NCBI GenBank assembly: GCA_964645245.1
Contig: CAZYBS010000003.1
Coordinates: 9,366 to 73,365, forward strand
Length of the DNA stretch: 64,000 nt
Source: an uncultured Candidatus Saccharibacteria bacterium
GTDB taxonomy: Bacteria; Patescibacteriota; Minisyncoccia; Phycocordibacterales; UBA9973
Direction of reading: 5' to 3'
Shown: positions 1 through 64,000 of the stretch, in pieces
Numbering within the stretch: position 1 is the first letter of the stretch
How the letters are laid out: each line of letters opens with the position of its first letter
The notes under the pieces: generated by a model
Told to the model about the DNA's origin: nothing
Database searches by the model: none
What the model saw: only the letters and a program-made list of their open reading frames with translations
Program-made: the position numbers and the translations under genes

Positions 1-933
1 GAAAACAAACTTCTCGGCCATAAACTCACTCAAATTTGCGATGATCTCCAGGCGGGAGTTTCTATTTCCGGAGCGCTTTCTAAGCATCCAGACATATTTT
101 CAGATTTTTACATCAATATGGTTAAGGTAGGTGAAGAAACTGGCAAGCTCAATCAGACATTTTCACATTTGGCGGAATATTTAGATCGTCAATATTCTCT
201 TACTTCTAAGGCTAGAAACGCGCTCATTTATCCGGCTTTTGTTATTTTTACTTTTTTGGTAGTGATGAGTCTGATGTTTGTAGTTGTGATTCCAAAGCTT
301 TCCGCAATTATTCTGGACTCTGGCCAAGCAGTGCCCATTTATACTAAAATAGTCATTGCGCTTTCTAATTTTTTTGTTCACTATGGTTTTCTGGTTCTAA
401 TTTTTTTGGTACTTTTAGCTATTTGGGTTTGGCGATTATCTTCCACCGAGAAAGGGAAAGCCTATTTAGATAAAATGCGTCTCGCTACACCGCTCATCGG
501 CAATCTATATAAAAAGCTTTATCTTTCCAGAATAACGGACAATCTGAATACGATGCTTTCCTCCGGTGTTCCGATCGTCCGGGCGATAGATATTACCGCT
601 GATGTCGTCGGTAGCCGCGTATATAAAGAAATCTTAGGAGAAGTAGCGGATGGAGTAAAATCGGGCTTGGCTCTCTCGGCTGCATTTGAAAAACATGGAG
701 AAGAAATACCCGGTATTATGGTGCAGATGGTGACAGTCGGAGAAGAGACAGGTTCTTTGGGACCTATTTTAAAAACCTTAACTGATTTTTACAGGCGTGA
801 AGTAGATGACGCGGTTGATACATTGGTCGGTTTAGTAGAACCGATAATGATTGTGATTTTAGGTTTAGGGGTGGGAATACTTTTGGTCTCCGTTTTGATG
901 CCGATTTACAATCTGGCGGGGGGGATTAGCTAG
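1..933 (+). CDS. pilC: Type IV pilus assembly protein PilC / GspF-family inner membrane platform protein, C-terminal part (gene starts upstream of window)
   Basis: Frame 1 is open from nt 1 to the stop at 931-933. Translation ENKLLGHKLTQICDDLQAGVSISGALSKHPDIFSDFYINMVKVGEETGKL plus a second GspF repeat (MVQMVTVGEETGSLGPILKTLTDFY) and TM helices are typical of T2SS-F/PilC. Confidence 0.85.
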   Translation, partial: ENKLLGHKLTQICDDLQAGVSISGALSKHPDIFSDFYINMVKVGEETGKLNQTFSHLAEYLDRQYSLTSKARNALIYPAFVIFTFLVVMSLMFVVVIPKLSAIILDSGQAVPIYTKIVIALSNFFVHYGFLVLIFLVLLAIWVWRLSSTEKGKAYLDKMRLATPLIGNLYKKLYLSRITDNLNTMLSSGVPIVRAIDITADVVGSRVYKEILGEVADGVKSGLALSAAFEKHGEEIPGIMVQMVTVGEETGSLGPILKTLTDFYRREVDDAVDTLVGLVEPIMIVILGLGVGILLVSVLMPIYNLAGGIS

Positions 934-935
934 AA

Positions 936-1020
936 TCACCACCCCTTGCCCCTCCTCAATAAGGAGGGGAGGAATCCTCTCCTCCTTTGGTAAGGAGGAG
1001 CGCCCGAAGGGCGAGGTGGT
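936..1020. repeat. GC-rich multi-hairpin element (family A), intergenic copy. Hairpins CCCCTCCTcaataaGGAGGGG and CTCCTCCTttggtaaGGAGGAG, outer CACCAC...GTGGTG
   Basis: About 60% GC in an AT-rich context. Roughly 90% identical over the first ~50 nt to the in-frame insert in ligA at 7578-7660. The hairpin stems are visible by eye. Confidence 0.7.
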
Positions 1021-1114
1021 ATCTGTGGATAACTTTTTTGCGCATATGTTATAATTAGAAGATTAAAAATAAGTCGAAATTATTCCGCTATAGGCGGATA
1101 AAATTACAAATTTT

Positions 1115-1600
1115 ATGAAGAAAATGAATCTCAAAAAAGGTCTCGCCCATAGGTCTACGACCGAGGGATTTACATTAATTGAACTTTTAGTTGTTGTGGC
1201 GATCATTGGAATTTTGGCTTCAGTTGTGCTTGCGTCACTTAACACTGCGCGCGCCAAAGGCGCTAATGCGGCCATCAAAGCAAACTTGGCAAACATTAGA
1301 GCGCAGGCTGAACTTGTATACGACCAGACATCGCCTAATGGATATGGCCTTAATGCCAACACTGCCGGTGCTTGTCCGGCGGCAACAGCCGGCTCTCTTT
1401 TTGCTAATACAGTTATTACCAACGCAATTAATGCGGCGCTGACTGCATCCGGCGGAACAAGTTTATGCGCCTCCACCACATCCGCCTGGGTAGCCTCTGT
1501 TCAACTGAAAGTCGCGGAAGGAACAAACACCCACTGGTGTGTTGATTCAACTGGCGTTTCAACAGCCAAAGGAACAATTGCTGATGGCACAGATTGCTAG
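1115..1600 (+). CDS. Type IV pilin / pseudopilin (class III signal peptide, G|FTLIELLVVVAIIGILA)
   Basis: N-terminal prepilin motif KGLAHRSTTEG-FTLIELLVVVAIIGILASVVLASL with Glu at +5. Small secreted Ala/Thr-rich C-terminus with two Cys pairs. Confidence 0.8.
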   Translation: MKKMNLKKGLAHRSTTEGFTLIELLVVVAIIGILASVVLASLNTARAKGANAAIKANLANIRAQAELVYDQTSPNGYGLNANTAGACPAATAGSLFANTVITNAINAALTASGGTSLCASTTSAWVASVQLKVAEGTNTHWCVDSTGVSTAKGTIADGTDC

Positions 1601-1626
1601 TCTTTTTGGATTTTTTGAAACAAAAA

Positions 1627-1657
1627 ACCACCCCTACAGAGGTGGTTTTTTGTTTTT
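1627..1657 (+). terminator. Rho-independent terminator after pilin gene (CCACCCCTacagAGGTGG + T-run)
   Basis: Perfect stem ccacccct/aggggtgg followed by ttttttgttttt. Confidence 0.6.
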
Positions 1658-1737
1658 GTGGATGTGGTATAATACAGGTGTTTCTTATTATAATAATTTC
1701 CGCCAGAGGCGGATCAGCCTTTGGCTGAAACTTTTAT

Positions 1738-2229
1738 TTGACTATGAATATATTTAAAAAAGAGGCAGGTTTTACGTTGATTGAACTTTTGGTTGTCGTG
1801 GCGATTGTTGGTGTTTTGGCCAGTATTACTCTTGGGTACTTAGGCAGTGCTAAATTAAAAGGTTCCGATACAGGTGTAAAGAGTAATTTAGCCACCATGA
1901 GATCTGTCGCTGAGATTTTTTTTCTTGACAATTTTAATTCTTATTTACCTGTCGGAGGTTCAACTTTTAGCATTGCCCCTTGCCCGACTTATAATGCGTC
2001 CGGGACTAATATGTTGTCTAAAGATAAAGTTATAGCTAATGCCATAGCTGAAGCAACCTTTAGAGGCAATGGCAACTCTTGTTATAATTCCGATACTACT
2101 TGGGCTGTGGCTGTAGGCTTAAAACTAATACCGAACACTTCTTGGTGCGTAGATGTTACAGGCATAGCCAGAATGGTCAATTCTGATCCTTCGGGAGCTA
2201 TAAATGGCACCAGTTTTACTTGCAATTAG
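1738..2229 (+). CDS. Type IV pilin (second paralog, EAG|FTLIELLVVVAIVGVLA)
   Basis: Prepilin N-terminal methylation motif GFTLIELLVVVAIVGVLASITL. Size and Cys content fit a pilin. Confidence 0.8.
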   Translation: MTMNIFKKEAGFTLIELLVVVAIVGVLASITLGYLGSAKLKGSDTGVKSNLATMRSVAEIFFLDNFNSYLPVGGSTFSIAPCPTYNASGTNMLSKDKVIANAIAEATFRGNGNSCYNSDTTWAVAVGLKLIPNTSWCVDVTGIARMVNSDPSGAINGTSFTCN

Positions 2230-2240
2230 CGTAAGCTTAG

Positions 2241-3065
2241 ATGATAGCTATTCTTACAACCATCTTATTTATTTTGGGTCTGATTATCGGGAGTTTTTTA
2301 AATGTTGTAATTTGCCGACTCAATACAGCCAGATCTTTTGGCGGGAGAAGCGCGTGTATGTCTTGCCAAAACAAACTCCGTTGGTATGAGCTTATACCGC
2401 TAATTAGTTTTTTTGTACTTCGAGGCAGGTGTGGAACTTGTAGTACAAGAATTTCAACTACTTATCCGTTAGTTGAATTCATAACTGGCTTAATATTTGC
2501 CTTGCTTTTTTTGAAGTTGCAAGACGTTTTATTTTTTTCTGCATTAGTATTCACTATTACTTATGCATATTATGCAGTGATGTTTTCATTGCTCGTAGTT
2601 ATCGCAGTTTATGATTTAAGGCATAAAATAATTCCAGACATGCTTTCTTTTGTTTTTGGCGTTCTGGCATTCGTCGGCCTATTTTTCTTCCCCGCCACGG
2701 CGGGGCAAGCAAGCAATAATTTTTTTATTTTTCCTGTTTTTTCTTGGCATATTCCGTCAGTTTTGGAGTTTTTGTCGGGTGTATTTATAGGTTTACCTTT
2801 TGCTTTGTTTTGGCTGGTATCACGTGGTACTTGGATGGGATTGGGAGATGCCAAACTTGCCCTAGGCCTGGGATGGTTCCTGGGGACCTCCCTGGCATTC
2901 TCGGCTGTGGTGGTCGCTTTCTGGACTGGAGCTATAATAGGACTATGTTTTATTATTTTTAGGAAGGGCTATGGGATGAAAAGCGAAATTCCTTTTGCCT
3001 TGTATTTAGTTTTTGGCGCATTTTTAGTATTTATTTTTGACTTGAATCTTTTTGCTTATGTTTAA
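2241..3065 (+). CDS. pilD: Prepilin peptidase PilD (peptidase A24, N-terminal Cys-x2-Cys..Cys-x2-Cys zinc motif)
   Basis: LGLIIGSFLNVVICRL...CMSCQNKLRWYELIPLISFFVLRGRCGTCSTRIS and polytopic TM topology. Has an in-frame GC hairpin CCCCGCCacgGCGGGG at 2690-2705. Confidence 0.85.
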   Translation: MIAILTTILFILGLIIGSFLNVVICRLNTARSFGGRSACMSCQNKLRWYELIPLISFFVLRGRCGTCSTRISTTYPLVEFITGLIFALLFLKLQDVLFFSALVFTITYAYYAVMFSLLVVIAVYDLRHKIIPDMLSFVFGVLAFVGLFFFPATAGQASNNFFIFPVFSWHIPSVLEFLSGVFIGLPFALFWLVSRGTWMGLGDAKLALGLGWFLGTSLAFSAVVVAFWTGAIIGLCFIIFRKGYGMKSEIPFALYLVFGAFLVFIFDLNLFAYV

Positions 3066-4647
3066 ATTAATAAAAATACAAAATAATAAGAGGCCCGCCT
3101 GCTGGCAGGCAGGCATGAGCCTCACAGAACTGATTGTTGTTTTGGGTATTTTTTCTGTAATGACTTCTGTGGTTCTTTTCAATTACGGGGAATTTCAAGC
3201 AAAGGTGGATATTAAAAATTTGGCCAGTGATATTGCTCTAAAAGTTGTTGAAGCGCAAAAGTTATCTCTATCAGGTAAATTACCACCACCCGCGCAACAG
3301 GCTCTTATCACCTCTCCTTCAACCTGGAAGCCGTCTTATGGAGTTTACTTTAATCTAAATCCTATTTCTGAAAATAAGAACTTTATTTATTTTACTGATG
3401 TAGATCAGAATAAAGATTTTAATGACCCTGGCTGCGCCGGGAACGGTGAATGCCTGGAAAAAATTATTATTACAAAAGGAAACAGTATCTCTAGTTTGGA
3501 TGTTTTTTATCAAGGCGATATTACCCCTCATAATTTAAATGACTTGACTATAACTTTTACAAGGCCTAATTCAGGCGCAATTATAAAATCTTCGCAAATT
3601 ATTTTACCCCTAGCAACCCCCATCTCTTATGTTCAAGTATCTATAGTTTCACCCAAATCATCTACTGCTGCAATAAAAGTGTACTCTTCAGGCAGGATCC
3701 AAATAGAAAGTAATCCTCTCCCCCACGCCACGCCCTATACCACTCCTTATGCAACGCCCTATACCACTCCTTATGCAACGCCCTATACCACTCCATACGC
3801 TTATCAATATCAATATCAATATCAATATCAATATCAATACCAATACCAGTATCAATATCAAACTCCTTATGCATATCCGTATCCCACTCCTCCGCCTACG
3901 CCCACCATTACCTATAGCGGACCCACTTCCGGCACACATATAATTGGTTCCGGGCCTTTAAATCTAACCACCCCCGGCGCTTATACCATAACTGTTAATG
4001 TTAGTGCTTCAGTAATAGTAAAAGGTGTGGCTGGTGGTGGCGGTGGCCAGTCCGGCGGAAACGGCGGCGGCGGCGGTGCGTCTCATACCTCGGGTGTGGG
4101 CGTGACTCTTAATCCTGGGACAACTTATACGGCAAGGGTTGGAGCTGGTGGCGGCGTCAATGCCGATGGTGGGACGACGGAGTTTCTTCCGGGAGGATTT
4201 CAGCTTACCGGCGGTGGTAGTGGTGTTAATGGAGGTGCCGGGGGCATCGCCTCTGGCAGTGGTGAAAACGGGGGTAATGGCGGTGGCGGTGGTAGAACTA
4301 CTGATGGCGGTCAGGGTACTAGTGGCAAGAGCGGTGGGAGCGGCGGTCCTGGTGGTGGTGGTGGTGGTGGTGGCAACGATGAGCGTGGTCAAGAAGGCGG
4401 CGGTGGCGGTAGCGGGGGATCTGGCGGTGATCAGGGTGGCGCCGGCGGAGGTTCGAGTGGCGGACCCGGTGGTAGTGCATCCGGCAACGGCGGCGGCGGC
4501 GGTTGCTATACGTGCGGTAGTGGCGGTGGCGGTGGCGGTGGTAAGTCGCTTGCGGGAGGTTTTCGCGGCGGCGGCGGCGGCGGCGGTAGCGTCGGTGGTG
4601 GTGGTACTGGTGGTACTGGCGGTCAGGGTGCGTTAGTCATTCAATAA
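3058..4647 (+). CDS. Pseudopilin-like protein with Tyr/Pro tandem repeats and a ~200-aa Gly-rich C-terminal tail
   Basis: The leader MFKLIKIQNNKRPACWQAG|MSLTELIVVLGIF fits a class III signal. The track ORF begins at TTG 3052; ATG at 3058 is preferred. The body has (TPYTTPYATPY)x2.5 plus (YQ)x10, then GGGGGQSGGNGGGGG... to the end. Confidence 0.65.
   Translation: MFKLIKIQNNKRPACWQAGMSLTELIVVLGIFSVMTSVVLFNYGEFQAKVDIKNLASDIALKVVEAQKLSLSGKLPPPAQQALITSPSTWKPSYGVYFNLNPISENKNFIYFTDVDQNKDFNDPGCAGNGECLEKIIITKGNSISSLDVFYQGDITPHNLNDLTITFTRPNSGAIIKSSQIILPLATPISYVQVSIVSPKSSTAAIKVYSSGRIQIESNPLPHATPYTTPYATPYTTPYATPYTTPYAYQYQYQYQYQYQYQYQYQYQTPYAYPYPTPPPTPTITYSGPTSGTHIIGSGPLNLTTPGAYTITVNVSASVIVKGVAGGGGGQSGGNGGGGGASHTSGVGVTLNPGTTYTARVGAGGGVNADGGTTEFLPGGFQLTGGGSGVNGGAGGIASGSGENGGNGGGGGRTTDGGQGTSGKSGGSGGPGGGGGGGGNDERGQEGGGGGSGGSGGDQGGAGGGSSGGPGGSASGNGGGGGCYTCGSGGGGGGGKSLAGGFRGGGGGGGSVGGGGTGGTGGQGALVIQ
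3721..3870 (+). repeat. Coding tandem repeats: ~30-bp unit (acgccctataccactccttatgca) x ~2.5 followed by (tatcaa)n hexamer array of about 10 units
   Basis: Direct reading of 3721-3870. Encodes TPYTTPYATPY... and YQYQYQ. Potentially slippage-prone. Confidence 0.8.
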
Positions 4648-4649
4648 AC

Positions 4650-5255
4650 ATGGAAAAAGAATTTTTTCAAAAGATTAATAAGCGAAGAGGTTATACAATG
4701 GTAGAAACAATGATTGCTGTTTCTCTTTTTCTAGTTATTATTATGGCCGGCATGGGTGCTCTTTTAAATGCCAATTTACTTCACCAAAAATCGCAAAGTA
4801 TGCGCTCAATTATAGATAATTTGAGTTTCATTATGGAAGACATGTCCAGAAATTTAAGAACAGGCTATCGCTATCATTGCCTCGCGGGGAGTGATAATTT
4901 ATCCAATGTATCTACTCCCTTGTCCTGCGCCAATGGATGGGGAATAGCTTTTGAGTCTGCCAATGGCGCCCCTAGCAACAATAATGATCAGTGGGTTTAC
5001 TATATAGACAATACCGGTAAAATTTTTAAATCTACCCTGGGTCCTTATGTTGCGTCTAGTTTTGTCCAACTGACTCCGGATGAAGTTATGATTGATCAAA
5101 TGTCTTCTTTTTCAGTCTTGGGCGCCGAGCCGGTTTTAGGAAATCAACAACAGCCCTTTGTTAGTATTAGATTAATTGGCAAGATAACTTTTAAAAATGT
5201 TGTCACGCCTTTTTTCTTACAAACTTCAGTCTCTCAAAGATTGATAGATATATAA
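4650..5255 (+). CDS. Pseudopilin (prepilin-type N-terminus RRG|YTMVETMIAVSLFLVII)
   Basis: Class III signal with Glu at +5, in the pilus cluster. Confidence 0.65.
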   Translation: MEKEFFQKINKRRGYTMVETMIAVSLFLVIIMAGMGALLNANLLHQKSQSMRSIIDNLSFIMEDMSRNLRTGYRYHCLAGSDNLSNVSTPLSCANGWGIAFESANGAPSNNNDQWVYYIDNTGKIFKSTLGPYVASSFVQLTPDEVMIDQMSSFSVLGAEPVLGNQQQPFVSIRLIGKITFKNVVTPFFLQTSVSQRLIDI

Positions 5256-5256
5256 A

Positions 5257-5819
5257 ATGAAAAAAATTTATCAACAAAAGAATAAAGGTTTTACTCTTGT
5301 AGAAACGCTTGTTGCTATTTCAATTTTTACTATGTCAATTTTGGCTTTACTGGTAGTTCTGACTCAGGGTATTGCTAATACTAATTATGCCAAAACGAAA
5401 ATAATAGCCTCCTACTTAGCGCAGGAGGGCATTGAATATATCAGAAATATGCGTGACACTTTTGTGCTTTATGATGCAACTGACAGTCAGACTGGCTGGA
5501 ATAGTTTTAATAGTAAGCTTATAAACAGTTCATGCCAAATAGGCAACGGTTGCTACTTTGATGATCAAAATTTAAATTACGCAAATCCTGTACAGCCAAT
5601 GGCGGGAATCACCGTCAGTCCTTGTGGCGCATCTTGTCCTCCACTTTTATATGATGAAATAACAGGGAAATATGGTTACACGACGGGTGTAAACTCCGGT
5701 TTTACTCGGAAGGTTAAAATAACTGTTATTAGTCCTAATGAAATAAAAGTTTTTTCCACTCTCTATTGGACACAAAGTTCCGGGAGTTATAATATAGTTT
5801 TCTCCGAGAGTTTATTTAA

Positions 5820-5832
<13 letters not shown>
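5257..5832 (+). CDS. Minor pilin / pseudopilin (KG|FTLVETLVAISIFTMSILALL)
   Basis: Prepilin motif GFTLVE, Cys-containing C-terminal domain. Confidence 0.7.
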
Positions 5833-8393
<2,561 letters not shown>

Positions 8394-8394
<1 letters not shown>

Positions 8395-8681
8395 TGAGTA
8401 AGGAAAACCTAAAACATTTGACGGTTAAAATCTATGGCCGGGTGCAGGGAATTAATTTTCGCTCTTCGGCTAGGGAAGAAGCTGAAAACTTGAATATCAA
8501 AGGTTTTGTAAGGAATGAAAGAGATGACAGTGTACTTATTGAAGCCGAAGGCACGAAAGAAAATTTAGAAGAGCTTCTAGCCTGGTGTAAAAAGGGACCT
8601 CTGCGGGCCGAAGTTGAGAGAGTGGAAATTGAGGAAAAAGATATAGTGGGTTATAAAAATTTCGAGATTCAGTATAGCTAG
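8394..8681 (+). CDS. acyP: Acylphosphatase
   Basis: VKIYGRVQGINFRSSAREEAENLNIKGFVRNERDDSVLIEAEG has the VxGxVQGVxFR-type motif; ~95 aa. Confidence 0.8.
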
Positions 8682-8690
8682 CTCTCATTT

Positions 8691-8780
8691 TGGCGGAGGC
8701 GGTGAGATTTGAACTCACGAGACCCTTTCGAGCCTGCCACCTTTCCAAGGTGGTGCACTAGACCGCTATGCGACGCCTCC
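8691..8780 (-). tRNA. tRNA-Ser (anticodon GGA), class II with long variable arm; 3' CCA encoded
   Basis: Reverse complement reads GGAGGCG..CCACC-TTGGAAA-GGTGG..long arm..GTGAG-TTCAAAT-CTCAC-CGCCTCC-G-CCA. The acceptor stem is a perfect 7 bp. Confidence 0.85.
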
Positions 8781-8839
8781 AGTATCTCTTAATTTACACT
8801 ATTTTTCCCAAAAGGAAAGTTTTATGTTAAAATAAATTT

Positions 8840-9025
8840 ATGAACATATTTAAATCATTTACTTTAAAGTGGTGGCAAGGGAGTTTGTTTAAGATCGCAA
8901 TGATATCTCTTGGTGTCGCCATTGGTGCAACATGGTCGGAACTTTTTATGAGTTGGACTCCTATTCTGTGGTTACTTTCCATACTGCTAGCGATTTACAT
9001 TAGCTATATTTGGCTAAAACAATAA
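8840..9025 (+). CDS. Small hypothetical membrane protein (61 aa, 2 TM)
   Basis: ORF only; hydrophobic composition. Confidence 0.3.
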   Translation: MNIFKSFTLKWWQGSLFKIAMISLGVAIGATWSELFMSWTPILWLLSILLAIYISYIWLKQ

Positions 9026-9034
9026 AAATATTTT

Positions 9035-9547
9035 ATGAATCAAACAAATTTTGCTGAAAGTATGCTCAAGGGCCGGATGGCCGAAACTTTATTTGAGGAA
9101 TTAATGCACCAGTCTGGCAATATTATCTATCGTTTTGGCTATGAAGCAATTGTCCAAAACCTTGCCCAACTTGATAACAAGTTTGACCGTTACAGCGAAG
9201 TGGGAGAAAAAATCCGGGCAATCCCCGATTTTATTGTAGTTGATAAAAAAGGCAAGCCTGCTTTCGTGGAAGTAAAATTTCGGTGGAAACCAGAACTCCA
9301 CGAAAGCGACTATAAGATGCTTGAAAAAATAGATAAGTTTTGGAGCGCGAAGATTGTTTTTTTGAATTGCTGGGAGCAACCCTATTTCAGAGTTTGCGAC
9401 CCGCCGTACCTGGATAAGGCAAAGAAATTATTATTGAGACCACTATTGGATGAAGTCGATTGGAAGATTGATAAAAAAATCTACACCGAGTATGAAAATT
9501 TAGTTCATCGTTATCTAACTCCCACTCTCGTCCCGCCCAAGAAATAA
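9035..9547 (+). CDS. Hypothetical protein with PD-(D/E)XK nuclease-like motif (IPDFIVVDKKGKPAFVEVKFR)
   Basis: The spacing PD...(D)...E-V-K matches the restriction-endonuclease-like fold core. No further homology recognised. Confidence 0.45.
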   Translation: MNQTNFAESMLKGRMAETLFEELMHQSGNIIYRFGYEAIVQNLAQLDNKFDRYSEVGEKIRAIPDFIVVDKKGKPAFVEVKFRWKPELHESDYKMLEKIDKFWSAKIVFLNCWEQPYFRVCDPPYLDKAKKLLLRPLLDEVDWKIDKKIYTEYENLVHRYLTPTLVPPKK

Positions 9548-9585
9548 AAGTAGCCATTCGGTATAGATACAAGTATAATATCAAA

Positions 9586-9900
9586 ATGATAGAGAAAAAA
9601 AGTGGCAGTGGGGGGCCTGAATATTTGACACAAAAAATACCACCGGATGATTTTCGTTCCAGAATTCGGGAGATTGCAACAAACAACAAAAGCCCGCATC
9701 TAAGAGATATTGAGCTTTTATGCTTAGGTTATATGGACGAAGTATTATTCCAACGCTTTGAGAAAGGCAGGCTTACTCTGGCGGATATTGAAGTGCAGGA
9801 ACGCGTGCTTGCTGGATTATATGATGAACAAAGAATAAAGGCCTCTAAAAAGCTTTTGGCTTATATGCGCTCCGAACTCCTAAAAAAGGGAGGAATATAA
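9586..9900 (+). CDS. Hypothetical protein (104 aa)
   Basis: ORF with normal local codon usage; no motif recognised. Confidence 0.35.
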   Translation: MIEKKSGSGGPEYLTQKIPPDDFRSRIREIATNNKSPHLRDIELLCLGYMDEVLFQRFEKGRLTLADIEVQERVLAGLYDEQRIKASKKLLAYMRSELLKKGGI

Positions 9901-9919
9901 AATCCATAAGAAAATAACT

Positions 9920-10546
9920 ATGGCTATGTTTACTGACAGAAAAGATGCTGGAAGTCGCCTGGCGGAAAAGCTCTCGCAGTATCGCGGGAAAAATGCCGTG
10001 ATCCTGGCGCTTCCGCGGGGCGGGGTGATAATTGGATATGAAATCGCGCGAGCATTAAATCTTCCGCTGGATATTGTCGTCGTGCGCAAGATTGGGCATC
10101 CGACTAATCCCGAATACGCAATTTGCGCAGTAGACGAGAGAGGCTCGCTTTTATGCAATGAAGAAGAGGTTAAATCCGTTGATCCGGATTGGCTCAAAGA
10201 AGAAAGTCTGCACCAGAAAAATGAAGCATTGCGGCGCGTTACAGTGTACCGAGGTGGACGAATCCCAAAAGAGATTAGCAGGAAGACAGCCATATTGGTA
10301 GACGATGGCATTGCGACCGGTCTTACTATTCGTGCGGCAATAAAGTCAATTCGGAAAGAGAATCCCGAGGAGCTGGTCGTAGCGATTCCGGTTGCGCCTC
10401 ATGAAGTAATAATAGAGTTGCGTCAAGAGGCAGATGCGGTGATCGTTCTTGACGATGCTCGAGATTATCTTGGAGCCGTTGGAGCGTATTATTATAATTT
10501 TCCACAAGTGTCTGACCAAGAAGTGATTGAATTGTTAAAACAATAG
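9920..10546 (+). CDS. Putative phosphoribosyltransferase (COG1926-like stand-alone PRTase)
   Basis: RKDAGSRLAEKL...LALPRGGVIIGYEIARALNLPLDIVVVRKIG...ILVDDGIATGLTIRAAI...VVAIPVAP includes the PRPP-binding loop. Confidence 0.75.
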   Translation: MAMFTDRKDAGSRLAEKLSQYRGKNAVILALPRGGVIIGYEIARALNLPLDIVVVRKIGHPTNPEYAICAVDERGSLLCNEEEVKSVDPDWLKEESLHQKNEALRRVTVYRGGRIPKEISRKTAILVDDGIATGLTIRAAIKSIRKENPEELVVAIPVAPHEVIIELRQEADAVIVLDDARDYLGAVGAYYYNFPQVSDQEVIELLKQ

Positions 10547-10744
10547 GACTATCTATTATTTACATAACATACGCTATAGCGTAGGTAAGGTAAATGTGAT
10601 AAAAATATTTTGGAAAGATTTGTCTTTACTCCTCATTTGTTAATATAATCCTCGTATACTAGAGTTTTTGAATAAATATCTTTATGAATCTTGAAATAAT
10701 ATGACATCCTGCAAAATTTTAGTTTTTTGTAGTATAATGTTTAC

Positions 10745-11194
10745 ATGTCCATCCGCAATATAGATCTTGAGCTAATACATTTTTTTAGGCGGATTTCGGT
10801 TCCCGTCGCGCGTCTTGGTTTATTTGTGATTTTTTTCTATTTTGGTATTCTGAAAGTTATTGGCCTGTCTCCCGCCAGTGAATTAGTCCAGCAACTTTTT
10901 GAACAGATGATTCTTTTGATGGATTTTTCCACGTTCATTATTTTATTTGGTTTGCTGGAGATGCTGATTGGAATTCTTTTTCTTATTCGCGGTTTTGAAC
11001 GCATCGTCATTCCGCTTTTATTTATTCATATGATTACAACTTTTATGCCATTATTTATCTTACCCCAAGAAACCTGGAGTGGATTTTTGATACCCACACT
11101 GGAAGGGCAGTACATTATAAAGAATCTGGTTATTGTTGCGGCCGCCATCGGTATTGCCGCGCATTTACATCCTTTTCCAAGACAGAAATTATAA
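10745..11194 (+). CDS. Hypothetical integral membrane protein (4 TM)
   Basis: Hydrophobic ORF; preceded by TGn-TATAAT-like promoters. Confidence 0.45.
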   Translation: MSIRNIDLELIHFFRRISVPVARLGLFVIFFYFGILKVIGLSPASELVQQLFEQMILLMDFSTFIILFGLLEMLIGILFLIRGFERIVIPLLFIHMITTFMPLFILPQETWSGFLIPTLEGQYIIKNLVIVAAAIGIAAHLHPFPRQKL

Positions 11195-11235
11195 TTTTGT
11201 GTGATATGATAAATTAAAAATGCTAGAATGCATTC

Positions 11236-14200
11236 ATGGCAAAAGTGAGTACATTTGACCAGGAATATAAAAAGCTTAATAAAGCTCAAAAGGAAGCGGT
11301 GAACTCTATCGAGGGGCCAGTCATGGTGGTGGCCGGTCCGGGGACGGGCAAAACGCAGATATTGGCTCTGCGGATAGGAAATATACTTCTAAGAACAGAT
11401 ACCAAAGCTGACGGTATTTTATGCCTGACTTTTACGAATTCCGGTGTAAGAGCCATGAAAGAGCGCCTTCGCAAATACATTGGTTCAACCGGGAATAAGG
11501 TCAATGTTTTTACCTTTCACAGCTTTGGAATGAAAATCATTGAAGAATATTATGCCGTTCTTGACCTAGAAACAGTTCCAAAGTTGATGGATGAGACAGA
11601 TGCCCTAACGCTTTCTGATCAAGTTTTACACGACAATGACTGGGAATATATCCGTCCGCGTTCCGACGCTTCCAGATATTTCGGGGATTTAAAATCCTTG
11701 ATTTCATTGCTGAAGCGCGAGCGCCTGAGTCCGGAAGAATTTTTAATTGAAATTGAAAAAGATATCAGTGGTTTAAAAGAGAATCCGGAAAATATTTCTT
11801 CCCGAGGGGAAAGTAAAGGGCAAATCAGAAAAGAAATCTTAAAAAACATAGAAGGATTAAACCGCACGCGCGAAGTCGCTAAATTTTTCAAGCTCTACGA
11901 GGAAACAAAAAAAGAAAAGAATGTTTTTGATTATGATGATGTCTTGGAGAATTTAGTAAAAATTGTAGAAAATAGCGACCAGGCGCGGGATGAAATTCGG
12001 GAAAAGTATTTATATATTTTAATAGACGAGCATCAAGATTCCAGCGGAGTACAAAATGAATTTTTAGCTAGGGTTTGGGGAGAAGTTGAAAAACCAAATA
12101 TTTTCGTCGTCGGGGATGATCGCCAGCTGATCTACAGCTTTGGCGGGGCATCACTGGCGTATTTTGAGGGTTTTAAACATTCTTTTGGCAAGGCTAGCCT
12201 CATCACGCTAATTGATAATTATCGTTCTACCCAGGTCATTCTAGACTCTGCGCATGCGCTTTTGCAAAGCTCCATCACTAAGGAAAAACTCGTCAGTAAT
12301 CACCAGGAATCTCATCCATTGCGTCTGGTTGAAGCCGATTATCCCCGTGATGAGATTATCGCCTGTGCCTTGGATATAAAAGAGAAAATCAAGAAAGGCG
12401 TGGCTGCGAATGACTGCGCCATTTTAGTACCCAAAAATAAGCAAGTGCGCAGCACTATCACGATCTTAAAAGATATGAATATGCCGGTGGCCGGAGGTGA
12501 AATGATGGACCTTTTTGATTCGTCTGAAGCCGTGTCTTTCCTGCGAGTTCTGAAAATTGTCGCCAACCCGAATGATAGTGTGGCTTTGGCGGACTCTTTT
12601 TTTGATAAATATTCCCTCATTTCTCCACTCAAGGCTCATGAATCTATAAAAAGTAACAATATGCGTGAGTTTTCACTATTGAATATTAAAGAAGAAAAAA
12701 ATAATTTATCTGATGGTAATAATGAAATAAATATCTGGATTGGTAAATTGAAAATGTGGTTGGCGTCTTCTAATGAGCCTCTTTATTCTTTTATCCAAAA
12801 AGTCGGGACGGAGTTTTTGCTTGATACTGCAAAAAATCACGGCGAGCTGGTGGTGCGCATAGAAGTCTTAAGAACTTTACTGCACCTAGTTTTACTGCAA
12901 ATAGAAAAACCTGCCCGACCGGACGGTCGTTCGGGCGGGAATCCAAAGTTGAGCCTCAACGACTTTTTGAATTTTTTAGAGAGAGTAGAAAACTATGGAG
13001 AAAATATCCCCCTGGCCATATTTTCTGCTGATGACGGTGTGAAAGTGCTTACCCTGCATAGTTCCAAAGGACTTGAATTTGATTACGTCTGGATTGCGCA
13101 TATGGATGAAAAATCTTTTTCGGGCGGGAAAATCGGGAGCTTTTCTTTACCGGAATCCATCAAAGAAAAAGTTGATAAAAGAGATGCAGAAGTTTTAAAA
13201 CGGCAATTATATGTGGCGCTCACGCGCGCCAAAAGGTTCTGCACTGTTTCTTATGCCTTGCATTCGTATACAGGCAGAGACCAGGAATCGGCTCATATTG
13301 TGGCTGACCTGGAAGATAATTTTGAAAAACAAAATGCTACTCAGACGGAGAAAATTATTTTAAGCCGTGATCAGAGGGCTTATGTGGAAACAAAATCAAA
13401 AAAAGAAAAACATGCTAATTTGAATGACTTGGTAAAACTGGTCACTCGAGATTATGAAAGCCGGAAAGTATCCGTATCCCTCCTCAATAATTTTTTTGAG
13501 TGTCCGTGGAAATGGTATTTCAGGAATTTACTTCAATTGCCGGAGCCGAAGTCCGAGAGCCTAGAATTCGGAAATATTGTCCATGGCTCTATTGATGCAG
13601 TTTTGAAATTCATAAAAAAGCCGAACAGACGAGATTTGAAAAACATAATTTTACATCAAGTGAGAAAATCAGGTTTTGGCGACGAAAGAAAACAAAAAGA
13701 ATTAGCGGTTTTAGCTTTTAATATTGTTTTCCAATGGGTGAAGAATCGCCTTCCGGAAATAGAACTAAATCGGGAGAACGAAAAAAGTGTTTCCGTGAAA
13801 GACGATAGATTTCCGCATTTAAATATTTACGGAAAGATAGACTTGATAGAACATTTGGATGCCAAAAATGTTCGGGTGACGGATTTCAAGACCGGCAGTG
13901 TAAGAAAAAAAGGAGACATAGAAAAACTAAATGAAGACCCGGCCTTCGCTAAAAGCTTCGGCGAGGCAAGAGACAGAATGAGCGCCTATTTGCGCCAGCT
14001 CGCGATGTATTCATACTTAATAAAAGAAAGTTCTAAAAATAAATTGGATGCCCGAGAAAGCCGGCTTGAATTTTTAGAAGCCAAAGATAAAAAAGAGATT
14101 TTTTATGATAGAGTAATCACTCCAGAAGAAATTGAGCTACTAATAAAAGATATTTCTGATTATGATAATTTGGTCAAAAAAGGAGAGTGGACTGTGCGCC

Positions 14201-14271
14201 CTTGCCATTATAATTCTTATGGCAAAGATACCCCGTGCGAATACTGCAAAATGGCGGAGATCTATAAATAA
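11236..14271 (+). CDS. UvrD/PcrA/AddA-like superfamily-1 helicase fused to a C-terminal RecB/Cas4-like nuclease with a Cys cluster
   Basis: N-terminal AQKEAVNSIEGPVMVVAGPGTGKT (Walker A), DEHQDS (motif II), VLTLHSSKGLEFDYVWI (motif V/VI). C-terminal IDLIEHLD...VTDFKTG (RecB nuclease D..E.K) and C...CHYNSYGKDTPCEYC. Confidence 0.85.
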   Translation: MAKVSTFDQEYKKLNKAQKEAVNSIEGPVMVVAGPGTGKTQILALRIGNILLRTDTKADGILCLTFTNSGVRAMKERLRKYIGSTGNKVNVFTFHSFGMKIIEEYYAVLDLETVPKLMDETDALTLSDQVLHDNDWEYIRPRSDASRYFGDLKSLISLLKRERLSPEEFLIEIEKDISGLKENPENISSRGESKGQIRKEILKNIEGLNRTREVAKFFKLYEETKKEKNVFDYDDVLENLVKIVENSDQARDEIREKYLYILIDEHQDSSGVQNEFLARVWGEVEKPNIFVVGDDRQLIYSFGGASLAYFEGFKHSFGKASLITLIDNYRSTQVILDSAHALLQSSITKEKLVSNHQESHPLRLVEADYPRDEIIACALDIKEKIKKGVAANDCAILVPKNKQVRSTITILKDMNMPVAGGEMMDLFDSSEAVSFLRVLKIVANPNDSVALADSFFDKYSLISPLKAHESIKSNNMREFSLLNIKEEKNNLSDGNNEINIWIGKLKMWLASSNEPLYSFIQKVGTEFLLDTAKNHGELVVRIEVLRTLLHLVLLQIEKPARPDGRSGGNPKLSLNDFLNFLERVENYGENIPLAIFSADDGVKVLTLHSSKGLEFDYVWIAHMDEKSFSGGKIGSFSLPESIKEKVDKRDAEVLKRQLYVALTRAKRFCTVSYALHSYTGRDQESAHIVADLEDNFEKQNATQTEKIILSRDQRAYVETKSKKEKHANLNDLVKLVTRDYESRKVSVSLLNNFFECPWKWYFRNLLQLPEPKSESLEFGNIVHGSIDAVLKFIKKPNRRDLKNIILHQVRKSGFGDERKQKELAVLAFNIVFQWVKNRLPEIELNRENEKSVSVKDDRFPHLNIYGKIDLIEHLDAKNVRVTDFKTGSVRKKGDIEKLNEDPAFAKSFGEARDRMSAYLRQLAMYSYLIKESSKNKLDARESRLEFLEAKDKKEIFYDRVITPEEIELLIKDISDYDNLVKKGEWTVRPCHYNSYGKDTPCEYCKMAEIYK
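12910..12940. repeat. Family B GC-rich hairpin element, inverted copy, in-frame in the helicase gene (encodes PARPDGRSGGN)
   Basis: cctgcccgaccggacggtcgttcgggcggga. This equals the reverse complement of the mreC copy (54636-54671) minus a 6-nt indel. Confidence 0.7.
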
Positions 14272-14273
14272 TT

Positions 14274-15101
14274 ATGAAAAAGATTGCTATTATTGGGTCC
14301 GAAGGAGGTATATCTTGTGCTTATTTTGTCGGTGTTATTTTTGCTCTGGTAGAAAAATTCAATCTCACGAATCCATATATTGTTATAGGGAGTTCTGGAA
14401 GCACCGGGACACTTGCATACTATGTAGCAGGCCAGTATGCATCCATCAAAAATATATGGGAGAACCTTCTTCCTTCTAAGAAATTCATATCTTTTTGGAG
14501 GTTAAATAAGATTATGGATATTGACTATCTCATAGATGATATTTTTAAAAAACAGGATATTCTGGATGTTGGAAAAATCAAACTATCTAAAATAAAACTT
14601 CTTATTTCTGCCACCAATATTGAAACTGGGGGTCTTGAGTATTTCAGCAATCAAGGCGGTGTTGATATTTTTGAAGCCTTGCGAGCATCATGTGCCACCC
14701 CAATTACCTATAATAAGTCAGTAAAGATAGACGGACATAAATATATTGACGGTGCTATCGGGGCACCCCTTAGTGTCAATATTGAAAAAGCAAAACAGGA
14801 AGGAGCTGAAGTTGTCATTGCAATTGATAGTTCAAATCAAAGTATTATTTCTGATATATTATTAAAATTTTGTTCTTTATTTAAAAATAAAGCTTTTCGC
14901 CAGCAATTAAAGCACTACTATAAACGAGCAAAGTATGAGAATAATGATAAACAAGTTTTCATTTTAAAACCCAGCGTCAAATTACCCATAAGCGCATTTG
15001 ATAATAATCGTGACCACATTATCAAAACGATTCAAATTGGTTATAATGATGTAATAAATAAATCCGCTCTTATTCAAGAGCTTTTGTTTGAAGGGGTTTG
15101 A
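14274..15101 (+). CDS. Patatin-like phospholipase
   Basis: Oxyanion/Gly-rich N-terminus, GxSxG nucleophile (GSSGS) and the catalytic-Asp motif (YIDGAIGAPLS). The start is 3 nt after the helicase stop, suggesting translational coupling. Confidence 0.8.
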   Translation: MKKIAIIGSEGGISCAYFVGVIFALVEKFNLTNPYIVIGSSGSTGTLAYYVAGQYASIKNIWENLLPSKKFISFWRLNKIMDIDYLIDDIFKKQDILDVGKIKLSKIKLLISATNIETGGLEYFSNQGGVDIFEALRASCATPITYNKSVKIDGHKYIDGAIGAPLSVNIEKAKQEGAEVVIAIDSSNQSIISDILLKFCSLFKNKAFRQQLKHYYKRAKYENNDKQVFILKPSVKLPISAFDNNRDHIIKTIQIGYNDVINKSALIQELLFEGV

Positions 15102-15153
15102 CAAGTTAGACTTTTATTTGATAAAGTTTTACTGAAGGGAGGTACAAAGTACG

Positions 15154-15351
15154 ATGAACGCTATTGTGGCGAATACAGCTGGCGAGCGCAATCCCGCGTC
15201 GCCCAGCAACAACCTGGACGTCGATCAGTCCGATGGCTCGGCAAAGACCAGTTTTGCCACATCGGAACTACGTTCAGGGACCCACCGTCCGCTCGTGCGT
15301 TCAACGCACACTTCGGGTATTTCGATGAATAACCCGAATTCGGTATTCTGA
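15154..15351 (+). CDS. Small hydrophilic ORF (65 aa) inside a ~60% GC islet, preceded by AAGGGAGG
   Basis: Shine-Dalgarno GGGAGG about 10 nt upstream of the ATG, followed by a strong terminator. Composition is foreign to the surrounding genome. Coding status is uncertain and it could be a structured RNA. Confidence 0.3.
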   Translation: MNAIVANTAGERNPASPSNNLDVDQSDGSAKTSFATSELRSGTHRPLVRSTHTSGISMNNPNSVF

Positions 15352-15375
15352 CGTACGACGGATCCCGCGCCCCGG

Positions 15376-15415
15376 CCACGCAGAACCCTTACGGGATCTG
15401 CGTGGCTATCTTTTT
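15376..15415 (+). terminator. Strong rho-independent terminator (CCACGCAGAACCC-ttac-GGGATCTGCGTGG + ctatcttttt)
   Basis: 13-bp stem with one mismatch and a T-tract. Confidence 0.7.
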
Positions 15416-15455
15416 AATATTGTAATTTGAGTTTTTTGCCTATAATATAAATAAT

Positions 15456-16364
15456 ATGAAATATGTTATTATCCTTTTCTATAAATATGTCCATATAGAT
15501 GACCCGGAGGCTGTGAAGAAGCAGGAAATGGAAGTGTGCGAGAGGCTTGGACTTAGAGGCAGGTGCATCATTGCAAGTGAAGGCATAAACGCCACTTTTG
15601 AGGGGACAAGAGAAAGTATTGGAGAATATATAAAAGAACTAGAGAAAGATAAAAGATTTTTGGGTACTCACTTTAAGTTGAGTTTTGGCACAGGAAATTC
15701 TTTTCCAAGGTTATCAATAAGAGTACGCAAAGAAATTGTCTCATTGGGCCTTGGCAACTGTAATTTGGACCCGAATAAAATAAGTGGGAAAAGAGTATCT
15801 CCCGAGGAATTGCATGGATGGATAAAAAACAGACGAGAATTCTATATAGTTGATATGCGTAATGTCTATGAGCATAAAGTCGGGCATTTTGAAAATTCTA
15901 TTCTTCCGCTGATTGAAAATTTCAGAGACTTGCCGAAGATTGTGAAACAAATTGCTCATTTGAAAAATAAAACAGTGCTCACGGTTTGCACTGGAGGCGT
16001 GCGTTGTGAAAAGGCATCAGGTTTTTTAGTCACGCAGGGATTCACAGATGTGTATCAGCTAGACGGGGGAATCGTGAGCTATATGAAAAAATATCCTAAT
16101 GAGGATTTTCGGGGCAAGCTTTATGTTTTTGATGGGCGAGTTACGATGGGATTTTACACAGGCGATGTCAAACATAAAGTAATAGGCAGGTGTGATGCAT
16201 GTAGTGAGCAATCTGAAAATTATGTCAATTGCGCCAATCCCGTCTGCCACAGGCATTTTATTAATTGTAAAAACTGCCTTGCGAAAAATAATGGAGAAGC
16301 ATTCTGTCCCGGTGGATGCGTTCTTTCCCGACATGGGCGGAAAATTAGCCCGGTTCAGATTTAG
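15456..16364 (+). CDS. trhO: Rhodanese-domain tRNA uridine(34) hydroxylase TrhO / UPF0176 family
   Basis: N-terminal ILFYKYVHIDDPE...ASEGINATFEG and the rhodanese active-site loop CTGGVRCEKASGFL. C-terminal Cys-rich tail. Confidence 0.7.
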   Translation: MKYVIILFYKYVHIDDPEAVKKQEMEVCERLGLRGRCIIASEGINATFEGTRESIGEYIKELEKDKRFLGTHFKLSFGTGNSFPRLSIRVRKEIVSLGLGNCNLDPNKISGKRVSPEELHGWIKNRREFYIVDMRNVYEHKVGHFENSILPLIENFRDLPKIVKQIAHLKNKTVLTVCTGGVRCEKASGFLVTQGFTDVYQLDGGIVSYMKKYPNEDFRGKLYVFDGRVTMGFYTGDVKHKVIGRCDACSEQSENYVNCANPVCHRHFINCKNCLAKNNGEAFCPGGCVLSRHGRKISPVQI

Positions 16365-17491
16365 CGGACTTCTGAATCAAAGTTTGCGGTTGTGTCCGAT
16401 TCAATTTTATTATGCACTCTATCTATTTCTTCATTAGTTAAAGTGTGATCCAGCGATCTATAAGTAATTCTGTATGCATAACTTACTTTTTCTTCACCAA
16501 ATTTTGCTACATTTTCGTATTTATCTATAAGCGACACTTCTTCAACAAGGCCTGGGGCGTCTTCTCTTACGAAATCAAAGTAGTCATTTGGCACGAAATC
16601 ATTTTTTACCACAAAAGAAATATCTCTCACTATTGGCGGATACTTACTGACTTCCATAAATTTATGTCCAAGCTTAAGTTGCTTTTTTATCCTCTCATCG
16701 TCGGACCAAAGCAGTCGTATATCTGGTAACTGCATACTGGCAATAGCGAGGCGCTCTAATCCGAAGCCAAACGCCCAGCCATGGTAGCCGGTTAACCCTA
16801 AATTGGCAAGGACACTTTTTCTTACCATTCCAGAACCTAACATTTCAGTCCATTGGCCGTCAATTTCTGCTTCCATTTCAAAACTCGGATCAGTATATGG
16901 AAAATTATGATCATAAAAACGAAAATTAATATTGCCAAAGATGCTCGTCGCTATTTCTGTTAGGGCATTTTTTAAGTCTTCCGGTGTAATTTTTTTTTTA
17001 TCGTCCGGTGCTATTAACCACCCACCAAATTGATGGAAAACATTCATGTGACGACGGTCAATTTCATCCTTACGGTAAACCTTACCATAACAAATTGCTC
17101 CAAGAGTTTCCTTATTTTTAATCCGCTTTTTGATTTCCGGATGATTTAAATAATAATACCAGAATACTGTGTCGTGGGTTCTTAAAACATTGTCCTCATC
17201 GATATAATAAGTGTCAGATTTGCTCCGCGCTGGATGTCCCGGGGGCATGTTAAATAAATCGAAGAGAATTTTTGTCGGGACGATTTCTGGGATTTTTATA
17301 TCATCAAAATTTTTAAGCGACGAAACTTCTTTAGCCTTTTTCACGATTTCTTCTAGCGGACTGCCAGGGGTTCGGGATAAATCAGGCATTGAAAGATAAC
17401 GTTTGATACGCAGGTTTTTGACATCATTTTTTGACTCCAAATCCTTTTTTATATTCCTTTCTTCGAGGGAGGTTATTTCATAATTTGCCAC
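16361..17491 (-). CDS. pheS: Phenylalanyl-tRNA synthetase alpha subunit
   Basis: VLRTHDT (LRTHTS-like), class II motif 2 region, motif 3 GWAFGFGLERLAIA. Confidence 0.8.
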   Translation of the reverse strand: MANYEITSLEERNIKKDLESKNDVKNLRIKRYLSMPDLSRTPGSPLEEIVKKAKEVSSLKNFDDIKIPEIVPTKILFDLFNMPPGHPARSKSDTYYIDEDNVLRTHDTVFWYYYLNHPEIKKRIKNKETLGAICYGKVYRKDEIDRRHMNVFHQFGGWLIAPDDKKKITPEDLKNALTEIATSIFGNINFRFYDHNFPYTDPSFEMEAEIDGQWTEMLGSGMVRKSVLANLGLTGYHGWAFGFGLERLAIASMQLPDIRLLWSDDERIKKQLKLGHKFMEVSKYPPIVRDISFVVKNDFVPNDYFDFVREDAPGLVEEVSLIDKYENVAKFGEEKVSYAYRITYRSLDHTLTNEEIDRVHNKIESDTTANFDSEVR

Positions 17492-17548
17492 TTCTTTAGT
17501 ATACTTAAAAGTGACCGTAAAGTAAAGGTTTTTTGAGGAAAAAAGAGC

Positions 17549-19647
<2,099 letters not shown>

Positions 19648-19648
19648 T

Positions 19649-20896
19649 TTATTTCTTATTCTTTATTTCTTCTAAAAGTTTTTTCACTAATTCTTCTTTT
19701 GACATTTGGCCGAGCTGGCCGAGGTCGCGAGATTCTAGTGTTATTTTTTCAGCCTCTATTTCTTTATCACCGACGACGATCCAATAGGGCAACTTATTGG
19801 TCTTTGCATCGCGGACTTTGGTGCCGAGGTTTGCGTCAGCGTCATCCAACTCTGCCCGGATGTTATTTTCTTTTAACATTTCAAAAATTTCTTTGGCGTA
19901 TTCATTATGATTCGTGCGAACTGGGATGACTTTGACTTGCACCGGCGAGAGCCACAAAGGAAAGTTTCCTTTATAATATTCTATCAGAAATGCCGCGCCT
20001 CTTTCTAATGAACCATTAATCGCTGAATGAATCATAACAATGCGTTCCTTTTCACCTTTTTCGTTTACACAGTTAAGGTCAAATCGCTCCGGCAAGTTCA
20101 TGTCTAGTTGAATTGTTGCCACTTGCCATTCACGGCCGGCAGAACTTTTTGCCATGAAATCCAATTTTGGTCCATAAAGAGCCGCTTCACCAGGTCCCTC
20201 AAAATAATCAGTCTTATGTTTTCTCTTGCGTTCCTCAGCGATGGATCTCAGTTCATTCTCGGCCGTATCCCAGATTTCTTTTGTGCCAAGATATTTTTTC
20301 GGTTCTTTTGGATTACGGAATGACAAGCGGACACGAAGCGCAAGCCCAAACGCTTTATAGAATGTATCAGCAATATCCCAAATTTTTAAAAATTCCTCTT
20401 TTATTTGATTGGTCCGGCAAAAAACATGTGAATCGTCTTGGGTGATGGAAAGAACTCGTGTCAAACCTCCAAGCTCACCGGACTGTTCATCTCGATAAAC
20501 CATAGTTGTTTCTGCATATCTCTGCGGCATCTCTCTATACGAATGCGGCCTACGGGCGAAAATTTGAATATGATGCGGGCAGTTCATCGGTTTTAGTGCA
20601 TATTCCTTATCTTCTCTACTTTTCATACGAAAAAGCTCATCGGAGAATTTGTCCCAATGCCCGGATGTTTCGTATAATTCACGCTTGGTTATATGGGGGA
20701 TAGTCACGCGATTATAGCTATACTTTGCTCGCAGTTCCCATACGAATTTGTCCAATTCTTCGCGCAAGACAGTACCCTTGGGCGTCCATAACGGTAGCCC
20801 AGGTCCGACAAGTTCAGAGAATGTAAATAGGTCAAGTTCTTTACCTAGAATCCGATGGTCATTTTTATCCATTAGATTTTCTTTGTCATTTTCCAT
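19649..20896 (-). CDS. thrS: Threonyl-tRNA synthetase, truncated form lacking the N-terminal TGS/editing domains
   Basis: DHRILGKELDLFTFSE...TPKGTVLR...SGHWDKF...LKPMNCPHHIQIF align with E. coli ThrRS from about residue 240 onward. C-terminal anticodon-binding domain present. 415 aa. Confidence 0.8.
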   Translation of the reverse strand: MENDKENLMDKNDHRILGKELDLFTFSELVGPGLPLWTPKGTVLREELDKFVWELRAKYSYNRVTIPHITKRELYETSGHWDKFSDELFRMKSREDKEYALKPMNCPHHIQIFARRPHSYREMPQRYAETTMVYRDEQSGELGGLTRVLSITQDDSHVFCRTNQIKEEFLKIWDIADTFYKAFGLALRVRLSFRNPKEPKKYLGTKEIWDTAENELRSIAEERKRKHKTDYFEGPGEAALYGPKLDFMAKSSAGREWQVATIQLDMNLPERFDLNCVNEKGEKERIVMIHSAINGSLERGAAFLIEYYKGNFPLWLSPVQVKVIPVRTNHNEYAKEIFEMLKENNIRAELDDADANLGTKVRDAKTNKLPYWIVVGDKEIEAEKITLESRDLGQLGQMSKEELVKKLLEEIKNKK

Positions 20897-20979
20897 AGAC
20901 TATTATAATAACATATTTTATTTTTTCTCCAAATTTACCTGATTGCTTTTCACTCATAGTGTGCTAATATAGACACATT

Positions 20980-21207
20980 ATGGTAGTCCGGATGAGGAGC
21001 ACAAAATCACATACGAAAAACAGACGTTCTCATCATGCCTTAGTAAGTACCAGTTTTGCCAAGTGTGAAAATTGCAAAGCCCTGAAAAGGCGTCACACAG
21101 TATGCTCATCATGCGGATTTTATCGAGGGAAAAAAGTTTTAGATTTAGTTAAAAAGACAGAAAAGAAGCAGAAAAAAGCTAAAGCGAAAGAAAAAGCAGC
21201 GAAATAG
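20980..21207 (+). CDS. rpmF: 50S ribosomal protein L32 with Lys-rich C-terminal extension
   Basis: [16 protein letters not shown]...C..C...[11 protein letters not shown] is the bL32 Zn-ribbon. True start may be the second Met. Confidence 0.75.
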
Positions 21208-21218
21208 TTAGTAAAGTT

Positions 21219-22163
21219 ATGGCAAATAGGCACCTTTCCAGATCAATAGTGCTCCAGACGCTTTTTGAGTGGGATTTCTTATCTGCGGGAAAAAAGAACA
21301 TCATTTCTACTAATGACGAGATTAAAAAGATACTGAATAGAAATTTAAAAGAATTTGCTCCCGGGCTGGAAGATGATAATTTTGTGTTTTCGCTGATAGA
21401 TGAAGTATTAAAAAAGCAAACCAAAATTGATGAAATTATAGAAGCCTCTGCGCCGGACTGGCCGATAGATAAAATTTCTATTGTTGATAGAAATATCTTG
21501 AGAATCGGATTGACGGAACTTCTTTTCGGCGATAGGAAGCAAGTACCTCCGAAGGTGGCAATCAATGAAGCCATAGAATTAGCAAAAACTTTTGGCGGAG
21601 AGAATTCCGGTAAATTTGTAAATGGCGTCTTGGGCGCGGTTTATAAAGAGATGGGCGAGCCCGGCAAAGAACAGACGAGTAAAAAGAGAAATTCTGTTGA
21701 GCCCAAAGAGCCAGTGGATGTTGCCCAATTGCCGGTTGAAAACTTGGGGGGCGCGCTAGTGTATACGAAAAAGAACGGTAATATTTTATTTGCGCTGGTA
21801 CACGATGTTTTCGGCTATTGGACCCTGTCTAAAGGCAAAGTTGAAGCCAATGAAAATATAGAGAAAGGTACAATCAGGGAGATTAAGGAAGAAATCGGAC
21901 TAAATATTACTATAGAAAAAAAACTTGGAGAGAATGAATATGTTGCAACCCATCCGGAAAAAGGGAAAAGTCTGAAAAAGGTTGTGTACTTTCTGGCCTA
22001 TAGTGAATATAAAGAGCTTGTTTTGGAAAATTCTGGGGGACTGGATGGGGCTCGGTGGTTCGAGCTTTCCGAAGTGCCGGAGCTTCGTATTTATAATGAC
22101 ATTATTCCACTTATTACCAAGGCGATTGAAATACTAAGTAGTAAAAAGCCAGAAAAAAATTAG
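21219..22163 (+). CDS. nusB: NusB-like antitermination domain fused to a C-terminal NUDIX hydrolase domain
   Basis: N-terminal [17 protein letters not shown]...[11 protein letters not shown]...[26 protein letters not shown] is NusB. The C-terminus carries the Nudix box [23 protein letters not shown]. Confidence 0.7.
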
Positions 22164-22190
22164 CAAGTTTATAAAGTAGAAAGTAAAAAC

Positions 22191-22886
22191 ATGATTAATT
22201 TTTCAAATTTTGAGAAAAAAACAAAAGTGATTTTTAAGGATAAGGCTTTGCTTAAACAGGCTTTTGTGCATCGTTCTTACATAAATGAAAACCCAAGTGT
22301 CGGACTCTCGCACAATGAGCGTTTGGAATTCTTGGGCGATGCCGTGCTGGAGCTCATCGTCACAGATTTTCTTTATAAAAAATATCCTAATTATACAGAG
22401 GGGGAATTGACCGCCTTGCGCTCAGCCTTGGTTAATGCTGTTATTATATCTCTAGTGGCTGAAAAAATAGGCATGAATGATTATTTGCTTTTGTCCAAAG
22501 GCGAAGCCAAAGATAACGGCAAGGCCCGGCAATATATTTTGGCCAATACCTATGAGGCATACATTGGGGCTCTGTATTTGGATCAAGGAATGGACGTCGT
22601 AAATGAATTTGTGAATAAGACCCTCTTACCTAAAACAGAAGAAATAGTAAATAAAAAGCTTTGGCGCGACGCGAAATCTGTGGTGCAGGAGAAAGCGCAG
22701 GAATTTGTAAATTTTACGCCCGCCTACAGGGTTCTGAGCGAGTCAGGTCCCGACCATGATAAACATTTCACCGTGGGTATTTATTTTGGGTCTATTTTGA
22801 TTGCTGAAGGCAAAGGCAAATCAAAACAGGAGGCGGAACAAAAAGCAGCCGAAGCCGCATTAAAAGTAAAAAATTGGCTAGATTAA
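22191..22886 (+). CDS. rnc: Ribonuclease III
   Basis: Signature ERLEFLGDAVLELIV, C-terminal dsRBD. Confidence 0.9.
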   Translation: MINFSNFEKKTKVIFKDKALLKQAFVHRSYINENPSVGLSHNERLEFLGDAVLELIVTDFLYKKYPNYTEGELTALRSALVNAVIISLVAEKIGMNDYLLLSKGEAKDNGKARQYILANTYEAYIGALYLDQGMDVVNEFVNKTLLPKTEEIVNKKLWRDAKSVVQEKAQEFVNFTPAYRVLSESGPDHDKHFTVGIYFGSILIAEGKGKSKQEAEQKAAEAALKVKNWLD

Positions 22887-22926
22887 AAAAAGAAAAACAT
22901 ATTTTGTTATTTTGCAAAATGTTTAA

Positions 22927-24588
22927 ATGAAAAATCAAACCCAAAATCAAATATGCCAAAATTGCAAAAAAGGCTTTAACATCGAGCCGGATGATTTCGG
23001 TTTTTACGAGCAGATGAAAATTCCCCCTCCAGCGTGGTGCCCGTTTTGCCGGTTAGTCCGCCGTTTGGCTTGGCAGGGATATCGCTTTTTGTATAAAAGA
23101 GAGTGTAACTTTTCCGGAGAGAAGGTACTATCAACTATTCCTCCAGATTCACCGCATAAAGTATATAAGCAAGATATTTGGTGGTCTGATAAATGGGACC
23201 CAAAAAGTTATGGACGGGATTATAATTTCAGCCGTCCCTTTTTTGAACAATGGAAAGAATTAATTAGGGATGTTCCACTACCTTCACTCATGACAGAATA
23301 CTCAACCATGATTGGGAGCGATTACTGCAACGCTGCGGCGACACTTAAGAACTGCTACCTTTGTTTTAAATTTGACGAAAGTGAGGAGTGTGCTTACTGT
23401 AATACCGGAACTACCCTAAAAAACAGCTTTGATGTTTCATTCTCCAACTTTTGCGAACTTTGCTACGAATCAACCAATCTTAATAAGTGCTACCAGATAT
23501 TTTTCTCTCAAGATTGCGAAGATTCTCACAATATTTGGTTTTCCAGAGATCTAGTGGGATGCAATGATTGTATTGGATGTGTCAACTTACGAAACAAAAG
23601 CTATCATATTTTTAATAAGCCATATTCGAGAGAAGACTATCAAGCGCTTGTTAAAAAATATGATTTTAACACTCCTGAAGGTATAAATTTATTTAAAAAA
23701 GAAGCCCAGGAATTTATGTTGACACACCCCCGAAGACAATTTCACGGATACCAAAACCAAAACGTCTCAGGTGATTATATTTATAAAAGTAGAAATATAA
23801 AAAACTCTTATATGGTTCGCAATAGCGAAAATCTGAGATATTGCCAATTACTTAAGGCGGGAAATGTTTATAATGCAATGGACTATACCACTTTTGGTTT
23901 AAAGGCAGAATGGATTTACGAATGTGGCTGGGTTGGTATCCAAGTAAGTAATGTTAAGTTCAGCATTTGGTGTTATAAATCTCATGATCTTGAGTATTGC
24001 TTCGGTTGCATGGGATCAGGTAATTTGTTTGGATGTATAGGAGTTAGAACGGGAGAATATTGTATTTTGAACAAACAGTACACAAAAGAAGAATATATTA
24101 ATCTCGTGAGTAAAATAAAAAAAGAAATGAAAGAATACGGTGAGATGCTTCCAGTTAGTTTATGTCCATGGCCATACAATGAATCAAATGCAAATGAGTG
24201 GTTTCCGCTTACCAGAGGCGAAGCTCTAGCTAAAGGTTTCAGTTGGCGCGATCCTGACCCACGAGAGTATGTGGATGCGACCATTATCCTACCGGACAAT
24301 ATCAAAGACGTTGCTGACGACATTTTGAAGGCGATTTTAAAATGTGTTGATTGTGGAAAGAACTACCAGATTATTCACAAAGAACTACAATTTTTGAGAC
24401 GTTTTAATTTACCAATTTCAAGGCAATGTCCTCTTTGTCGCGACCGTGCACGAGTTAAACAAATGAATCCGCTCCAGATTTTTAATCGTGAGTGCAATAA
24501 ATGTGATGTGTCAATTGAAACTTCATATGCTCCCGAACGACCGGAAATAGTTTATTGTGAAAAATGTTATCAGCAGGAAGTTTATTAA
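22927..24588 (+). CDS. Cysteine-rich repeat protein of unknown function (553 aa, many CxxC/CxC pairs)
   Basis: N-terminal CQNCKK...CPFC, then repeated NCYLCF/CAYCN/CELCY/CNDCIGC segments, and C-terminal CVDCGKNYQ...CPLCRDR...CNKCD...CEKC. No family recognised. Confidence 0.5.
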   Translation: MKNQTQNQICQNCKKGFNIEPDDFGFYEQMKIPPPAWCPFCRLVRRLAWQGYRFLYKRECNFSGEKVLSTIPPDSPHKVYKQDIWWSDKWDPKSYGRDYNFSRPFFEQWKELIRDVPLPSLMTEYSTMIGSDYCNAAATLKNCYLCFKFDESEECAYCNTGTTLKNSFDVSFSNFCELCYESTNLNKCYQIFFSQDCEDSHNIWFSRDLVGCNDCIGCVNLRNKSYHIFNKPYSREDYQALVKKYDFNTPEGINLFKKEAQEFMLTHPRRQFHGYQNQNVSGDYIYKSRNIKNSYMVRNSENLRYCQLLKAGNVYNAMDYTTFGLKAEWIYECGWVGIQVSNVKFSIWCYKSHDLEYCFGCMGSGNLFGCIGVRTGEYCILNKQYTKEEYINLVSKIKKEMKEYGEMLPVSLCPWPYNESNANEWFPLTRGEALAKGFSWRDPDPREYVDATIILPDNIKDVADDILKAILKCVDCGKNYQIIHKELQFLRRFNLPISRQCPLCRDRARVKQMNPLQIFNRECNKCDVSIETSYAPERPEIVYCEKCYQQEVY

Positions 24589-24626
24589 TATTCTAATATT
24601 TTGCAAAATTACAAAATAACAAAATT

Positions 24627-26777
24627 ATGCGGCTCAAAACTCTTGAATTAAATGGCTTTAAATCTTTTTCTCAAAAAAGCCTTTTAGAGTTCAATAATAA
24701 TATCGTTTGCATCGTAGGTCCGAATGGCTCCGGTAAATCCAATGTGGTGGAGGCTGTCCGCTACGTCTTGGGTGAACAATCAATGAAATCAATGCGCGGC
24801 AAGACTGGCTTGGATCTTATTTTTAAAGGATCAAAGAATTTACCCAAAAGTTCTCGAGGAGTTGTTTCAATATATTTTAATAATTCCGATAAAGTTTTTA
24901 AACTAACGAACGATGGGGGAGACAGTATAAATTTGAATTATGACACGATTAGCATTTCTCGGCAGGTTTTTCCAGATGGATTGAATAAATATATTTTAAA
25001 TGGCACAGAGGTTAGATTAAAAGATATTCACAATCTTTTGGCATCAGTTAATATCGGTTCTTCCGGGCATCATATTATTTCGCAGGGTGAAACTGATAGG
25101 ATTTTGAATGCAAATTGGAAAGAGAGGCGCGCCATAGTGGAAGACGCATTGGGGCTTAAGATCTACCAGTATAAAATAAAAGAAAGTGAGAGAAAACTGG
25201 AACGCACGAATGAAAATATGAAAGAAGTGACGCTGATGCGGCGTGAGAATGCCCCGCATCTTAACTTTTTAAGAAAACAGGTGGAAAAATTTGAAAAAGG
25301 GAAAGAAATGCAGGGCGAGCTCCTCTCTCTTTATCAGGAGTACCTAAAGAAAGAAAGTGTTTATTTAGATACGGAAAAAAAGAACTTATATTCTGAAAGA
25401 AATAAAATTTCAAGCGAACTCCAAGATATTGCCGGTAAGATTTCCGATGTTGAAGACGGAAATTCTACGCACGGGAACAAAAAGATAGAGGAGTTAAAAA
25501 TAATTGAGCAAAAACTAAATGAAAATCGCCGATTAAAAAGCGAAATGGAGCGCAAATTAGGCAGGATTGAAGGAATGCTAGAATCAAAAGAAAATAAGGT
25601 TAAGCTTTCCGGCAAGTGTCCGCTGTGTGGAAGCGAAATTAAAGAAATGGGAGCAGAGCAGATAGAGAAAAGGCAAAATGACGAAAAAGAGTTGACGGAA
25701 TTGAAAAATTCACAAGCTGATATTCTGACTGAAATACAGAAAATGGAAGAAAAAGAGGCAAAGATGTCAGAGTCGGCTGAAATCTTAAAACAGGAAATAA
25801 ATAAGGAAATGGAGGCTTTGCGCGATAAAGAAAGAGAAAAATTCAAGTTTAAAGTCAGGCATCAGGAATTATCTTCTACTTTGGAATTTATTGCTATAAG
25901 GGAAGAGAATTTAAGAAATAGAGTAGAGGCTTTTGAAAATGAGATAAAGGAGGGCGTCGCTTTAATTGGGGAACAGATTTTGTCTTATAAAGATTTTGAA
26001 ATTGAGGGACTTAGTGAAACTGCTTCTCAAGAAGAACAAAAAAGAAAAATTGAACGTGTAAAAATAAAATTAGAAGATACAGGTCTTGGTAATGGAGCTG
26101 AAATCATGAAAGAATTTAGAGAAGTCTCGGAGAGAGACAGTTTTTTGGCGAAAGAAATGGAAGATTTGACTAAAAGTATTGAATCTTTGCAAAAGCTTAT
26201 AGTCGACCTGAAAGAAAAAATAGATATAGAATTTAAAGAGGGTATTAAAAAGATAAATTTGGAGTTTCAAGAATTTTTCTCGCTTATGTTTGGAGGAGGA
26301 AACGCTTCGCTGGCTATCGTCGTTGAAAATAAGAAAGGTAGGCGGGAAAAGGTCGAACCTTTAGAGAGTTCAAGGTTCGACCTTGAGGAGCCGGAAGAAC
26401 AAGAAGAAGAAACTGTGCCGGAACAAGGAATAGAAATAAATGTCTCACTTCCTCACAAAAAAGTCAAAGAGCTTCAGGCGCTCTCGGGCGGAGAGAGGTC
26501 GCTCACGTCTATTGCTCTTCTTTTCGCTATGTCACAAGTCAACCCACCGCCTTTTCTGGTATTAGATGAAACCGATGCCGCCCTGGATGAAGCCAATTCT
26601 AGAAAATTCGGAGATATGCTAGAAAAACTCTCCAAGCATTCCCAACTCATTGTCGTGACTCACAATCGCGAGACGATGTCTCGCGCCGGGGTGCTCTACG
26701 GCGTGACTATAGGTAGTAATGGCGCTTCCAAACTTCTCTCGGTAAAGTTCGAAGAAGCCACCCAAATTGCGCAATAA
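24627..26777 (+). CDS. SMC-family chromosome segregation ATPase, short form (716 aa) with central CPLC motif
   Basis: N-terminal LELNGFKSF...IVGPNGSGKSNVVEAVRYVLGEQS. C-terminal signature LSGGERSLTSIALLFAM and Walker B FLVLDETDAALD. The coiled-coil middle contains GKCPLCGSE, which is Rad50 zinc-hook-like. Confidence 0.75.
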   Translation: MRLKTLELNGFKSFSQKSLLEFNNNIVCIVGPNGSGKSNVVEAVRYVLGEQSMKSMRGKTGLDLIFKGSKNLPKSSRGVVSIYFNNSDKVFKLTNDGGDSINLNYDTISISRQVFPDGLNKYILNGTEVRLKDIHNLLASVNIGSSGHHIISQGETDRILNANWKERRAIVEDALGLKIYQYKIKESERKLERTNENMKEVTLMRRENAPHLNFLRKQVEKFEKGKEMQGELLSLYQEYLKKESVYLDTEKKNLYSERNKISSELQDIAGKISDVEDGNSTHGNKKIEELKIIEQKLNENRRLKSEMERKLGRIEGMLESKENKVKLSGKCPLCGSEIKEMGAEQIEKRQNDEKELTELKNSQADILTEIQKMEEKEAKMSESAEILKQEINKEMEALRDKEREKFKFKVRHQELSSTLEFIAIREENLRNRVEAFENEIKEGVALIGEQILSYKDFEIEGLSETASQEEQKRKIERVKIKLEDTGLGNGAEIMKEFREVSERDSFLAKEMEDLTKSIESLQKLIVDLKEKIDIEFKEGIKKINLEFQEFFSLMFGGGNASLAIVVENKKGRREKVEPLESSRFDLEEPEEQEEETVPEQGIEINVSLPHKKVKELQALSGGERSLTSIALLFAMSQVNPPPFLVLDETDAALDEANSRKFGDMLEKLSKHSQLIVVTHNRETMSRAGVLYGVTIGSNGASKLLSVKFEEATQIAQ

Positions 26778-26779
26778 AA

Positions 26780-28579
26780 TTAATTAATTTTTATTTTCTG
26801 GAATTTTATTTTTTCTTCTCTGCCTTTGATTATTTTATCCGGTTGAAAAACTTTATTTAATTTTACGATATCTTTTCTGGCGGTCATGCTTCCGTCTCTG
26901 CTTAATTTTATATTAAGTAGCAAACCCTGCATCGTTTTCTGGCTAAATGCCTGGTCAAAAATGAAATTGCCGAGCGAGTAGGCGACATAGCTTTCTTTAT
27001 AAACTTCGAAATCTTCTACGACATGCGGATGCGAGCCGATTATGAGTTTTGCGCCGTTATCAATTGCTTTATGGGCTAGATATTCTTGTCTGGCATTATG
27101 TTTTGCCTGATATTCTTCACCGAAATGAAAATAAACTACCAGGTAATCAACCTGCTTGGACGCATTTTTTATTATTTCATCAAAACGCAGATTGTTTGTC
27201 AGCAACAAGCCGGCTTTATCTTCTCTTGCTTCCATAGAGTCCGGCCCATTGTCTCCGAATCCTAAAAAGCCTATTTTTATTCCGTATTTTTCAATGACAG
27301 TTGGTCGTTCGGCCTCCTGAAGGTCGTTTCCTCCCCCGGTGTAGAGTATTTCATTTTCTTTTAAGCGTGAGAGCGTGTCAATATAGGCAACACGGCCCCA
27401 ATCCCCGACGTGATTGTTGGCCACGGATAAAATGCTTATGCCCGCGCCGGCCAGGGCGGGGACTACAGCCGGATCCATTCTAAAAGAATATAAACTTCCT
27501 CCGTCCTGGCCTTTGTCTGATGCCGTGCCTTCCAGATTGGCAAAGACAATATCAGATTCTTTTAGAATTTTTAATTTTTCAAAAAGCGCTGAGTAATCAT
27601 TGTTGAAATTTTTTATTACTGAATTTTTTACTCCGCGGTCAAGCATTATATCTCCAGCGAAAGTAAATGTTACAAAATCCGGATCTTTAATGTCCGGTGT
27701 TCCTACTTTTTTCTGGACCCAATCAGTATTGGCATCAGCTTCTCCGCCGTAATATATGTTTTTCTTTAAATATTTCAAAATATTTCCTACATCTTTATAG
27801 CGATCTTGGCTGGAGAGAAGTACTATGGCAATAGGGCGAGAACCTGATTTCCCCAGAGGGAGAGAAAAAAGTGAAACGACTGTTTGCTTGGCCTCGTCGG
27901 TGTATCCGCTTTTTCCGCCAAGATAGCCGTCTTGATGCAGAAATTTACTGATATTTGACCAAGTCTGTTTTTTGTTTGAGAAAGAGCGTTTAATTGTGAT
28001 TTGCAATAAATCTTGTTTTTGTTGATTTAAATATCCTACCAGCTTGAATATATCGGAAACAGTCGATTGATTTTTAGGGGAGAGTCCACTGGGGTCTTCA
28101 TAGGAGGTGGAGGACATTTTCAAAATAAATGCTTCTTGATTCATCTTTTTTATAAAAATATCTCGCCCGAAATGTTCCGCGATTACTTCCGCCGCATCAT
28201 TGCTTGATTCTAAAAGCAGGGAATAGACAAGGTCCATAATTTTTATTTTCCCCCCTATTGTTAAGTTCCCGTTTTTACCGGGAGTATTTATAGCCTTTTT
28301 ACTTATTTTTGCAAGATCATCCGATTTTGTTATCTCGCTCGCGACCAATGCGGTCATAAGTTTAGAAATTGAAGCTATGGGAAATTTTTGGTCTTGGTTT
28401 TTTGACAAGATAATTTCGCCGGTGTTCAGGTCGCCAACCAAGTAAGCTTGGGCCGAGACCTGCAGTTGCCTGTTTACGTCTTTATTTGAATAGAAATACT
28501 GAGGTTTTTCTGCAAAGGACACAGAAAAAAATCCTGTAAATACGATAAATATAACCCAAAATACTAATCTAAGCTTCAT
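26780..28579 (-). CDS. Fusion protein: N-terminal D-alanyl-D-alanine carboxypeptidase (PBP5/S11) + C-terminal CapA/PgsA-like metallophosphoesterase
   Basis: Signal/TM, SxxK (SISKLMT), SxN (ESSND), KSG (GGKSGYT); then GDIMLDRG...VANNHVGDWG...GSHPHV typical of the CapA family. Confidence 0.7.
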   Translation of the reverse strand: MKLRLVFWVIFIVFTGFFSVSFAEKPQYFYSNKDVNRQLQVSAQAYLVGDLNTGEIILSKNQDQKFPIASISKLMTALVASEITKSDDLAKISKKAINTPGKNGNLTIGGKIKIMDLVYSLLLESSNDAAEVIAEHFGRDIFIKKMNQEAFILKMSSTSYEDPSGLSPKNQSTVSDIFKLVGYLNQQKQDLLQITIKRSFSNKKQTWSNISKFLHQDGYLGGKSGYTDEAKQTVVSLFSLPLGKSGSRPIAIVLLSSQDRYKDVGNILKYLKKNIYYGGEADANTDWVQKKVGTPDIKDPDFVTFTFAGDIMLDRGVKNSVIKNFNNDYSALFEKLKILKESDIVFANLEGTASDKGQDGGSLYSFRMDPAVVPALAGAGISILSVANNHVGDWGRVAYIDTLSRLKENEILYTGGGNDLQEAERPTVIEKYGIKIGFLGFGDNGPDSMEAREDKAGLLLTNNLRFDEIIKNASKQVDYLVVYFHFGEEYQAKHNARQEYLAHKAIDNGAKLIIGSHPHVVEDFEVYKESYVAYSLGNFIFDQAFSQKTMQGLLLNIKLSRDGSMTARKDIVKLNKVFQPDKIIKGREEKIKFQKIKIN

Positions 28580-30477
28580 ATCAAAATATAATCTATTGTT
28601 TTTCGTTCCAAATCGGCTCCTTTTACTTTTATTTTAACTTTATCTCCCAATCTATATCTTTTTTTTCTTTTCTGTCCGACGAGTTCCAATTTCTTTTCAT
28701 TAAAAACATAAAAATCGTCGTTCATGTCTCTGACTCGCACTAGGCCTTCGCATTTTGTTTCTATTTCTTCCACATAAATGCCCCACTCTGTTATTCCGCT
28801 TATAATTCCCTCAAACTTTTCTCCCTGGCGTTTGGACATATACTCAACTTGTTTGTATTTAATAGAGGCTCGTTCAGCCTCGGCGGCGCGCTTTTCCTGT
28901 TCAGATGATTTTCTGGAAATTTCTTCATATTCGCGCAGATTTTCTTTGCCTACTTTTTTCCCAGAAAGATAATTTGCCAAAAGTCTATGGACTATTATAT
29001 CCGGGTAGCGTCTGATTGGGGAAGTAAAGTGCGTGTAATGTTCGAAGGCCAGGCCGTAATGCCCGATATTTTTAGTAGAATAAATTGCTTTAGCCATGGA
29101 ACGGATAACTGCGCGATGCACCGTGTCTGCCTCGTTTTTACCTTGTAGATTTTTAAGAAGGTTGTTGATTTCATAATTTGAAATAACCCCATTTTGGAGA
29201 GTTATTTTGTGTCCTAAACTTCGCAGAAAGAATGTTAGATCAGTCATTTTTTCTTTGCTGGGCAAGTCATGCACGCGATAGATAAAAGTATTCTTTGAAA
29301 GAACCTTCGCCACTTTTTTATTTGCCAAGAGCATAAATTCTTCAATCAATCTATTTGAATCGCCGCGCTCTTTTTTTATTACTTTTATTGGGATTCCGGA
29401 GGAGTCCAGCACAAATTTCACTTCTTCTTGGTCCAGCGATATAGCGCCCTGCGCAAATCTTTCTTTGGTTAATTTCTTGGCTAAGTTATTTAGAATAGAT
29501 AGCTCTCTATGCAGAGGGGCATTAGCTTTTTTGATTGATTCTTCCGCTTCCTCATAGGTGAATCTTTTTTGGGAATGTATTATCGTGCGTCCGAACCATT
29601 CCTGCTTTACTTTGGCATTCTTATCTATAATAAAAACCGCGCTCGTCGTCAGCCGGTCCTTGTGGGGCACCAAACTGCATAAATCATTGGAAAGTATTTC
29701 CGGCAGCATGGGTATTGTTCTGTCCACTAAATACACCGAAGTTCCTCGCTGGCGCGCTTCTTCGTCCAACCCGCTGCCAACTTTTACATAATGCGAAACG
29801 TCAGCTATATGTACACCTATTTCATACTCTTCCCTACCAATTTCCTTAAATGATATAGCATCGTCAAAATCTTTTGCGTCCTCTGGGTCAATAGTGAATG
29901 TCAGAATTTTTCTGAAATCACGACGCCCTCCATAATCACTCTCTTTGATGCCACTTTTTTTTATTTCTCTTGCTTCCTCGTAAACTTTTTTAGGGAGCTC
30001 TGAATCAAAACCTTTTTCCATTGCGATTGCCTGCATTTCTGCGTCATTGTCTCCCGGTCGGCCTAAAATTTTGACTACTTTCCCCTCCGGCGCTTTGCGA
30101 GCGTCTTTCCATAAAACTATTTCCACAAAAACTTTTTGGCCGGCTTTTGCGCTACATAACGATTTTTCCGGAATCAAAATATCCGTATACATTTTCGTAT
30201 CATCTGGCTTTAAGAAAAATACTGATTTTTCTTTCTCCAAAACTCCGGCAAAACTCATTTTGGCGCGCGAAAGTATTTTTAATACTTCGCCTGTTTGACG
30301 CCTTTTACCTTTTGGATGAAGAATTATTTCTACCCTGTCTCCATGCAATGCAGTATTTAAGTGCCTAAAATCAATTTCCGGGTCTTCTTTTAATTCTGGA
30401 ATATCTACATACCCAATGCCTTTTGAGGATATGGATATGATACCTTGTAGTTTATTTTTAGTTTCTTTCATCTTCAT
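28576..30477 (-). CDS. rnr: Ribonuclease R / RNase II family exoribonuclease
   Basis: OB-fold N-terminus, RNB catalytic motif FTIDPEDAKDFDDAIS, C-terminal S1 domain. Confidence 0.85.
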   Translation of the reverse strand: MKMKETKNKLQGIISISSKGIGYVDIPELKEDPEIDFRHLNTALHGDRVEIILHPKGKRRQTGEVLKILSRAKMSFAGVLEKEKSVFFLKPDDTKMYTDILIPEKSLCSAKAGQKVFVEIVLWKDARKAPEGKVVKILGRPGDNDAEMQAIAMEKGFDSELPKKVYEEAREIKKSGIKESDYGGRRDFRKILTFTIDPEDAKDFDDAISFKEIGREEYEIGVHIADVSHYVKVGSGLDEEARQRGTSVYLVDRTIPMLPEILSNDLCSLVPHKDRLTTSAVFIIDKNAKVKQEWFGRTIIHSQKRFTYEEAEESIKKANAPLHRELSILNNLAKKLTKERFAQGAISLDQEEVKFVLDSSGIPIKVIKKERGDSNRLIEEFMLLANKKVAKVLSKNTFIYRVHDLPSKEKMTDLTFFLRSLGHKITLQNGVISNYEINNLLKNLQGKNEADTVHRAVIRSMAKAIYSTKNIGHYGLAFEHYTHFTSPIRRYPDIIVHRLLANYLSGKKVGKENLREYEEISRKSSEQEKRAAEAERASIKYKQVEYMSKRQGEKFEGIISGITEWGIYVEEIETKCEGLVRVRDMNDDFYVFNEKKLELVGQKRKKRYRLGDKVKIKVKGADLERKTIDYILI

Positions 30478-30536
30478 AAGAATAACATAAAACGATTATG
30501 TTTGCCTTTTTTGCAAATTATGTTAAGCTGTCTTTA

Positions 30537-30857
30537 ATGTTAAAAGTTAGACTGCAGAGAATAGGCAGAAAAAATAACCCGGCGTTTCGGGTTGTTTTGA
30601 CTGATTCAAAAAACAGCACCAAGAGCGGAAGATTTTTAGAAATACTCGGCACTTACAATCCAAAGGCCAAAGAGGATAATTTGAAGAGGAGTTTAATTGC
30701 AGATAGGATAAAATATTGGATTAGTAAAGGCGCAAAATGCTCGGATACAATGCACAATTTTTTAGTGCATGATAAAGTTATAGAAGGCAAGAAAGTGAAT
30801 GTATTGCCAAAGAAAAAACCAACGTTAAAAAGAAAGGAGTTGAAAGCTAAAAAATAA
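30537..30857 (+). CDS. rpsP: 30S ribosomal protein S16
   Basis: MLKVRLQRIGRKNNPAFRVVLTDSKNSTKSGRFLEILGTYNP. The track ORF starts earlier; the ATG at 30537 matches the bS16 N-terminus. Confidence 0.85.
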   Translation: MLKVRLQRIGRKNNPAFRVVLTDSKNSTKSGRFLEILGTYNPKAKEDNLKRSLIADRIKYWISKGAKCSDTMHNFLVHDKVIEGKKVNVLPKKKPTLKRKELKAKK

Positions 30858-30957
30858 CTTGCCCCGCCATGGCGGGGTGAAGTATAATTGGTTAAGCAGT
30901 ATCGGGTCGTAACACTGCAAAGTTAGTTAAAGATTAATAATATTTATCTGAAACACT

Positions 30958-31311
30958 ATGGAAGACGCTGACAAGATATTTCTGGAATATGTAGTCAAAG
31001 CTCTGGTTGACAATCCGAACGATATAAAGATTGACCGTACGGTGGATGAAATGGGAGTGCTCATCTCGCTTACCGTGAATCCTGCCGATATGGGTAAGAT
31101 TATCGGAAGAATGGGCAACACCGCCAAAGCTATTCGCACTCTTCTGCGAATTATCGGGATGAAAAATAATGCCCGCGTGAACTTGAAGATCAACGAACCG
31201 GAGGGAAGCACCAGGCCCCAGCCAGACTCTATGGGACGTACGGCCTCTCAAAGTGCTCCGAGTTCAATGAAGACAGTAGACCAAGCGATGGAAGACTTGA
31301 AGGGGATTTAA
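30958..31311 (+). CDS. KH-domain RNA-binding protein (YlqC/UPF0109-like) of the rpsP-trmD operon
   Basis: VDEMGVLISLTVNPADMGKIIGRMGNTAKAIRTLL carries the KH GxxG loop. Confidence 0.7.
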   Translation: MEDADKIFLEYVVKALVDNPNDIKIDRTVDEMGVLISLTVNPADMGKIIGRMGNTAKAIRTLLRIIGMKNNARVNLKINEPEGSTRPQPDSMGRTASQSAPSSMKTVDQAMEDLKGI

Positions 31312-31991
31312 TGCGTTTTCATGTAATTACAATTTTTCCGGAGATGTTTGACTCTTATTTAAAAGAGTCCATTATTGGGCGGGCCCTAAACCAGAGCAAG
31401 CTCGGTTCAGGGCAGGCGAAAAAGAAAAAGAGTTTAATTGAAGTTCGTTTCTACAATCCGATGGATTTTTGTGAGCCGAAAAAAAGGGTAGACAGCAGGC
31501 CATATGGGGGAGGACCCGGAATGGTATTACGACCAGAACTTTTTCTTAAGGCATTTTCTAAAATTAAAATAAAAAATAAAAAGAAAACTAAGATAATTTT
31601 ATTTTCCACTTCTGGCAAAAAATTTGATACAGCTTATGCAAAAAAATTAGTTAAACAAAAATATACTGATATCATTCTAATTTCCGGCCGTTATGAAGGC
31701 ATAGATGCTCGGGTGCAAAAAATTCTGAAAGCAGAAGAAATTTCAATAGGGGATTATATATTAACCGGCGGAGAGCTTCCGGCGATGGTTTTAATTGATT
31801 CCATTTCCCGCCAAATTCCGGGAGTTTTGGGCAAATATGAATCATTGGAAGAAGAACGAGTTTCAACCAGCGAAGTTTACACCCGTCCGGAAGTCTTGAA
31901 ATACAAAGGTAAAAGTTACAAAGTCCCGAAAGTCCTACTATTGGGCAATCACAAAAAAATAGAAGAATGGAAAAAACGTGCTTCTTTATAA
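31311..31991 (+). CDS. trmD: tRNA (guanine37-N1)-methyltransferase
   Basis: MRFHVITIFPEMFDSYL...IGRAL, SPOUT knot region ISGRYEGIDARV, DYILTGGELPAMVLIDSISRQIPGVLG. Confidence 0.85.
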   Translation: MRFHVITIFPEMFDSYLKESIIGRALNQSKLGSGQAKKKKSLIEVRFYNPMDFCEPKKRVDSRPYGGGPGMVLRPELFLKAFSKIKIKNKKKTKIILFSTSGKKFDTAYAKKLVKQKYTDIILISGRYEGIDARVQKILKAEEISIGDYILTGGELPAMVLIDSISRQIPGVLGKYESLEEERVSTSEVYTRPEVLKYKGKSYKVPKVLLLGNHKKIEEWKKRASL

Positions 31992-32011
31992 TATTTATCT
32001 TTATGTACTTT

Positions 32012-32046
32012 GTGAATAAATTATGCATATGCTAAAATTACTCACA
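32012..32046. repeat. 35-bp direct repeat (copy 1) containing palindrome GCATATGC and TAAAAT; lies upstream of the PaaX-like gene
   Basis: gtgaataaattatgcatatgctaaaattactcaca versus copy 2 at 32689-32723 (gtgaataaaatctgcatatgctaaaattactcaca), 32/35 identical. Confidence 0.7.
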
Positions 32047-32057
32047 ACACAAACAAT

Positions 32058-32663
32058 ATGAAGAATAAATATTTTGATAAATTTAGAGAGTTTCTGAATT
32101 CCGGAACACCGAATGCCAAAATAGTGGAGATTACCCTGTGTTTACTTGCTATTGCGTCAATACCAGCGCTTGTTCTCATCGCCGCTTCTATGGGTAATGC
32201 TGTGCAATTGTTTGGGCAATTCAAAACTTCTAAACGCTTTAGTAAAAAACAGATTACTGATTCATTTATCTATCTTCAGCGCCAGAAATTAATAGAGTAT
32301 ATAGCTGATAAAAATGGGAAAACAATAGTAGGAATTACCAAGAAAGGAGAGACGAGACTGAGAGCTTTTGATATTGATCTTATTAAAATCAAGAAACCCA
32401 AAAAATGGGATGGGAAATGGAGATTGGTAATGTTTGATATTCCGATAAGATTTACAAAGGGCAGAGAAGCTCTACGATATCACCTGAAAGAACTAGATTT
32501 TTTTCAATTCCAGAAATCTGCGTGGATTTATCCTTATCCTTGTGAAGATGAAATAATATTTATCGCCGATTTCTTCGGGGTAGGGAAGTATGTGGAAGTT
32601 TTAACCGCCGAAAGTATTTTAAGAGACGAAAAAATTAAGAGACATTTTGGGTTCATGAAATGA
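32058..32663 (+). CDS. PaaX-like / Cas2-fold regulator candidate (wHTH-like N-terminus + VMFDIP...SVWIYP C-terminal domain)
   Basis: KWDGKWRLVMFDIPIRFTKGREALRYHLKELDFFQFQKSAWIYPYP resembles the Cas2-like C-terminal domain of PaaX-family repressors. Weak call. Confidence 0.4.
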   Translation: MKNKYFDKFREFLNSGTPNAKIVEITLCLLAIASIPALVLIAASMGNAVQLFGQFKTSKRFSKKQITDSFIYLQRQKLIEYIADKNGKTIVGITKKGETRLRAFDIDLIKIKKPKKWDGKWRLVMFDIPIRFTKGREALRYHLKELDFFQFQKSAWIYPYPCEDEIIFIADFFGVGKYVEVLTAESILRDEKIKRHFGFMK

Positions 32664-32688
32664 AGTTATTTTTATTTTTAATAATGTG

Positions 32689-32723
32689 TGAATAAAATCT
32701 GCATATGCTAAAATTACTCACAT
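32689..32723. repeat. 35-bp direct repeat (copy 2)
   Basis: See copy 1. A third partial match (tagcatatgcggaaaag) is at about 32800. Confidence 0.7.
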
Positions 32724-32900
32724 GTAGGTTGAGGATGTCTAAATTTATATTTGTTGAAAAATTAAAGAAATTTTTTGTTTGTGATGTTGTATAAGATTCT
32801 AGCATATGCGGAAAAGTTGTACATTAACAGAACTGGAAAAATTTAGAGGTTGATTTTTATTGGTGTTTTTGCTTTAATTTTAAAAAGGAGGGGTTGTACC

Positions 32901-33152
32901 ATGGGATTACCACCAAAAGCTAGACTGTCCGTCGTGTTGGAGATACTAGCAGTACTATTGGCCTTGGTTACTGCTGGTGTTGTGGTAGAACACCAACACC
33001 AAGTACTGTTTTGGTGCTTGATAGGACTGAGTGTTGTACTCTTGGCGTTGGCGATCATTCTCATAGATCGGGATTGTCCTGCCGCTGAACGTGCTTCTCG
33101 GATCATGTCGAGTGATCCCGATTGCTACGATGACCATGGCCGACCAGTTTGA
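32901..33152 (+). CDS. Small 2-TM membrane protein (84 aa) in a ~52% GC islet, strong SD AAAAGGAGGGG
   Basis: AGGAGG 7 nt upstream of ATG 32901; hydrophobic helices LSVVLEILAVLLALVTAGVVV and LFWCLIGLSVVLLALAIILI; terminator downstream. Confidence 0.45.
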   Translation: MGLPPKARLSVVLEILAVLLALVTAGVVVEHQHQVLFWCLIGLSVVLLALAIILIDRDCPAAERASRIMSSDPDCYDDHGRPV

Positions 33153-33186
33153 AATAATGAGGCCAATCGAACGGCCGGGAGAGACG

Positions 33187-33216
33187 CGGAAGCGATCTTC
33201 CGGCTGTTTCTCTTTT
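33187..33216 (+). terminator. Terminator hairpin CGGAAGcgatCTTCCG + T-rich tract
   Basis: Stem-loop followed by gctgtttctctttt. Confidence 0.45.
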
Positions 33217-33327
33217 ATCCCTAAGTGTGCTTGACAAAATAAAGTAAAAAGAGTAGGCTGTTTGAGATTCATTGATTGAGTACTGGATGCAATCTTATTT
33301 GTATTACAAGGATTAAACTCAATCAAT

Positions 33328-36300
33328 ATGCATATAGAAAAAGCTCGGCCGAAGAAATATTTTTCAAGATATAAAAAGCCTCTAGTAGAATTTCCCAATT
33401 TGATTGAAGCTCAAGTCAAAAGTTTCAAGTGGCTGATGGAGCAGGGTATCGGCGAAGTTTTTAAGGAATTTTCTCCAATCTCCGATTACTCCGGAAAAAA
33501 ATTTCAATTGGATTTTACCTCGTTTTCACTAAGTGAGTGCAAGTACGACGAGAATAATGCTAAAATAAATAAACTTTCATATCAAGGGCTTTTGAAGGCT
33601 CGGGTAAAATTGACAAATAAAATTCTGGGCACCGCGAAAGAACAGGAGATTTTCATGTCGGAGTTTCCCTTGATGACCTCGCATGGGACTTTTATTATCA
33701 ACGGCGTAGAGCGCGTTATCGTGCCGCAGCTGGCTAGGAGTTTCGGAGTTTTCTTTACCGAGTCTGAAAATAAGGGTAATAGATATTTTGGAGCTAAAAT
33801 TATTCCAGCCCGTGGAGTTTGGATTGAAATAGAGTCAGAAGCGGATGGAGCGATTTACATCAGAATAGACAAAAAAAGAAAATTCCCCGCGACCGCGCTG
33901 CTTCGGGCTATGGGTTATGAAAATAATGAGGCTATCTTGAAAGCTTTTTCCGCCAAAGGCGCCACGCCTGCCGGCGGGCAGGGACCAGCCTCCCCGGCCT
34001 CGCCAAGCGAAGCGGGGCGGGCGGGCTGGGAAGAAACAATAAAAACTTGTTTGGCCAAAGATGGAGTCAAGAGTTTAAATGACTCGTATATTGAAATTTA
34101 CAAACGCCTCCGAGATGGTGATATGGCGACAGCTGATAATGCCAAAGAGTTCATCAACTCTTTGTTTACCGCGGAGCGCTACGATCTTTCTCCAGTCGGT
34201 CGCTTTAGGTTTAATCAGAGATTTAACAATGCCATGGACGAAGCGGCGCTCGCCCGCAGAACTATTTTCAAAGAAGATTTAGTGACGGTGATTATGAATA
34301 TCATTATTTTAAATAATACTCCGGGAGCCAAGTCTGATGACATAGATCATTTGGGTCAGAGGCGCGTGCGATTCGTCGGCGAAATACTTCAGCAGAAAGT
34401 GCGCACTGGCATGATGCAAATCAAGAGAAATATCCAAGACCGCATGTCTATTATTGACGTTGATACCGCCATGCCTATCGCTATTATCAATCAACGTCCG
34501 CTGCAAGCTCGCATCAAAGAATTTTTCACTACCAACCAACTTTCACAATTTATGGCGCAAGAAAATGTGCTTTACGAAATAGAGCATTTACGTACTCTCT
34601 CCGCTTTGGGACCTGGAGGACTGACCCGCGAGCGCGCGGGGCTGGAAGTTCGCGATGTGCATCCTTCCCACTATGGGAGAGTTTGCCCGATTCATACTCC
34701 GGAAGGCCCGAACATCGGACTTATTTTACACCTTTCCACCTATGCGAAAATAAATGAATTTGGAATTATTGAAACTCCGTATATGAAAGTTAAAAATGGC
34801 AAGCTGACTGGCGAAGTAGTTTACTTAAATGCACTGGAGGAGGAAAAATATAACATTGCCCATGCCGGAATTCCTTATGATGGAAATGGAAAAATAAATG
34901 AAGAAAAAGTGGAGGCTAGGATTAAAACAGAACCGGGCACTATTTCTCGAAATGAAGTTGATTTTATTGATGTTGCCGCCAACCAAGGTTTTTCTATAGC
35001 AACTTCTATGATTCCTTTCCTAGAACACAATGATGCCAATAGGGCCTTGATGGGAAGCAATATGCAAAAACAAGCCGTGCCTTGCGTACTGCCGGAAGCG
35101 CCATTGGTGGCAACCGGTATTGAAGAACTAGCATCACGAGATTCAGGCAGACTGGTCATAGCGCAAGAGGATGGCATTGTTTCATATTTAGATGCAAAAA
35201 AAATAATCGTTAAGGGAAAATCACCTGCCCGCAATGCTTCGCATAGCGATGCAGGCGGGGAGAAAACTTACCCACTCATAAACTTTATGAGGAATAACAA
35301 CTTTGCCGTATTTCATCAGCGTCCAGCCGTCAATGTTGGCCAAAAGATAAAGAAGGGTGAGGTGTTGGCAGATACTAGTAGTACGGTGGCTGGGCAGATT
35401 TCACTGGGGCAGAATATTTTTGTGGCTTTTTTATCTTGGTCCGGATCAAACTATGAGGATGCGATAATTATTTCTGAGCGTCTGGTGAAAAAGAGCAAAT
35501 TTACCAGTGTTTATGTTGAGGAATTTGTTTGTGTAGTTCGTGATACTAAACTCGGGCCGGAAATTACTACTCGTGATATACCGAATGTTGGAGAACTCAA
35601 GCTTAAAGACTTGGATGAAGATGGTATCGTTCGGATTGGGGCGGAAGTCAGGGAAAATGATATTTTAGTCGGTAAAATTACTCCAAAGGGCGAAACTGAA
35701 TTAACTCCGGAAGAGCGGCTATTGCGTTCAATTTTTGCCGAAAAAGCGCGTGATGTGAAAGATACATCACTTAGAATGGAACACGGCAAGCGCGGGCGCA
35801 TCATTGGTATAAAGATTTTCTCCCGTGACCTTGGACACTCACTGGAAGCGGGAATTATTAAAAAAATTGTGATTGAAGTCGCGCAAATCCGCAATATTTC
35901 AGTTGGAGACAAACTTTCCGGACGACATGGGAATAAGGGCGTTATTTCAACAATTCTGCCGGAAGAAGATATGCCTTATACCGCAGATGGTACACCAGTT
36001 GATATTATACTCTCGCCCTTGGGCATTCCTTCTCGTATGAACTTAGGACAAATTTTGGAAATGCATCTTGGTATGGCAGCTAACAGTCTTGGTTATCAAG
36101 CCATTGTTCCGCCATTTTTAGGAGCTAAGCATGAAGAAATTAAAGAAGAGTTGGAAAAAGCCGGACTTCCAGAAAATGGCAAGTTAAAACTTTTTGATGG
36201 ACGCACCGGGGAAGCCTTTCAGCAAGATGTCGCTGTCGGCTACATGTATATGTTGAAGCTTCATCACATGGTAGAAGACAAAATTCATATGCGTTCAATC

Positions 36301-36591
36301 GGGCCTTATTCGCTGATTACTCAGCAGCCTCTTGGTGGAAAAGCTCAAGGGGGGGGTCAGCGATTCGGAGAAATGGAAGTCTGGGCATTGGAAGGCTATG
36401 GCGCGGCTTATACCTTGCGGGAAATGCTGACCATCAAGTCTGATGACATATTAGGCCGGTCTCAAACCTTTGATTCCATTATTAAAAATGAAACGATTAG
36501 ACCGCCCAATTCTCCAGCCTCGTTTAATGTCTTGCTCAATTATTTAAGAGGACTGGCACTGGATGTGAATTTGAAAAAAGAAAAAATATGA
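33328..36591 (+). CDS. rpoB: DNA-directed RNA polymerase beta subunit (carries an in-frame family C GC-rich insert)
   Basis: Conserved rpoB blocks throughout (FGEMEVWALEGYGAAYTLREMLTIKSDD, GRHGNKGVIS, LGPGGLTRERAG). Confidence 0.92.
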   Translation: MHIEKARPKKYFSRYKKPLVEFPNLIEAQVKSFKWLMEQGIGEVFKEFSPISDYSGKKFQLDFTSFSLSECKYDENNAKINKLSYQGLLKARVKLTNKILGTAKEQEIFMSEFPLMTSHGTFIINGVERVIVPQLARSFGVFFTESENKGNRYFGAKIIPARGVWIEIESEADGAIYIRIDKKRKFPATALLRAMGYENNEAILKAFSAKGATPAGGQGPASPASPSEAGRAGWEETIKTCLAKDGVKSLNDSYIEIYKRLRDGDMATADNAKEFINSLFTAERYDLSPVGRFRFNQRFNNAMDEAALARRTIFKEDLVTVIMNIIILNNTPGAKSDDIDHLGQRRVRFVGEILQQKVRTGMMQIKRNIQDRMSIIDVDTAMPIAIINQRPLQARIKEFFTTNQLSQFMAQENVLYEIEHLRTLSALGPGGLTRERAGLEVRDVHPSHYGRVCPIHTPEGPNIGLILHLSTYAKINEFGIIETPYMKVKNGKLTGEVVYLNALEEEKYNIAHAGIPYDGNGKINEEKVEARIKTEPGTISRNEVDFIDVAANQGFSIATSMIPFLEHNDANRALMGSNMQKQAVPCVLPEAPLVATGIEELASRDSGRLVIAQEDGIVSYLDAKKIIVKGKSPARNASHSDAGGEKTYPLINFMRNNNFAVFHQRPAVNVGQKIKKGEVLADTSSTVAGQISLGQNIFVAFLSWSGSNYEDAIIISERLVKKSKFTSVYVEEFVCVVRDTKLGPEITTRDIPNVGELKLKDLDEDGIVRIGAEVRENDILVGKITPKGETELTPEERLLRSIFAEKARDVKDTSLRMEHGKRGRIIGIKIFSRDLGHSLEAGIIKKIVIEVAQIRNISVGDKLSGRHGNKGVISTILPEEDMPYTADGTPVDIILSPLGIPSRMNLGQILEMHLGMAANSLGYQAIVPPFLGAKHEEIKEELEKAGLPENGKLKLFDGRTGEAFQQDVAVGYMYMLKLHHMVEDKIHMRSIGPYSLITQQPLGGKAQGGGQRFGEMEVWALEGYGAAYTLREMLTIKSDDILGRSQTFDSIIKNETIRPPNSPASFNVLLNYLRGLALDVNLKKEKI
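33964..34030. repeat. Family C GC-rich element in-frame in rpoB (encodes TPAGGQGPASPASPSEAGRAGW). Hairpin CCTGCCggcgGGCAGG + 35-mer gcctccccggcctcgccaagcgaagcggggcgggc
   Basis: The 35-mer is identical to the one in dnaG (40878-40912). About 75% GC. Confidence 0.8.
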
Positions 36592-39500
36592 AAACTTTAA
36601 ACACAACTGAATTTGATCACATCGCGCTTCGGCTGGCTTCACCGGAGCAGATAAAAGAATGGTCTTTTGGAGAAGTTACTAAGCCGGAGACGATAAATTA
36701 CCGTACTGGCCGGTCCGAGCGTGGAGGTCTTTTTGATGAAAAAATATTCGGACCGGAAAAAGATTACGAATGTTATTGCGGGAAGTATCGCCGAATCCGT
36801 TATAAAGATATTATTTGCGAGAAATGCGGAGTGGAAGTCACTCGCTCTATCGTGCGCCGGGAGCGAATGGGGCACATTGAGCTTTCTACCCCGGTGTCGC
36901 ATATTTGGTTCTTGCGCGGGGTACCTTCTCGAATGAGCATCTTGCTTAATATATCTGTTTCGGATTTGGAAAAGGTAATATATTTTGCCGGCTATATAAT
37001 TACCAAGGTTCACGTCGATGAGAAAGAAAAACTTGTTGCCAATTTAGACAAAGAATATAAAGCTAAATTAAAAAATGCGGCTGATGACGATACCCGGGAG
37101 AAATTGAAAAACTTACTTTCTGTCACTAAAAAAGAAATTGGAGAAATTTATGAGGGAAAAGTCTTGAATGAAATTTCTTTTCACCATTATTCCTTGAAAT
37201 ACGGAACTTGTTTTGAAGCCAACATTGGCGCCGAAGCTATCTACTCTATCTTTAAAAATTTAGACTTAAATAAATTAAAAGTGCATACCGAGAAAATGAT
37301 CGAAAAGACTAGTATGGCTGAAAAAGAGAAGTTACAAAAAAGACTCTCTCTGATTCGCGCTATGACTTATGCCGGAATTCGACCGGAATGGATGTTTTTA
37401 ACTGTTATTCCGGTTATTCCGCCAGTGCTCCGTCCGATGGTGGCTCTGGATGGAGGCCGGCATGCGACCAGCGACTTAAATGATCTTTATCGCCGAGTTA
37501 TCAATAGAAATAACCGATTGAAGAAGCTGAAAGAAATTAATGCTCCAGACGTAATCTTGCGAAATGAGAAAAGAATTATTCAGGAAGCAGTCGATGCGCT
37601 GATTGATAACTCAATTGCCAAACAAAATGACAGCGCCGCGATGAGTCAGTCTCAGAAGCGTCCGCTTAAATCACTCTCCGATAATCTAAAATCTAAACAG
37701 GGCCTTTTCCGCCAGAATTTGCTCGGCAAGCGCGTGGATTACTCAGGTCGCTCGGTTATTGTTGTCGGGCCAGAGCTGAAGCTTAATCAATGCGGATTGC
37801 CAAAACATATGGCGCTGGAACTTTTCCGGCCGTTTGTGATTTCCAGAATTTTACAGGCCGAACTGGCCTTCAATATTCGCGGAGCCAACAAGCTTATAGA
37901 AGAACGTACTGGAGAAGTCTGGGCGATACTGGAAGAGGTTATTGCCGGGAAATATGTTCTTTTGAACCGCGCGCCGACTCTGCACCGCTTGGGTATTCAA
38001 GCTTTTAATCCGATTTTAATTGAAGGAAATGCCATTCAGGTCCACCCTCTTGTTTGTCAGGCTTTCAATGCCGACTTTGACGGAGACCAAATGGCGGTCT
38101 ATGTTCCTCTGCTAGAGGAAGCGCAATGGGAAGCGAAGGAATTGATGGCCGCCAATAAAAATTTGCTCAAACCGCAAAATGGAGATCCAATAGTAAATCC
38201 TAGCCGGGATATAGTGCTGGGGAGCTATTGGATGACTAAATCAATTAATGGAGAAGAAGGCGAAGGCAAATATTTTCCCAATCCCAATACTGCTATTCTG
38301 GCTCATGAATATGGAATTGTGTCTCTGCGCGCTAAAATAAAAGTTCTGGCAACAGACTCGCATAAATATGAAAAATTTAATGGAGGAATTTTTGAAACCT
38401 CGGTTGGTCGGCTTCTCTTTAACAGTATTTTGCCGAATGATTTCTCTTATGTGAATGATGAAATGACTCAAAAAAGACTGTCTTCACTTTTTGATGAGCT
38501 TATTTTACACTGTGGTGTGGACAATACCCCTCCTATCTTGGATAAGATCAAAGCTTTCGGCTTCAAGTACTCTACTGTCTCTGGTATCACTTGGGGACTG
38601 GACAATGTGAAGGTGCCTGCCGAGAAAGTAAAAATCATCGCCGAGAGCAGAAAATTGGAAGAAGAAACTATAGCTCAATGGAGCGAGGGTTTACTTTCGG
38701 AAGAAGAGAGATATCAGAAAATTATTGAAATTTGGACGCACGCCAAGAAGGATTTGGAAAAAGTTCTACCTAATACACTAGACAAAAATGGTTCTACTTA
38801 CGATATATTTACGTCAAGTGCTAGAGGCTCAATCGGTCAGCTTATTCAGATGGCTGGCATGAAAGGCTTGATCCAAAACAACCAGGGTAAGACTCTGGAA
38901 TTTCCTATTATTCCTTCTTACCAGGAAGGACTTTCTCCAATTGAATATTTCGTTACCACTCATGGTGCCCGTAAGGGTGCGTCAGATACTGCGCTCAACA
39001 CCGCTAAAGCCGGATATCTAACCCGAAGATTGGTTGATGTTGCGCAGGATGTAGTTATTACCGAAGAGGATTGCGGCACTAAGGAAGGTAAAATGGTTAC
39101 CAGAGAAAATATTTCTGGAATTGAAATTCCGCTTTCAAAAAATGTTCGCGGGCGGGTGCTGGCTGGTGATCTTAAAGTAAATGGCAAGGTGGTTTATAAG
39201 AAAGGATTTTTAGTTACCAAAGAGGAAGCTTACAATATTGAGGGAGCAGGTTTTACCGAAGTATTCGTTCGTTCTCCTCTTACCTGTCACACTGTTCATG
39301 GCCTTTGCGTCAACTGTTATGGACTGGACTTAGGGAGAAATCATTTAGTAGAGCTGGGTGAGGCCGTTGGTATTATTGCGGCTCAGGCCATCGGAGAGCC
39401 GGGCACTCAGCTTACGCTCCGCACCTTTCATGCTGGAGGGGTGGCTGGTACTGATATTACCACCGGGCTGCCACGTGTTGAAGAGATATTTGAAAGAAGA

Positions 39501-40208
39501 ATTCCGAAAAATCCGGCAATTATTTCTGAGACTGACGGGGAAATAATTTCTATCACAGCTAAAGATGGAAAGCCCGCCCGCAATGCTTTCAGCATAGCTG
39601 ATGCAGGCAGGGAAAAAATAATTAAAGTGCTCTCTGATACTAAAATTGACAGTAAGCCAAACGAAATAGAATATCTTATGGCTTTTCGCAGAATGCCGAT
39701 AGTTAAAGTAGGCGACCGTGTTAAGAAAGGGGACCTTTTAACTGATGGGTCTGCCGACATCGCTGAAATCTTTAAACTTGGGAATAAAGAATTAGTTGAA
39801 GAATATATAATTCGAGAAATAAACAAAGTTTACGAGCTGCAGAGCGCTTCAATTTCCAGAAAGCATACAGAAATAATTATTCGTCAGATGTTTTCGCGCA
39901 GAAAAATAAAAGACGCGGGCGAGACCAATTTTTCTATCAGTGATATCGTAGAAAATACCGCATTTATTGAAGAAAACTCCAGGATTGGACAATTAAGTGG
40001 AAAAGAGGCAAAAGCGGAGACAGTGGTGCTAGGTATTACAGAAGTGTCGCTGCGCACTAAAAGTTGGCTCTCGGCTGCATCGTTCCAAAATACTAACCGC
40101 GTTCTGATTGAAAACGCCATCAAGGGCGGAGTGGACTCTCTCCGAGGACTTAAAGAAAATGTTATAATTGGACGATTAATCCCAGCCGGGACCGGATTTA
40201 AAAAATAA
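36588..40208 (+). CDS. rpoC: DNA-directed RNA polymerase beta' subunit
   Basis: Zn-binding [23 protein letters not shown], catalytic [11 protein letters not shown], trigger loop and bridge helix regions. Confidence 0.92.
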
Positions 40209-40214
40209 ATTTTT

Positions 40215-41987
40215 ATGAACTCTCCCGTTGATAAAATTAAGGAGAGGCTTTCAATCGAAGAAATAGTCTCTTCTTACATAAAACTAGATCGGGCAGGCAC
40301 GAACTTGAAAGCCAAGTGTCCATTTCACAATGAAAAGACACCGTCTTTTTTCGTCTCGCCTAACCGCGGGAGTTATTATTGCTTCGGCTGTGGAGCCAGT
40401 GGTGATATTTTCACTTTCATAGAAGAATTTGAAGGACTTGATTTTAAGGGCGCGCTTAAATTTCTAGCAAATAAGGCAGGAGTTCCGCTTGATTATTACA
40501 ATAAAGAGGAAGAGAGTGAAAAAGAGAGATTATACAGGGCAATAGAAGAGTCAACTGTTTATTTTTCTAATAATTTACTGCAAAATGTTGAAGTACTAGA
40601 ATATTTAAAATCTCGCGGATTAACCGATAGGAGCATAAAGGATTTCAGAATCGGATATGCCCTGCCAGATTGGCGTAAACTCTATGATTACTTAAAGTTT
40701 AAAAATTTTACTGACAATGAAATGGAGCATGCCGGTCTCGTCAAAAAGCCAGATGATACAAATAAATCAATGTACGACAGATTTCGTGGACGCATCATAT
40801 TTCCGATTTCTGATTCCAGCGGTCGCATCATAGCTTTCACAGGGCGAATTTTCCCTGCCTCCGCCGAAGGCGGATCCGCCTCCCCGGCCTCGCCAAGCGA
40901 AGCGGGGCGGGCTGGCGGAAAATATCTAAACAGTCCAGATACTATAATTTTCAGCAAGTCCGCGGTGCTTTATGGATTAGATAAGGCTAAAGAATCAATT
41001 CGCAAGAATAATTTTTCTATTTTAGTTGAAGGTCAGATGGATTTGGTATTATCACATCAAGCGGGATATAAAAATACGGTTGCAACATCTGGCACGGCTT
41101 TGTCCGACTCGACGGTTTCGAAAGAAAATGTTATTTCCAACTTAGGACTTATTCGTCGTCTTTCTCCAAATATTGTGTTAGCATTTGACGCAGATAAAGC
41201 AGGATTTAATGCCTCAAATAGAGCCGGCAGGATTGCTTTATCTCTGGGCATGGATGTGAAAGTAGCATTTATGCCCGAGGGCATGGATCCGGCTGACTTG
41301 ATTTCTCAAAATGGTTCTCTTGCTGGTCCGGATGCCTGGCGTCTTGCCATTAGAAATTCCAAACATATAATAGAATTTCTTTTAGAAAAAGTCTTAAAGG
41401 ATTCTGGAGGCGATACGCGCAAGGCCGGAAGGGGAATAAAAGAAAAAATATTGCCTTATGTAGACGCGCTTGAGAGTTCAATAGAAAAAATGCATTTTAT
41501 AAAAAAAATAAGCGATGCTTCGGGAATTCCGGAAAGTGCTCTTAAAGATGATTTAAAGACAATTGAACAAGAATTGAAATATGAAACAGAAGAAACAGAA
41601 ACTGCTAAAGAAAATGTGGAGAAAAAATTTAGAAAAGACCCAATTGAACGCAGGCTTTTAGGAATAGCTTTTTGGCAAGAGAGTATGCAAAATAGAACCA
41701 TAGACCCAGAACTTATTTTTAAAAAATTAGATAAAGTAAAAAAAGTTTACGAAGATATAAAAGAAGATCTAATTTACGAGGCAGAAGTATTTTATTCTAA
41801 TAGTGAAAATTTACAAAAAGACGTAAATGAGATGTTGCTGAATATTGAAGAAGAGTATTTAAATGAAGAACTTGTTAAAAAAATGATAGAACTTAAGAAT
41901 CTAAAAGATAAAAAAGAAGAAATAGAAATTTTAAAAAAGATAAACGAAATAAATAAAAGAAAAGAAGAAATTAAAAATAATCGTTAA
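40215..41987 (+). CDS. dnaG: DNA primase DnaG (carries an in-frame family C insert)
   Basis: Zn-ribbon CPFHNEKTPSFFVSPNRGSYYCFGCGASGD, Toprim EGQMDLVLSHQAGYKNTVATSGTAL...AFDADKAG. Confidence 0.88.
   Translation: MNSPVDKIKERLSIEEIVSSYIKLDRAGTNLKAKCPFHNEKTPSFFVSPNRGSYYCFGCGASGDIFTFIEEFEGLDFKGALKFLANKAGVPLDYYNKEEESEKERLYRAIEESTVYFSNNLLQNVEVLEYLKSRGLTDRSIKDFRIGYALPDWRKLYDYLKFKNFTDNEMEHAGLVKKPDDTNKSMYDRFRGRIIFPISDSSGRIIAFTGRIFPASAEGGSASPASPSEAGRAGGKYLNSPDTIIFSKSAVLYGLDKAKESIRKNNFSILVEGQMDLVLSHQAGYKNTVATSGTALSDSTVSKENVISNLGLIRRLSPNIVLAFDADKAGFNASNRAGRIALSLGMDVKVAFMPEGMDPADLISQNGSLAGPDAWRLAIRNSKHIIEFLLEKVLKDSGGDTRKAGRGIKEKILPYVDALESSIEKMHFIKKISDASGIPESALKDDLKTIEQELKYETEETETAKENVEKKFRKDPIERRLLGIAFWQESMQNRTIDPELIFKKLDKVKKVYEDIKEDLIYEAEVFYSNSENLQKDVNEMLLNIEEEYLNEELVKKMIELKNLKDKKEEIEILKKINEINKRKEEIKNNR
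40857..40918. repeat. Family C GC-rich element in-frame in dnaG (encodes PASAEGGSASPASPSEAGRAGG). Hairpin CCGCCgaaGGCGG + the same 35-mer
   Basis: Identical 35-mer to the rpoB copy. The flanking hairpin differs in sequence but keeps its pairing. Confidence 0.8.
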
Positions 41988-41997
41988 TTAAAAAAGT

Positions 41998-43194
41998 ATG
42001 AAAAAGAAAAACAAAAAATTAAATAGAAAAAGAAAAAAGCTTAAAATCAAAAAAATAAAGAGAATTAAGAAAAAAATTTTAAAGAAAAAAGCTGTCAAAA
42101 AAATAAAAAAATTATCTTCAATTGGGAAAAAAGCGGAAAGTTTAGCTCGCATTTCCAGTGAGCTTATAGAAAAAGGACGCAAAAGGGGATTTATTACTTA
42201 TGATGAAATATTAAAAACTTTCCCTGACATTGAAAATAATATTCTATTTTTAGACGAACTTTATGAGAAATTTGGAATTGCCGGGATTGATGTGCTAGAA
42301 GGCGGAAATTTGCTTAATCTTGATATTGATTTGACTGATAAAGATTTAAATAAATCGAGCATGCATGATTCTATCCAAATGTATCTTAAGGAAATAGGTC
42401 AGTATCCGCTGATTCATGCGGGTGATGAAAAGGAACTTGCCAAACGCATTGAGCATGGCGATTTAGAAGCGAAAAATTTGCTGGCGCGCGCCAACTTGCG
42501 TCTGGTCGTTTCAATTGCTAAAAAATATGTGGGCAGGTCCGCCAATTTGACTCTGTTGGATTTAATTCAGGAAGGTAATTTAGGATTATTCAAGGCAGTT
42601 GAAAAATTTGATTGGACTAAAGGATATAAATTCTCTACTTATGCGACTTGGTGGATTCGCCAGTCTATTACTCGCGCGCTGGCTGACCAGTCCAGAACTA
42701 TTCGCATACCAGTGCATATGGTGGAGACAATTTCTAAATATAAACAAACGCATCGCAGACTTAGCCAGGATTTAGGCCGAGAGCCATTGGCCGAAGAAAT
42801 TGCCACGGAAATGGGTATTCCGGTGGAAAAAATCCATGTAATTGAAAACATTTCGCAAGAGACAGTTTCGTTGGAACAGCCCGTCGGGGACGATGATGAT
42901 AAGTCAACCCTGGAAAACTTTATTCCAGATGATAAAATTTTACGTCCAGACCAAGAGTCTTCCCGCCGAATTCTCTCAGATCAAATTCGCGAAGTTTTGA
43001 ATGAGCTCAATCCCAAGGAGCGCAAAATACTGGAGATGCGTTATGGATTACTAGATGGTATTCAACACACCCTGGAGCGAGTAGGCGAAGAATTTGGCGT
43101 GACTCGTGAGCGTATTCGTCAAATCGAAGCGAAAGTGCACGAAAAACTCCGCCAGCACGAAAAAATCTCCCGCTTAAAGAGCCACTTTGACTAG
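41998..43194 (+). CDS. rpoD: RNA polymerase primary sigma factor (sigma-70 family) with Lys-rich N-terminus
   Basis: Region 1.2/2 ([15 protein letters not shown]...[37 protein letters not shown]...[13 protein letters not shown]), region 4 ([20 protein letters not shown]). Confidence 0.9.
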
Positions 43195-43937
43195 TTTTCA
43201 ACAAACCCAGCAAATCCAGCAAGAAATCCAGCAAGGGTAGTCCTTGCTGGACTATAGTGTTGACGAAATATTTCTTCTTGTGTTTTGAAATCTAATTTCA
43301 CGTTTTTTATATATTCTGGGATAAAAGAAAAGTCAATAATGCTTGATTCTGGCCGATTATTTTTTAGAAAATCTGGATAACTTGATAATTGATATTTTTT
43401 TAAAAATTCTTCGGCTTCTTTTTTATTTTTTATACCTGTTTCTTTCCATTTTCCATCTAAGATTGAAAGAGGATTAAGATGCAAGTATGAAAATATATAC
43501 ATATATTGCGCTTCATTGTTTAAGTGCTCGGATCGAAATGGATGTGTAAATAGAGGACCGCTACGCTCGTATTTTGTGTTGAAATACATTGAATATGCAG
43601 TCAGAAGTTTACCCATAAATTTACTTATACCGCCCTCGGTATGCTCATATAAAATCAAATGAAAATGATTTGGCATTAGACAATAACCTAAAATTGAAAC
43701 CAAGGCTTTCTCTCTTTCTTCTTTAAAAATTTCTCTAAGCTGATTTTTATTTTTTTGTAAAAAATTATCCATTCTAAACGATACGTCTTGATTCATAATA
43801 TACAAAAGAGCCACGAAACGACTATAGTCCCTTGCGTTCAAAAATATCTTGCGTTTTTCTACGCCGCGAGAATAAATGTGGTAATGTTCATTTTCCGCAA
43901 ATGGGGTTTTTCGATACATTCCTAGATTGTATAACAA
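43191..43937 (-). CDS. Y1 HuH transposase (IS200-like / REP-associated tyrosine transposase family), 248 aa
   Basis: [15 protein letters not shown]...[16 protein letters not shown] (HuH motif)...[12 protein letters not shown]. The C-terminal [11 protein letters not shown] is encoded by the terminal hairpin repeats. Confidence 0.7.
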
Positions 43938-43975
43938 AATCGAAACTCCAGCAAGGACTACCCTTGCTGAATTGC
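43191..43975 (-). mobile_element. Compact IS200/IS605-like or RAYT-like element: Y1 (HuH) transposase gene flanked by inverted hairpin repeats CCAGCAAGG-n5-CCTTGCTGG
   Basis: Hairpin at 43237-43259 (loop gtagt) and its reverse complement at 43951-43972 (loop actac) bracket the ORF. The element abuts the rpoD stop. Confidence 0.65.
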
Positions 43976-43980
43976 TTTAA

Positions 43981-44338
43981 TTACAACAAATGACCTCCTT
44001 TAGGAAATAGTCTGTCAAACTCTGTCTCAATTTGTTCAATCTCTACTGGCGTTAAAACTCTATTTTTGTAATCAAATGATTCGATATATGAAATTAGTTC
44101 TTGAATCGTTTCTTCATTTATCCCACTGGAAGTATGGAATATACTATCTTTAAGCCCAGTGATTAGTTCCTGAAGCTTTCCCAGTAAACGAGCAATTTGC
44201 CCTCTAGAAGACTCAACAGTAACCTCTACCGCGGGCTGTCGCTGGATCTTTATAAAAATCCAACCTCAAGGGCGTCATCGTAGTGGTAAACCAATGCCTT
44301 AAATATGAATTTGGAGATTGTTTAAATTCTTCAACCAT
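43981..44338 (-). pseudogene. Possible frameshifted gene remnant next to the IS (41-codon ATG ORF + overlapping ~90-codon start-less ORF)
   Basis: MVEEFKQSPNSYLRHWFTTTMTPLRLDFYKDPATA... in one frame, continuing as ...VEVTVESSRGQIARLLGKLQELITGLKDSIFHTSSGINEETIQELISYIESFDYKNRVLTPVEIEQIETEFDRLFPKGGHLL in the +1 frame. Read by eye; not in the ORF track. Confidence 0.25.
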
Positions 44339-44342
44339 AAAA

Positions 44343-45026
44343 TTATTTTATCTGACTTAACTGTTGCATTACCGCTTCGTATGGTTGAGCGCCTCGGATG
44401 TTGTCGATAACTTTACCGTTTACCAAAATGAAAGAAGCTGGGGTTCCGTTTACGCCGGCTTTGTTTCCATCATCAATATCAGCCTGAACTTTGTCTTTAA
44501 ATTTTCCGCTATTAAGACAAGTATTAAAGGAAGCTACATCAAGTCCGACATATTCTGCAATCTTAGGGAGTTCTGCCGCATTAAGACCATCATTGGATGG
44601 AGTAATTTCAAAAAGTCTGTCGGTATATTTCCAGAAAGCATCATTTCCACCTTGTTCCCATGCGCATTCTGTCGCTTCCGCTTCATGGAAGGCTTTTGGA
44701 TGAAGCTGGGCAATTGGGTAATGTCTGTATACCCAAGCCACTTTATTGTTGTTGGCCACCACTTTGTGCATTGTGTTATGGAATATTTTACAAAACGGAC
44801 ATTCAAGGTCCGAGTATTCTACGATAACTATTTTGGCATTCATATTTCCTATAATATGATCATTTAATGAAATGGCTCTGCCTTGCGAAGTTGTGTTTTT
44901 AGCATTATTGGCAATTGGCGCATAACCTGCCGGCGGCTTGCTTCCTTTGAGCAGGATCGCTCCAGCGATCAGAACTCCCACCACAAGTATTGCTCCAACT
45001 ATTGGTCTTTGGTCGTTATTTTGCAT
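44343..45026 (-). CDS. DsbA-family thiol:disulfide oxidoreductase (membrane-anchored, CPFC active site)
   Basis: N-terminal TM anchor, thioredoxin-fold CxxC motif ECPFCKIFH. Confidence 0.75.
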   Translation of the reverse strand: MQNNDQRPIVGAILVVGVLIAGAILLKGSKPPAGYAPIANNAKNTTSQGRAISLNDHIIGNMNAKIVIVEYSDLECPFCKIFHNTMHKVVANNNKVAWVYRHYPIAQLHPKAFHEAEATECAWEQGGNDAFWKYTDRLFEITPSNDGLNAAELPKIAEYVGLDVASFNTCLNSGKFKDKVQADIDDGNKAGVNGTPASFILVNGKVIDNIRGAQPYEAVMQQLSQIK

Positions 45027-45171
45027 TTTTATATGTTATTATAATAATGTGTTATATTGTACACATTATATTTTGACTTGCAACAAGCGTAGAGGTATAA
45101 TTGTAGCATTAATATCAACCTGCTTGACTTGTCGTTTCGGGCGGGACTTATAAGCTAATATTAAAAAATAT

Positions 45172-45459
45172 ATGTGTGGTTCAAAATGTGGTAGCGGGGG
45201 ATGTAATATGTCTATGGTCGTTAGAGTTTTGGTAATTGTTGGAGGCGTAAATTGGGGTTTGGTAGGGCTCGGAATGCTTTTGGGCAGCGATTTGAATGTT
45301 GTTCATATGGTTCTAGGTTCTGTGCCGACTCCGGAGGCAGTCGTTTACTTACTAGTAGGTGTTGCGGCAGTTATGAAGATTTTTGGCTGCAAGTGCAAGA
45401 AGTGCATGGCGGCATGTGCTACTTGTGGCACCGATAGTAAAATGGGAGGCAGTATGTAG
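45172..45459 (+). CDS. DUF378-like small membrane protein with Cys-rich termini
   Basis: Core VNWGLVGLGMLLGSDLNVVHMVLGS...AVVYLLVGVAAV. CKCKKCMAACATCG at the C-terminus. Start uncertain (alternative Met at 45208). Confidence 0.45.
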   Translation: MCGSKCGSGGCNMSMVVRVLVIVGGVNWGLVGLGMLLGSDLNVVHMVLGSVPTPEAVVYLLVGVAAVMKIFGCKCKKCMAACATCGTDSKMGGSM

Positions 45460-45476
45460 TCTTACTCATAAACAAT

Positions 45477-46721
45477 ATGGCTTTGATTCCGAATGTAGTA
45501 TTTTATATATTAATTTTTTTGTCTGTTTACGTGCAGGTGTTTTTTCTCATTACCTTTCTGGAGAATAGAAAAAAAATAATTGTTAGAAACGGTAAAATGA
45601 AACTCTCTAATTATCCGGCAGTGACGATTGTGGTGCCTTGCTGGAATGAAGAAAAAACGGTTTACCAAACTGTCCGCTCTCTGCTTGATTTGAATTATCC
45701 AAAAGATAAAGTTAAAATTTTCCTGGTTGATGATGGATCCACCGATAGTACCTGGAATATTATTCGTAAGTTTGAAAAATATCCAAATATAAAAATTTTT
45801 CGTAAAGAAAACGGGGGAAAATACACTGCGCTTAATCTGGGACTGGAACATTTTAAGACTGATTTTTTTGGTGGCCTGGACGCTGATTCATTCGTGGATT
45901 CGGAGTCCCTTATTCGCATTATGAGTTATTTTGAAAAAGACCCGAGTGTTATGGCTGTCGCTCCCTCGGTGACTGTGCATAATCCAAAAAACTTCATTCA
46001 AAATGCCCAGAAAGCTGAATATCATATGAGTGTTTATCTTAAAAAAATGCTTGGTTTTTTGGGAGCTATCAACGTGACTCCGGGACCCCTGACGATTTTT
46101 CGCAAGAAAGTTTTTGACGATTTAGGGCCTTATCGACATGGACACAATACGGAAGATATGGAGATTGCTTATCGGATGCAGAAAAATCATTATAAAATAG
46201 AACACTGCAACGACGCGTATGTTTACACCAATACACCAACGACGACGAAGAAGCTTTACCGACAGAGGTTGCGCTGGATCTATGGTTTTATTAATAACAC
46301 TCTTGATTACAAGAGCATTTTATTTAGAAAAGAATACGGGAATTTTTCTGTTTTTACTTTACCCATGGGTATCGTCTCTATTCTGACTGTCAGTTATCTT
46401 TTCGGCAGAATAGTTTATAATTTAGGTGATTTTTTATATTCAAAAATTTTAGTTTTTAAAACTGTAGGGTGGCATTTCACTACTCAAGCTTATAATTTTG
46501 ATTCATTCTTCCTAAATGCGCGGTCTTTTTTATTCCTGGTTATCCTGATCTATTTTTTGGTGATTTTTTCAATGATTTTTGGGCGAAAAATGGCGGAAGG
46601 AAAATGGAGGCTCTCTTTGAGTATGATATATTTCTTTCCTATTTTTAGCATTATTGCTCCATTTTGGCTTATGAAGGCAGTTTACAATACTCTTTTAAAG
46701 AGAAAACCGGCTTGGAGATAA
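45477..46721 (+). CDS. Family 2 glycosyltransferase (membrane-embedded processive GT, cellulose/PNAG-synthase-like)
   Basis: VTIVVPCWNEEKTV...KIFLVDDGSTDST...GGKYTALNLGL...GLDADS, QxxRW-like QRLRW, flanking TM helices. Confidence 0.8.
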   Translation: MALIPNVVFYILIFLSVYVQVFFLITFLENRKKIIVRNGKMKLSNYPAVTIVVPCWNEEKTVYQTVRSLLDLNYPKDKVKIFLVDDGSTDSTWNIIRKFEKYPNIKIFRKENGGKYTALNLGLEHFKTDFFGGLDADSFVDSESLIRIMSYFEKDPSVMAVAPSVTVHNPKNFIQNAQKAEYHMSVYLKKMLGFLGAINVTPGPLTIFRKKVFDDLGPYRHGHNTEDMEIAYRMQKNHYKIEHCNDAYVYTNTPTTTKKLYRQRLRWIYGFINNTLDYKSILFRKEYGNFSVFTLPMGIVSILTVSYLFGRIVYNLGDFLYSKILVFKTVGWHFTTQAYNFDSFFLNARSFLFLVILIYFLVIFSMIFGRKMAEGKWRLSLSMIYFFPIFSIIAPFWLMKAVYNTLLKRKPAWR

Positions 46722-46725
46722 ACAT

Positions 46726-47424
46726 ATGAATGATAATATTGATTGGAAAAAATACTTAATTGTGTTTTTGATTACCGTGGGTCTTTTTTTAACTGCTGGT
46801 TATTTGAGTAATTATTTTGGCAATAAGAAAATTAATCAGATAAAATCAATTCAAGATAAAATTGCCATTAATATCCTATCTTCGGAGACGCAGTTTTCTC
46901 TACTTCAAGAGCTTTCTTGCAAGAATGTTTCCGGATCCCTTTTATCAGCCGAGCTGGATGAGCTTGGACGTAAGCTGGAATGGGGGCAGAAAAACTTGGG
47001 TTCTACTGATGAAGTTTCTTACCTGAAGAAACATTATTCCCTTCTTCAAATTAAAGATTATCTTTTAGCAAAGAAAATTTCTGCGCGTTGTGGAGTTAAA
47101 TCCGCGTTTATTCTTTTTTTCTACACGACAGCAGAAAATTGCGGTGAATGTGAAAAGGAAGGATTTGTGCTCACAGACCTTCGTGATCGATATCCAGAAC
47201 TGCGTGTTTATTCCTTTGACTACAGTATAGATCTTTCAGCTGTAAAAGCGATGCTTCAAATTTACAAAATAAAAGACACCGAACTGCCGGCGCTCATTCT
47301 GGATGATGAGTTATTAACCGGCTTTCATAGCATTGAAGAGCTTGAGTCTCGCATCAAAGAATCTTTCAAGCTTCAAGAAATGAAACCGGCAGGTAATACT
47401 AAGGATACAAAAAAAAGTTCTTAA
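46726..47424 (+). CDS. Hypothetical membrane-anchored protein with CGEC motif (possible thioredoxin-like fold)
   Basis: N-terminal TM, then AENCGECEKEGF. No firm family. Confidence 0.4.
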   Translation: MNDNIDWKKYLIVFLITVGLFLTAGYLSNYFGNKKINQIKSIQDKIAINILSSETQFSLLQELSCKNVSGSLLSAELDELGRKLEWGQKNLGSTDEVSYLKKHYSLLQIKDYLLAKKISARCGVKSAFILFFYTTAENCGECEKEGFVLTDLRDRYPELRVYSFDYSIDLSAVKAMLQIYKIKDTELPALILDDELLTGFHSIEELESRIKESFKLQEMKPAGNTKDTKKSS

Positions 47425-47579
47425 CCGGAGTATCTTTATGACTGCGCTCGAACCTACTTTATCAAAAACGGCTGAAAAAAGACAGCCACTCCGCCGCCCG
47501 CCGAAAAATCAGTTCGGCTCGGCGACTTTGAGTTTGTAGACCGCTTTGGCGCCCTCTTTGTTTTTTAAGATTCTGCAGA

Positions 47580-48110
47580 TTACGAACCCGGAATGTAGCA
47601 AACAGGAAAGGCAGCAACTCCCACTACCCACTCTCCTTCTGCTCCACACAGAAGATCCCCGCTCGGTCCCCCTTCAAGAGAGCAGCATTGCGGCAGGTTT
47701 GTTTCTTGGATAAAAGAAATATCTCCGCAGGCGCCAGAATGTACCTCTTCCTTGGAAACCTTTATACAGCTTGGGGCTATTCCGCAGCTTGCAAGGATCT
47801 CCTCTGGGCTGAGTGGAAAGCCAGCAAGTTCATTCATCATAAGGCACTGTTGGGATTTCGCTGCTATCTTTTCCTGCTGGCGGATATAGTTTTTAGAGTC
47901 TGGATTCATTTCCAGCCAGCCAGCCAGCATATCACTGCACGAGAGCATACATCCAGCCACGCTTTCTGCATCGGCGCTTTTTCGGTGCTGGATATTCTTG
48001 TCAAATCCAAAGCCTTGAGCCAGGACTCCTTGTCCAAATAAAACTCCAAGGGCGAGAATTATTCCCGCAACCACGATACTAATTGGAAGAAAATTCTTTG
48101 GCATATTCAT
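47580..48110 (-). CDS. Secreted cysteine-rich hypothetical protein (signal peptide, about 14 Cys)
   Basis: MNMPKNFLPISIVVAGIILALGVLFGQGVLAQG signal-like N-terminus. Confidence 0.45.
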   Translation of the reverse strand: MNMPKNFLPISIVVAGIILALGVLFGQGVLAQGFGFDKNIQHRKSADAESVAGCMLSCSDMLAGWLEMNPDSKNYIRQQEKIAAKSQQCLMMNELAGFPLSPEEILASCGIAPSCIKVSKEEVHSGACGDISFIQETNLPQCCSLEGGPSGDLLCGAEGEWVVGVAAFPVCYIPGS

Positions 48111-48220
48111 AATTTAGCTATTATTAAGTGCTTGACGCTTTTTCACGTGGATTCGACTATTGTCCACAACGTCGAGTTGATACTTTAACTTTATCATGCG
48201 AGGTGGGTCAAGTCAAATTC

Positions 48221-48296
48221 TGGAGCCGCCTCTCGGACTCGAACCGAGGACCGACTGTTTACAAAACAGTTGCTCTACCAACTGAGCTAAGGCGGC
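48221..48296 (-). tRNA. tRNA-Thr (anticodon UGU); CCA encoded
   Basis: Reverse complement GCCGCCT-TA-GCTC-AGTTGGTA-GAGC-A-ACTGT-TTTGTAA-ACAGT-CGGTC-CTCGG-TTCGAGT-CCGAG-AGGCGGC-T-CCA with all stems perfect. Confidence 0.9.
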
Positions 48297-48526
48297 AATA
48301 CTTTCTTTAAAAATCTTCTTCCTGCTGCTGACTTTAAATATAATTCTCTTTTTCTTGCCTCTTCAAATGTAGCATATCGTTCTTTATAAACAAGTATTAA
48401 CTCTTTCATGTGGTTCGTAGTTATTGTGTGCCCAGAATGGTGTTCAGCCAGTCTTCTTTTCAGATTATTTGTCATTCCCTTATATACTTTTCCTTTATTA
48501 TCTTTTAGTACATAAACTGTAAACAT
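48287..48526 (-). CDS. Small GIY-YIG nuclease-domain protein (79 aa) ending inside the 5' end of tRNA-Thr
   Basis: FTVYVLKDNKGKVYKGMTNNLKRRLAEHHSG is the GIY-YIG core. The last codons (CCG CCT TAG) are tRNA nucleotides 3-10. Confidence 0.7.
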   Translation of the reverse strand: MFTVYVLKDNKGKVYKGMTNNLKRRLAEHHSGHTITTNHMKELILVYKERYATFEEARKRELYLKSAAGRRFLKKVLPP

Positions 48527-48554
48527 ATTTTTACAAAACAGTTACTCCTACCAA

Positions 48555-48598
48555 CTCCCGCCCGAACGTGCCGAAAGCAGTTCGGTACGGGCGGGGAG
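48555..48598. repeat. Family B GC-rich hairpin, intergenic copy (CTCCCGCCCGAACG..GTTCGGTACGGGCGGGGAG)
   Basis: Shares the 12-mer cccgcccgaacg with the mreC in-frame copy. Also 10-bp outer stem plus inner GCCGAAagcagTTCGG. Confidence 0.65.
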
Positions 48599-48625
48599 CT
48601 TTATTCCGGCGAATTATTTACTACT

Positions 48626-49060
48626 CTACAAATTCCTTTCCTCTTCATGTATTTTATGCTTAATTTCTCTGATTTTGTTTTTATAGTCTGAAATCATTTT
48701 TAGGAACTTATTTACTTCGGCTTTTTCTGGTAAGTCACCATTTAAACCATTTTTATTTTTACCACTTACATTTTTTATTTTGATTTTTACTTCTTCGTAT
48801 TGATATTTTAAAAAATTAGAAGAGCGGATATAAAATCGCAATGTTATGACCAGACCCATATGTCCGTATTTTTTTATATTTTTAGTAACGAAATGCCTAA
48901 TTTCTTCCAAGTGTGGAACTTCAAATAAAACTTCTTCTCTATTCGGGGTTTGTCCATTTTTAAATAAAACTAATTTTTTCCCGAGCATAATAATAATCCC
49001 TAGGAGTGATATGAAAAATAAAATTAAAAGTATATACATATTATTTCTTTGAAAGCTCAA
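48626..49060 (-). CDS. Hypothetical membrane protein (N-terminal TM, Lys-rich C-terminus)
   Basis: ORF overlaps the tsf 3' end by 20 nt; true start may be the Met at about 49039. Confidence 0.4.
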   Translation of the reverse strand: MSFQRNNMYILLILFFISLLGIIIMLGKKLVLFKNGQTPNREEVLFEVPHLEEIRHFVTKNIKKYGHMGLVITLRFYIRSSNFLKYQYEEVKIKIKNVSGKNKNGLNGDLPEKAEVNKFLKMISDYKNKIREIKHKIHEEERNL

Positions 49061-49508
49061 ATCGCGCGAAGCGCCCGATCTCTATTCTTTCACCAGTTTT
49101 TTGGACAGCTTCTTCAACGAGCGAGACGACCTTTGTCTCTGGATTTTTTATAAAAGGTTCCTGCAAGAGAGCCTGGATATCCTTGGGCCCCGTGGCCGCT
49201 ATTTGCATGGCTATCTCTTTGGCTAAAGTTTTGAAAACTTCGTTTTTAGCCACAAAGTCCGTTTCGCACAAAAGCTCAACCATGGCGCCAATTTTGCCTT
49301 CACCGTGAACATAGGTATGTACATAGCCTGAACCAAGCAATCGGTCAAGCTTTTTCAAGGCGATATCAGAGCCCGTCTTTTTTAGAATAGCCAGCGCTTT
49401 TTTCATATCACCTTCGGCCTCTGTGAGCGCGCGCTTGCACTGCATCACGGAAATTCCCGTAGCACCTCTTAATTCTTTTACAAGTTCAGTTGTTATTTTT
49501 GTAGGCAT
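49041..49508 (-). CDS. tsf: Elongation factor Ts, short form (155 aa)
   Basis: ITTELVKELRGATGISVMQCKRALTEAEGDMKKALAILKKTG is the UBA-like N-terminal domain. Downstream of rpsB as in the canonical operon. Confidence 0.8.
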   Translation of the reverse strand: MPTKITTELVKELRGATGISVMQCKRALTEAEGDMKKALAILKKTGSDIALKKLDRLLGSGYVHTYVHGEGKIGAMVELLCETDFVAKNEVFKTLAKEIAMQIAATGPKDIQALLQEPFIKNPETKVVSLVEEAVQKTGERIEIGRFARFELSKK

Positions 49509-49547
49509 ATTTGCTTGCCCCGTACCGAGCTTTGCTCTATATGGGGT

Positions 49548-50309
49548 TTAAGATGCTTTAGGAAGCGCAGCCATTTGGCCTTCTTTATAAGCATCAGCAA
49601 TTGATACGGTGAAAAACTTAATAGATGGTATACCAGAATCATTACCAACTATAGGGTAATCAACACCTTTGATATCCGAGTCGGAATTTACTAAAGAAAT
49701 TATAGGCACGTTCGATTTTTTAGCCTCGGTCGCAGCGATATGTTCTGTTCTTGCGTCTACAATAAATAATGCGTCAGGAGTCTTTTTTAAACCGATAAGC
49801 CCGGAGTAATATCTTGAAAGTTTCTCCATTTTTTTTGCCAAAACCACCCGTTCTTTTTTGGTGTATTTATCAAGTCTGCCTTCGGTGCTGTCTTTGCGAT
49901 AATTTTCAAGTTCGTTGATTCTCTTTTTTATTTCTGTGAAATTAGAGAGCGTTCCCCCAATCCATCTCTCCACCACGTACGGCATATTCAGAGATTCTGC
50001 TATGTTTTTAGTTATTTCTTTTGCTTCCGGCTTTGTGCCGACAAAAAGAATAACTTTGCCGGCGGCTCCCAGACTTTTTACAAATTCCAAAGCGCGTTCC
50101 AGTATAACAGCCGTTTTTTCAAGGTCTATTATATCATTTTTGTTTTTTGTGGCATATATATAGGGAGATACGGAAGGGTGCCTTCTGGTCCTTCCATAGC
50201 CGTAATGCGCTCCGGCCTTGAACATTTTTTCTATTATATTATCAGCTTCTTTCTTGTTTTCCGCTTTTTGCATATGGATTAATATAGCAGAAGGGCTCCT
50301 TTTTTGCAA
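49548..50309 (-). CDS. rpsB: 30S ribosomal protein S2
   Basis: MFKAGAHYGYGRTRRHP...IIDLEKT...KVILFVGTKPEA...VVERWIGGTLSNF. Start uncertain (Met at 50309, 50273 or 50225). Confidence 0.85.
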   Translation of the reverse strand: MQKRSPSAILIHMQKAENKKEADNIIEKMFKAGAHYGYGRTRRHPSVSPYIYATKNKNDIIDLEKTAVILERALEFVKSLGAAGKVILFVGTKPEAKEITKNIAESLNMPYVVERWIGGTLSNFTEIKKRINELENYRKDSTEGRLDKYTKKERVVLAKKMEKLSRYYSGLIGLKKTPDALFIVDARTEHIAATEAKKSNVPIISLVNSDSDIKGVDYPIVGNDSGIPSIKFFTVSIADAYKEGQMAALPKAS

Positions 50310-50520
50310 GATCTAAATTTTGTATAACAGTGTGGATAAAGCAAGGATTTCCTACAAGTAAATATAGTAAAAGAATGGTGCTTATTTAAAGATTTACAGA
50401 CCTTGCTTTATTTATTAGGTAGTAGTAAATTATAAGCATAAAGGTACAATAACATTTATTAACTAATATTAATTTCTTGAAGTTGACCGATTGGGTCATA
50501 TAAGGGAAAGGAGAAAAAAT

Positions 50521-50889
50521 ATGGACGAAAGAAAATTTGGAAGTGTGCCTCCACAGGAGGGTATGAAGACTGAGGCTGAGAAAGCAAAGGATGTAAGAGA
50601 TCGGATAGGCGCGAGCCCTGGACACGGTTCGCATTATGAATGGGATAACGGAATTGATAGAGTGCCTAATGTTAGTGAGGCAGCAGCATTGCTTGATGAG
50701 ATGCGTCGGTTGATTCGCGCACAAATGAATGAGCGCTTGCATTTTGCAGACCGTAGCTTTACAGAGAACACCGTTCAATCATTGGCTAATCGTGCCGCAA
50801 AACGATTAGGTGTTACGGTCGAAGAAATTATGGCCGAGTGCAAAGAAAAAGATACTACTGCCGATATTGAAGCTTACCGAAAAAAGTAA
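50521..50889 (+). CDS. Small hydrophilic hypothetical protein (about 122 aa), higher GC than its surroundings, immediately upstream of an IS200/RAYT-like element
   Basis: RBS GGAGAAAAAAT before ATG 50521. The track ORF starts earlier at 50491. Confidence 0.35.
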   Translation: MDERKFGSVPPQEGMKTEAEKAKDVRDRIGASPGHGSHYEWDNGIDRVPNVSEAAALLDEMRRLIRAQMNERLHFADRSFTENTVQSLANRAAKRLGVTVEEIMAECKEKDTTADIEAYRKK

Positions 50890-50894
50890 CACCT

Positions 50895-51665
50895 TCTTTA
50901 TAGACGTCCGACATCTACAGTGATATATTATAGGCATGAGAAAACATCCTTTTATCACTGGTTCATATTTTCATATTTACAACAGAGGCGTTGATAAACG
51001 TGATATTTTCATGGACGGAAAAGATGTGGAAAGATTTTTATTGTGCATGAAGTTGTTTGCATATAAAGATCCCGTAGGAAGTTTAGAATTAGCGCTTCGT
51101 GAACAAGAATCATTTGTAGACGTTCGACATCTCCAAATTCCGGCAGATAGAAAACGATTGGTTTCCATTGTTGAATATTGTCTTAACCCAAATCATTTTC
51201 ATTTTATACTGAAACAGGAACTTGGTGGTGGTATTAGTGAATTTATGAAGCGATTACAGGGTGGTTACACAAGGTATTTTAATGATAAAAATAACCGTAG
51301 CGGAGCGTTACTTCAAGGTAAATTTAAATCAAGCTACGCAGAGAAAGAAAATTATTTTGAAATGCTTTTTGCATATGTGATGTGGAATTATAAGGTCCAC
51401 AATATCTCTAAAAATAAATTAAAATTAACACGTAGTAGTGAAGAAGAATATAAAACAGCCAATTTTTATATAATAAATCCAAAAGAAGGAAAAAAGTTTT
51501 TAGAATGGTTCGGTGATTATAAAAGTTTCCTTAAACATGGAAAGGAAATAATTGATCTGGTGCGGGAAAGTAGGGGTAAGAAACCCTGGAAAGCCGACAG
51601 TAAAGAGGAAGTAAGTTTTGATTATAATGATGATTAAATGTAGACGTCCGACGTCTACAAAGGTG
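50895..51665 (+). mobile_element. Second IS200/RAYT-like element: Y1 transposase gene flanked by near-palindromic hairpins TAGACGTCCGAC(A/G)TCTACA
   Basis: Hairpin at 50902-50920 upstream and 51642-51660 downstream (TGTAGACGTC-C-GACGTCTACA). A degenerate copy lies inside the ORF at about 51105. Confidence 0.65.
50936..51637 (+). CDS. Y1 HuH transposase (IS200-like / RAYT family), 233 aa
   Basis: SYFHIYNRGVDKRDIF...VEYCLNPNHFHFILKQ (HuH)...YVMWNY. Paralogous to 43191-43937 at roughly 35% identity by eye. Confidence 0.7.
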   Translation: MRKHPFITGSYFHIYNRGVDKRDIFMDGKDVERFLLCMKLFAYKDPVGSLELALREQESFVDVRHLQIPADRKRLVSIVEYCLNPNHFHFILKQELGGGISEFMKRLQGGYTRYFNDKNNRSGALLQGKFKSSYAEKENYFEMLFAYVMWNYKVHNISKNKLKLTRSSEEEYKTANFYIINPKEGKKFLEWFGDYKSFLKHGKEIIDLVRESRGKKPWKADSKEEVSFDYNDD

Positions 51666-51736
51666 TCTATAGACGAAAGGTAAGAATTACATTTTTCTGC
51701 TTTGACCAAAAGACTTTTTTCGGTTAAGATGAGTTA

Positions 51737-53020
51737 ATGAAACAATCAAAACTTTTTACTAAAACTAGGAAAGAAATACCGGCGGACGAAGTGTCTAAAA
51801 ACGCCGAATTACTTATTCGCGGGGGCTTTATTCACAAGGAAATGGCTGGAGTTTACAGCTATTTGCCCCTGGGACTTCGGGTGCTGAAGAAAATTGAAAA
51901 TATAATTAGAGAAGAAATGAATAAAGTTGGCGGGCAGGAAGTCCTGATGTCTTCTTTTCAACCAAAAGAAAATTGGGAAAAAACCGGCCGATGGGAGGTA
52001 ATGGATGATTTGTATAAAGTGAGTGATGCGTCCGGCCGGGAAGTTGCCTTGGGTCCCACTCATGAAGAGATTGTTGTCCCTATTTTAAAAAATTATGTTT
52101 CCTCGCACAAAGATTTTCCTATATATATTTATCAGATTCAAAACAAATTTAGAATGGAACTTCGCGCGAAATCCGGGATGCTTCGGGGCAGAGAATTTGT
52201 CATGAAAGATATGTATTCTTTTCACGCGAGAGCGGAAGATTTTGAAAAATTTTATAATAAAATGAAAGATGTTTATAAGACTATTTTTCAAAGAGTCGGT
52301 ATTGGCCACTTGACTTATATAACTTTCGCTTCGGGCGGAACTTTCTCCAAATATTCACACGAATTTCAGACCATTACTCCCATCGGTGAAGATATTATTT
52401 ATGTTGACGAAGCAAGCGGTACGGCCATCAATCAAGAAGTTTTTAATGATGAAGTTTTAAGCCAGCTAAATTTGACCAAAGAAAAATTAATTGAGCATAA
52501 GGCTATTGAAATCGGTAATATTTTTGACTTAAAGACAAAATATTCACAGCCATTTGACTTATCGTACACGGACGAAAAAGGAGAAAAACACATTGTTTTG
52601 ATGGGTTGTTATGGCATAGGATTAGGACGTCTTTTAGGCACGGTAGTAGAGGTTCTTTCCGATGATAAGGGCATCATTTGGCCGGAATCAATAGCGCCGT
52701 TTCAAGTGCATTTATTGGCTCTGGGAGATGATGAGGAAATTTCAATGGAAGCTGATAAAGTTTACCAGAGTTTATTGAAAGCTAATATTGAAGTTTTATT
52801 TGACGATAGGAGAGATGTGTCGGCCGGAGAAAAGTTTGCTGATTCGGATTTACTGGGTATTCCTTGGCGCGCAGTTATTTCTACTCGAAGTTTAAAAGAG
52901 GGAGGGATAGAATTAAAAAAACGTACGGAACCCGCCTCCGCTAAAGCTTCGGACGGGCAAGGAAAAAGTAAAATTGTTTCACTAAAAGAATTAATCAAAT
53001 TACTAGCACCTAGAACCTAG
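51737..53020 (+). CDS. proS: Prolyl-tRNA synthetase, bacterial-type core lacking the editing (INS) domain
   Basis: Aligns with E. coli ProRS N-terminus and class II motifs (LRAKSGMLRGREFVMKDMYSFH; GCYGIGLGRLLG), anticodon-binding C-terminus. The C-terminal PASAKASDGQGKS is encoded by a GC-rich family B-like hairpin. Confidence 0.85.
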   Translation: MKQSKLFTKTRKEIPADEVSKNAELLIRGGFIHKEMAGVYSYLPLGLRVLKKIENIIREEMNKVGGQEVLMSSFQPKENWEKTGRWEVMDDLYKVSDASGREVALGPTHEEIVVPILKNYVSSHKDFPIYIYQIQNKFRMELRAKSGMLRGREFVMKDMYSFHARAEDFEKFYNKMKDVYKTIFQRVGIGHLTYITFASGGTFSKYSHEFQTITPIGEDIIYVDEASGTAINQEVFNDEVLSQLNLTKEKLIEHKAIEIGNIFDLKTKYSQPFDLSYTDEKGEKHIVLMGCYGIGLGRLLGTVVEVLSDDKGIIWPESIAPFQVHLLALGDDEEISMEADKVYQSLLKANIEVLFDDRRDVSAGEKFADSDLLGIPWRAVISTRSLKEGGIELKKRTEPASAKASDGQGKSKIVSLKELIKLLAPRT

Positions 53021-53040
53021 CACCTAAAACCTAATTCAAA

Positions 53041-54087
53041 ATGTTTGAAAAACTTTACAAATTAATTTCCAATGACATCGGTATAGATTTAGGCACATCC
53101 AATACCTTGGTTTATTTAAAAGGCCATGGCATCGTTATCAATGAGCCCTCCGTGGTGGCCGTCAATATCAAGACCAATCAGATTCTAGCTGTCGGCGCGA
53201 AAGCCAAAGAAATGCTGGGCCGCACTCCGGGGCACATTAAAGCTATTCGTCCTCTGGTGGAGGGCGTCATATCGGACTTTGAAATCACCGAAGAGATGCT
53301 TTCATATTTGATAAATAAAGCGAATAAAATATCGAAAAAATTGGCGCGGCCGAGAGTTTTAGTTGGCGTGCCGTCCGGTACAACCAATGTGGAAACGCGC
53401 GCCGTCTATGATGCGGCGCGTTCGGCCGGCGCGCGGGAAGTTTTCTTGGTGGAAGAACCGATGGCCGCCGCTATTGGCATCCGGCTGCCTATTAAAGACC
53501 CGGTCGGCTCGATGATTATAGATATTGGTGGCGGAACGACGGATATTGCGGTAATTTCTTTAGGCGGAGTCGTAAAGTCCAAAAACTTAAAAATAGCCGG
53601 TGATAGATTAAATAATGACATCATCACCTATATGCGTGATGAGTTTAAAATACTGATTGGCGAGAGAACTGCCGAGATGGTGAAGATTGCCATCGGTTCT
53701 GTTATTCCCGGAGAATACATGGAAACAGAAGTTCATGGGCGTGATCTTCTGACCGGACTGCCCCGTGCCGTGACGGTGACCGATGCCGATATCCGTGAGG
53801 CGCTTTTATTGTCAATTAAAGGATTGGTAGAGGGTGTGAAAGATATGCTGGAAACGACACCGCCGGAAATTTTATCTGACATAATGCATCGGGGGATTAC
53901 TCTCTCCGGCGGTGGGGCGCTCTTGCCCGGACTGGACCAGCTTTTACAGCGCGTTCTCAAAATTCCGGTTTACGTGGTAGAAGACCCGCTTTCGTCTGTC
54001 GCTCGCGGGACCGGAGTAATTTTAGATGATATTCCATTTTATCAAGAAGTTTTGATTGGGAATCAAAATGAGTTACCTCCTAGATAG
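53041..54087 (+). CDS. mreB: Rod shape-determining protein MreB
   Basis: IGIDLGTSNTLVY...VINEPSVVA...MIIDIGGGTTDIAV actin-fold phosphate motifs. Confidence 0.9.
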   Translation: MFEKLYKLISNDIGIDLGTSNTLVYLKGHGIVINEPSVVAVNIKTNQILAVGAKAKEMLGRTPGHIKAIRPLVEGVISDFEITEEMLSYLINKANKISKKLARPRVLVGVPSGTTNVETRAVYDAARSAGAREVFLVEEPMAAAIGIRLPIKDPVGSMIIDIGGGTTDIAVISLGGVVKSKNLKIAGDRLNNDIITYMRDEFKILIGERTAEMVKIAIGSVIPGEYMETEVHGRDLLTGLPRAVTVTDADIREALLLSIKGLVEGVKDMLETTPPEILSDIMHRGITLSGGGALLPGLDQLLQRVLKIPVYVVEDPLSSVARGTGVILDDIPFYQEVLIGNQNELPPR

Positions 54088-54901
54088 AAAAATAAAGAGA
54101 AAAAAGTTTCTGTATGTTGTGTTTTTTGCCATTATTTTACTTATCTTGTTTTATTTTAGATTAGGTATTTTCAGCGGTCTGGCTTATGCTAGTCATAAAA
54201 TTTTTCGTCCTGTTTTAATTTTAGGGAATAATATTGGTGAAAAAGTTTCCAATCTTGGTTCATTTTTTGTTTCCAAAAATTCTCTTTATAAACAAAATGA
54301 AAATCTTAAATCTCAATTAAATGAAAATAAAGCAATGATGATAAATTATAATTCTGTCCTGGCTGAGAATATTAACCTTAAAGAAATCCTGGGCAGGAAA
54401 AAAGAGCAAACTAATTTTATTTTGTCCGCTATATTGTCCAAACCGAACCAAAGTCTTTATGACACGCTGATTATTGACGTAGGCACAAATGGGGGAGTAA
54501 AAATAGGAAACATAATTTTTGCCCTCGGTAATGTGCCTATCGGGCGTGTGTCGGATGTCTACCAAAGTTCTTCAAAAATTATATTGTTCTCAAATGCAGG
54601 TGAAAAGACACAAGTAGTAATTGCTCCTAAGGATACCCGCCCGAACGACCGGAGTCGTCCGGTCGGGCAGGTTTTTATAGAGATAGTCGGGCGAGGGGGA
54701 GGGAATTTTGAAATGGCTTTACCAAGAGATTTCACGCTCTCCAAAGGAGATCAGATAGTTTTGCCTGGTATTAATCCTTATGTTTTAGGCACTGTTCAGA
54801 CGATAATTTCCGATCCGCGTGATCCTTTTGTCAAGGCTTTGCTGGTCAGTCCGGTGAATATACAAGAGCTTAAATTTGTGGAAGTAGAGTTGCAAAAGTA
54901 A
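54068..54901 (+). CDS. mreC: Rod shape-determining protein MreC (with in-frame family B GC-rich insert)
   Basis: Follows mreB; N-terminal TM, coiled coil (NENLKSQLNENK), C-terminal beta domain (GDQIVLPGINPYVLG). The track starts at TTG 54056. Confidence 0.75.
   Translation: MSYLLDRKIKRKKFLYVVFFAIILLILFYFRLGIFSGLAYASHKIFRPVLILGNNIGEKVSNLGSFFVSKNSLYKQNENLKSQLNENKAMMINYNSVLAENINLKEILGRKKEQTNFILSAILSKPNQSLYDTLIIDVGTNGGVKIGNIIFALGNVPIGRVSDVYQSSSKIILFSNAGEKTQVVIAPKDTRPNDRSRPVGQVFIEIVGRGGGNFEMALPRDFTLSKGDQIVLPGINPYVLGTVQTIISDPRDPFVKALLVSPVNIQELKFVEVELQK
54636..54671. repeat. Family B GC-rich hairpin in-frame in mreC (encodes TRPNDRSRPVGQ)
   Basis: cccgcccgaacgaccggagtcgtccggtcgggcagg: inner stem GACCGGA/TCCGGTC, outer imperfect stem. 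Confidence 0.75.
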
Positions 54902-55014
54902 TTTTGCTTTTGATAAATGCACCAGTCCGAAAGCCGGAAATTGCCCAAAATTCATTGCATTTTATAGACAGCTTGATATACTAACCTTATTCTACTTTAA
55001 TTCAAAAGAAAGAG

Positions 55015-56412
55015 GTGAAGAAAAAAATAAAAAAACCGGGGAAAAATTGGAAGAAATTTTGGAAGCTGGGAAATGAAGAATTCAACACCCAGTATTTTGA
55101 CGTCACTAAAGACGGGGAGCTGGTAGTACAAGAAGGGAATTATGTTTACAACCTAAATGAGATTGTAAAAAAATACGGCACGCCCACCGAAATCGTTTTT
55201 CCTTTTATCCTGGAGGAACGTTTGGAAGATTTACAGGACTACTTCCGCGCTTATATGAAAATAGGGGGATATCACGGAAAGTTTTATTATCATTACCCCA
55301 TGAAGGTTAACCAAAATAAGGAGTTTATCCTGCCGCTCATTTCCGAAGGAGCGCATATGGAGGTTGGCTCAGTTAATGAATTATGGCTGGTGAAAAAGAT
55401 GTGGGAAGGCGAGAAGTTTCATTCCAAAATTCGAGTATTTTGCAATGGGCCAAAAACAGAAGCCTACATAAAACTGATAGAGGAATTGCGGTCTAAAAAT
55501 CTGTCAATTATGCCGATTATAGAAGATGAACATGAGCTGGAGAGGTTTGCCAAATATAAAGGGGACGTAGGTATTCGGGTTAATTTGGATACCAAAGCGG
55601 ATACTCACTGGGATAAAAGAGTTGACCGTTTTGGTTTTTCCAACAAGGAGCTTTTAGACCTACCGAAGATGAAAAATTTAAAAGTCCTTCATTATCACAT
55701 CGGCTCACAGGTCAATAGCGCTACGAGCATAATGAAGCCTATTGAAGAAGCGATGAATTTGTATATAAAATTGGTGAAAAATCATCCTAATTTAGATACT
55801 CTGGACGTGGGCGGAGGCTTTGGTGTCCCTTATGAGAAAAAATCTTTTTATGGGGCCAAAAAAGTTTCTGAGAAAATAGTTCGCCTGCTAAAAAAGATGA
55901 GCGATGATACCGATATTCGGCATCCGAATTTAGCTGTAGAATGGGGTAGATATATTGTCGCACCGGCCCAAATCACTATTTACAATATTATTGCGGAAAA
56001 ACCGATTCCGAAAGCGAATGCGAAGTCCTGGTATGTGATTGACGGAAGTTTTATGAATGACCTTTTAGACACTTGGGCCATTCATCAAAAATGGCATATC
56101 GTTCCGGTGAACCACGCCAATACTTCTGCTTTTAAGAGTGTCTGGCTGGCCGGGAGCTCTTGCGACTCGGATGATAAATATACATCCGGTGGTAGCTATA
56201 TATTGATGCCAAAGTTGAAAGAAGGCGAAGCTCAATACTTGGCAATTTTTGATACTGGCGCTTATCAGGACGCTCTGGCTTCGCATCATTGCTTGCTTTC
56301 TTCACCCGCTAAATTGATTGCTCAAGACGGCACCATAAAAATTGCCCGCAAGCGCGAGACTCCCGACTCCATCGGCAAGCTCTTCGGCTGGAACAATGGG
56401 GACCACAAATGA
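55015..56412 (+). CDS. PLP-dependent Orn/DAP/Arg decarboxylase family enzyme (probable arginine or ornithine decarboxylase for polyamine synthesis)
   Basis: PLP-Lys region HYPMKVN, LHYHIGSQ, Gly-rich DVGGGFGVPY, C-terminal beta-barrel with SSCDSDD. Confidence 0.7.
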   Translation: MKKKIKKPGKNWKKFWKLGNEEFNTQYFDVTKDGELVVQEGNYVYNLNEIVKKYGTPTEIVFPFILEERLEDLQDYFRAYMKIGGYHGKFYYHYPMKVNQNKEFILPLISEGAHMEVGSVNELWLVKKMWEGEKFHSKIRVFCNGPKTEAYIKLIEELRSKNLSIMPIIEDEHELERFAKYKGDVGIRVNLDTKADTHWDKRVDRFGFSNKELLDLPKMKNLKVLHYHIGSQVNSATSIMKPIEEAMNLYIKLVKNHPNLDTLDVGGGFGVPYEKKSFYGAKKVSEKIVRLLKKMSDDTDIRHPNLAVEWGRYIVAPAQITIYNIIAEKPIPKANAKSWYVIDGSFMNDLLDTWAIHQKWHIVPVNHANTSAFKSVWLAGSSCDSDDKYTSGGSYILMPKLKEGEAQYLAIFDTGAYQDALASHHCLLSSPAKLIAQDGTIKIARKRETPDSIGKLFGWNNGDHK

Positions 56413-56452
56413 ATCAGGTTCTAGTAGTTAAATTCTAGGTTTTAGAATATAT

Positions 56453-56923
56453 ATGAAAAATTATTTTATTGGTTTTGCTGTATTAGTTATTTTTTTTGTA
56501 TCTTATCACTCTTGGACGGCCGTCAATTTTGATAATATAAAATATGTTCGGATAGCCGGGCAGAATATTAAAGTTGAACTTGCTTTGACCGAAAGGGAGC
56601 AAGAAAAAGGGCTTTCCGGAAGAAGCGGACTCGAAGAAGATAAAGGCATGTTGTTTGTTTTTTCCGCCCAAGGCGGATTCGCCTCTGGCGGAGATAAAGC
56701 TAACCACCCTAGATTTTGGATGAAGGATATGAATTTCGCAATAGATATAATTTGGATTGGGGAGGATTTACGAATAGTTTACATAAAAAAAGATGCTCGG
56801 CCCGAATCTTATCCGGAAACTTTCGGCTCTGACCAAAATTCCAAATATGTTTTGGAAGTTATTGCCGGTTTCGCGGATAAAAATAATTTGAAAAAAGGGG
56901 ATAGGGTGAAGCTCGTTTACTAA
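56453..56923 (+). CDS. DUF192 (COG1430) family protein with signal/TM N-terminus
   Basis: IKVELALTEREQEKGLSGRSGLEEDKGMLFVF...MKDMNFAIDIIWIGED is the DUF192 core. Confidence 0.65.
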   Translation: MKNYFIGFAVLVIFFVSYHSWTAVNFDNIKYVRIAGQNIKVELALTEREQEKGLSGRSGLEEDKGMLFVFSAQGGFASGGDKANHPRFWMKDMNFAIDIIWIGEDLRIVYIKKDARPESYPETFGSDQNSKYVLEVIAGFADKNNLKKGDRVKLVY

Positions 56924-57017
56924 CAAAAGTAAAAAATTCTACTATAAAACCGATCGGAATTGTGGTAGAATTAAGAAAATTACAAAAGAAAACTCCGCCT
57001 TATGGGCGGAGTCTCCA

Positions 57018-57330
57018 TTTTTTGTTGCAGGCATCTATAAGCCGAATTCTGTATTCCCGACGCAAGGTCGGGATGATAGCAATTTGTCTAGGTCCGGCAT
57101 TACTGCGGGACTCAAGCGATTCTTCCCTCGATTTCTCTCGGGGCACGATCTTGCACAGGAGTAAGTATTTAGCCGTTTCAGCCGGACTTAACCGGGTCGT
57201 TTCTGTTCGCAACTCCGTATCACTACGGAAGGGTATTACCCTCTACTTTTTCCCGCTAAGCGGGATCTGTGTTCGGACTTTCCTCCCCTCACCTCTAGAG
57301 GTGAGGGGTAGCTATCCAATACCTGCTCAG
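57018..57330 (-). ncRNA. rnpB: RNase P RNA, reduced bacterial form (about 310 nt)
   Basis: On the minus strand: P4 5' strand GGAGGAAAGTCCGAACACAG and P4 3' strand ATACAGAATTCGGCTTATAGATG (consensus GGAAAGUCCGG...ACAGAAnnCGGCUUA). P1 pairing GAGCAGGTA/GATGCCTGC. Terminator CTCCGCCcataaGGCGGAG+TTTT at the 3' end. Putative promoter TTGCGA-17-TGTAAACT at 57333-57361. Confidence 0.8.
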
Positions 57331-57494
57331 AAAGTTTACAATACTTGCATTCTTTTCGCAAGTATGCTATACTCATTTTGTGAGTGTGAGGTAAGACTCA
57401 CATTTATCGTAAACAACATAAGTGCCACAAAAGTCCGCTGATGAGGCGGACTTTTGTTTGCAAGTAAGTTTAAAATATACTATTCTAAATTAAA

Positions 57495-58397
57495 ATGATA
57501 GACTCAATTTTTAGCGCGAAAAATATGGATGAAGCTGATGCAGTTATCGTTTCTGCCCCATATGAGAAGACAGCTTCCAGCAGAAAGGGTACAGCCAAAG
57601 GCCCGAAGGCCATCATCCATATGCTTGATTCAAAGCTGGAGCTTTTTGATCGCAATTACAAAATACAACCTTGCGATAAAATAAAAATCGCCGTTAAGGA
57701 TTTAGGAAATATTAATTCATTTTCACCAAGGAAAGCACTCCTGAAGATTGCGACTGAATGTGGGAAAATTTTAGATAAGAATAAATTTGTATTTTTACTT
57801 GGTGGCGAGCACTCAGTCTCGCTCGGACTCTTTCAGGCGCTGGCTAGAAAAGTAAACCCAAAAGATGTGACCATTTTACACATAGACGCGCACTGCGACT
57901 TGCGCAACGATGACTCAGACTTCAGTTTGAAGCCAACCGAATTTTCACATGGATGTGTATTGCGTCGCGCTCATGAACTCGGATATAATCTAGTCCAAGT
58001 TGGTATCCGCACATATTACAAAGGTGAATATAAATATTTTATTAAACACAAAAATACCATAAAAGTGTTTGAATGGGGTAATGGCAAGAAAATCCCAAGC
58101 ACTGCGGAAATATTAAAATCAATTAAAACTAAAAAAGTTTATATTACAATAGACGCGGATGGTTTTGACCCGGCTTATATGCCCGGTACTGGTACAGCTG
58201 TGCAGGGAGGATTAGAATGGTGGTATGGGGTAGAACTCATTGAGCGCGTCATAGACCAAAAAGAATTAATTGGAGCTGACATCGTGGAAGTTTCTCCGAT
58301 GCGCGATTCTATTCTCACCGAATACGGCGCCGCCCAGCTTTGCTACACGATGATAGCGCATAAGTTCAGGGGAAAATTAAAACCTAAACTAATTTAG
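57495..58397 (+). CDS. Ureohydrolase (arginase/agmatinase family)
   Basis: Metal-binding motifs GGEHSVSLG, ILHIDAHCDLRND, ITIDADGFDPAYMPGTGT. Confidence 0.8.
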   Translation: MIDSIFSAKNMDEADAVIVSAPYEKTASSRKGTAKGPKAIIHMLDSKLELFDRNYKIQPCDKIKIAVKDLGNINSFSPRKALLKIATECGKILDKNKFVFLLGGEHSVSLGLFQALARKVNPKDVTILHIDAHCDLRNDDSDFSLKPTEFSHGCVLRRAHELGYNLVQVGIRTYYKGEYKYFIKHKNTIKVFEWGNGKKIPSTAEILKSIKTKKVYITIDADGFDPAYMPGTGTAVQGGLEWWYGVELIERVIDQKELIGADIVEVSPMRDSILTEYGAAQLCYTMIAHKFRGKLKPKLI

Positions 58398-58400
58398 ATT

Positions 58401-59447
58401 TTAATTTAAACCACATTCTTCTATCAATTTATTTGCTTCTGCAGGATTTGCTTTGCATTCCAGAAGCGCGGAGAGGATCAGGGGAGCCACGATCGTGGCA
58501 TCAGATTCTATGATGAACATCGGGGTGTCTTTGGTCAGTTTGTCCCAGGTGATTTTTTCATTCGGGGTTGCGCCGGAATATGAGCCATAGGAAGTGGTAG
58601 AATCGGAAATCTGGCAGAAGTACGCCCAGGGCCTGGCTTTAACTTTCATGTCGTATTTGAGCGATGGCACGACGCATATCGGAAAATCCCCGGCGATGCC
58701 TCCGCCGATCTGGAAAAAGCCTATTCCTTGCCCCCGGGAGAGCTTTTGGTATTGGTCGTAGAATGCCGTCATGTATTCTATGCCGCTCTTGGCGATAGAT
58801 GCATTTGCATCACCGAGCTTCACATGCGAGGCGAAGATATTGCCGAAGGTTGAGTCTTCATAGCCGGGCACAACCATGGGAAGATTATTCTCGGCGGCGG
58901 CCAAGAGCCAGCATTCTTCCATTTTGCCTTCGTGCTTTTTCTTATCAATCGCTTGAATCAAATCATAAAAATATTCGTGCCAGAATTTGCGGGTGCCTTC
59001 TTTGGTGGCCTTTTCCCAAACAGGTACGATAAGTCCCTCCACGGCGCGGAAAGCTTCATCTTCGGGAATGCTGGTATCCGTCACTCGGCGCATCCGGTTC
59101 TTCAATATCTTCGCGTCGTCTTCTTTGGTAAAATAGCGATAATTAGGGAAATCTTTGTAGCTATCATGCGCTACCAGACGGAAGAGTGATTCTTCCAGGT
59201 TCGCGCCGGTGACAGACAGGCCGTGGATTAGTCCGTGGCGGATTGCTGGTGCCAGGGTGATGCCAAGCTGGGCGGAAGACATCGCTCCGGCCACGGTCCA
59301 GAACATTTTGCCGCCTTTTTCCAAATGCTTCCAATAGGCAACCAGCGCGTCACGCGTCACGCGCGAGTTGAAGTTTTTGTAATTTTTGAGAATGAATTCT
59401 AATGTTGGAAGATTTGTGTTCATAATATAATAATAATTGTAGAGCAA
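58401..59447 (-). CDS. Deoxyhypusine synthase-like protein (homospermidine synthase candidate)
   Basis: DHS-family length and Gly-rich NAD loop QIGGGIAGDFP, VTGANLEE. Adjacent to the decarboxylase and agmatinase genes. Confidence 0.65.
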   Translation of the reverse strand: MLYNYYYIMNTNLPTLEFILKNYKNFNSRVTRDALVAYWKHLEKGGKMFWTVAGAMSSAQLGITLAPAIRHGLIHGLSVTGANLEESLFRLVAHDSYKDFPNYRYFTKEDDAKILKNRMRRVTDTSIPEDEAFRAVEGLIVPVWEKATKEGTRKFWHEYFYDLIQAIDKKKHEGKMEECWLLAAAENNLPMVVPGYEDSTFGNIFASHVKLGDANASIAKSGIEYMTAFYDQYQKLSRGQGIGFFQIGGGIAGDFPICVVPSLKYDMKVKARPWAYFCQISDSTTSYGSYSGATPNEKITWDKLTKDTPMFIIESDATIVAPLILSALLECKANPAEANKLIEECGLN

Positions 59448-59565
59448 CTAGAAATGCTGTCAAGCAAAACTGCTTTAAATGAGAAGAGCGCTTGCGGTGT
59501 TGGGAAACACGTTGGGCGCTCTTGGTGGGAACGACAATAGAACATGGACGGCTCCTCTGATGAAG

Positions 59566-59988
59566 TTAGTTTACCCGGGTAGAGGAAACTTTCTCCTTCC
59601 GTTCGAGTCCTTCCTCGACAACCTCAACGAGGTCGTCGACTACCTGCTCAAGCTCAAGGATGAGGGGAACGGCCTCATCGGAACCGCTTTCACGAAGTTG
59701 CCTGGCGTTCTGAATCAGCAACTGGAGCGTCGACAGCCAGGCAAGCGTTTTTTCGGCGAGAGCGTCGGCTTTCACCGCGCGCTCTGCAAGAGACATCCGC
59801 ACCCGAGAATCGAAGGTGTTTGAGAGTTCTTCCTTCAATTCCCGCAGGTGCTTCTTCACGCAGGCGACCCGGGCCCGAAATGTCCGGAGGTTAATTTTCT
59901 TGCTCCGAATCACCCTGGCCATGACCGCGAAATCCATCAGAATACATTTCCGGGGATTTTCGGCCGCTTCGAGTGTGTCCGCAGCCAT
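59566..59988 (-). CDS. Hypothetical protein (140 aa) in a ~58% GC islet with strong SD (AAGGAAGGAGCAG-N6-ATG)
   Basis: Helical, charged sequence (LRELKEELSNTFDSRVRMSLAERAVKADALAEKTLAWL). Preferred over the shorter opposite-strand ORF on RBS and length; no family recognised. Confidence 0.4.
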   Translation of the reverse strand: MAADTLEAAENPRKCILMDFAVMARVIRSKKINLRTFRARVACVKKHLRELKEELSNTFDSRVRMSLAERAVKADALAEKTLAWLSTLQLLIQNARQLRESGSDEAVPLILELEQVVDDLVEVVEEGLERKEKVSSTRVN

Positions 59989-60083
59989 AATTACTGCTCC
60001 TTCCTTAAATCAACGAAAAATCGATGAACAGCCTACTGATTCTTTGTATCAAAAAATTGAGTAGCTGTCAAACCTTAACCCTT

Positions 60084-60335
60084 TTATTCAGCTTCGGCTT
60101 TAGAAACAGTCACCCCTTCTTTTACCTTCTTAGTAACTTGCAAGCCAACCACCTCACCTTTCTTTGCCTGCTTAACCTCTTGGTGTTCAACTTGCATCGA
60201 GCTGACTGTTTGCTCAAAATCTGAGCCGTGGCCCTCGAATTTAACTTTGTCGCCCACTTTAAGACCGGTGGCCAATTCAACTATAGCCACGCCTATCTTG
60301 TCATAATAATGGGTAACTTTTCCGACCAGTTTCAT
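60084..60335 (-). CDS. Small hypothetical beta-rich protein (about 84 aa; MKLVGKVTHYYDKIGVAIVELATGLKVGDKVKFEG...)
   Basis: The track ORF extends to 60422 and would overlap tRNA-Ala; the internal Met at 60335 is preferred. Confidence 0.4.
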   Translation of the reverse strand: MKLVGKVTHYYDKIGVAIVELATGLKVGDKVKFEGHGSDFEQTVSSMQVEHQEVKQAKKGEVVGLQVTKKVKEGVTVSKAEAE

Positions 60336-60394
60336 ATGGAATAATTGTACAAAAAGAGACTGCACAATGCAAGTTGCCTTGATGTATCTTTTTG

Positions 60395-60467
60395 TGGACC
60401 CTAGCGGTCTCGAACCGCTCACCTCCTCATTGCAAATGAGGCGCTCTACCAGATGAGCTAAGGGCCC
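60395..60467 (-). tRNA. tRNA-Ala (anticodon UGC) with G3:U70; CCA not encoded
   Basis: Reverse complement GGGCCCT-TA-GCTC-ATCTGGTA-GAGC-G-CCTCA-TTTGCAA-TGAGG-AGGTG-AGCGG-TTCGAGA-CCGCT-AGGGTCC-A. Confidence 0.88.
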
Positions 60468-60488
60468 CTCTGCTCGCGAGCAGAGGGG

Positions 60489-60761
60489 CTAAGGGCCCTC
60501 CACTTGCAAGCCAGACGAATTCTTTATTCTCTTTTTCAACTCTTTATATCCAGCGGAAAAACGTTTCAACATGTCTTCGCGATGTTTGGCGTCAGCTTGT
60601 GCTTTATATGCTTCATAATAAACAAGCTGAAAAGGTGCTTTGTGTTTTGTTGAAACATTTTTACCGCTATTATGTTCCACCAAACGCCTTTTCAAATCAT
60701 TTGTGTATCCAATGTATAACTCCTTTAATCTAGCACTCTTTAATACGTAAACATAATACAT
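60489..60761 (-). CDS. Small GIY-YIG nuclease-domain protein (90 aa) immediately upstream of tRNA-Ala
   Basis: YYVYVLKSARLKELYIGYTNDLKRRLVEHNSG is the GIY-YIG core. Stop lies 21 nt from the tRNA 5' end. The gap holds the palindrome CCTCTGCTCGCGAGCAGAGG flanked by a duplicated GCTAAGGGCCC. Confidence 0.7.
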   Translation of the reverse strand: MYYVYVLKSARLKELYIGYTNDLKRRLVEHNSGKNVSTKHKAPFQLVYYEAYKAQADAKHREDMLKRFSAGYKELKKRIKNSSGLQVEGP

Positions 60762-61003
60762 GTTTTTGTATTCTACATTCTATCTTATTTTCTCAATAAT
60801 GCAAATTTTGTTGTTGTTTTTTCCGTCATTTCTGGTACTATGGTAAAAGTTCTTTTTAAAATAAATAAATTCCGGGGTAGTTGAAATACGATAGTATTTC
60901 AAAGGCGGAGGCACGAAAGGTGCCGAGTCGGGGTCGCGAGATTTTTCAGTAGAAAAATACTTGTGACCAGCGGTGTCCGCTGACCTATCTCGAATGAATA
61001 AAT

Positions 61004-61323
61004 TCCGGGGTAGCTCAGCGGTAGAGCGATCGCCTGTAGAGAGATGCAGCTTCCTAAAGAAACTTAGGAATGAAAACAAGGTGAATTCGGGGAAGCCCTT
61101 CGAGATAAACTCTCAGGGTAATCCCGAGCCAAGCTCTGGTAAGCCAGAGAAGGTGTAGAGACTATCCATTTATGGAGTACATCAACACTAAATGTTGATG
61201 GAAGCGCCTTGCTCCTAAACTTATAGCGCAGGCTATGAATATGGAGATGATATAGTCCACACTTCTAGTAATAGGAGATAAAGTGTAAGCGATTGGTCGT
61301 AGGTTCGATCCCTACCCCCGGAG
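61004..61323 (+). tRNA. tRNA-Asn (anticodon GUU) interrupted by a 248-nt group I intron in the anticodon loop (exons 61004-61037 and 61286-61323)
   Basis: Exons: TCCGGGG-TA-GCTC-AGCGGTA-GAGC-G-ATCGC-CTGT|TAA-GCGAT-TGGTC-GTAGG-TTCGATC-CCTAC-CCCCGGA-G. The spliced loop CUGUUAA and discriminator G73 match bacterial tRNA-Asn. Confidence 0.75.
61038..61285 (+). ncRNA. Group I self-splicing intron (IC3-like, as in bacterial tRNA introns)
   Basis: P7 strands GTAGAGACTATCC and GATGATATAGTCC. P4/P6 conserved ACTCTCAGGGTAATCCCGAGCCAAGC (compare cyanobacterial tRNA-Leu intron CUCAGGGAAACC...AAUCCUGAGCCAAGCC). IGS GCAG pairs with exon CUGU with U.G at the 5' splice site. Terminal omega-G at 61285. Confidence 0.75.
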
Positions 61324-61534
61324 CTCGTAAAAATCTTAGGTCGCTAGAAATGGCGGCCTTTGATTTTTTGAGCTACGGGGAGAAAGCAAAATGTTTTGCT
61401 TTCGTGTAGGGAGCGAAAAGCTTTTGTGTCTTTTTAGAAACTTGTTTAAAAAAAGTACAAAAGGTATACTGCCCCTGTAAGGGGAGATAACCTACCCCCG
61501 GAGCCAAATTAGATAAATGTAACAATCTAAAATT

Positions 61535-62116
61535 ATGTTCGATAATACCTGGTATTATACTTTAAGTACGATTTCGCAAACCCTAGCCGCTATATTAGCG
61601 TTAGTAGCGGTGTTTATAGTGCTACGTTTAGAAGGTTTGGGCAGAAGTATTAACGACTATCGTAGTCGAGCACTTAAAATATTAGAAATAAAGGATTTAA
61701 GTTCAAATTCTAGGGAGAAAAAAAGAAATACTATAAAAATAATCTTGGATGATCTATGTGAATTTACTCAAAATTACACAGAGTATAGAACCAAACCAGG
61801 AGTTAATGAAGATATAGGCCAATTGGCAAGCAAATACCAAAAAAATTGGCGTAGTAGCGATGACGACTTTGTTCAAGATACTCTTAACCAGCTTAATTTT
61901 TTTGTTAGCCAGAGGGATGGAGCAATCAAGTTAATTAAATGGCCAGGAATAATTATCTCGACGACCATTTGTTTATCAATTATTTTACTTAGTTTAACCT
62001 TATGGGTTATTAATAATTTATCGATAATCTTACTTGCATTGCTTGCAACCTTTTCTATATGGTCAGTTATAAGAGCTTGTTGGAAGATTTTAACGGCCAT
62101 ACAAACATTGGAATAA
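61535..62116 (+). CDS. Hypothetical membrane protein (2 N-terminal + 2 C-terminal TM helices)
   Basis: ORF with hydrophobic ends and a charged middle; no motif recognised. Confidence 0.4.
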   Translation: MFDNTWYYTLSTISQTLAAILALVAVFIVLRLEGLGRSINDYRSRALKILEIKDLSSNSREKKRNTIKIILDDLCEFTQNYTEYRTKPGVNEDIGQLASKYQKNWRSSDDDFVQDTLNQLNFFVSQRDGAIKLIKWPGIIISTTICLSIILLSLTLWVINNLSIILLALLATFSIWSVIRACWKILTAIQTLE

Positions 62117-62243
62117 GTTTCTAACTTTTTGTTAGCTAGTGGGGCAATGAAAAGTTTATATAACAATCGAAAATTTATATGCCCTGAATGTAGTTCAGGT
62201 AATTTAACTAAAACCAGACAGAGTAATTTTAGATAATGTAGTT

Positions 62244-62690
62244 ATGGTTTCCGAAACGAGGAGAAAGGAATTAGGCAACGCTTTTGTGAATGAGGGCGAC
62301 CTGCTAATTTCAAGAAGCGGAAGCGTTGGCATAGTTTCTGTTGTGCCAAAGGAGGCGGAGAGATTTGCGTTCGGCTCTTTTATGATTAAGTTCTGCTTAA
62401 ATGATAAAATAGATAGGGATTTTGTTTCTATGTGGCTTAATAATAAAATATCCCAGTTATTCATTAAACGAGAGAAAATCGGTGCTATACAAGGCAATAT
62501 AACGATAGAGACCATTGAAAATTTACAGATACCAACTCCGCCGTTGGCAACTCAAAAGAAATTAGCGGGAGAGGTTAAAGAACGATTAGCCCAAGTAAAG
62601 AAAATAAGTGCGGAAGCCCAAGAGGAAGTTGAGAAAGCAAAAGATTCTGTTGAAAATTTGATTAAAAATCAAAATAGTTATAAAATTTAG
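62244..62690 (+). pseudogene. hsdS: Type I restriction-modification specificity subunit (HsdS) fragment: partial target-recognition domain + conserved spacer
   Basis: GDLLISRSGSVGIVSVV...IPTPPLATQKKLAGEV (the canonical IPxPPLxEQxxI HsdS motif). Only 148 aa. No hsdM or hsdR in the window. Confidence 0.6.
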
Positions 62691-62692
62691 CA

Positions 62693-63127
62693 ATGAAACA
62701 CCCCAAGAAACATAGAAAAAGAGTAATAAGGCACGCTGAAAAAGGTTCTTTGGTGAAGGGGTATCTTGAGAAAAAAGATAGAAAGGGGTTTGAACTTCTT
62801 TTACCACGATATAGAGAAGTTATAGGGGACAGCTCTGGAATTTATGCTCTGTATAAAAGAAAAAAACTTTACTATGTCGGCATTGCTCAAAATTTGTTGG
62901 GTAGAGTTGAGCATCACACTAGAGGCAAACATAAAAATCGCTGGGACAAAGTTAGTTTTTTCGTAATAGATAAACACCGATATAGCAAAGACATAGAAAC
63001 CATTATTTTGAGAATAGCCGAACCGAGAGGCAACGGCACGAGGGGCAAGTTTGAGAAACACTACGAACTTCAGGACAAATTACATAAGATACAGAGAGAG
63101 ATGAAAGATTTGATTAAAAGAATATAA
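62693..63127 (+). CDS. GIY-YIG-domain protein (144 aa)
   Basis: SSGIYALYKRKKLYYVGIAQNLLGRVEHH is GIY...YVG...N..R..EH. Basic N-terminus. Confidence 0.55.
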   Translation: MKHPKKHRKRVIRHAEKGSLVKGYLEKKDRKGFELLLPRYREVIGDSSGIYALYKRKKLYYVGIAQNLLGRVEHHTRGKHKNRWDKVSFFVIDKHRYSKDIETIILRIAEPRGNGTRGKFEKHYELQDKLHKIQREMKDLIKRI

Positions 63128-63219
63128 AGAACCATACAAAGAACTTCCAATATGGGAGTTTTTTGTTTTCAAACAATAGTGAGTAGCGTGGTGGGTGGAA
63201 AAACGATATAATCGTAAAT

Positions 63220-63801
63220 ATGAAAATAGTAAGACCTTCCTCCAAACAACCTCTCCCAGAAAATGCCAAGTTAGTTTTCAAGGGCATTATTTTTGATACT
63301 TATCAATGGGAAGTGGACGGCTATGATGGCAGTAGAAAGATTTTTGAGAAATTAAAGCGTCCCGATACCGCGATGATTATTCCAATTACCGAAGATGGCA
63401 AAATTATTCTTGCTCTGCAAGAACAGCCGCACAAACCGCCATTCATAGGGACTGTAGGAGGCAGGGTTGATGAGGGTGAAGATGTTTTAGAAGCCGCCAA
63501 ACGGGAGCTTTTGGAAGAAACGGGTTATATTGCAAAAGAGTGGTTGCTTTTTGATGCCGTCCAGCCCGTTAGTAAAATTGAATGGGCAGTTTATACTTTT
63601 ATTGCCAAAGGTTGTAAGAAAGTTGCAGAACAGAACCTAGACGGTGCTGAAAAAATTGAGTTAAAATTTATCAGCTTTGAGGAATTTATTAACCTAGCCA
63701 TAAATGACGATAAGTTTGGGGATGAGTTCAAGATAAAGATTTTAGAGGCGAAACTTAATCCAAACAAAATGGCTGAAATTAAAAAGCTAATTTTAGGATA
63801 A
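63220..63801 (+). CDS. NUDIX hydrolase (ADP-ribose pyrophosphatase-like)
   Basis: Nudix box GGRVDEGEDVLEAAKRELLEETGY. Confidence 0.8.
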   Translation: MKIVRPSSKQPLPENAKLVFKGIIFDTYQWEVDGYDGSRKIFEKLKRPDTAMIIPITEDGKIILALQEQPHKPPFIGTVGGRVDEGEDVLEAAKRELLEETGYIAKEWLLFDAVQPVSKIEWAVYTFIAKGCKKVAEQNLDGAEKIELKFISFEEFINLAINDDKFGDEFKIKILEAKLNPNKMAEIKKLILG

Positions 63802-63805
63802 AAAT

Positions 63806-64000
63806 ATGAAAACAATTTTAGTAGATGCCATAGACGGTTTTGTGATAGAGGGAAAAGGTGTTTTCAAAGAAATGTATGACCTACTTGAAACCTTCCCGAA
63901 CAGAAAAATTATTTTAACTGGTGCAAAGTATGGAAAATTCAAAGAGTTGGGGTTAGCCAATATGCCCTATGCAGTTTTTACATTGGAACACAGCCCTGAA
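63806..64000 (+). CDS. Hypothetical protein, 5' part only (possible HAD-like hydrolase); runs off the window
   Basis: ATG at 63806, open to the window end; MKTILVDAIDGFVIEG resembles a HAD motif-I-like start. Weak. Confidence 0.3.
   Translation, partial: MKTILVDAIDGFVIEGKGVFKEMYDLLETFPNRKIILTGAKYGKFKELGLANMPYAVFTLEHSPE

Follow-up and report, generated by a model that had tools for sequence, protein, structure and literature searches.

Why do rpoB and dnaG, two unrelated genes in one 64,000-nt stretch of DNA (the whole of what was analysed, hereafter the window), carry the same GC-rich 35-mer, and what is this sequence? The exact 35-mer, GCCTCCCCGGCCTCGCCAAGCGAAGCGGGGCGGGC, lies on the + strand at 33988-34022, in frame within the rpoB ORF (33328-36591), and again at 40878-40912, in frame within the dnaG ORF (40215-41987), which encodes Pfam primase domains. 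A third copy was not found in the window with up to three mismatches allowed, and 100 dinucleotide shuffles produced no match. In agreement with the original prediction, both copies encode the same peptide, ASPASPSEAGRAG, which splits a conserved segment of DnaG between GRIF and KYLNSP and forms residues 219-231 of RpoB; comparison with homologues places both insertion sites in known variable loops. Apart from the insert, both genes are intact and can be aligned over their full length with those of relatives. Read across the insert, the peptide string is ...GGSASPASPSEAGRAGGK...

Comparison with close relatives shows what has been gained. The dnaG site of the syntenic relative L053 is an empty triloop hairpin, TCCGCC-TCT-GGCGGA, and the rpoB site of a second syntenic relative, L055, is another, CCAGCT-TCG-GGCTGG. 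Relative to these empty sites the window carries exactly 30 additional nucleotides after the loop TC, CCCGGCCTCGCCAAGCGAAGCGGGGCGGGC, identical in rpoB and dnaG, and the target-site duplication for which the original prediction had suggested looking at the insert boundaries is absent. The earlier proposal of a mobile 35-nt element therefore stands as regards mobility, given the empty sites and the copies in dozens of unrelated genes described below, and falls as regards size. The remaining GCCTC of the 35-mer is host sequence, made up of the target TC and the end that the two similar host hairpins have in common. In rpoB the unit contributes PASPSEAGRA, with a boundary that is ambiguous by one C. 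Its polarity is best explained, by parsimony, as insertion rather than precise excision. Among 120 close DnaG homologues only the window protein contains ASPASPSEAGRAG, and among 120 RpoB homologues none does.

The host hairpins at both sites are, judging from sequence, older and separate modules rather than parts of the element. The rpoB unit sits between hairpin arms at 33985-33990 and 34024-34029, and upstream of these lie a degenerate TCCGCCaaaGGCGCC at 33949-33963 and CCTGCCggcgGGCAGG at 33967-33982. The dnaG unit is inside the second triloop of a double module, TCCGCC GAA GGCGGA followed by TCCGCC TCT GGCGGA, with the TCCGCCgaaGGCGGA hairpin at 40860-40874 on its 5' side. A different hairpin does precede each copy, as had been noticed, but these are further modules and do not belong to the element: the upstream dnaG hairpin is kept in L053, which lacks the 30-mer. 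An empty double module elsewhere in the window, in frame (SAQGGFASGG) within the ORF at 56453-56923, is a potential unoccupied target in the same genome. A metagenome scan with the predicted empty dnaG allele and its window-specific flank returned two unrelated contigs (L056 and L057) that contain the empty double-hairpin module and not dnaG, so the module itself is dispersed. Coordinates are collected in the table.

Table. Features of the window that bear on the 30-nt unit, with positions counted from the first letter of the stretch.
Feature	Position	Strand	Basis
30-nt mobile hairpin unit CCCGGCCTCGCCAAGCGAAGCGGGGCGGGC (probable), rpoB	33993..34022	+	L055 site lacks the 30 nt; 35-mer match exact
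Host small hairpin CCAGCC-TC[unit]G-GGCTGG, rpoB	33985..34029	+	empty form PASGW in P0238/L055; fold
Two older GC-rich modules upstream of the unit, rpoB	33949..33982	+	site in L053 and L055 lacks them
30-nt mobile hairpin unit (probable), dnaG	40883..40912	+	L053 TCCGCC TCT GGCGGA vs window TCCGCC TC[30 nt]T GGCGGA
Double small-hairpin module, dnaG	40860..40919	+	empty 30-nt module in L053 dnaG
Empty double small-hairpin module TCCGCC CAA GGCGGA TTCGCC TCT GGCGGA	56663..56692	+	window sequence
Second empty double small-hairpin module TCCGCC AGA GGCGGA TCAGCC TTT GGCTGA	1699..1728	+	intergenic
IS200-like Y1 (HUH) transposase gene	43191..43937	-	Pfam PF01797
Second Y1 transposase paralogue	50936..51637	+	35% identical to first Y1

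The unit is predicted to fold into a 26-nt imperfect hairpin, CCCCG-gcc-TCGC-caa-GCGA-ag-CGGGG, with stems of 5 bp and 4 bp separated by an internal loop and closed by a CAA triloop, at a stability of -24.3 kcal/mol in both window contexts. A conserved tail of 4-5 nt, CGGG(C), follows on the 3' side and reads CGGGC in 47 of 54 copies. Because the length is a multiple of three and all six frames are free of stop codons, insertion is frame-neutral and never breaks a reading frame; each in-frame unit adds ten small or charged residues. The tetranucleotides GTAG and CGTC are absent from both strands of CCCGGCCTCGCCAAGCGAAGCGGGGCGGGC. Rfam searches, run across the window and with higher sensitivity at the dnaG site, returned chance matches only and no RNA family. 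Two diverged copies were present within 478 kb, one at 1 mismatch and one at 6 mismatches; as there are just these two, covariation analysis is impossible. Compensatory changes in the outer stems were rejected as covariation, since these stems are different host hairpins.

A search for further copies located the 26-nt core at 52 other loci in about 35 metagenome-assembled genomes (MAGs) from GTDB, against roughly 3e-4 occurrences expected by chance in 596 Gb (our calculation). The carriers span many classes of Patescibacteria and include at least one genuine Ignavibacteria contig, and the element is not private to the window genome. Bins assigned to Brocadiaceae, Elusimicrobia and Planctomycetia are further putative carriers outside Patescibacteria. 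Thirty-seven of the 52 copies lie within ORFs of at least 200 aa, where all six reading frames are used and yield six unrelated peptides. The host genes are unrelated, ordinary cellular genes with mostly housekeeping roles: DnaK, DprA, LeuRS (twice), PGK, SecA (twice), PurD, SMC, MltG, PolX (twice), transketolase, RNase J, a MiaB-like protein, L3, L17, UvrC (twice), GyrA, LysRS, PheRS, GatB, TrmD, Mur ligases and MurG. Some copies are intergenic; their neighbours (a LysRS/AsnRS-type synthetase, ParB, Pth, GDH and DsbA) are all ordinary genes, with no transposase or reverse transcriptase seen beside them.

To characterise the landing sites, the 30 nt were removed in silico from the 54 copies and the restored flanks scored against a control. 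Twenty of the 54 junctions fall inside heptamer arrays (control 0.2%), where the unit sits mid-way within 7-nt tandem repeats, and nine fall in loops closed by stems of 6 bp or more (4.6% in the control), most often as stem-TC^N-stem. The nucleotide directly 5' of the unit is T in 43 of 54 copies. Heptamer arrays free of the unit occur in the same loci and at the orthologous LeuRS site of relatives. The unit shows a preference for sites able to expose single-stranded DNA, namely the triloops of pre-existing 15-nt GC-rich hairpins, which is the case for rpoB and dnaG in the window, and 7-nt arrays, which host it in other genomes. In 37 of 54 copies (p about 0.01) its top strand coincides with the G-rich strand. 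Such a bias fits insertion into the lagging-strand template, with gene orientation and the constraint imposed by stop codons as confounders. Two other origins were considered and rejected: a DNA-uptake sequence, given the low copy number and block insertion, and Cas1-type spacer integration, given an invariant insert and the lack of a duplicated repeat.

Taking these observations together, we think it probable that both window copies go back to the insertion of a single kind of mobile DNA unit, ultra-small (30 nt) and non-autonomous. It enters as a clean 30-nt block directly after T (or TC), without target-site duplication, and would be copied in trans by an enzyme able to recognise the hairpin and its tail on single-stranded DNA; by analogy with IS200/IS605 and REP-RAYT, the best mechanistic model would be an HUH/Y1-type strand transferase. 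The unit would move horizontally between lineages, and the inserted codons would presumably be translated; the unit persists in permissive surface loops of essential proteins. Several findings count against a mobile unit. Exact copies are few (2 per 64 kb in the window, 1-4 loci per MAG). A vector was not found: the 26-mer core has no match among IMG/VR viral contigs, and a 31-mer search of PLSDB plasmids and GenBank phages gave only chance-level matches (E of 2 or more), all from GC-rich organisms. The identity of the sequence across deep lineages despite low copy number is a difficulty of its own. The Y1 transposase genes of the window, which the original prediction had put forward, as speculation, as candidate mobilisers, receive no support in that role. 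Each is flanked by private hairpins unrelated to the 30-mer, which again counts against the mobile unit: the first by TCCAGCAAGG-gtagt-CCTTGCTGGA at 43227-43251 and 43947-43971, the second by TAGACGTCCGACGTCTA palindromes at 50901 and 51641. A tblastn search of both proteins against loci L001-L057 detected no homologue outside the window. These genes are candidates for the enzyme class only, a link to the 30-mer not having been found.

A dedicated transposase could be dispensed with if the copies arose through short-homology gene conversion or annealing at replication forks between host modules, in a recombineering-like process possibly following natural transformation, with flanking homology supplied by the small hairpins and heptamer arrays that host the unit. 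This would account for the almost exclusive occurrence of the unit inside other repeated modules, for a double-hairpin module that occurs with and without the unit, in a single genome as well as between genomes, and for the composite 'hairpin1 + TCCGCC TC[unit]T GGCGGA AAA' being present in the window and at loci L001 and L021. Yet there are at least 15 flank types (many heptamer units and several hairpin arms), with CCAGCC/GGCTGG and TCCGCC/GGCGGA arms both found within this one window, so that many homology-independent jumps would still be required. The homology on offer is just 6-20 nt, and the constant junction after T (43/54) points to site-specific chemistry. We regard conversion as an unlikely source of the copies.

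A second alternative, which we consider improbable, is synthesis of the modules at nicks or breaks by a polymerase, for example a reverse transcriptase, that reads a conserved master copy such as an RNA or DNA template. Lineages would then share the sequence through the template and not through transposition from one copy to the next, which agrees with the near-identity of copies in deeply separated lineages and the very small number of diverged ones, and the adjoining heptamer arrays do resemble products of reiterative synthesis. However, neither an extra non-coding master copy nor an adjacent reverse transcriptase or polymerase gene was seen in the window or in the neighbourhoods of the intergenic copies, and no Rfam family is matched.

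Retention of the insert for a function is more doubtful still, whether as a peptide, as an mRNA hairpin acting in translation or decay, or as a site of ribosome bypass like mitochondrial byp. Strong sequence conservation and the stable hairpin predicted in both contexts (-24.3 kcal/mol) would suit such a role, and in dnaG the second hairpin lies between GGC GGA codons that superficially resemble take-off and landing codons. Against this, the six frames give six unrelated peptides, the host genes are unrelated and some copies are intergenic, close relatives manage without the insert, no stop or frame change demands bypassing, and no T run resembling a terminator follows the hairpin on the sense strand. 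That the 35-mer is an assembly or chimeric artefact, a concern because the source is a MAG, or an ancient feature shared by descent, is scarcely credible given the same in-frame unit in about 35 MAGs from different studies and assemblers, the identical deposited protein P0001, the exact empty sites in relatives and its absence from 119 of 120 DnaG and all 120 RpoB homologues.

A mobile 30-nt unit therefore remains our preferred reading. More tentatively, Patescibacteria and neighbouring groundwater bacteria may harbour a whole class of ultra-small mobile DNA that targets structure and has so far gone undescribed, and of which the 30-mer is just the part now in view. A hierarchy of modules would then be mobilised by a novel single-strand DNA enzyme or mechanism. 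The hierarchy would comprise 15+15-nt double hairpins, arrays of ~5 x 7 nt, 36-39-nt 'PARNA' hairpins and the 30-nt unit; its modules would be frame-neutral, nest in each other's loops, cross phylum boundaries and constantly reshape the surface loops of essential proteins. Searches of the accessible literature on the sequence itself, on hairpins and in-frame insertions in CPR genomes, on heptanucleotide repeats and on intragenic selfish DNA brought up no description of the element. If confirmed, the unit would rank with the smallest mobile DNAs on record, and, with its length of 3n and six stop-free frames, it appears built for harmlessness in coding sequence. It would also explain part of the lineage-specific insertions in Patescibacteria (CPR) proteins, RNA polymerase and primase included, and provide a marker of recent DNA exchange among very distant uncultured lineages, while the proposed target rule (T^C, within the triloop of a hairpin or within a repeat array) is specific enough to guide a search for a strand-transfer activity of a new kind acting on single-stranded DNA. 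In practice, modules of this sort can interrupt assemblies, distort marker-gene alignments and phylogenies (rpoB), and inflate 'hypothetical' peptide families.

Several known systems share individual traits with the unit. REPs are extragenic, high-copy and species-specific, and are tagged with GTAG or CGTC. The 30-nt unit resembles the REP/RAYT system in being an imperfect GC-rich hairpin in the 20-40 nt range with an asymmetric tail, and both REP/RAYT and IS200/IS605 in the lack of target duplication, the short target motif, the single-strand-prone sites and the replication-strand bias. It differs in lacking the GTAG/CGTC tag and in being mostly intragenic (37/52) and of low copy number; moreover, a RAYT gene is flanked by its own REPs, whereas the window Y1 genes are flanked by hairpins other than the 30-mer. 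Like the PATE-like elements derived from IS200/IS605, the unit has no terminal inverted repeats or duplication and inserts 3' of T (43/54), but IS200/IS605 has two distinct end hairpins and the unit a single hairpin with a 4-5 nt tail. MITEs carry the terminal inverted repeats of a parent IS, generate a duplication and measure 50-500 bp, in contrast to 30 nt and no duplication here, and a parent IS was not found among the carrier loci or beside the intergenic copies. The closest analogues appear to be the GC clusters of yeast mitochondria and the Rickettsia palindromic elements. GC clusters are short GC-rich palindromes in a compact AT-rich genome, polymorphic between close relatives; they merge and nest, insert in frame in var1 and include the byp elements of Magnusiomyces, and their enzyme is not known (PMC8811140). 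Their palindromic form, composition, size, polymorphism, nesting and in-frame occurrence within protein genes all match the 30-nt unit. They differ in that they belong to mitochondria, vary in sequence, lie mostly between genes and end in AG/TAG repeats that have been interpreted as target duplications; the unit has a bacterial host, a fixed length of 30 nt, no duplication, mostly housekeeping gene hosts and an identical sequence across very distant lineages, and nothing beyond the 1-nt C ambiguity corresponds to AG/TAG in this different genetic system. Rickettsia palindromic elements are found in frame in unrelated cellular genes and encode peptides compatible with protein function (PMC10969869). 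They share in-frame insertion into cellular genes with the unit, as do Coxiella QMITE, ERIC and Anabaena MITEs, but measure about 100-150 bp, are confined to the genus Rickettsia and encode one conserved peptide in one frame per family, whereas the 30-nt unit is read in six frames, targets the loops of other repeats and is common to phylum-level lineages.

The 35-mer GCCTCCCCGGCCTCGCCAAGCGAAGCGGGGCGGGC is present as two exact copies in the window, both on the + strand and in frame within rpoB and dnaG, with the same predicted peptide, ASPASPSEAGRAG (translation of the insert being assumed). The shared module of the original prediction is thus real, and no third copy was found in the window at up to three mismatches, nor any in 100 shuffles. 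The window, which is all that was covered of the source genome, has ~40% GC and a + strand GC skew that climbs throughout; the 'Parcubacteria group bacterium Gr01-1014_24' primase matches the DnaG encoded here at 100% identity.

Comparison with relatives lacking the insert revises the length of the mobile module. L053, a locus syntenic with the window (rpoB-rpoC-dnaG-sigA), has the dnaG loop TCCGCC GAA GGCGGA TCCGCC TCT GGCGGA, and the window has this loop sequence with 30 nt added within the second triloop (TCCGCC TC-CCCGGCCTCGCCAAGCGAAGCGGGGCGGGC-T GGCGGA). At the rpoB site most of 120 relatives encode KAFxK-NxxxE, and one (P0238, locus L055) has CCAGCT TCG GGCTGG (PASGW) where the window has CCAGCC TC, the same 30 nt, then G GGCTGG. 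These empty sites define a mobile unit of 30 nt, its boundary ambiguous by one C, which entered the triloops of two different, already existing small hairpins; the polarity of the events, as insertions, rests on parsimony. The extra 5 nt of the 35-mer are the like ends of both host hairpins (..GCC) and the loop TC. Neither insertion shows a target duplication against L053 dnaG or L055 rpoB. The hairpin predicted to precede each copy is present but belongs to an older, separate module, the dnaG one being common to L053; a reading of the outer stems as compensatory pairs was rejected, there being two different host hairpins. Empty copies of the double-hairpin module occur in the window and in unrelated metagenome contigs.

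Features of the window and of locus L018 (the in-frame, GC-rich palindromic modules in ligA, the helicase and ORF 54056-54901 are the other 'families' of the original prediction)
Feature	Position	Remarks
Empty double-hairpin module	1699-1728	
Low-complexity ORF	3052-4647	tandem PTPYATPY and YQ repeats, then long GGx (Gly-rich) region; local GC 55% because of Gly-rich low-complexity coding
ligA module	6777-6817	in-frame, GC-rich palindrome, CCCCTCC...GGAGGGG type
ligA module	7584-7652	as preceding
UvrD/PD-(D/E)XK helicase module	12902-12944	palindromic
7-nt array, gyrB C-terminal part	19398-19431	~4-5 copies, coding
rpoB	33328-36591	
35-mer in rpoB	33988-34022	
Second hairpin family, rpoB	35224-35259	PARNASHSDAGG, 36 nt, in frame; missing in L053
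Second hairpin family, rpoC	39573-39611	39 nt, in frame; missing in L053
dnaG	40215-41987	
DnaG loop region	40860-40889	inserts in relatives: SAEGGSASGGE.., CLPAGR.., VPARPPGWSGAGG.., PSTSSGQA.., LPAGRQ.., SVPTPEGVGRPT..
35-mer in dnaG	40878-40912	
Y1 gene 1	43191-43937	43191-43977 with its bracketing palindromes; missing between sigA and glycosyltransferase in L053
Y1 gene 2	50936-51637	50901-51657 with its bracketing palindromes
7-nt array	53003-53033	~4-5 copies, coding
ORF 54056-54901 module	54631-54679	helicase module family, opposite orientation
Empty double-hairpin module	56663-56692	30 nt, in frame
RNase P RNA, bacterial	57022-57327 (-)	Rfam
Group I intron	61028-61278 (+)	Rfam, 58 bits
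Decayed unit, L018	2894-2930 (-)	CCTGGCTTCGCCAAGCGAAGCGGGCTGGCGG

Both proteins receive the unit at permissive sites. When the 120 nearest DnaG proteins (68-80% identity, Nomurabacteria/Paceibacterota) were aligned, some 80 showed the plain loop GRIF-xDDGKSA-KYLNSP and the window protein alone carried the peptide of the unit. In other lineages this loop holds no fewer than six further GC-encoded inserts, unrelated and independent, so that it is a hotspot for such insertion; it lies directly ahead of KYLNSP, and in alignment with S. aureus primase the site is a gap. The RpoB site falls at a break in the alignment with E. coli beta, between residues ~225 and 345, the position of the lineage-specific insertion in the lobe; as in DnaG, the loop bears many independent inserts in relatives. 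The second hairpin family (rpoB 35224-35259, rpoC 39573-39611) has a third member at the first rpoB site in another relative (P0213). The unit (83% GC) is tolerated because its length is 3n, it has no stops in six frames and its sites are permissive.

Beyond the window, an exact search with the 26-nt core recovered 52 loci in about 35 species-representative genomes, against a chance expectation by our own calculation of ~3e-4 in 596 Gb. Diverged copies are almost absent from the 478 kb of sequence examined, but an exact 26-mer search leaves diverged relatives invisible, so that the copies look uniform in part owing to the search itself; a decayed relative on an Ignavibacteriaceae contig (L018), which also has an intact copy, hints at older insertions. 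By record title the carriers include Kuenen-, Falkow-, Levy-, Gottesman-, Curtiss-, Doudna-, Portnoy- and Saccharibacteria and other Parcubacteria, with Elusimicrobia, Brocadiaceae, Planctomycetia, Ignavibacteriaceae and 'Gammaproteobacteria' as nominal outsiders, several of these host taxonomies being tentative. The TPA MAG loci titled 'uncultured Gammaproteobacteria' (L002, L006, L008, L009, L011, L017, L027, L028, L030, L044, L048, L050, L051) are Patescibacteria-like in GC and repeat content, and L006 encodes a LeuRS whose nearest matches are Levybacteria proteins; these labels are probably wrong. The Ignavibacteriaceae carrier contig encodes a T9SS sorting-domain protein, a marker of the FCB group, and at least one host outside Patescibacteria therefore looks genuine.

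Copies lie mostly in genes (37 of the 52 within ORFs of 200 aa or longer) and use all six reading frames, with predicted peptides SPASPSEAGRA, PGLAKRSGAG, PRPRQAKRGG, ARPASLGEAGE, PAPLRLARPG and PPRFAWRGRG. Identified hosts are ordinary cellular, mostly housekeeping genes: DnaK, DprA, LeuRS (two), PGK, SecA (two), PurD, SMC, MltG, PolX (two), transketolase, RNase J, ribosomal proteins L3 and L17, UvrC (two), GyrA, LysRS, PheRS, GatB, TrmD, Mur ligases and MurG. Intergenic copies adjoin ordinary genes, with no transposases beside them.

When the 30 nt were deleted in silico from each of the 54 copies, 20 junctions fell within tandem 7-nt arrays with phase kept across the gap (control 0.2%) and nine in a loop closed by a stem of 6 bp or more (control 4.6%), the typical form being stem-TC^N-stem. 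CCCCGG is preceded by T in 43 copies and the tail CGGGC is found in 47. The unit as a rule divides an array with three heptamers to its left and two to its right, and these loci also contain arrays of ~5 of the same heptamers that lack the hairpin. Among Levybacteria LeuRS homologues, a peptide encoded by heptamers stands at the orthologous site in most, and the 30-mer in a single one. The unit therefore lands amid other repeat modules, at sites able to expose single strands. Further coding 7-nt arrays of ~4-5 copies are seen at L006, L029, L031, L034, L047 and L050. The Levybacteria LeuRS array occupies one site in nearly every homologue with a differing heptamer (peptides KVKSQKSKVKS and KVQSAKCKVQ, for example), which suggests concerted evolution or repeated gain.

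The insertion is a constant-sequence block with its junction fixed after T, in both orientations and preferentially in loops and arrays, and mobile DNA is the supported reading. We infer HUH/Y1 transposition (IS200/IS605, REP-RAYT) as the best model: a trans-acting enzyme would read hairpin and tail on single-stranded DNA, and the unit would move by copy-out or peel-and-paste. Unlike those systems, the unit is a single hairpin without a GTAG/CGTC tag, intragenic and of low copy number. The two IS200-like Y1 transposases of the window, 35% identical to each other and REPtron- or IS200-like in arrangement, had been named speculatively as candidate mobilisers, a role left unsupported by their private, different flanking hairpins (one palindrome with GTAG in its loop, the other CGTC-containing). 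The top strand of the unit lies on the G-rich strand in 37 of 54 copies, a modest excess confounded by gene orientation. No vector was found among the viral contigs, phages and plasmids searched, and no Rfam family matches the unit. The main rival, spread by short-homology conversion between repeated host modules, accounts for nesting in such modules but not for the many different flank types; templated synthesis and a functional role for the unit are less likely still.

We rate the unit with in-frame palindromic selfish DNA. No published description was found in the literature searched, whose coverage is incomplete, so an earlier account may exist. The closest analogues are yeast mitochondrial GC clusters, which insert in frame in var1 and merge, their enzyme being unknown (PMC8811140), and Rickettsia palindromic elements with other intragenic MITEs (PMC10969869), from which the unit differs in size, in being read in six frames, in nesting in loops and in being identical across deep lineages.

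Follow-up and report, generated by a model that had tools for sequence, protein, structure and literature searches.

Two RAYT/TIRYT-like Y1 transposase genes and their own palindromes in a Parcubacteria genome segment

The stretch of DNA analysed here, a 64-kb window from a member of the Parcubacteria, carries two small genes that the initial annotation read as Y1/HUH transposases, each accompanied by its own palindrome, and as candidates for spreading GC-rich in-frame elements. This raises the question of what kind of enzymes they are, which sequences they would act upon, and whether the GC-rich elements inserted in frame in this genome are among them. We consider it probable that the two genes form paralogous modules of the REPtron/TIRtron type within a large, Parcubacteria-specific branch of class-2 TnpA-Y1 proteins, each enzyme presumably recognizing and cleaving its own hairpin. 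The first gene, Y1A, lies in the following setting:

43191-43919, minus strand: Y1A, class-2 TnpA-Y1 (RAYT/TIRYT-like) gene, 242 aa
43203-43235: three partial tandem copies of the hairpin A arm (CCAGCAA), translated in the tail of the Y1A ORF
43228-43250: hairpin A, gene-distal (3') copy, CCAGCAAGG-GTAGT-CCTTGCTGG on the plus strand
43926-43931, minus strand: TACAAT, a -10-like hexamer of a putative promoter, read from the sequence
43948-43970: hairpin A, upstream (5') copy, centred 40 nt ahead of the ATG
43981-44338, minus strand: a pair of ORF pieces, 41 aa and about 78 aa long, lying between dsbA and hairpin A

The second gene, Y1B, is arranged with three copies of a different palindrome:

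50310-51700: segment of ~1.4 kb between the rpsB and proS promoters, including an ORF at 50491-50889
50899-50919: upstream B palindrome, TATAGACGTCCGACATCTACA, decayed
50936-51637, plus strand: Y1B, second class-2-like TnpA-Y1 gene, 233 aa
51114-51136: internal B palindrome, a degenerate, decayed copy in frame, translated as FVDVRHLQ
51639-51659: downstream B palindrome, TGTAGACGTC-C-GACGTCTACA, perfect, 21 nt, with a "double foot" GTAG...CTAC

Both proteins passed the cut-off of the Pfam Y1_Tnp model (PF01797; 38.6 bits for Y1A and 31.6 for Y1B, cut-off 23) and are 35% identical to each other (E 4e-32). Y1A carries the motifs HIYSRG, NHFH (the HuH motif), YLHLNP with the catalytic tyrosine, and LSSY; Y1B, also an intact gene, carries HIYNRG, NHFH and YVMWNY. 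The HuH motif and the H-I-Y-x-R-G block that had been recognized at first sight are thus present in both. Across 33 diverse members of the family, H14, R18, G19, H85, Y145 and N149 never vary, and conservation of H87 is 90% or more; one relative of Y1B (P0127) has NHFY instead of NHFH. Members of the A family share NHFH, a consensus LFQG (LFT in the window), Y[VIL]HLNP and YSSY. The family comprises 1069 clusters (50% identity) at E<=1e-30, and cognate palindromes of their own flank the Y1 gene in the window and in more than 40 related loci.

Placing the proteins needed a fold search, because protein sequence searches of Y1A and Y1B against the PDB gave nothing useful. A family sequence profile reached ISDra2 TnpA weakly (E 0.02) and did not reach 4er8. 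We modelled Y1A alone with AF2 (pLDDT 81), and its top Foldseek match in the PDB was that same 4er8, E. coli TnpAREP with a REP hairpin (E 3e-6; TM-score normalised to the target 0.67), with the TnpA proteins of ISDra2 and IS608 ranking behind it (E about 2e-4). All 15 PDB matches with E<=0.001 were Y1 transposases. The best NCBIfam hit of both proteins was REP_Tyr_transpos (NF047646), at 44 bits for Y1A and 26.3 for Y1B, which is under its cut-off of 80. Y1A has the class-2 motif Y---NP (YLHLNP), and the YVMWNY of Y1B keeps the N and loses the P. These results support the assignment of both proteins to class-2 TnpA-Y1 (RAYT/TIRYT-like), nearer to RAYT (TnpAREP) than to IS200, as had been proposed from the letters alone.

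The ORF of gene A extends from 43191 to 43937 on the minus strand (248 aa) and is intact; the ATG at 43919, which gives 242 aa, is the start chosen in the NCBI record. Y1A and rpoD are convergent, the ORF stop (43191-43193) being overlapped by the rpoD stop (43192-43194). On the other side, the two ORF pieces end 10 nt from the upstream hairpin; because they have no Pfam match, their status as a frameshifted small gene is possible, not proven. The order GT2-dsbA-Y1-rpoD-dnaG is kept in at least 11 loci. Gene A stands beside rpoD in at least 11 species, and it keeps this position across species whose RpoD is 88-96% identical. In L135 and L136, whose RpoD is 97% identical, and in L138 and L139, the site is empty and lacks the ORF pieces as well as Y1A. 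Gene A is inherited beside rpoD in many species, yet is missing there in the nearest relatives.

Module B is likewise absent from relatives, so that the empty sites to be looked for were found for both insertions. The segment 50310-51700 is missing in related genomes, where rpsB and proS are 63-82 bp apart (empty in L010, L007 and L027). Its additional ORF at 50491-50889 had no Pfam family match, nor had the cargo ORF of another locus (L012), and Rfam returned no family at either the Y1A or the Y1B locus.

An ordinary IS200/IS605-type insertion sequence with tnpA only, its flanking palindromes being left and right ends and its movement peel-and-paste, would also account for part of this picture: the unit of about 760 bp is of IS200 size, occupied and empty sites both exist, 17 of the 23 A-type loci have their hairpins pointing the same way, as IS200/IS605 ends do, and B orthologues occur in four unrelated gene contexts. 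However, the NCBIfam IS200/IS605 model (NF033573) gave 17.3 bits for Y1A and no hit for Y1B (cut-off 55), the tyrosine motif reads Y---N(P) instead of Y---Q (PMC6006769), the proteins have 225-233 aa (242 aa in the case of Y1A from its ATG) compared with about 150 aa for IS200 TnpA, no tnpB is adjacent, and the fold is closer to TnpAREP. Near-identical Y1 copies were found neither in the window nor among 48 genome loci; Y1 paralogues of one genome are 35-61% identical (49-61% outside this window). The single rpoD-adjacent position of gene A across species also speaks against such an element, and we regard this explanation as quite unlikely.

The hairpins themselves distinguish the two modules. 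For hairpin A, the pattern CCAGCAAGG-N5-CCTTGCTGG has two matches in 64 kb where 0.01 are expected, exact at 43228-43250 and with one mismatch at 43948-43970. Both copies are part of 31-nt inverted arms with 94% complementarity; folded as single strands, they reach -11.6 and -8.5 kcal/mol (z -6.8 and -5.3). The 3' copy sits between the convergent rpoD and Y1A genes, within the extended Y1A ORF. The final ~20 codons of Y1A are a read-through of this hairpin, and the tail peptide results from the ORF reading across it and the three partial arm repeats, in keeping with the initial description of partly translated repeats. The loop of the 5' copy is inverted relative to that of the 3' copy. Recombination between the two hairpins was rejected as the source of this one-sided inversion: it would turn both loops or neither, so that the loop must have been inverted inside a single hairpin or have arrived by a separate insertion.

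In 23 orthologous loci, the centre of hairpin A lies ~40 nt before the ATG, and a second copy is found at or near the stop codon, downstream of the ORF end or overlapping it. The inverted arrangement noticed originally is real in this window but is not a trait of the family, the two copies having the same orientation in 17 of these 23 loci. The stem covaries between species, with all nine stem pairs changed on both sides among 24 distinct hairpins; 96% of cells pair in this set versus 36-50% in slid controls, the percentage paired being inflated by the choice of the hairpins through a stem search. Every copy in 820 kb of flanks lies within about 1 kb of a Y1 gene, and 408 kb from other Parcubacteria contigs likewise held no copy apart from a Y1 gene. 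In the DNA sampled, hairpin A is therefore not a dispersed REP, and nothing points to its mobilisation on its own. The hairpin lacks a GT[AG]G foot, GTAG/CTAC occurring only in its loop.

Palindrome B was observed both at its gene and, in other contigs, in loci without it. In the window, where none is expected by chance, a stable hairpin (-8.4 kcal/mol) persists only in the downstream copy, which begins 2 nt past the Y1B stop. The upstream copy has its GTAG foot mutated to ATAG (-0.3 kcal/mol, z about 0), and the internal copy, about 180 nt past the ATG and between the N-terminal block and the HuH motif, is equally weak (-0.8 kcal/mol, z about 0). Since two of the three palindromes are decayed and the 64 kb contain no further copies beyond those of gene B itself, module B looks quiescent in this window.

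In related genomes the same palindrome is more widely placed. Orthologues of Y1B, in four different gene contexts, also have it upstream, inside the ORF and downstream. A metagenome scan yielded 89 copies in 72 loci, most without a Y1 gene in the fetched locus, nearly all with extended TT...AA flanks and in contigs of 35-47% GC. These copies, solo or paired, occupy intergenic positions as well as in-frame positions within housekeeping genes of related Parcubacteria. About 30 are in frame in the genes for LeuRS, UvrA, CysRS, ArgRS, GAPDH, the gamma subunit of ATP synthase and others, all from Parcubacteria other than the one in this window, and they appear as 6-residue gaps against solved homologues. 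Exact copies are few (2-3 per contig of 40-1000 kb), and no case was established of solo B palindromes and a Y1B gene sharing a genome. Scans of a collection of viral contigs, which served purely as a check on chance matches, gave neither hairpin A nor palindrome B. As far as can be read from sequence, the in-frame copies show one Y1-associated hairpin apparently spreading into essential genes of tiny-genome bacteria with the reading frame left intact. Hairpins unique to their Y1 loci, which the initial annotation had named as evidence against its own proposal, were found for gene A only.

Could the palindromes be transcription signals only, an operator over the promoter and a terminator of a domesticated gene, kept alike by gene conversion? 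The fixed distance of the upstream hairpin A to the ATG would fit this, as would the vertical inheritance suggested by the synteny of gene A, the terminator-like score of the upstream hairpin for the preceding gene, and the overlap of the upstream B copy with a promoter-like TAGACG-17-TATATT. Upstream of Y1A, the TATAAT-like hexamer TACAAT follows the hairpin arm TTGCTG at 17 nt and precedes the ATG by 6 nt, a spacing kept in orthologues, and it is a putative promoter element of Y1A. It was not reported by a promoter scan, and the -35 match is weak, at only 3/6, which counts against signals as the whole function. The 3' arm of hairpin A was tried as the -35 and fell below the scan threshold; we keep it as a weak candidate. 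Further against this explanation, the same hairpin stands on both sides of the gene, a third copy lies in frame within the ORF in B and in more distant subfamilies, neighbouring genes are bracketed by extra copies, and the runs that follow B palindromes are of A, not of T, on both strands. The solo B copies can be neither promoters nor terminators, because they lie inside other genes. A role as signals alone is very unlikely in our view.

The initial annotation had linked the enzymes to the GC-rich in-frame elements of this genome, but mobilisation of these by Y1A, Y1B or both is extremely improbable. The elements are real, polymorphic insertions (three orthologues lack the DnaG insert at 40853-40921, and in L137 another insert occupies its position), and palindrome B is itself found inserted in frame in related genomes. 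However, the elements have no sequence in common with either hairpin A or palindrome B, neither the 68 GC-rich patches of the window nor the TCCGCC-NNN-GGCGGA type of hairpin (TCCGCC-N3-4-GGCGGA searched in 1.3 Mb) showed a consistent association with Y1 genes, and in all known RAYT systems the dispersed repeat is the repeat that flanks the gene (PMC6006769). The more general idea of mobilisation by Y1 enzymes gains indirect support from the in-frame B copies in housekeeping genes of relatives; it does not extend to the GC-rich elements. A wider reading would have the Parcubacteria harbour a large undescribed radiation of Y1 enzymes whose private hairpins are written in frame into essential genes and their own, with GC-rich insertions such as that in DnaG stemming from a further paralogue, lost or outside the window; we hold this to be unlikely.

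We thus return to two paralogous REPtron/TIRtron-type modules, each consisting of one gene and the copies of its cognate hairpin. For E. coli TnpAREP and for the TnpA proteins of IS608 and ISDra2, cutting and rejoining of DNA beside a hairpin have been demonstrated. By analogy, we infer that Y1A and Y1B bind, cleave and may mobilise their palindromes: each would recognize its own hairpin while the DNA is single-stranded, then cut and rejoin beside it through the HuH metal site and the catalytic tyrosine. Module B would act in the manner of a REPtron, its palindrome flanking the gene, standing in frame within it and being scattered in related Parcubacteria. Module A may act as a TIRtron or as a minimal, rarely moving unit, with hairpins that are private to the gene flanks and would coevolve with the gene, the upstream copy standing where a promoter would be.

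The RAYT/REP and TIRYT systems described so far come, to our knowledge, almost entirely from Proteobacteria, Cyanobacteria and Bacteroidetes, and our literature search found nothing tying them to the candidate phyla radiation. RAYT/TIRYT-like genes are common and diverse in the very small genomes of Parcubacteria, each with a coevolving hairpin. The kind of module is already known; what these examples add is the in-frame landing in essential genes, which points to a candidate enzyme behind part of the short in-frame insertions typical of CPR proteins, and candidate natural enzyme-hairpin pairs for studying target recognition by HUH enzymes. For the window itself the message is modest: both genes should be annotated as RAYT/TIRYT-like and not as IS200 transposases, and neither should be counted as a source of the GC-rich elements.

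Among known systems, IS200 (IS200/IS605, tnpA only) resembles both modules in its size of ~0.7 kb, in having one Y1 HUH gene between two hairpins with one hairpin near the gene start, and in the lack of target duplication, none being seen at the two sites of the window. Both modules differ from it in subclass and tyrosine motif, in having no near-identical multi-copy elements, and in their long-term synteny.

Module A is comparable to TIRtrons (TIRYT; subclass 2.1, Bertels group 1), with NH[YF]H, a consensus FQ, Y[IVL]HLNP and SS after the tyrosine (motif definitions in PMC6006769, Table 1), a length of about 225-240 aa, few and divergent copies, and inverted, partly self-complementary flanks that are hardly, if at all, repeated elsewhere in the genome (PMC6006769; PMC3733652). 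In contrast to TIRYTs, Y1A has no detected C-terminal DnaA_C/HTH domain (no Pfam hit to Bac_DnaA_C, HTH_23 or HTH_28-like domains at E<=0.1), its tail past the SS motif being merely ~40 residues long. Its flanks in the window lack the GGGGWSAS motif of TIRYT terminal inverted repeats and consist of genuine short hairpins whose top, AGG-loop-CCT, is conserved; in most orthologues these hairpins are direct, not inverted. Its hosts, the Parcubacteria, are unmentioned in the published surveys consulted.

Module B is closest to REPtrons (RAYT/TnpAREP with flanking REPs), especially those of subclass 2.4 of Quentin et al. (2018), Bertels group 4. Published precedents for the two modules are REPtrons, double-foot REPs and tnpAREP genes with REPs in frame (PMC6006769), as well as TIRtrons and intragenic REPs (PMC3733652). 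Module B shares with REPtrons the NHFH motif (PMC6006769; PMC3733652), a palindrome with 5' GTAG and 3' CTAC feet and a palindrome copy in frame within the transposase gene (PMC6006769), and a single-copy gene whose palindrome is scattered in related genomes, also inside genes. However, its internal copy precedes the HuH motif instead of lying between HuH and tyrosine, proline is missing from its tyrosine motif (YVMWNY or YVNKNY), LQ or FQ stands in place of WQ, and the protein has 233 aa versus about 194 aa. It also scores under the NCBIfam RAYT cut-off, and its palindromes are few, with none off the gene in the window. The in-frame copies of palindrome B further recall the Rickettsia palindromic elements (RPE) and intragenic REPs, which likewise lie in frame in essential genes of a reduced genome (PMC3733652), among them aminoacyl-tRNA synthetase, repair and replication genes, and are tolerated as short peptide insertions; unlike RPE, palindrome B is about 21 nt long (6-7 codons) and has a candidate cognate enzyme encoded beside copies of it.

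The window (GC content ~40%) holds two Y1 transposase genes, gene A next to rpoD and gene B between rpsB and proS; a third was looked for across the 64 kb and none was found. Both loci, each a gene with its own flanking hairpins, are RAYT/TIRYT-like modules. Module A is of the TIRtron type (a TIRYT gene with flanking repeats, subclass 2.1), with private, coevolving hairpins, and module B is of the REPtron type (a RAYT/TnpAREP gene with flanking REPs), whose palindrome moves, in frame, within the genomes of relatives.

Features of the window
8694-8780, minus strand: tRNA gene
43191-43937, minus strand: gene A ORF, 242 aa from the ATG at 43919
43228-43250 and 43948-43970: hairpin A, two copies of CCAGCAAGG-N5-CCTTGCTGG bracketing gene A
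48224-48296, minus strand: tRNA gene
50899-50919 and 51639-51659: palindrome B, flanking copies of the TGTAGACGTC-C-GACGTCTACA type
50936-51637, plus strand: gene B ORF, 233 aa
51114-51136: palindrome B, degenerate third copy inside the gene B ORF
57022-57327, minus strand: RNase P RNA (class A)
60395-60467, minus strand: tRNA gene
61028-61278, plus strand: group I intron, Rfam match of 58 bits, above the gathering score

The initial annotation was right to call two Y1 transposase ORFs with an HuH motif: both proteins (35% identical to each other) pass the Pfam Y1_Tnp cut-off, and NHFH is present in both families. The start of gene A was taken as the ATG at 43919, which gives the length of the NCBI record for this protein. 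REP_Tyr_transpos is the top NCBIfam match for both, yet under its cut-off (44 bits for A and 26 for B, against 80), and the NCBIfam IS200 model gives 17 bits for gene A and no match for gene B. Across 33 diverse aligned relatives, the H-x-x-x-R-G block near the N-terminus, both HuH histidines, F-N and a tyrosine with N after it are all retained, so the catalytic apparatus is under selection. Further marks of the A family are LFQG (which in the window is LFT), Y[VIL]HLNP and YSSY; those of the B family are LLQG and YVMWNY. The best structure match of the gene A AlphaFold model (pLDDT 81) is 4er8, E. coli TnpAREP in complex with a REP hairpin (E 3e-6), ahead of ISDra2 and IS608 TnpA (E ~2e-4). 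Each gene has more than 2000 database matches, and all those with a named source belong to Patescibacteria lineages (Parcubacteria, Nomurabacteria, Paceibacterota); the family comprises 1069 clusters (50% identity) at E<=1e-30.

The hairpins reported to bracket gene A are present on both sides, with two pattern matches against 0.01 expected. They sit within 31-nt arms that are 94% complementary, and both copies fold stably as single-stranded DNA. Part of the repeats is indeed translated: the C-terminal tail of gene A reads across the hairpin as well as three partial arm repeats, and in close relatives the ORF stops just ahead of the hairpin (TAG in L001) or enters it. The 5' side of gene A reads TTGCTG-17-TACAAT-6-ATG, and in A-type loci a TATAAT-like hexamer always lies ~17 nt past the upstream hairpin, a few bases ahead of the ATG. 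From this we infer a candidate promoter overlapping upstream hairpin A; a promoter scan of this region did not report the TTGCTG-TACAAT unit, whose -35 match is weak.

For comparison, 48 loci were taken from species-representative genomes. The 23 close (A-type) loci have a hairpin of the same design centered ~40 nt ahead of the ATG, and a second at the stop codon, within ~27 nt of it, or overlapping the ORF end. One stem is common to both copies of a locus, and stems vary between loci by compensatory changes (GAGCAAGG, CAGCAAGG, GAGCGAGG, AATCGAGG, GCACAAGG, ATATCAAGG, GTCCCGAGG and others) under a stem top that is nearly always AGG-loop-CCT. Among 24 distinct A hairpins, every one of the nine stem pairs varies on both sides; 96% of cells are paired, against 36-50% when partners are slid by 1-3 columns. 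Because these hairpins were picked by stem search, the percentage is biased upward, and the variety of pair types at a fixed position is the stronger evidence. The inverted orientation described for gene A holds in the window and fails as a general arrangement, with the same loop orientation in 17 loci and one loop flipped in six. In 820 kb of flanks, every copy of a locus's own hairpin was within ~1 kb of a Y1 gene, and a further 408 kb of Parcubacteria contigs held no A-type hairpin. A few loci carry a third copy 0.1-0.9 kb away, bracketing an ordinary neighbor that reads, from its translation, as peptide deformylase, a release-factor-like gene or histidine phosphatase.

The order GT2-dsbA-Y1-rpoD-dnaG is held in at least 11 loci (RpoD 88-96% identical to that of the window), which argues for long vertical residence of module A at rpoD. 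Some close orthologues of gene A lie away from this site, and genomes with the most similar RpoD have no module A between rpoD and dsbA. L135 and L136 (RpoD 97% identical), as well as L138 and L139, provide the empty sites sought in relatives: just 77 bp separate the two genes, and both the Y1 gene and the small "remnant" ORF are missing. In L137 the gap is taken by two unrelated genes. The empty and occupied sites indicate that module A is gained or lost as one unit, but rarely.

The near-palindromes described on both sides of gene B are likewise present, and only the downstream copy still forms a stable hairpin; the upstream and internal copies have lost pairing. Orthologues of gene B (76-88% identical) occur in four different gene contexts, and all have the palindrome upstream (~-39), in frame within the ORF (~+170 to +180, read VDVRRLQ) and directly past the stop. 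More distant Y1 subfamilies share this three-copy layout, each with its own stems. One B-type orthologue, P0127 (L058-L060; 82% identical), has lost the second HuH histidine (NHFY), even though all three palindromes at its locus are perfect; the enzyme may be inactive there and its sites still intact.

The divergent rpsB and proS border the gene B site, which is empty in L010, L007 and L027 (gap of 63-82 bp), the kind of site looked for in relatives. L015 has a short GC-rich insert in this gap; at 3200-3260 the end of its proS ORF reads across a dimer of another hairpin family, ACTTGGAGG-TCTTG-CCTCCAAGT, resembling hairpins that flank Y1 genes of L049 and L051. In L012 (Nomurabacteria Ike-150m-34, 2080-3560), an insertion of 1.45 kb carries a different Y1 gene and a 227-aa cargo ORF of no recognized family; three hairpins of the AATTGCTAGG-CAAGA-CCTAGCAATT type, distinct from A and B, delimit and subdivide it. 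A direct repeat of 21 bp, CTTTTGCAACTTTGACCAAAA, lies on either side of the insertion, at odds with Y1 transposition, where target duplication is not expected. The 1.4-kb insertion holding Y1B in the window also contains an ORF of 132 aa (50491-50889, plus strand) with no Pfam match and no B palindrome on its far side.

Scanning a metagenome collection for GTAGACGTCNGACGTCTAC gave 89 copies at 72 loci, of which just ~20 copies are within or beside a Y1B gene; a viral collection gave no match. The remaining copies are solo or paired, in contigs of 35-47% GC, and nearly all copies outside Y1B loci have the family's extended TT...AA flanks. Among the contigs matched, several have two or three separate copies. 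A single match from a contig of 70% GC is apparently due to chance. About 30 solo copies lie within long ORFs, read VDV(G/R)RLQ or CRR(P/R)TST; the remaining frame is interrupted by TAG. Their hosts, named from sequence, include LeuRS, UvrA, CysRS, ArgRS, GAPDH, ATP synthase gamma, PyrF, RecR and thymidylate kinase. When LeuRS and ATP synthase gamma are aligned with their solved structures, the residues encoded by the palindrome stand out as a clean gap of 6 residues. No copy away from gene B was found in the 64-kb window.

The GC-rich in-frame elements of the window do exist and are polymorphic. The dnaG insert at 40853-40921 (PASAEGGSASPASPSEAGRAGG) is missing from three orthologues (L135, L138, L001), and a different insert sits at this position in L137 DnaG, with another upstream; this loop appears to be an insertion hot spot. 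The proposal that the RAYTs spread these elements was not borne out: they have no sequence in common with hairpin A or palindrome B, and the commonest GC-rich hairpin type has no consistent adjacency to Y1 genes. They may be linked to a Y1 paralogue outside the window.

Other repeats were also seen. A tandem double hairpin (TCAGCC-nnn-GGCTGA then TCCGCC-nnn-GGCGGA, or the reverse order) lies at 1699-1730 and 56663-56695, and in L010 (9077), L025 (320), L031 (5235), L032 (9150), L036 (16316) and L120 (9388); it is intergenic in several Parcubacteria species, usually followed by an A-run, and matches no Rfam family. Long in-frame tandem repeats at 3718-3900 and 4029-4631 (12-nt units giving T-P-Y-A-like peptides, then a Gly-rich GGN run, 55% GC) appear to lie within a large surface protein. 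The GC-rich palindrome GGGCCCCTCTGCTCGCGAGCAGAGGGGCTAAGGGCCC (60462-60498) overlaps the tRNA gene at 60395-60467. A small ORF (48287-48526, minus strand; MFTVYVLKDNKGKVYKGMTNNLKRRLAEHHSG...), which by eye resembles a GIY-YIG-type nuclease, directly adjoins another tRNA gene (48224-48296) and overlaps it by ~10 bp with its 3' end.

Homology to TnpAREP and to IS608/ISDra2 TnpA, with the distribution of copies, leads us to infer that Y1A and Y1B would catalyze mobilization of their repeats. A literature search found no paper treating RAYTs together with the candidate phyla radiation; every feature of modules A and B has published precedent in other phyla. The A family has the motifs tabulated for the TIRYT group, subclass 2.1 (Quentin et al., 2018; PMC6006769, Table 1), but differs from it in having no C-terminal HTH domain. 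Unlike dispersed REPs, palindrome B in the window has no copy off the gene, and two of its three copies have decayed. In related genomes it behaves as do double-foot REPs and REPs within genes, even within tnpAREP itself (PMC6006769, section on REP-like sequences; PMC3733652).

Follow-up and report, generated by a model that had tools for sequence, protein, structure and literature searches.

Small GIY-YIG nuclease genes that probably belong to selfish mini-elements inside Patescibacteria tRNA genes

We analysed a 64-kb stretch of DNA (hereafter the window) that contains two small genes encoding GIY-YIG proteins of 79 and 90 aa, representing family A and family B, respectively. Our interpretation is that these are probably the nuclease genes of selfish mini-elements that reside inside the tRNA genes of Patescibacteria (CPR). 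Such GIY-YIG tRNA mini-elements are common in CPR bacteria and apparently undescribed; a search of the open-access literature found no paper that connects the tRNA genes of these bacteria with GIY-YIG or UPF0213 genes. The new observations are the dead tRNA copies upstream of the genes, the inverted repeats of family B, a nuclease at the rpsB-tsf-tRNA-Thr site that is more conserved than ribosomal protein S2 and poorly reflects host divergence, the D-arm shared by the target tRNAs, and the kinship to UPF0213 and Slx1. An earlier note on this DNA had placed the two ORFs 5′ of tRNA genes on the same strand, and all of these features were found where it had located them (Table 1).

Table 1. Location of the features of the two GIY-YIG/tRNA units, and of the third GIY-YIG-like ORF, in the window.
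Feature	Position	Strand	Basis or remark
tRNA-Thr(TGT), intact, CCA encoded	48221..48296	(-)	ARAGORN; Rfam RF00005, 71.6 bits
Family-A GIY-YIG ORF, 79 aa, bare catalytic domain	48287..48526	(-)	Pfam PF01541, E 2e-11
Dead copy of tRNA-Thr nt 14-39 (AGTTGGTAGGAGTAACTGTTTTGTAAA)	48530..48556	(-)	Ends 3 nt before the ATG
GC-rich hairpin element hpA (CCCGCCCG...CGGGCGGG), 39 nt	48557..48595	(.)	Hairpin pattern match
Decayed copy of tRNA-Thr nt 1-13 (GCCGGAATAAAGCTC)	48596..48610	(-)	Read from sequence
tRNA-Ala(TGC), intact, G3:U70 pair	60394..60467	(-)	ARAGORN; Rfam, 61.8 bits; sequence
Perfect palindrome hpB, 24 nt (CCCCTCTGCTCG|CGAGCAGAGGGG)	60465..60488	(.)	Sequence
Duplicate of tRNA-Ala nt 1-11 (GGGCCCTTAGC)	60488..60498	(-)	Sequence
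Family-B GIY-YIG ORF, 90 aa	60489..60761	(-)	Pfam GIY-YIG, E 1.3e-15
Promoter-like site TTTGCA-17-TAGAAT	60777..60805	(-)	Consensus scan only; just upstream of family-B ATG
Third GIY-YIG-like ORF, 144 aa	62693..63127	(+)	Pfam GIY-YIG, 22.6 bits, exactly the cutoff

In the tRNA-Thr unit, the last 10 nt of the 79-aa ORF are nt 1 to 10 of the tRNA: the G of a TTG codon is nt 1, the codons CCG CCT are nt 2 to 7, and the TAG stop is U8-A9-G10. The earlier note was right that this ORF ends within tRNA-Thr, but the overlap that it gave (nt 3 to 10) was wrong. It also did not mention the dead tRNA half and hairpin at 48530-48610, upstream of the ORF. This arrangement is the key to the architecture of the element. 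The copy of tRNA-Thr nt 14 to 39 gave a local alignment score of 22, compared to a control mean of 11, and the dead tRNA is split between nt 13 and 14 by hpA, which is the sole match to the hairpin pattern in the window (0.02 expected) and has the minority orientation relative to the ORF. The acceptor strand of the decayed outer part reads GCCGGAA, whereas that of the live tRNA-Thr reads GCCGCCT; GCCGGAA is the live acceptor strand of the tRNA in another locus, L047.

The tRNA-Ala unit has a different layout. The 90-aa ORF stops 21 nt before tRNA-Ala, and the perfect palindrome and duplicated tRNA 5′ segment that the earlier note described between them were confirmed. The 21 nt are part of the 24-nt palindrome hpB, of which the last GGG is nt 1 to 3 of tRNA-Ala, and the duplicate of tRNA-Ala nt 1 to 11 supplies the last codons and TAG stop of the ORF. 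The palindrome is equivalent to the two inverted repeats, left and right, of a family-B element that has no ORF between them; locus L256 has an identical arrangement. In P0122-P0127, the closest relatives of the 90-aa protein, the C-terminal ..VEGP or ..VEGR is a translation of the tRNA-Ala 5′ end. Compared by eye with the right repeat of locus L261 (GGCAAGTGAGGGG), the 3′ end of the 90-aa ORF (GCAAGTGGAGGG, 60496-60507) resembles a degenerate version of a right inverted repeat, from which the in-frame TGA has been lost. The promoter consensus scan returned 2 sites versus 1.4 expected, which is weak evidence for the site upstream of this ORF.

The 79- and 90-aa proteins are paralogues with 47% identity. 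The third GIY-YIG-like protein lies beside an hsdS fragment, as had been reported, and has GIY, YxVG, R, H, and E motifs identifiable by eye, but it is unrelated to the two small proteins and is not part of the tRNA-linked phenomenon. An Rfam search of the window yielded a single group I intron, which lies in tRNA-Asn (61028-61278); there was none at the two small GIY-YIG ORFs. The neighbours of the tRNA units in the window are EF-Ts and ORFs of 144, 176, and 112 aa, without integrase domains.

The Pfam PF01541 scores of the two small proteins were 44.5 and 57.9 bits, relative to a cutoff of 22.6. Residues Y5, Y15, G17, R24, R25, E28, H29, and E61 are invariant in 29 sequences, and the catalytic-motif residues among them (Y5, Y15, G17, R24/R25, H29, and E61) align with their counterparts in EF2693 and BH0048. 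The catalytic Arg and Glu, the loss of which the earlier note had named beforehand as a refutation, are thus retained on alignment of the small proteins. An AF2 model of the 79-aa protein (pLDDT 93) has the topology E-E-H-E-H-H and the three-stranded sheet with flanking helices of the GIY-YIG fold. The Foldseek matches of this model were 1zg2, 1ywl, and 6seh_C, which gave the same order of related families as a profile search of the PDB, in which the E values were 1.1e-7 for 1ywl and 1.3e-5 for 1zg2, the match to Slx1 was weak, and neither I-TevI nor UvrC was matched. Therefore, the nearest relatives in sequence and fold are UPF0213 proteins and Slx1, not I-TevI. The TIGR01453 model gave only 16 to 18 bits relative to a cutoff of 56. 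The catalytic domain fills the whole 79 to 90 aa, with no DNA-binding domain, in contrast to the characterised homing endonucleases. A phage origin was rejected, as neither PHROG nor a tblastn search of 50,697 phage records gave a match.

Eighty homologous family-A loci from other Patescibacteria were retrieved with a 12-sequence alignment, the 29-sequence alignment being too divergent. The 79-aa ORF has 323 homologues, mostly of 78 to 80 aa, and the family-B ORF has 1145, typically of 84 aa. A same-strand tRNA gene directly follows the ORF in 77 of the 80 family-A loci (two of the three exceptions are contig ends) and in 12 of the 12 family-B proteins looked up. The adjacency that the earlier note had put forward as a genome-wide test is therefore near-universal for both small families. 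The stop codon is inside the tRNA for 57 family-A ORFs of the 80 loci, at nt 8 to 10 in 43, nt 13 in 9, and nt 21 in 3, and the same -7 offset recurs in loci fetched independently by the hairpin pattern.

It might be supposed that the adjacency is due to chance, or is an artefact of annotation or assembly, because short ORFs abound in this small, AT-rich genome, and all of the data are metagenome assemblies, in which short repeats can be misassembled. However, the same junction was found to the nucleotide in dozens of independent assemblies from different studies, and confidence is high for both the Pfam match and the AF2 model. The 77 of 80 linkage and the constant offset in independently fetched loci refute chance adjacency, and we consider the probability of any such artefact to be close to nil.

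The layout of the window, a dead tRNA copy with a hairpin, is also present in most of the 80 family-A loci. An exact match of at least 10 nt to the first 40 nt of the tRNA was found upstream of the ATG in 55 of the 80, and the ORF is flanked by a duplication of variable length (17 to 46 nt). Family A duplicates about nt 1 to 39 of the tRNA, no terminal inverted repeats were found, and a separate GC-rich palindromic element splits almost every dead copy, in most cases at TA^G (9^10 or 21^22). Three loci (L016, L111, and L157) are mirror images, in which the intact tRNA comes first and a dead 3′ part follows the ORF. The tRNA partners vary (Thr, Ala, Phe, Val, Ile, Asp, Lys, Arg, and Met), but they share a TAG...TAGAGC D-arm: TAG at nt 8 to 10 together with TAGAGC was found in 90% of 98 adjacent tRNAs, compared to 38% of 127 other tRNAs of the same loci. 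Two copies were present in each of three MAGs, and the copies in L005 and L077 are pseudogenised.

The relationship between nuclease and host was evaluated at the rpsB-tsf-tRNA-Thr site shared by 17 genomes. It was found that the mean pairwise identity was 48% for S2 and 54% for EF-Ts, whereas that of the GIY-YIG protein was 66%, exceeding the S2 value in 96% of the pairs. The Spearman rho between GIY-YIG and S2 was 0.32, compared to 0.65 between S2 and EF-Ts. In loci L007 and L015, the GIY-YIG proteins are 92% identical, whereas S2 is 47.5% identical, and the nucleotide similarity runs from the start of the dead tRNA copy to the 3′ end of the tRNA. The tRNA allele has been replaced, with a split resident tRNA left behind, in L001, L003, L007, and L012. 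These comparisons point to horizontal spread into a conserved cognate site, independently of host phylogeny. The dS value is 0.40 even in the closest family-A pair, and therefore the family-A transfers are not recent. The idea that the intact tRNA always travels with the ORF was not supported, because replacement was evident only in particular loci and tRNA similarity is related to the host about as closely as to the nuclease (partial correlations of 0.17 for tRNA with GIY-YIG given S2 and 0.25 for tRNA with S2 given GIY-YIG). No clean empty site, that is, the same tRNA in a close relative with neither element nor scar, was found among the fetched rpsB-tsf-tRNA-Thr loci; the nearest were L174, which is ORF-less and scarred, and L175, which has a different tRNA.

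These data bear on the idea of a housekeeping partner of the tRNA, in which the nuclease is co-transcribed with the tRNA and acts in the maintenance of tRNA genes or tRNAs (e.g., repair, processing, or quality control), with the fusion as a regulatory device. The ORF tree has tRNA types interspersed in it and, at a fixed site, disagrees with the host; neither the number of copies nor the tRNA partner is constant; pseudogenes and scars without an ORF are tolerated; and the dead tRNA fragments, duplications, and inverted repeats that flank the ORFs are marks of insertion rather than of an operon. Furthermore, the GIY-YIG enzymes characterised so far act on DNA (PMC3045582; also general knowledge). 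Although the near-universal tRNA linkage, the intact ORFs with a median dN/dS of 0.18, which indicates strong purifying selection, and the failure to find a terminator between GIY-YIG ORF and tRNA would suit such a role, we regard it as very unlikely.

The loci of family B resemble a transposon in their anatomy, as judged from the repeats. In L233, L243, L250, L257, and L259-L262, the ORF is enclosed by perfect inverted repeats of 11 to 19 nt, reading CCCCTCAC... and ...GTGAGGGG, and the start and stop codons are embedded in or touch these repeats. Direct repeats of 9 to 11 nt, corresponding to tRNA nt 1 to 11, flank the elements in every case. The CCCCTC.../...GAGGGG ends of these ORF-bearing elements, together with the flanking repeats, also occur in solo palindromes, in the window (60465-60488) and in L223, L252, L256, and L261, and these solo palindromes are ORF-less derivatives of the family-B element. 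The precise location of the ORF between the inverted repeats and the existence of same-ended palindromes without an ORF indicate that nuclease and palindrome form one unit. In L250, a B element and an A element are present in series before one tRNA-Ala.

The hairpins of family A are less tightly tied to the nuclease. A hairpin was present within 200 nt upstream of the ATG in 69 of the 80 loci. Of the hairpins in these loci, about 95 lay no more than about 1 kb from an ORF, and about 3 were in the other roughly 370 kb. Both orientations relative to the ORF occur (63 vs 23), and the G:T position keeps to one strand of the element; a role of the hairpin at the RNA level in the ORF transcript is therefore unlikely. 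Before a metagenome scan was done, the hairpin looked exclusive to the GIY-YIG/tRNA unit, both in the window, with its one match, and in the 80 loci. Exclusivity failed in the scan, in which 90 of 121 strict matches had no tRNA or GIY-YIG gene nearby, and therefore the link between family-A hairpin and nuclease is statistical only. Many of the dispersed hairpins are exactly 36 nt and lie in-frame within long ORFs. A 7-nt target duplication, hinted at by a few heptamer repeats, was rejected because no duplication was found in 103 of 119 cases. No known RNA family was found at the hairpins in an Rfam gathering scan, and matches in viral contigs were mostly attributable to chance in GC-rich contigs, except for L083 and L095.

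The dispersal of these hairpins raises the question of whether the nuclease gene is a passive hitch-hiker, that is, a host-useful or neutral UPF0213-type gene moved by recombination between flanking tRNA anchors after DNA uptake, with its own nuclease uninvolved and the palindromes being unrelated MITE-like elements that gather in dispensable dead tRNA. The independently dispersed hairpins, many of them in-frame within genes, are as expected from such a process, as are the strong purifying selection, a protein without a DNA-binding domain, and a tRNA similarity that tracks the host as much as the ORF. Against this stand the family-B ORF set precisely between inverted repeats, the ORF-less palindromes with the same ends and flanks, the extreme density of hairpins in the dead fragments relative to the rest of the loci, and the multiple copies per genome, serial insertions, and strong bias in target sequence. 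On balance, we think hitch-hiking unlikely.

Taken together, these results favour a selfish, tRNA-targeting element, in that dead tRNA fragments and duplications bound the ORFs, family B has inverted repeats, insertions occur in series, the nuclease tree departs from the host tree at a fixed site, and pseudogenised copies exist. The earlier note had proposed a selfish homing-endonuclease-like module as one option and held that sequence could not decide between it and tRNA processing or repair. Comparative sequence favours the selfish part of that proposal, whereas membership in the homing endonucleases is not supported for bare UPF0213/Slx1-type domains.

Each element lies in a tRNA gene of the class with the D-arm TAGCTCA..GGTAGAGC. 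Part of the tRNA is duplicated, so that an intact tRNA follows the ORF (or, more rarely, precedes it) and a dead fragment remains on the opposite side; because of this duplication, the tRNA gene is not destroyed. As the ORF abuts nt 1 of the tRNA, it enters the acceptor stem and takes the universal U8-A9-G10 as its stop. The 79- to 90-aa UPF0213/Slx1-like domain may cut DNA at or near tRNA sites or the palindromes, and repair from an occupied copy, with the flanking tRNA sequence as homology, would spread the cassette within and between genomes. The ORF and tRNA may be co-transcribed, in which case an RNase P cut at +1 would strip the stop codon from the mRNA and could keep nuclease levels low. 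The data establish the architecture and its recurrence, the bias in targets, the horizontal spread, the purifying selection, and the fold; that the protein cleaves DNA, how the element moves (by homing or by transposition), and what the hairpin does are inferences. Because the intact tRNA is regenerated, a nuclease that recognised only tRNA-internal sequence would cut its own copy, which poses a problem of self-immunity. A gene useful to the host could likewise be highly conserved and under strong purifying selection.

A bolder version, which we consider possible but less likely than not, is that the 79- to 90-aa GIY-YIG domain acts alone as the 'transposase' of a new type of mobile DNA in prokaryotes. 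Such elements would be about 0.3 kb, palindromic-ended, and site-specific in the tRNA 5′ half, and would regenerate the tRNA end. The same nuclease would also mobilise large families of ORF-less MITE-like hairpins, among them the 36-nt in-frame insertions in protein-coding genes and possibly the P3 region of RNase P RNA. In this scheme, an Slx1-like structure-specific nuclease would drive the transposition or homing of cruciform-ended DNA, with expression gated by the removal of the mRNA stop codon by RNase P.

Proteins of the Seg/I-TevI family are about 200 aa or more and have a DNA-binding domain. The T4 Seg GIY-YIG homing endonucleases include SegB, the gene of which lies in a tRNA gene cluster and promotes its own inheritance and that of the flanking tRNA genes by cutting the rival allele (PMC2330249). 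Like SegB, the mini-elements have a GIY-YIG nuclease gene between or beside tRNA genes. In contrast to T4 Seg, their proteins are bare 79- to 90-aa UPF0213/Slx1-type domains without a match in phage records. The elements themselves occur on bacterial chromosomes, where they occupy the tRNA gene proper, duplicate part of it, have palindromic ends, and draw their stop codon from the tRNA.

In fungal mitochondria, free-standing GIY-YIG and LAGLIDADG ORFs are accompanied by partial duplications of the host gene, such as the C-terminal parts of atp6 and cob (PMC6279837). There, as here, the nuclease lies beside a duplicated gene part, the host gene is functional, and a dead fragment remains. However, the fungal hosts are protein-coding genes duplicated at the 3′ end, whereas the mini-elements usually duplicate the 5′ part of a tRNA, and they differ in the fusion of ORF to tRNA, the inverted repeats, and the MITE-like derivatives.

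The minimal fold and catalytic motifs are shared with UPF0213/YhbQ and Slx1 (PDB 1zg2, 1ywl, and 6seh; PMC4407285, PMC8287910), at only 26 to 33% identity. Slx1 is a structure-specific nuclease of branched DNA (PMC4407285, PMC8287910), and by analogy such an activity would suit palindromic or cruciform ends, but Slx1 requires Slx4 and has an extra RING domain, unlike the mini-element proteins. For UPF0213 proteins, the open-access literature yielded neither a role in mobility nor an association with tRNA genes.

Rickettsia-type palindromic elements (RPEs) are said to survive inside genes. The hairpins are similar to MITEs and RPEs in being short palindromic repeats dispersed in small genomes, many here of 36 nt and in-frame, and in family B the palindromes without an ORF have the same ends as a parent that carries one. 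The parent ORF, however, encodes a GIY-YIG domain rather than a DDE or HUH transposase, and the family-A hairpins mostly lack the target-site duplication and cluster strongly in dead tRNA fragments. Prophages and genomic islands that have tRNA genes as their integration sites use a tyrosine or serine integrase, usually enter at the tRNA 3′ end, and are kilobases long. The mini-elements likewise target a tRNA gene that is kept intact by a duplicate of the displaced part, but they lack an integrase, mostly duplicate the 5′ part, and are about 0.3 kb in their entirety.

If our interpretation is correct, a very small and very abundant kind would be added to the known repertoire of selfish elements; hundreds to thousands of copies are seen across the Patescibacteria, which make up a large share of bacterial diversity. 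Nuclease genes are known to persist in essential RNA genes in two ways, by splicing (introns) and by sitting beside the gene, and partial gene duplication would be a third. The UPF0213/YhbQ-type mini-nucleases would acquire a first biological context, and the dead tRNA fragments and GC-rich palindromes that confuse the annotation of CPR genomes would be accounted for. Tool builders would also have an interest in a nuclease of 79 aa that has a defined DNA target, and the dependence of selfish gene expression on RNase P processing would be a testable link.

A protein search with the 79-aa ORF that ends in tRNA-Thr returned 323 relatives, all from CPR bacteria and nearly all 78 to 80 aa in length (family A). 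The window's protein was 100% identical to one from Parcubacteria group bacterium Gr01-1014_24, and the source of the window is a Parcubacteria (Patescibacteria/CPR) metagenome-assembled genome. The association with tRNA genes was evaluated in 80 family-A loci taken from contigs, with one genome per species and tRNAs called with ARAGORN; all comparison sequences (L numbers) were metagenome assemblies. It was found that a same-strand tRNA gene directly followed the ORF in 77 of the 80 loci, and two of the three exceptions were contig ends. The partners were Thr, Ala, Phe, Val, Ile, Asp and Lys, to which loci fetched independently by a hairpin pattern, with family ORFs at the same tRNA offset, added Arg, Met and Ser. 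The 90-aa ORF beside tRNA-Ala had 1145 relatives (family B), typically of 84 aa with C termini such as KNSLM and KNSLA, and 12 of 12 family-B proteins located on contigs lay directly 5′ of a same-strand tRNA gene (Ala, Lys or Val). The tRNA linkage that the earlier note described for two units was seen in both families.

Of the family-A ORFs, 43 have a stop codon that begins at tRNA position 8, 9 at position 13 and 3 at position 21; two ORFs extend further into the tRNA, and about 15 stop on their own codon 3 to 19 nt before it. The terminal two or three residues differ among relatives (LPP, LPE, MPR, LGP, LRA, GPLA and others), as expected if the ORFs read into differing acceptor stems, and the closest relatives of the window's family-B ORF end in VEGP or VEGR, the translated 5′ end of tRNA-Ala. 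A TAG at positions 8–10 together with TAGAGC at about 20–25 was present in 90% of 98 adjacent tRNAs compared to 38% of 127 other tRNAs of the same loci, and the nine tRNA types without these motifs were almost never occupied.

Features of the GIY-YIG loci in the window
Feature	Position	Strand	Basis or placement
Family-A GIY-YIG ORF, 79 aa	48287..48526	-	Pfam GIY-YIG, E 2e-11
tRNA-Thr(TGT)	48221..48296	-	ARAGORN and Rfam
Copy of tRNA-Thr nt 14-39	48530-48556		between hairpin and family-A ORF
Family-A hairpin inside dead tRNA-Thr copy	48557-48595		upstream of family-A ORF
Decayed copy of tRNA-Thr nt 1-13	48596-48610		upstream of family-A ORF
Family-B GIY-YIG ORF, 90 aa	60489..60761	-	Pfam GIY-YIG, E 1.3e-15
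Perfect 24-nt palindrome CCCCTCTGCTCG|CGAGCAGAGGGG	60465-60488		directly after family-B ORF
Intact tRNA-Ala	60394..60467	-	
Third GIY-YIG-like ORF, 144 aa	62693..63127	+	GIY-YIG motifs, score at Pfam cutoff

The earlier note described both units of the window correctly except for the extent of the first overlap, which takes in nt 1–10 of tRNA-Thr and not 3–10. Read directly from the strand, the ORF ends GTA TTG CCG CCT TAG, in which the G of TTG is nt 1, CCG CCT is nt 2–7 and TAG is U8-A9-G10. A promoter-like TTGAAG-18-TATATT lies within this ORF about 40 nt before the tRNA (48337-48366, minus strand), in the codons of the conserved FEEARKRELYL motif, and L010 has TTGACA-18-TATATT at the matching position; this could be an internal promoter that sustains tRNA expression after insertion, or mere AT-rich codon usage.

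When the 250 nt preceding each family-A ORF were aligned with the tRNA that follows it, they proved to contain a second, partial copy of the 5′ part of the same tRNA (the dead copy), often as an exact 20- to 22-nt match to nt 1–21. The order is a copy of tRNA nt 1–21, a conserved GC-rich hairpin, tRNA nt 22 to about 39, and the ATG. The hairpin was found within 200 nt upstream in 69 of the 80 loci, and an exact 10-mer of the first 40 nt of the tRNA in 55. Where present, the hairpin lies in the dead copy beside the ORF, at GGTA^GAGC (21^22) in about 56 of 95 cases, at xxTA^GCTC (9^10) in about 17, and occasionally at 13^14 or within the anticodon loop or T arm. Its outer stem is 7–8 bp (CCCGCCC/GGGCGGG) and its GAAC(G) bulge is conserved, whereas the inner stem varies through compensatory changes. 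The window's hairpin is the sole match to the hairpin pattern in 64 kb (0.02 expected) and has the minority orientation relative to the ORF; the occurrence of both orientations (63 vs. 23) argues for a DNA-level element and against a signal that acts in the RNA transcribed from the ORF. The hairpin may serve as a nuclease site, may interrupt a direct repeat through which the ORF would otherwise be deleted, or may be a mere passenger.

Variants of this arrangement were also found. In L001, a resident tRNA-Thr is split at 21^22, and the hairpin, the ORF and a different tRNA-Thr allele lie between the halves, in a cassette bounded on both sides by an identical hairpin. A second, full-length tRNA bears the hairpin in L079, L032, L012 and L014; L016, L111 and L157 are mirror images (intact tRNA, then ORF, then hairpin and/or dead 3′ part); and in L221 the unit of dead tRNA, hairpin and ORF is repeated in tandem. 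Arrays that lack an ORF, made up of dead tRNA halves riddled with hairpins, precede live tRNAs in L210, L126, L170 and, at the rpsB-tsf site compared below, L174. In every case with an ORF, the family-A ORF lies within a tRNA gene kept whole by partial duplication. The dead halves of L126, L170, L174 and L210 hold further palindrome families, such as CCTGCCTGCCTGCCGGCAGGCAGGG and CCCCGCCGTGGCGGGG, and hairpins nested within hairpins occur in L001, L015, L051 and L068.

One architecture was common to seven independent family-B contexts (L233, L243, L250, L257, L259/260, L261 and L262): tRNA nt 1–11, a left inverted repeat CCCCTCAC... (11–19 nt), the ATG within 0–5 nt, the ORF, whose stop codon falls within the right inverted repeat ...GTGAGGGG or abuts it, and the intact tRNA, the first G residues of which overlap the repeat. 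The family-B ORF is therefore situated between terminal inverted repeats, with a direct repeat of tRNA nt 1–11 on both sides. Movement may be homing-like repair or true transposition; family B, unlike family A, resembles a transposon. Short palindromes in L223, L252, L256 and L261 consist of the two family-B repeats with little or nothing between them and the same flanking repeats. In L250, a B element and an A element stand in series before one tRNA-Ala.

The palindrome beside tRNA-Ala in the window is one of these ORF-less forms, and its final three G residues are nt 1–3 of the intact tRNA. The window's family-B protein is 47% identical to the family-A protein, and its ORF ends GAG GGC CCT TAG, a copy of tRNA-Ala nt 1–10. 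By eye, its 3′ end GCAAGTGGAGGG resembles the L261 right repeat GGCAAGTGAGGGG with the TGA lost, which would explain why the frame stays open as far as the TAG in the duplicated 5′ end of the tRNA. In our reading, a family-B element would first have been fused to tRNA-Ala, and an ORF-less palindrome that inserted afterwards would have pushed it upstream and regenerated the tRNA 5′ end once more. Another perfect 24-nt palindrome, CCCCTCACCTCTAGAGGTGAGGGG (57285-57308), lies within the RNase P RNA gene (57022-57327, minus strand), immediately 5′ of the conserved GGAAAGTCCG at roughly the P3 position; its ends (CCCCTCAC.../...GTGAGGGG) are those of the family-B inverted repeats, and it may represent a palindromic element that this RNA tolerates in one of its helices. 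A group I intron (Rfam RF00028, 61028-61278, 58 bits) splits the anticodon loop of tRNA-Asn(GTT) (61003-61337, plus strand; exons TCCGGGGTAGCTCAGCGGTAGAGCGATCGCCTGT and TAAGCGATTGGTCGTAGGTTCGATCCCTACCCCCGGAG), a gene that ARAGORN misses; it is intron-less in the relative L223, and L256 has the same exon 2 context as the window.

To evaluate movement, we compared 17 Thr-linked loci with rpsB and tsf upstream, which represent the same chromosomal site. Over 136 pairs, the GIY-YIG protein had a mean identity of 65.9%, compared to 54.0% for EF-Ts and 48.5% for S2, and it exceeded S2 in 96% of pairs; GIY-YIG identity correlated weakly with that of S2 (rho 0.32), compared to rho 0.65 for S2 and EF-Ts. 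The L007 and L015 GIY-YIG proteins are 92% identical and their S2 proteins 47.5%, with nucleotide similarity that runs from the dead tRNA copy to the tRNA 3′ end, whereas in a group with about 80% S2 identity the GIY-YIG value was just 72–78%. In about 15 loci, the dead copy has a valid acceptor stem unlike that of the live tRNA (GCCGGAA vs. GCCGCCT in the window), and the live allele of the L001/L003/L049 lineage is unlike that of the relative L016. In the ORF tree, the different tRNA types are intermingled, and pseudogene copies are still in place in L005 and L077. The median dN/dS of 0.18 indicates purifying selection on the protein. No clean empty site was found; the search covered the rpsB-tsf-tRNA-Thr site among the fetched loci, all from metagenome assemblies.

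Within the 80 GIY-YIG loci, nearly all hairpins are concentrated in dead tRNA copies. A strict pattern for one hairpin subtype matched at least 120 metagenome contigs, and among 121 hairpins listed, 15 had a family ORF no more than 400 nt away, 27 had a tRNA no more than 500 nt away, and 90 had neither close by; 80 were exactly 36 nt and 55 were inside stop-free frames of at least 150 aa. In size and placement they thus behave as Rickettsia-type palindromic elements (RPEs) do, and this RPE-like pattern of in-frame 36-nt hairpins is seen in contigs from CPR as well as in other metagenome contigs. GC-rich 36-mers such as CCCGCCCGAACGACTGAAGCCGTTCAGTCGGGCGGG lie in-frame within long protein-coding ORFs (L095 12244-12279; L083 12837-12869; L189, L151, L173, L160 and others), where a Mu-like transposase gains 12 residues such as PARTTEAVQSGG, and an identical 36-mer occurs in unrelated contigs. 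Flanking duplication is absent at most hairpins; a minority lie in short runs of 7-nt tandem repeats, so that one heptamer stands both before and after the hairpin, e.g., CAACCAG CAACCAG, hairpin, CAACCAG (10 of 119 vs. 0.2% in shuffled controls; L108, L160, L189, L127, L164). The window also contains two copies of a small palindrome CCCCTCCTCAATAAGGAGGGG (949-969 and 7591-7611) and a larger GC-rich inverted repeat (6784-6817).

A profile search of PDB sequences matched the UPF0213 proteins EF2693 (1.1e-7) and BH0048 (1.3e-5) and, weakly, the Slx1 N terminus. The AF2 model was confident (pLDDT 93), and Foldseek returned the same three, with Slx1 (6seh_C) at TM 0.66 and rmsd 2.4 Å; I-TevI and UvrC were absent from the significant Foldseek matches. 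Residues Y5, Y15, G17, R24/R25, H29 and E61 are invariant. Slx1-Slx4 cleaves branched DNA (PMC4407285, PMC8287910), and a structure-specific enzyme would suit palindromic ends. The third GIY-YIG protein, which the earlier note listed alongside the two tRNA-linked ones, is treated here as a separate matter: it has no tRNA fusion, directly follows a 148-aa hsdS (type I restriction specificity subunit) fragment (62244-62690, plus strand), weakly matches the candidate defense protein PADLOC PDC-S14 (E 4.6e-5), and is probably a separate defense-island remnant.

Taken together, the best-supported reading of the sequences is that the GIY-YIG/tRNA units would be a selfish element: the architecture, repeats, serial insertions, target bias, host-incongruent similarity and pseudogenes are the leavings expected of mobile nuclease cassettes, and a housekeeping operon would not leave such insertion marks. 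The selfish element would avoid killing an essential single-copy tRNA because it carries or creates a duplicate of the displaced part, an arrangement reminiscent of endonuclease ORFs in fungal mitochondria that have partial duplications of atp6 or cob on their flanks (PMC6279837). With both homology arms inside a conserved tRNA, recombination could carry the cassette into the cognate tRNA of distant genomes. A GIY-YIG endonuclease gene among tRNA genes is known from phage T4, where SegB lies in the tRNA cluster and favors the inheritance of this region (PMC2330249).

There is no terminator between ORF and tRNA. A likely consequence of the fusion is that, if the two are co-transcribed, RNase P cleavage at +1 would remove the stop codon, so that released protein could come only from unprocessed transcripts. 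In the open-access literature searched, neither tRNA genes nor these palindromes were found to be linked to GIY-YIG or UPF0213 genes in CPR bacteria. The nearest known kinds are free-standing endonuclease cassettes and MITE-like palindromes, of which the finding is a variant, and there is a substantial chance that these units would represent a new class of GIY-YIG-driven mobile DNA.

Follow-up and report, generated by a model that had tools for sequence, protein, structure and literature searches.

A short GC-rich hairpin, lying in frame within two unrelated protein genes of the 64-kb stretch of DNA analyzed here (the whole stretch is called the window), is in other genomes a near-constant neighbor of ~80-amino-acid GIY-YIG nucleases that are embedded in tRNA loci. 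We lean, at somewhat better than even confidence, toward the reading that this hairpin is a small, nonautonomous mobile element spread by its partner GIY-YIG nuclease, in the manner of REP sequences and RAYT transposases. The association itself was observed directly at the loci compared, while mobilization by the nuclease is what we infer from it.

The window has a GC content of ~40%, and its MreC is 100% identical to that of the MAG "Parcubacteria group bacterium Gr01-1014_24," with relatives among the Nomurabacteria/Paceibacterota (CPR). A covariance model (R1) built from 50 copies of 36 nt and run unfiltered over the window detected three members of the hairpin family. The copy in mreC (54636 to 54671, plus strand, 36 nt, 61.8 bits) sits at the insertion point GAT A^TT TTT, consists of an outer stem (CCCGCCCG/CGGGCAGG), an AACG bulge, and an inner stem (ACCGG/CCGGT), and is read in frame with mreC as TRPNDRSRPVGQ, the peptide stretch at the insert of the window's MreC being DTRPNDRSRPVGQ. 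The second copy (12910 to 12939, minus strand, 30 nt, 41.9 bits) lies within the gene for a UvrD/PD-(D/E)XK helicase-nuclease, where the element is on the minus strand and the plus strand is read, again in frame, as PARPDGRSGG; the mreC copy and the reverse complement of the helicase copy are identical except for a 6-nt indel (GGAGTC). The third copy is intergenic (48557 to 48595, plus strand, 39 nt, 23.4 bits) and belongs to the subfamily CCCGCCCGAACGTGCCGAA..TTCGGTACGGGCGGG, sharing only the outer stem and GAACG with the two coding copies. Shuffled sequence would be expected to contain the 12-mer CCCGCCCGAACG 0.13 times, and the window contains it three times. All three sites fold strongly (z = −2.9 to −5.1), and a T-run follows the mreC copy; a simple consensus scan for intrinsic terminators flagged neither coding copy, both of which lie inside open reading frames (ORFs). 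Scanning the window against Rfam 15 at the gathering score gave no match to the hairpin element. The Rfam matches in the window were RNase P, three tRNAs, and a group I intron only.

These results agree with most of what an initial annotation of the window had proposed about this family. The sequence at 54636 to 54671 and its in-frame reading are as quoted there, as is the relation of the mreC copy to the helicase copy, placed at 12910 to 12939/40 and said to encode PARPDGRSGGN. The 12-mer does recur in an intergenic hairpin beside tRNA-Thr and the GIY-YIG gene (48555 to 48598), which had been called perfect but contains one bulge and one G-U pair. The broader proposal, that one hairpin family lies in frame, in both orientations, in unrelated genes as well as between genes, is borne out by the ortholog alignments and the cross-genome census described below.

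All subfamilies of the element, which is 28 to 45 nt long, have in common CCCGCCCG, a 4-nt AAYG bulge, an inner stem-loop, and CGGGCGGG. The outer stem of 8 to 9 bp is formed by CCCGCCCG(A)/(T)CGGGCGGG, with the bulge on one side, and the inner stem comes in the variants ACTGA/TCAGT, ACCGG/CCGGT, and TRCCGAA/TTCGGTA. In the alignment of 36-nt copies, the search pattern allowed the outer stem no variation, which makes this stem uninformative for covariation; the inner helix does covary, with three of four pairs changed on both sides (UA 28 and CG 11; AU 24 and GC 12) and 92% of cells paired. Pairing of the bulge (ACGA) with the loop (TCGT) was also considered; it received partial support only and is missing from the tRNA-linked subfamily, and the nested model of stem, bulge, and inner stem was kept. 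The flanks of the element show a weak preference for A at −3 and T at +3 only, with no GTAG. Stems flanking solo copies were not generally enriched (mean, 2.73 versus 2.66, with only a small tail), and thus the solo copies have no general structural target. Conserved asymmetric bulges are read by proteins that recognize folded single strands, as at the ends of IS200/IS605 elements and at attC sites.

Judged from ortholog alignments, the mreC and helicase copies are exact, lineage-specific insertions of the palindrome (36 and 30 nt, respectively). All 19 helicase orthologs (44 to 77% identity) read EK-NP where the window protein reads EK[PARPDGRSGG]NP, so that the insert is the 30-nt palindrome and nothing else, with native codons on both sides. 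In MreC, the insertion site lies between EKTQVV..K and F.EIVGRGGGNFEM and is unoccupied in 8 of the 31 orthologs; because the site is empty in all of the nearest relatives of the window's MreC (P0002, P0009, P0006, and P0013) on a neighbor-joining tree, which is rough, the window copy is a recent gain. Comparison of four mreC loci at the DNA level revealed the 36-mer at ..AT A^TT TTT in the window and in L002, an empty site in L004 (the closest relative), and, in L003, the reverse complement of the 36-mer 4 nt upstream of the window's insertion point (AGG^GAT GTT TTT). Moreover, the L003 and window copies differ by a compensatory change (ACGAC/GTCGT to ATGAC/GTCAT). No target-site duplication was found in any of the filled and empty sites compared (mreC, helicase, and tRNA fragments), and the element enters DNA precisely, in either orientation, with neither duplication of the target nor loss of target bases. 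On the same tree, at least four separate branches of MreC have a TRPND..PVGQ-type peptide and three have the opposite orientation, and other lineages carry further GC palindromes in the same loop, from at least three families, one of them the family present in the window's rpoB and rpoC. The MreC loop is thereby an insertion hot spot that has been struck independently several times and in both orientations. An AlphaFold model of MreC, of low confidence (mean pLDDT, 55), gives a faint hint that the insert is part of a coil joining two strands.

To describe the distribution of the element, a set of species-representative genomes was scanned with the pattern CCCGCCCGAAYGA-N5-22-GTCGGGCRGG, which fixes the outer stem and is expected, by our estimate, to produce a handful of chance matches. 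The pattern matched at least 117 loci, and among the matches listed only one, from a genome with 71% GC, appears to be due to chance. The hosts include many CPR lineages, Bacteroidota, Planctomycetota, Ignavibacteria, and Omnitrophota, with the Bacteroidota represented by the isolates Agriterribacter humi, Zeaxanthinibacter enoshimensis, and Danxiaibacter flavus and by a complete Chitinophagaceae chromosome. A near-identical 36-mer recurs in unrelated genes, tRNA fragments, and spacers of several phyla, and its presence in both Patescibacteria and Bacteroidota implies that some vehicle carries it horizontally. The consensus 36-mer had no match among PLSDB plasmids or INPHARED phages, and IMG/VR yielded only seven matching contigs and nothing informative.

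Among the matches listed, 37 of 119 copies lie within long ORFs, "coding" here being an ORF-based label and the host identities (aldehyde dehydrogenase [ALDH], Pgk, AlaRS, SecA, PolA, and malic enzyme) being read from the ORF translations. The length of the element is a multiple of three in 34 of these 37 coding copies versus 48 of the 82 elsewhere, and none of the 20 copies of the 29-nt form is coding. Coding copies use all six combinations of phase and orientation, yielding unrelated peptides, and stop-codon avoidance in the six frames was no different from that of shuffled controls, so that the element is not specially adapted to coding regions. Frame preservation is thus the outcome of selection on survivors and not a property of the element. 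The annotated rule that the hairpins always preserve the reading frame amounts, within a single genome, to survivorship. The length census also indicates that the coding copies are probably translated as extra residues.

The intergenic copy in the window belongs to a cassette at a tRNA-Thr locus. The GIY-YIG nuclease gene (48287 to 48526, minus strand) encodes a single-domain, UPF0213/SLX1-like protein of 79 amino acids with the C-terminal motif KSAAGRRFLK, which matches Pfam PF01541 at 2e−11 and, among PDB profiles, UPF0213 (1ywl) at 9.5e−14, SLX1 at 5e−6, and I-TevI at 0.14; it scores far below the cutoff of the NCBIfam family grpIintron_endo. The last codons and the stop codon of this gene lie within an intact tRNA-Thr(UGU) gene (48221 to 48296, minus strand), which follows and overlaps the ORF. 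On the other side, comparison with the intact tRNA reveals a displaced 5′ fragment in two parts: GCCGGAATAAAGCTC (48596 to 48610, minus strand), which covers the acceptor strand and the 5′ side of the D stem, and AGTTGGTAGGAGTAACTGTTTTGTAAA (48527 to 48556, minus strand), which runs from the D loop to the anticodon loop, ends at the GIY-YIG start codon, and includes a 27-nt repeat (48530 to 48556 versus 48258 to 48283). The hairpin splits the D-arm of this partial copy between GCTC and AGTTGG, and the GIY-YIG start codon lies 30 nt downstream of it.

The same arrangement was found in other genomes. Among 375 relatives of the nuclease in JGI metagenomes, the best 80 were examined, and the following figures apply to that subfamily only. 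The hairpin precedes the GIY-YIG start codon by no more than 150 nt at 68 of the 75 loci with enough upstream sequence, and by no more than 40 nt at 61 of those 68; a tRNA gene (Ala, Thr, Phe, Ile, Val, Lys, Asp, or His) directly follows the nuclease gene at 71 of 80 loci; and an extra hairpin stands just past the downstream tRNA at 21 of 66. The nuclease and tRNA genes overlap by 9 nt at 42 loci, the TAG stop codon coinciding with U8-A9-G10 of the tRNA. Upstream, the 5′ part of the same tRNA is present a second time, and the hairpin interrupts this partial copy at position 9/10, 13/14, or 20 to 22 or in the anticodon loop, with exact junctions (TA^GCTC, GCTC^AGTT, or GGTA^GAGC) and no duplication. 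The order of the cassette is therefore a partial tRNA copy bearing the hairpin, the GIY-YIG ORF, and an intact tRNA overlapping the ORF stop, and often another, nearly complete tRNA copy downstream of the intact one is likewise disrupted by a hairpin. When hairpins were deleted from their hosts, with 0 to 3 nt trimmed per side, ARAGORN restored no tRNA, which indicates that the hosts are tRNA fragments and not interrupted complete genes. Many of the loci L129 to L208 carry, upstream of the GIY-YIG gene, the subfamily of the window's intergenic copy. Among loci selected by the hairpin, 12 contain a small GIY-YIG ORF, which abuts the hairpin or lies within ~110 nt of it in 6. The residues Y5, Y15, R25, H29, and E61, which are catalytic, are invariant in this nuclease family, and the UPF0213-like single-domain family comprises at least 7,896 clusters at an E value of ≤1e−5.

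If the nuclease does spread the element, as we favor, the invariant stem and bulge would be what it recognizes in the folded hairpin or cruciform, and its cleavage would spread solo copies, as the association of the two suggests. The cassette would supply an intact tRNA and leave resident tRNA copies disrupted, and the hairpin and nuclease might pass between phyla together. Inside genes, the length census suggests that a copy would survive only with a length divisible by three and no stop codon in the frame of the host, and that the survivors would be translated as 10 to 12 additional residues in tolerant loops. A fuller version of this reading, put forward tentatively and at less than even confidence, is that the bulged hairpin and a minimal SLX1/UPF0213-like GIY-YIG nuclease make up a hitherto undescribed class of cross-phylum selfish DNA, the cassette of which splits or duplicates a resident tRNA gene, while solo hairpins spread from the cassettes into tRNA fragments, other hairpins, and, in frame, essential proteins.

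The strongest competitor of the partner model, which we consider possible though rather improbable, is that the link to GIY-YIG genes is indirect: the cassettes would create redundant tRNA copies and fragments, neutral sinks for a hairpin that prefers tRNA DNA (the D-arm, anticodon, or T-loop) and is moved by something else. The position and orientation of the hairpin within tRNA fragments indeed vary (the copies adjoining the GIY-YIG gene stand in the two orientations at 42 and 19 loci), which fits independent insertions as well as it fits a fixed cis-element and counts against the partner model. So do the hairpin-bearing tRNA fragments that have no adjacent GIY-YIG ORF (L092, L107, and L083) and the inner-stem subfamily of the nuclease-adjacent copy in the window, which differs from that of both coding copies. 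The nearly complete second tRNA copies that bear hairpins past the intact one, and the hairpins nested within other hairpins (L130, L157, and L173), would also be expected if the cassettes only offered sites. However, an indirect link would need an extremely high rate of insertion, as ~90% of the fragments are occupied; no other candidate enzyme is consistently found nearby; and the solo sites show no general structural target.

Movement by RAYT-like Y1 (HUH) transposases through single-strand "peel and paste," with the hairpins as REP-like sequences, we regard as unlikely. GIY-YIG homing enzymes normally leave staggered breaks, and precise, duplication-free insertion is more typical of HUH/Y1 single-strand transposases. 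The duplication-free insertions and seamless empty sites found here therefore fit HUH chemistry and weigh against the partner model, and two Y1_Tnp genes are present in the window (43191 to 43937 and 50936 to 51637), with further Y1 genes in L003, L008, L048, L094, and L101. Yet the RAYT-like genes of the window are flanked by distinct palindromes of their own (GTAGACGTCCGACGTCTAC and CAGCAAGG..CCTTGCTG), no RAYT-like gene adjoins the CCCGCCCG hairpin in ~200 loci (the nearest is >600 nt away), and the 5′ GTAG that marks classical REPs is absent from the element.

It is very improbable, and largely refuted, that the copies are immobile functional motifs, each selected independently (as an RNA hairpin that regulates or terminates, for example, or as a useful peptide), or that they are cut from the RNA in the manner of introns: the strong fold and the T-run after the mreC copy would suit such a function, but all six reading phases are used with unrelated peptides, one 36-mer recurs across unrelated genes, tRNA fragments, and spacers of several phyla, the terminator and Rfam scans were negative for the element, and the multiple-of-three rule of coding copies speaks against excision from RNA.

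Rickettsia palindromic elements (RPEs), REP/RAYT systems, and mitochondrial GC clusters each have defining features that the element lacks, and it is on this ground that we describe it as a gene-invading selfish palindrome with a novel neighbor and range. RPEs are selfish palindromes of 100 to 150 bp, confined to Rickettsia, that lie in frame in many unrelated, often essential protein genes and in RNA genes and are translated as surface loops; to our knowledge, they have no known partner enzyme. Like the RPEs, which were reportedly described by Ogata et al. in 2000, the present element is in frame in unrelated protein genes and missing from orthologs. It is set apart from them by its length (28 to 45 nt) and hosts (CPR, Bacteroidota, and others) and by its consistent neighbor, a nuclease gene.

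REP sequences and REPINs are short (20 to 40 nt), GC-rich, imperfect palindromes that occur extragenically, as solo copies and flanking a dedicated RAYT (Y1) gene, and begin with a 5′ GTAG. Our element is similarly a short, GC-rich, imperfect palindrome, dispersed in three copies in the window and at no fewer than 117 loci elsewhere, and its bulges suggest that it is recognized as a folded single strand. It differs in that its neighbor is a GIY-YIG protein in a tRNA locus and not an HUH/Y1 enzyme, that no RAYT-like ORF adjoins the CCCGCCCG hairpin in L005 to L121, that the 5′ GTAG is missing, and that a sizable share of the copies (37 of the 119 among the matches listed) is intragenic. Unlike MITEs, which have terminal inverted repeats and target-site duplications, the element is wholly palindromic, with no duplication in filled relative to empty sites.

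Fungal mitochondria contain mobile GC clusters and palindromic repeats, with byp elements and in-frame var1 copies among them; some are bypassed in translation, and they co-occur with genes for GIY-YIG and other homing endonucleases. The likeness lies in GC-rich hairpins within an AT-rich genome, in both coding regions and spacers and alongside GIY-YIG genes; the present element, in contrast, is nonorganellar and has other sequences, and its multiple-of-three rule indicates ordinary translation. I-TevI and the Seg proteins of T4 are intron-borne or free-standing GIY-YIG homing endonucleases encoded by selfish cassettes in or beside conserved genes, including tRNA clusters. The cassette described here likewise encodes a GIY-YIG core and is lodged at conserved (tRNA) genes. 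However, the window protein is the catalytic domain alone (~79 amino acids), has no DNA-binding domain, and has UPF0213 and SLX1 as its nearest solved relatives; there is no intron ribozyme; the cassette duplicates part of the tRNA and bears a palindrome; and an intact tRNA copy persists beside the GIY-YIG gene, whereas the target of the homing cassettes is disrupted.

Full-text literature searches found no description of the element, no paper containing the 12-mer, and no paper for GIY-YIG paired with YhbQ. We know of no enzyme identified for the Rickettsia elements, and the partner model, if true, would provide a candidate enzyme for the in-frame invasion of genes by palindromes and would suggest a role for the very large, uncharacterized UPF0213-like single-domain GIY-YIG family. 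It would also explain a recurrent source of GC-rich indels in conserved CPR proteins, with effects on alignments, phylogenies, structure prediction, and gene calling; loops of 10 to 12 residues would be continually added to conserved proteins of CPR bacteria, Bacteroidota, and Planctomycetota. Moreover, it would offer a tRNA-locus cassette architecture that is directly testable.

The window is also rich in other GC-rich palindromes, not all of which belong where the initial annotation had put them. It had counted at least eight in-frame, GC-rich hairpin insertions in 64 kb; there are indeed ~12 GC-rich palindromic islands inside 10 ORFs, of which ortholog comparison confirmed three (mreC, helicase, and proS) as insertions. 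Segments at 45136 to 45150 and 47490 to 47530 and in proS, annotated as partial versions of the hairpin family, were not detected by R1 at an E value of <10 and are not demonstrable members. The one in proS (52931 to 52960, plus strand, in the 3′ region) is nevertheless a genuine, lineage-specific insertion, a 30-nt GC-rich imperfect palindrome encoding PASAKASDGQ (10 amino acids) that is missing from two orthologs (L002 and L003). The hairpins in pilD (2690 to 2709) and after rpsP (30858 to 30877) had been linked both to each other and to the mreC family. The first link holds, as they match at 19 of 20 nt in opposite orientations, and the second does not, since only CCCGCC/GGCGGG is shared with that family (R1 E value, about 0.7); the two form a separate mini-family. 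Further families of intragenic GC-rich palindromes occur in rpoB/rpoC, rpoB/dnaG, ligA, the gene for a DUF192 protein, and others.

Two RAYT-like genes, that is, Y1 (HUH) transposase genes resembling the partners of REP elements, were found in the window, each accompanied by palindromes of its own. The first of these (50936-51637, + strand) was recognized by the Pfam model Y1_Tnp at 2e-7, while its score against the NCBIfam model REP_Tyr_transpos was under the family cut-off. The palindrome GTAGACGTCCGACGTCTAC occurs on either side of this gene, at 50900-50918 and 51640-51658, with a degenerate third copy of the same type within the gene itself (51116-51134), and it shares with classical REPs the GTAG at its start. 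The second Y1_Tnp gene (43191-43937, - strand; 1.4e-9) showed ∼83% identity to the first across 47 nt and is bracketed by inverted copies of another palindrome, TCCAGCAAGGACTACCCTTGCTG, which differs from GTAGACGTCCGACGTCTAC and is located at 43221-43251 and 43947-43977, one copy lying within the 3' coding end of the gene.

Several further palindrome families were observed inside genes, including some that occupy, in other lineages, the MreC hot spot, a loop of MreC in which several such families have been inserted. An in-frame family, CCYGCCCGCAATGCTT..GATGCAGGCRGGG, encoding the peptide PARNAS..DAGG, is common to rpoB (35227-35266) and rpoC (39576-39618) and also fills the MreC hot spot of another lineage (L210), and palindromes of the CCCCTCC/GGAGGGG type, present at 932-1020, 6777-6817, and 7573-7641 (ligA and the T2SS-F 3' end) and containing a 57-nt repeat pair with 89% identity, occupy the same hot spot in the MreC locus L211. 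Composite GC-rich islands of 69 to 89 nt were detected in rpoB (33949-34037) and dnaG (40853-40921); a 39-nt block is common to both, with 97% identity, and the islands appear to consist of palindromes either nested in or adjacent to one another. In addition, the family TTTCCGCC.AAGGCGGAT..GCCTCTGGCGGA was identified in a DUF192 gene (56661-56692) and near a pilin gene (1699-1730), and at locus L012, where a tRNA fragment lies next to a GIY-YIG gene, the D-loop of that fragment carries a palindrome of this type.

For the main hairpin family, the bulged GC-rich palindrome of mreC and the helicase gene, the relative carrying an inverted copy in MreC (L003) was found to harbor a 30-nt copy, TCCGCCCGACCGGACGGTCGTTCGGGCGGG, within gyrA (about 18350-18384), which is a near match to the helicase copy of the window. 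Moreover, hairpins nested in the loops of other hairpins, as exemplified by CCCGCCCGAACGACTG[CCAGCCCGAC..CTGGCGGG]AAGTCGTTCAGTCGGGCGGG, were observed at the GIY-YIG gene loci L130, L157, L173/L174, and L153, and this nesting suggests that the same structure was struck repeatedly.

A second small GIY-YIG gene, encoding 90 aa, is located at 60464-60761 (- strand), and its end extends into a tRNA-Ala 5' fragment, GGGCCCTTAG, followed by the perfect palindrome GCCCCTCTGCTCGCGAGCAGAGGGGC and then by the intact tRNA-Ala (60394-60467). This arrangement shares its cassette logic, but not its hairpin family, with the GIY-YIG cassette at tRNA-Thr. Another tRNA gene, at about 61004-61325 (+ strand), is split by a group I intron at 61028-61278, which scores 58 bits against Rfam RF00028; the tRNA was found by ARAGORN only with the intron deleted, its anticodon call being uncertain, and its 5' end is partly duplicated at 60860-60880.

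Many GC spikes of the window are due to a long glycine-rich ORF (3052-4647) with extensive GGC/GGT repeats and ∼73% GC, which is without relation to the palindromes. AT-rich repeats were also present. The 34-nt direct repeat ACTAGCACCTAGAACCTAGCACCTAAAACCTAAT has copies at 53002-53035, spanning the stop codon at the proS 3' end, and at 19398-19431 (85% identical), while a 36-nt near-palindrome, TGTGAATAAA.T.TGCATATGCTAAAATTACTCACA, occurs twice with 94% identity (32011-32046 and 32687-32722), in both intergenic gaps flanking the ORF at 32058-32663, and this pair looks operator-like.
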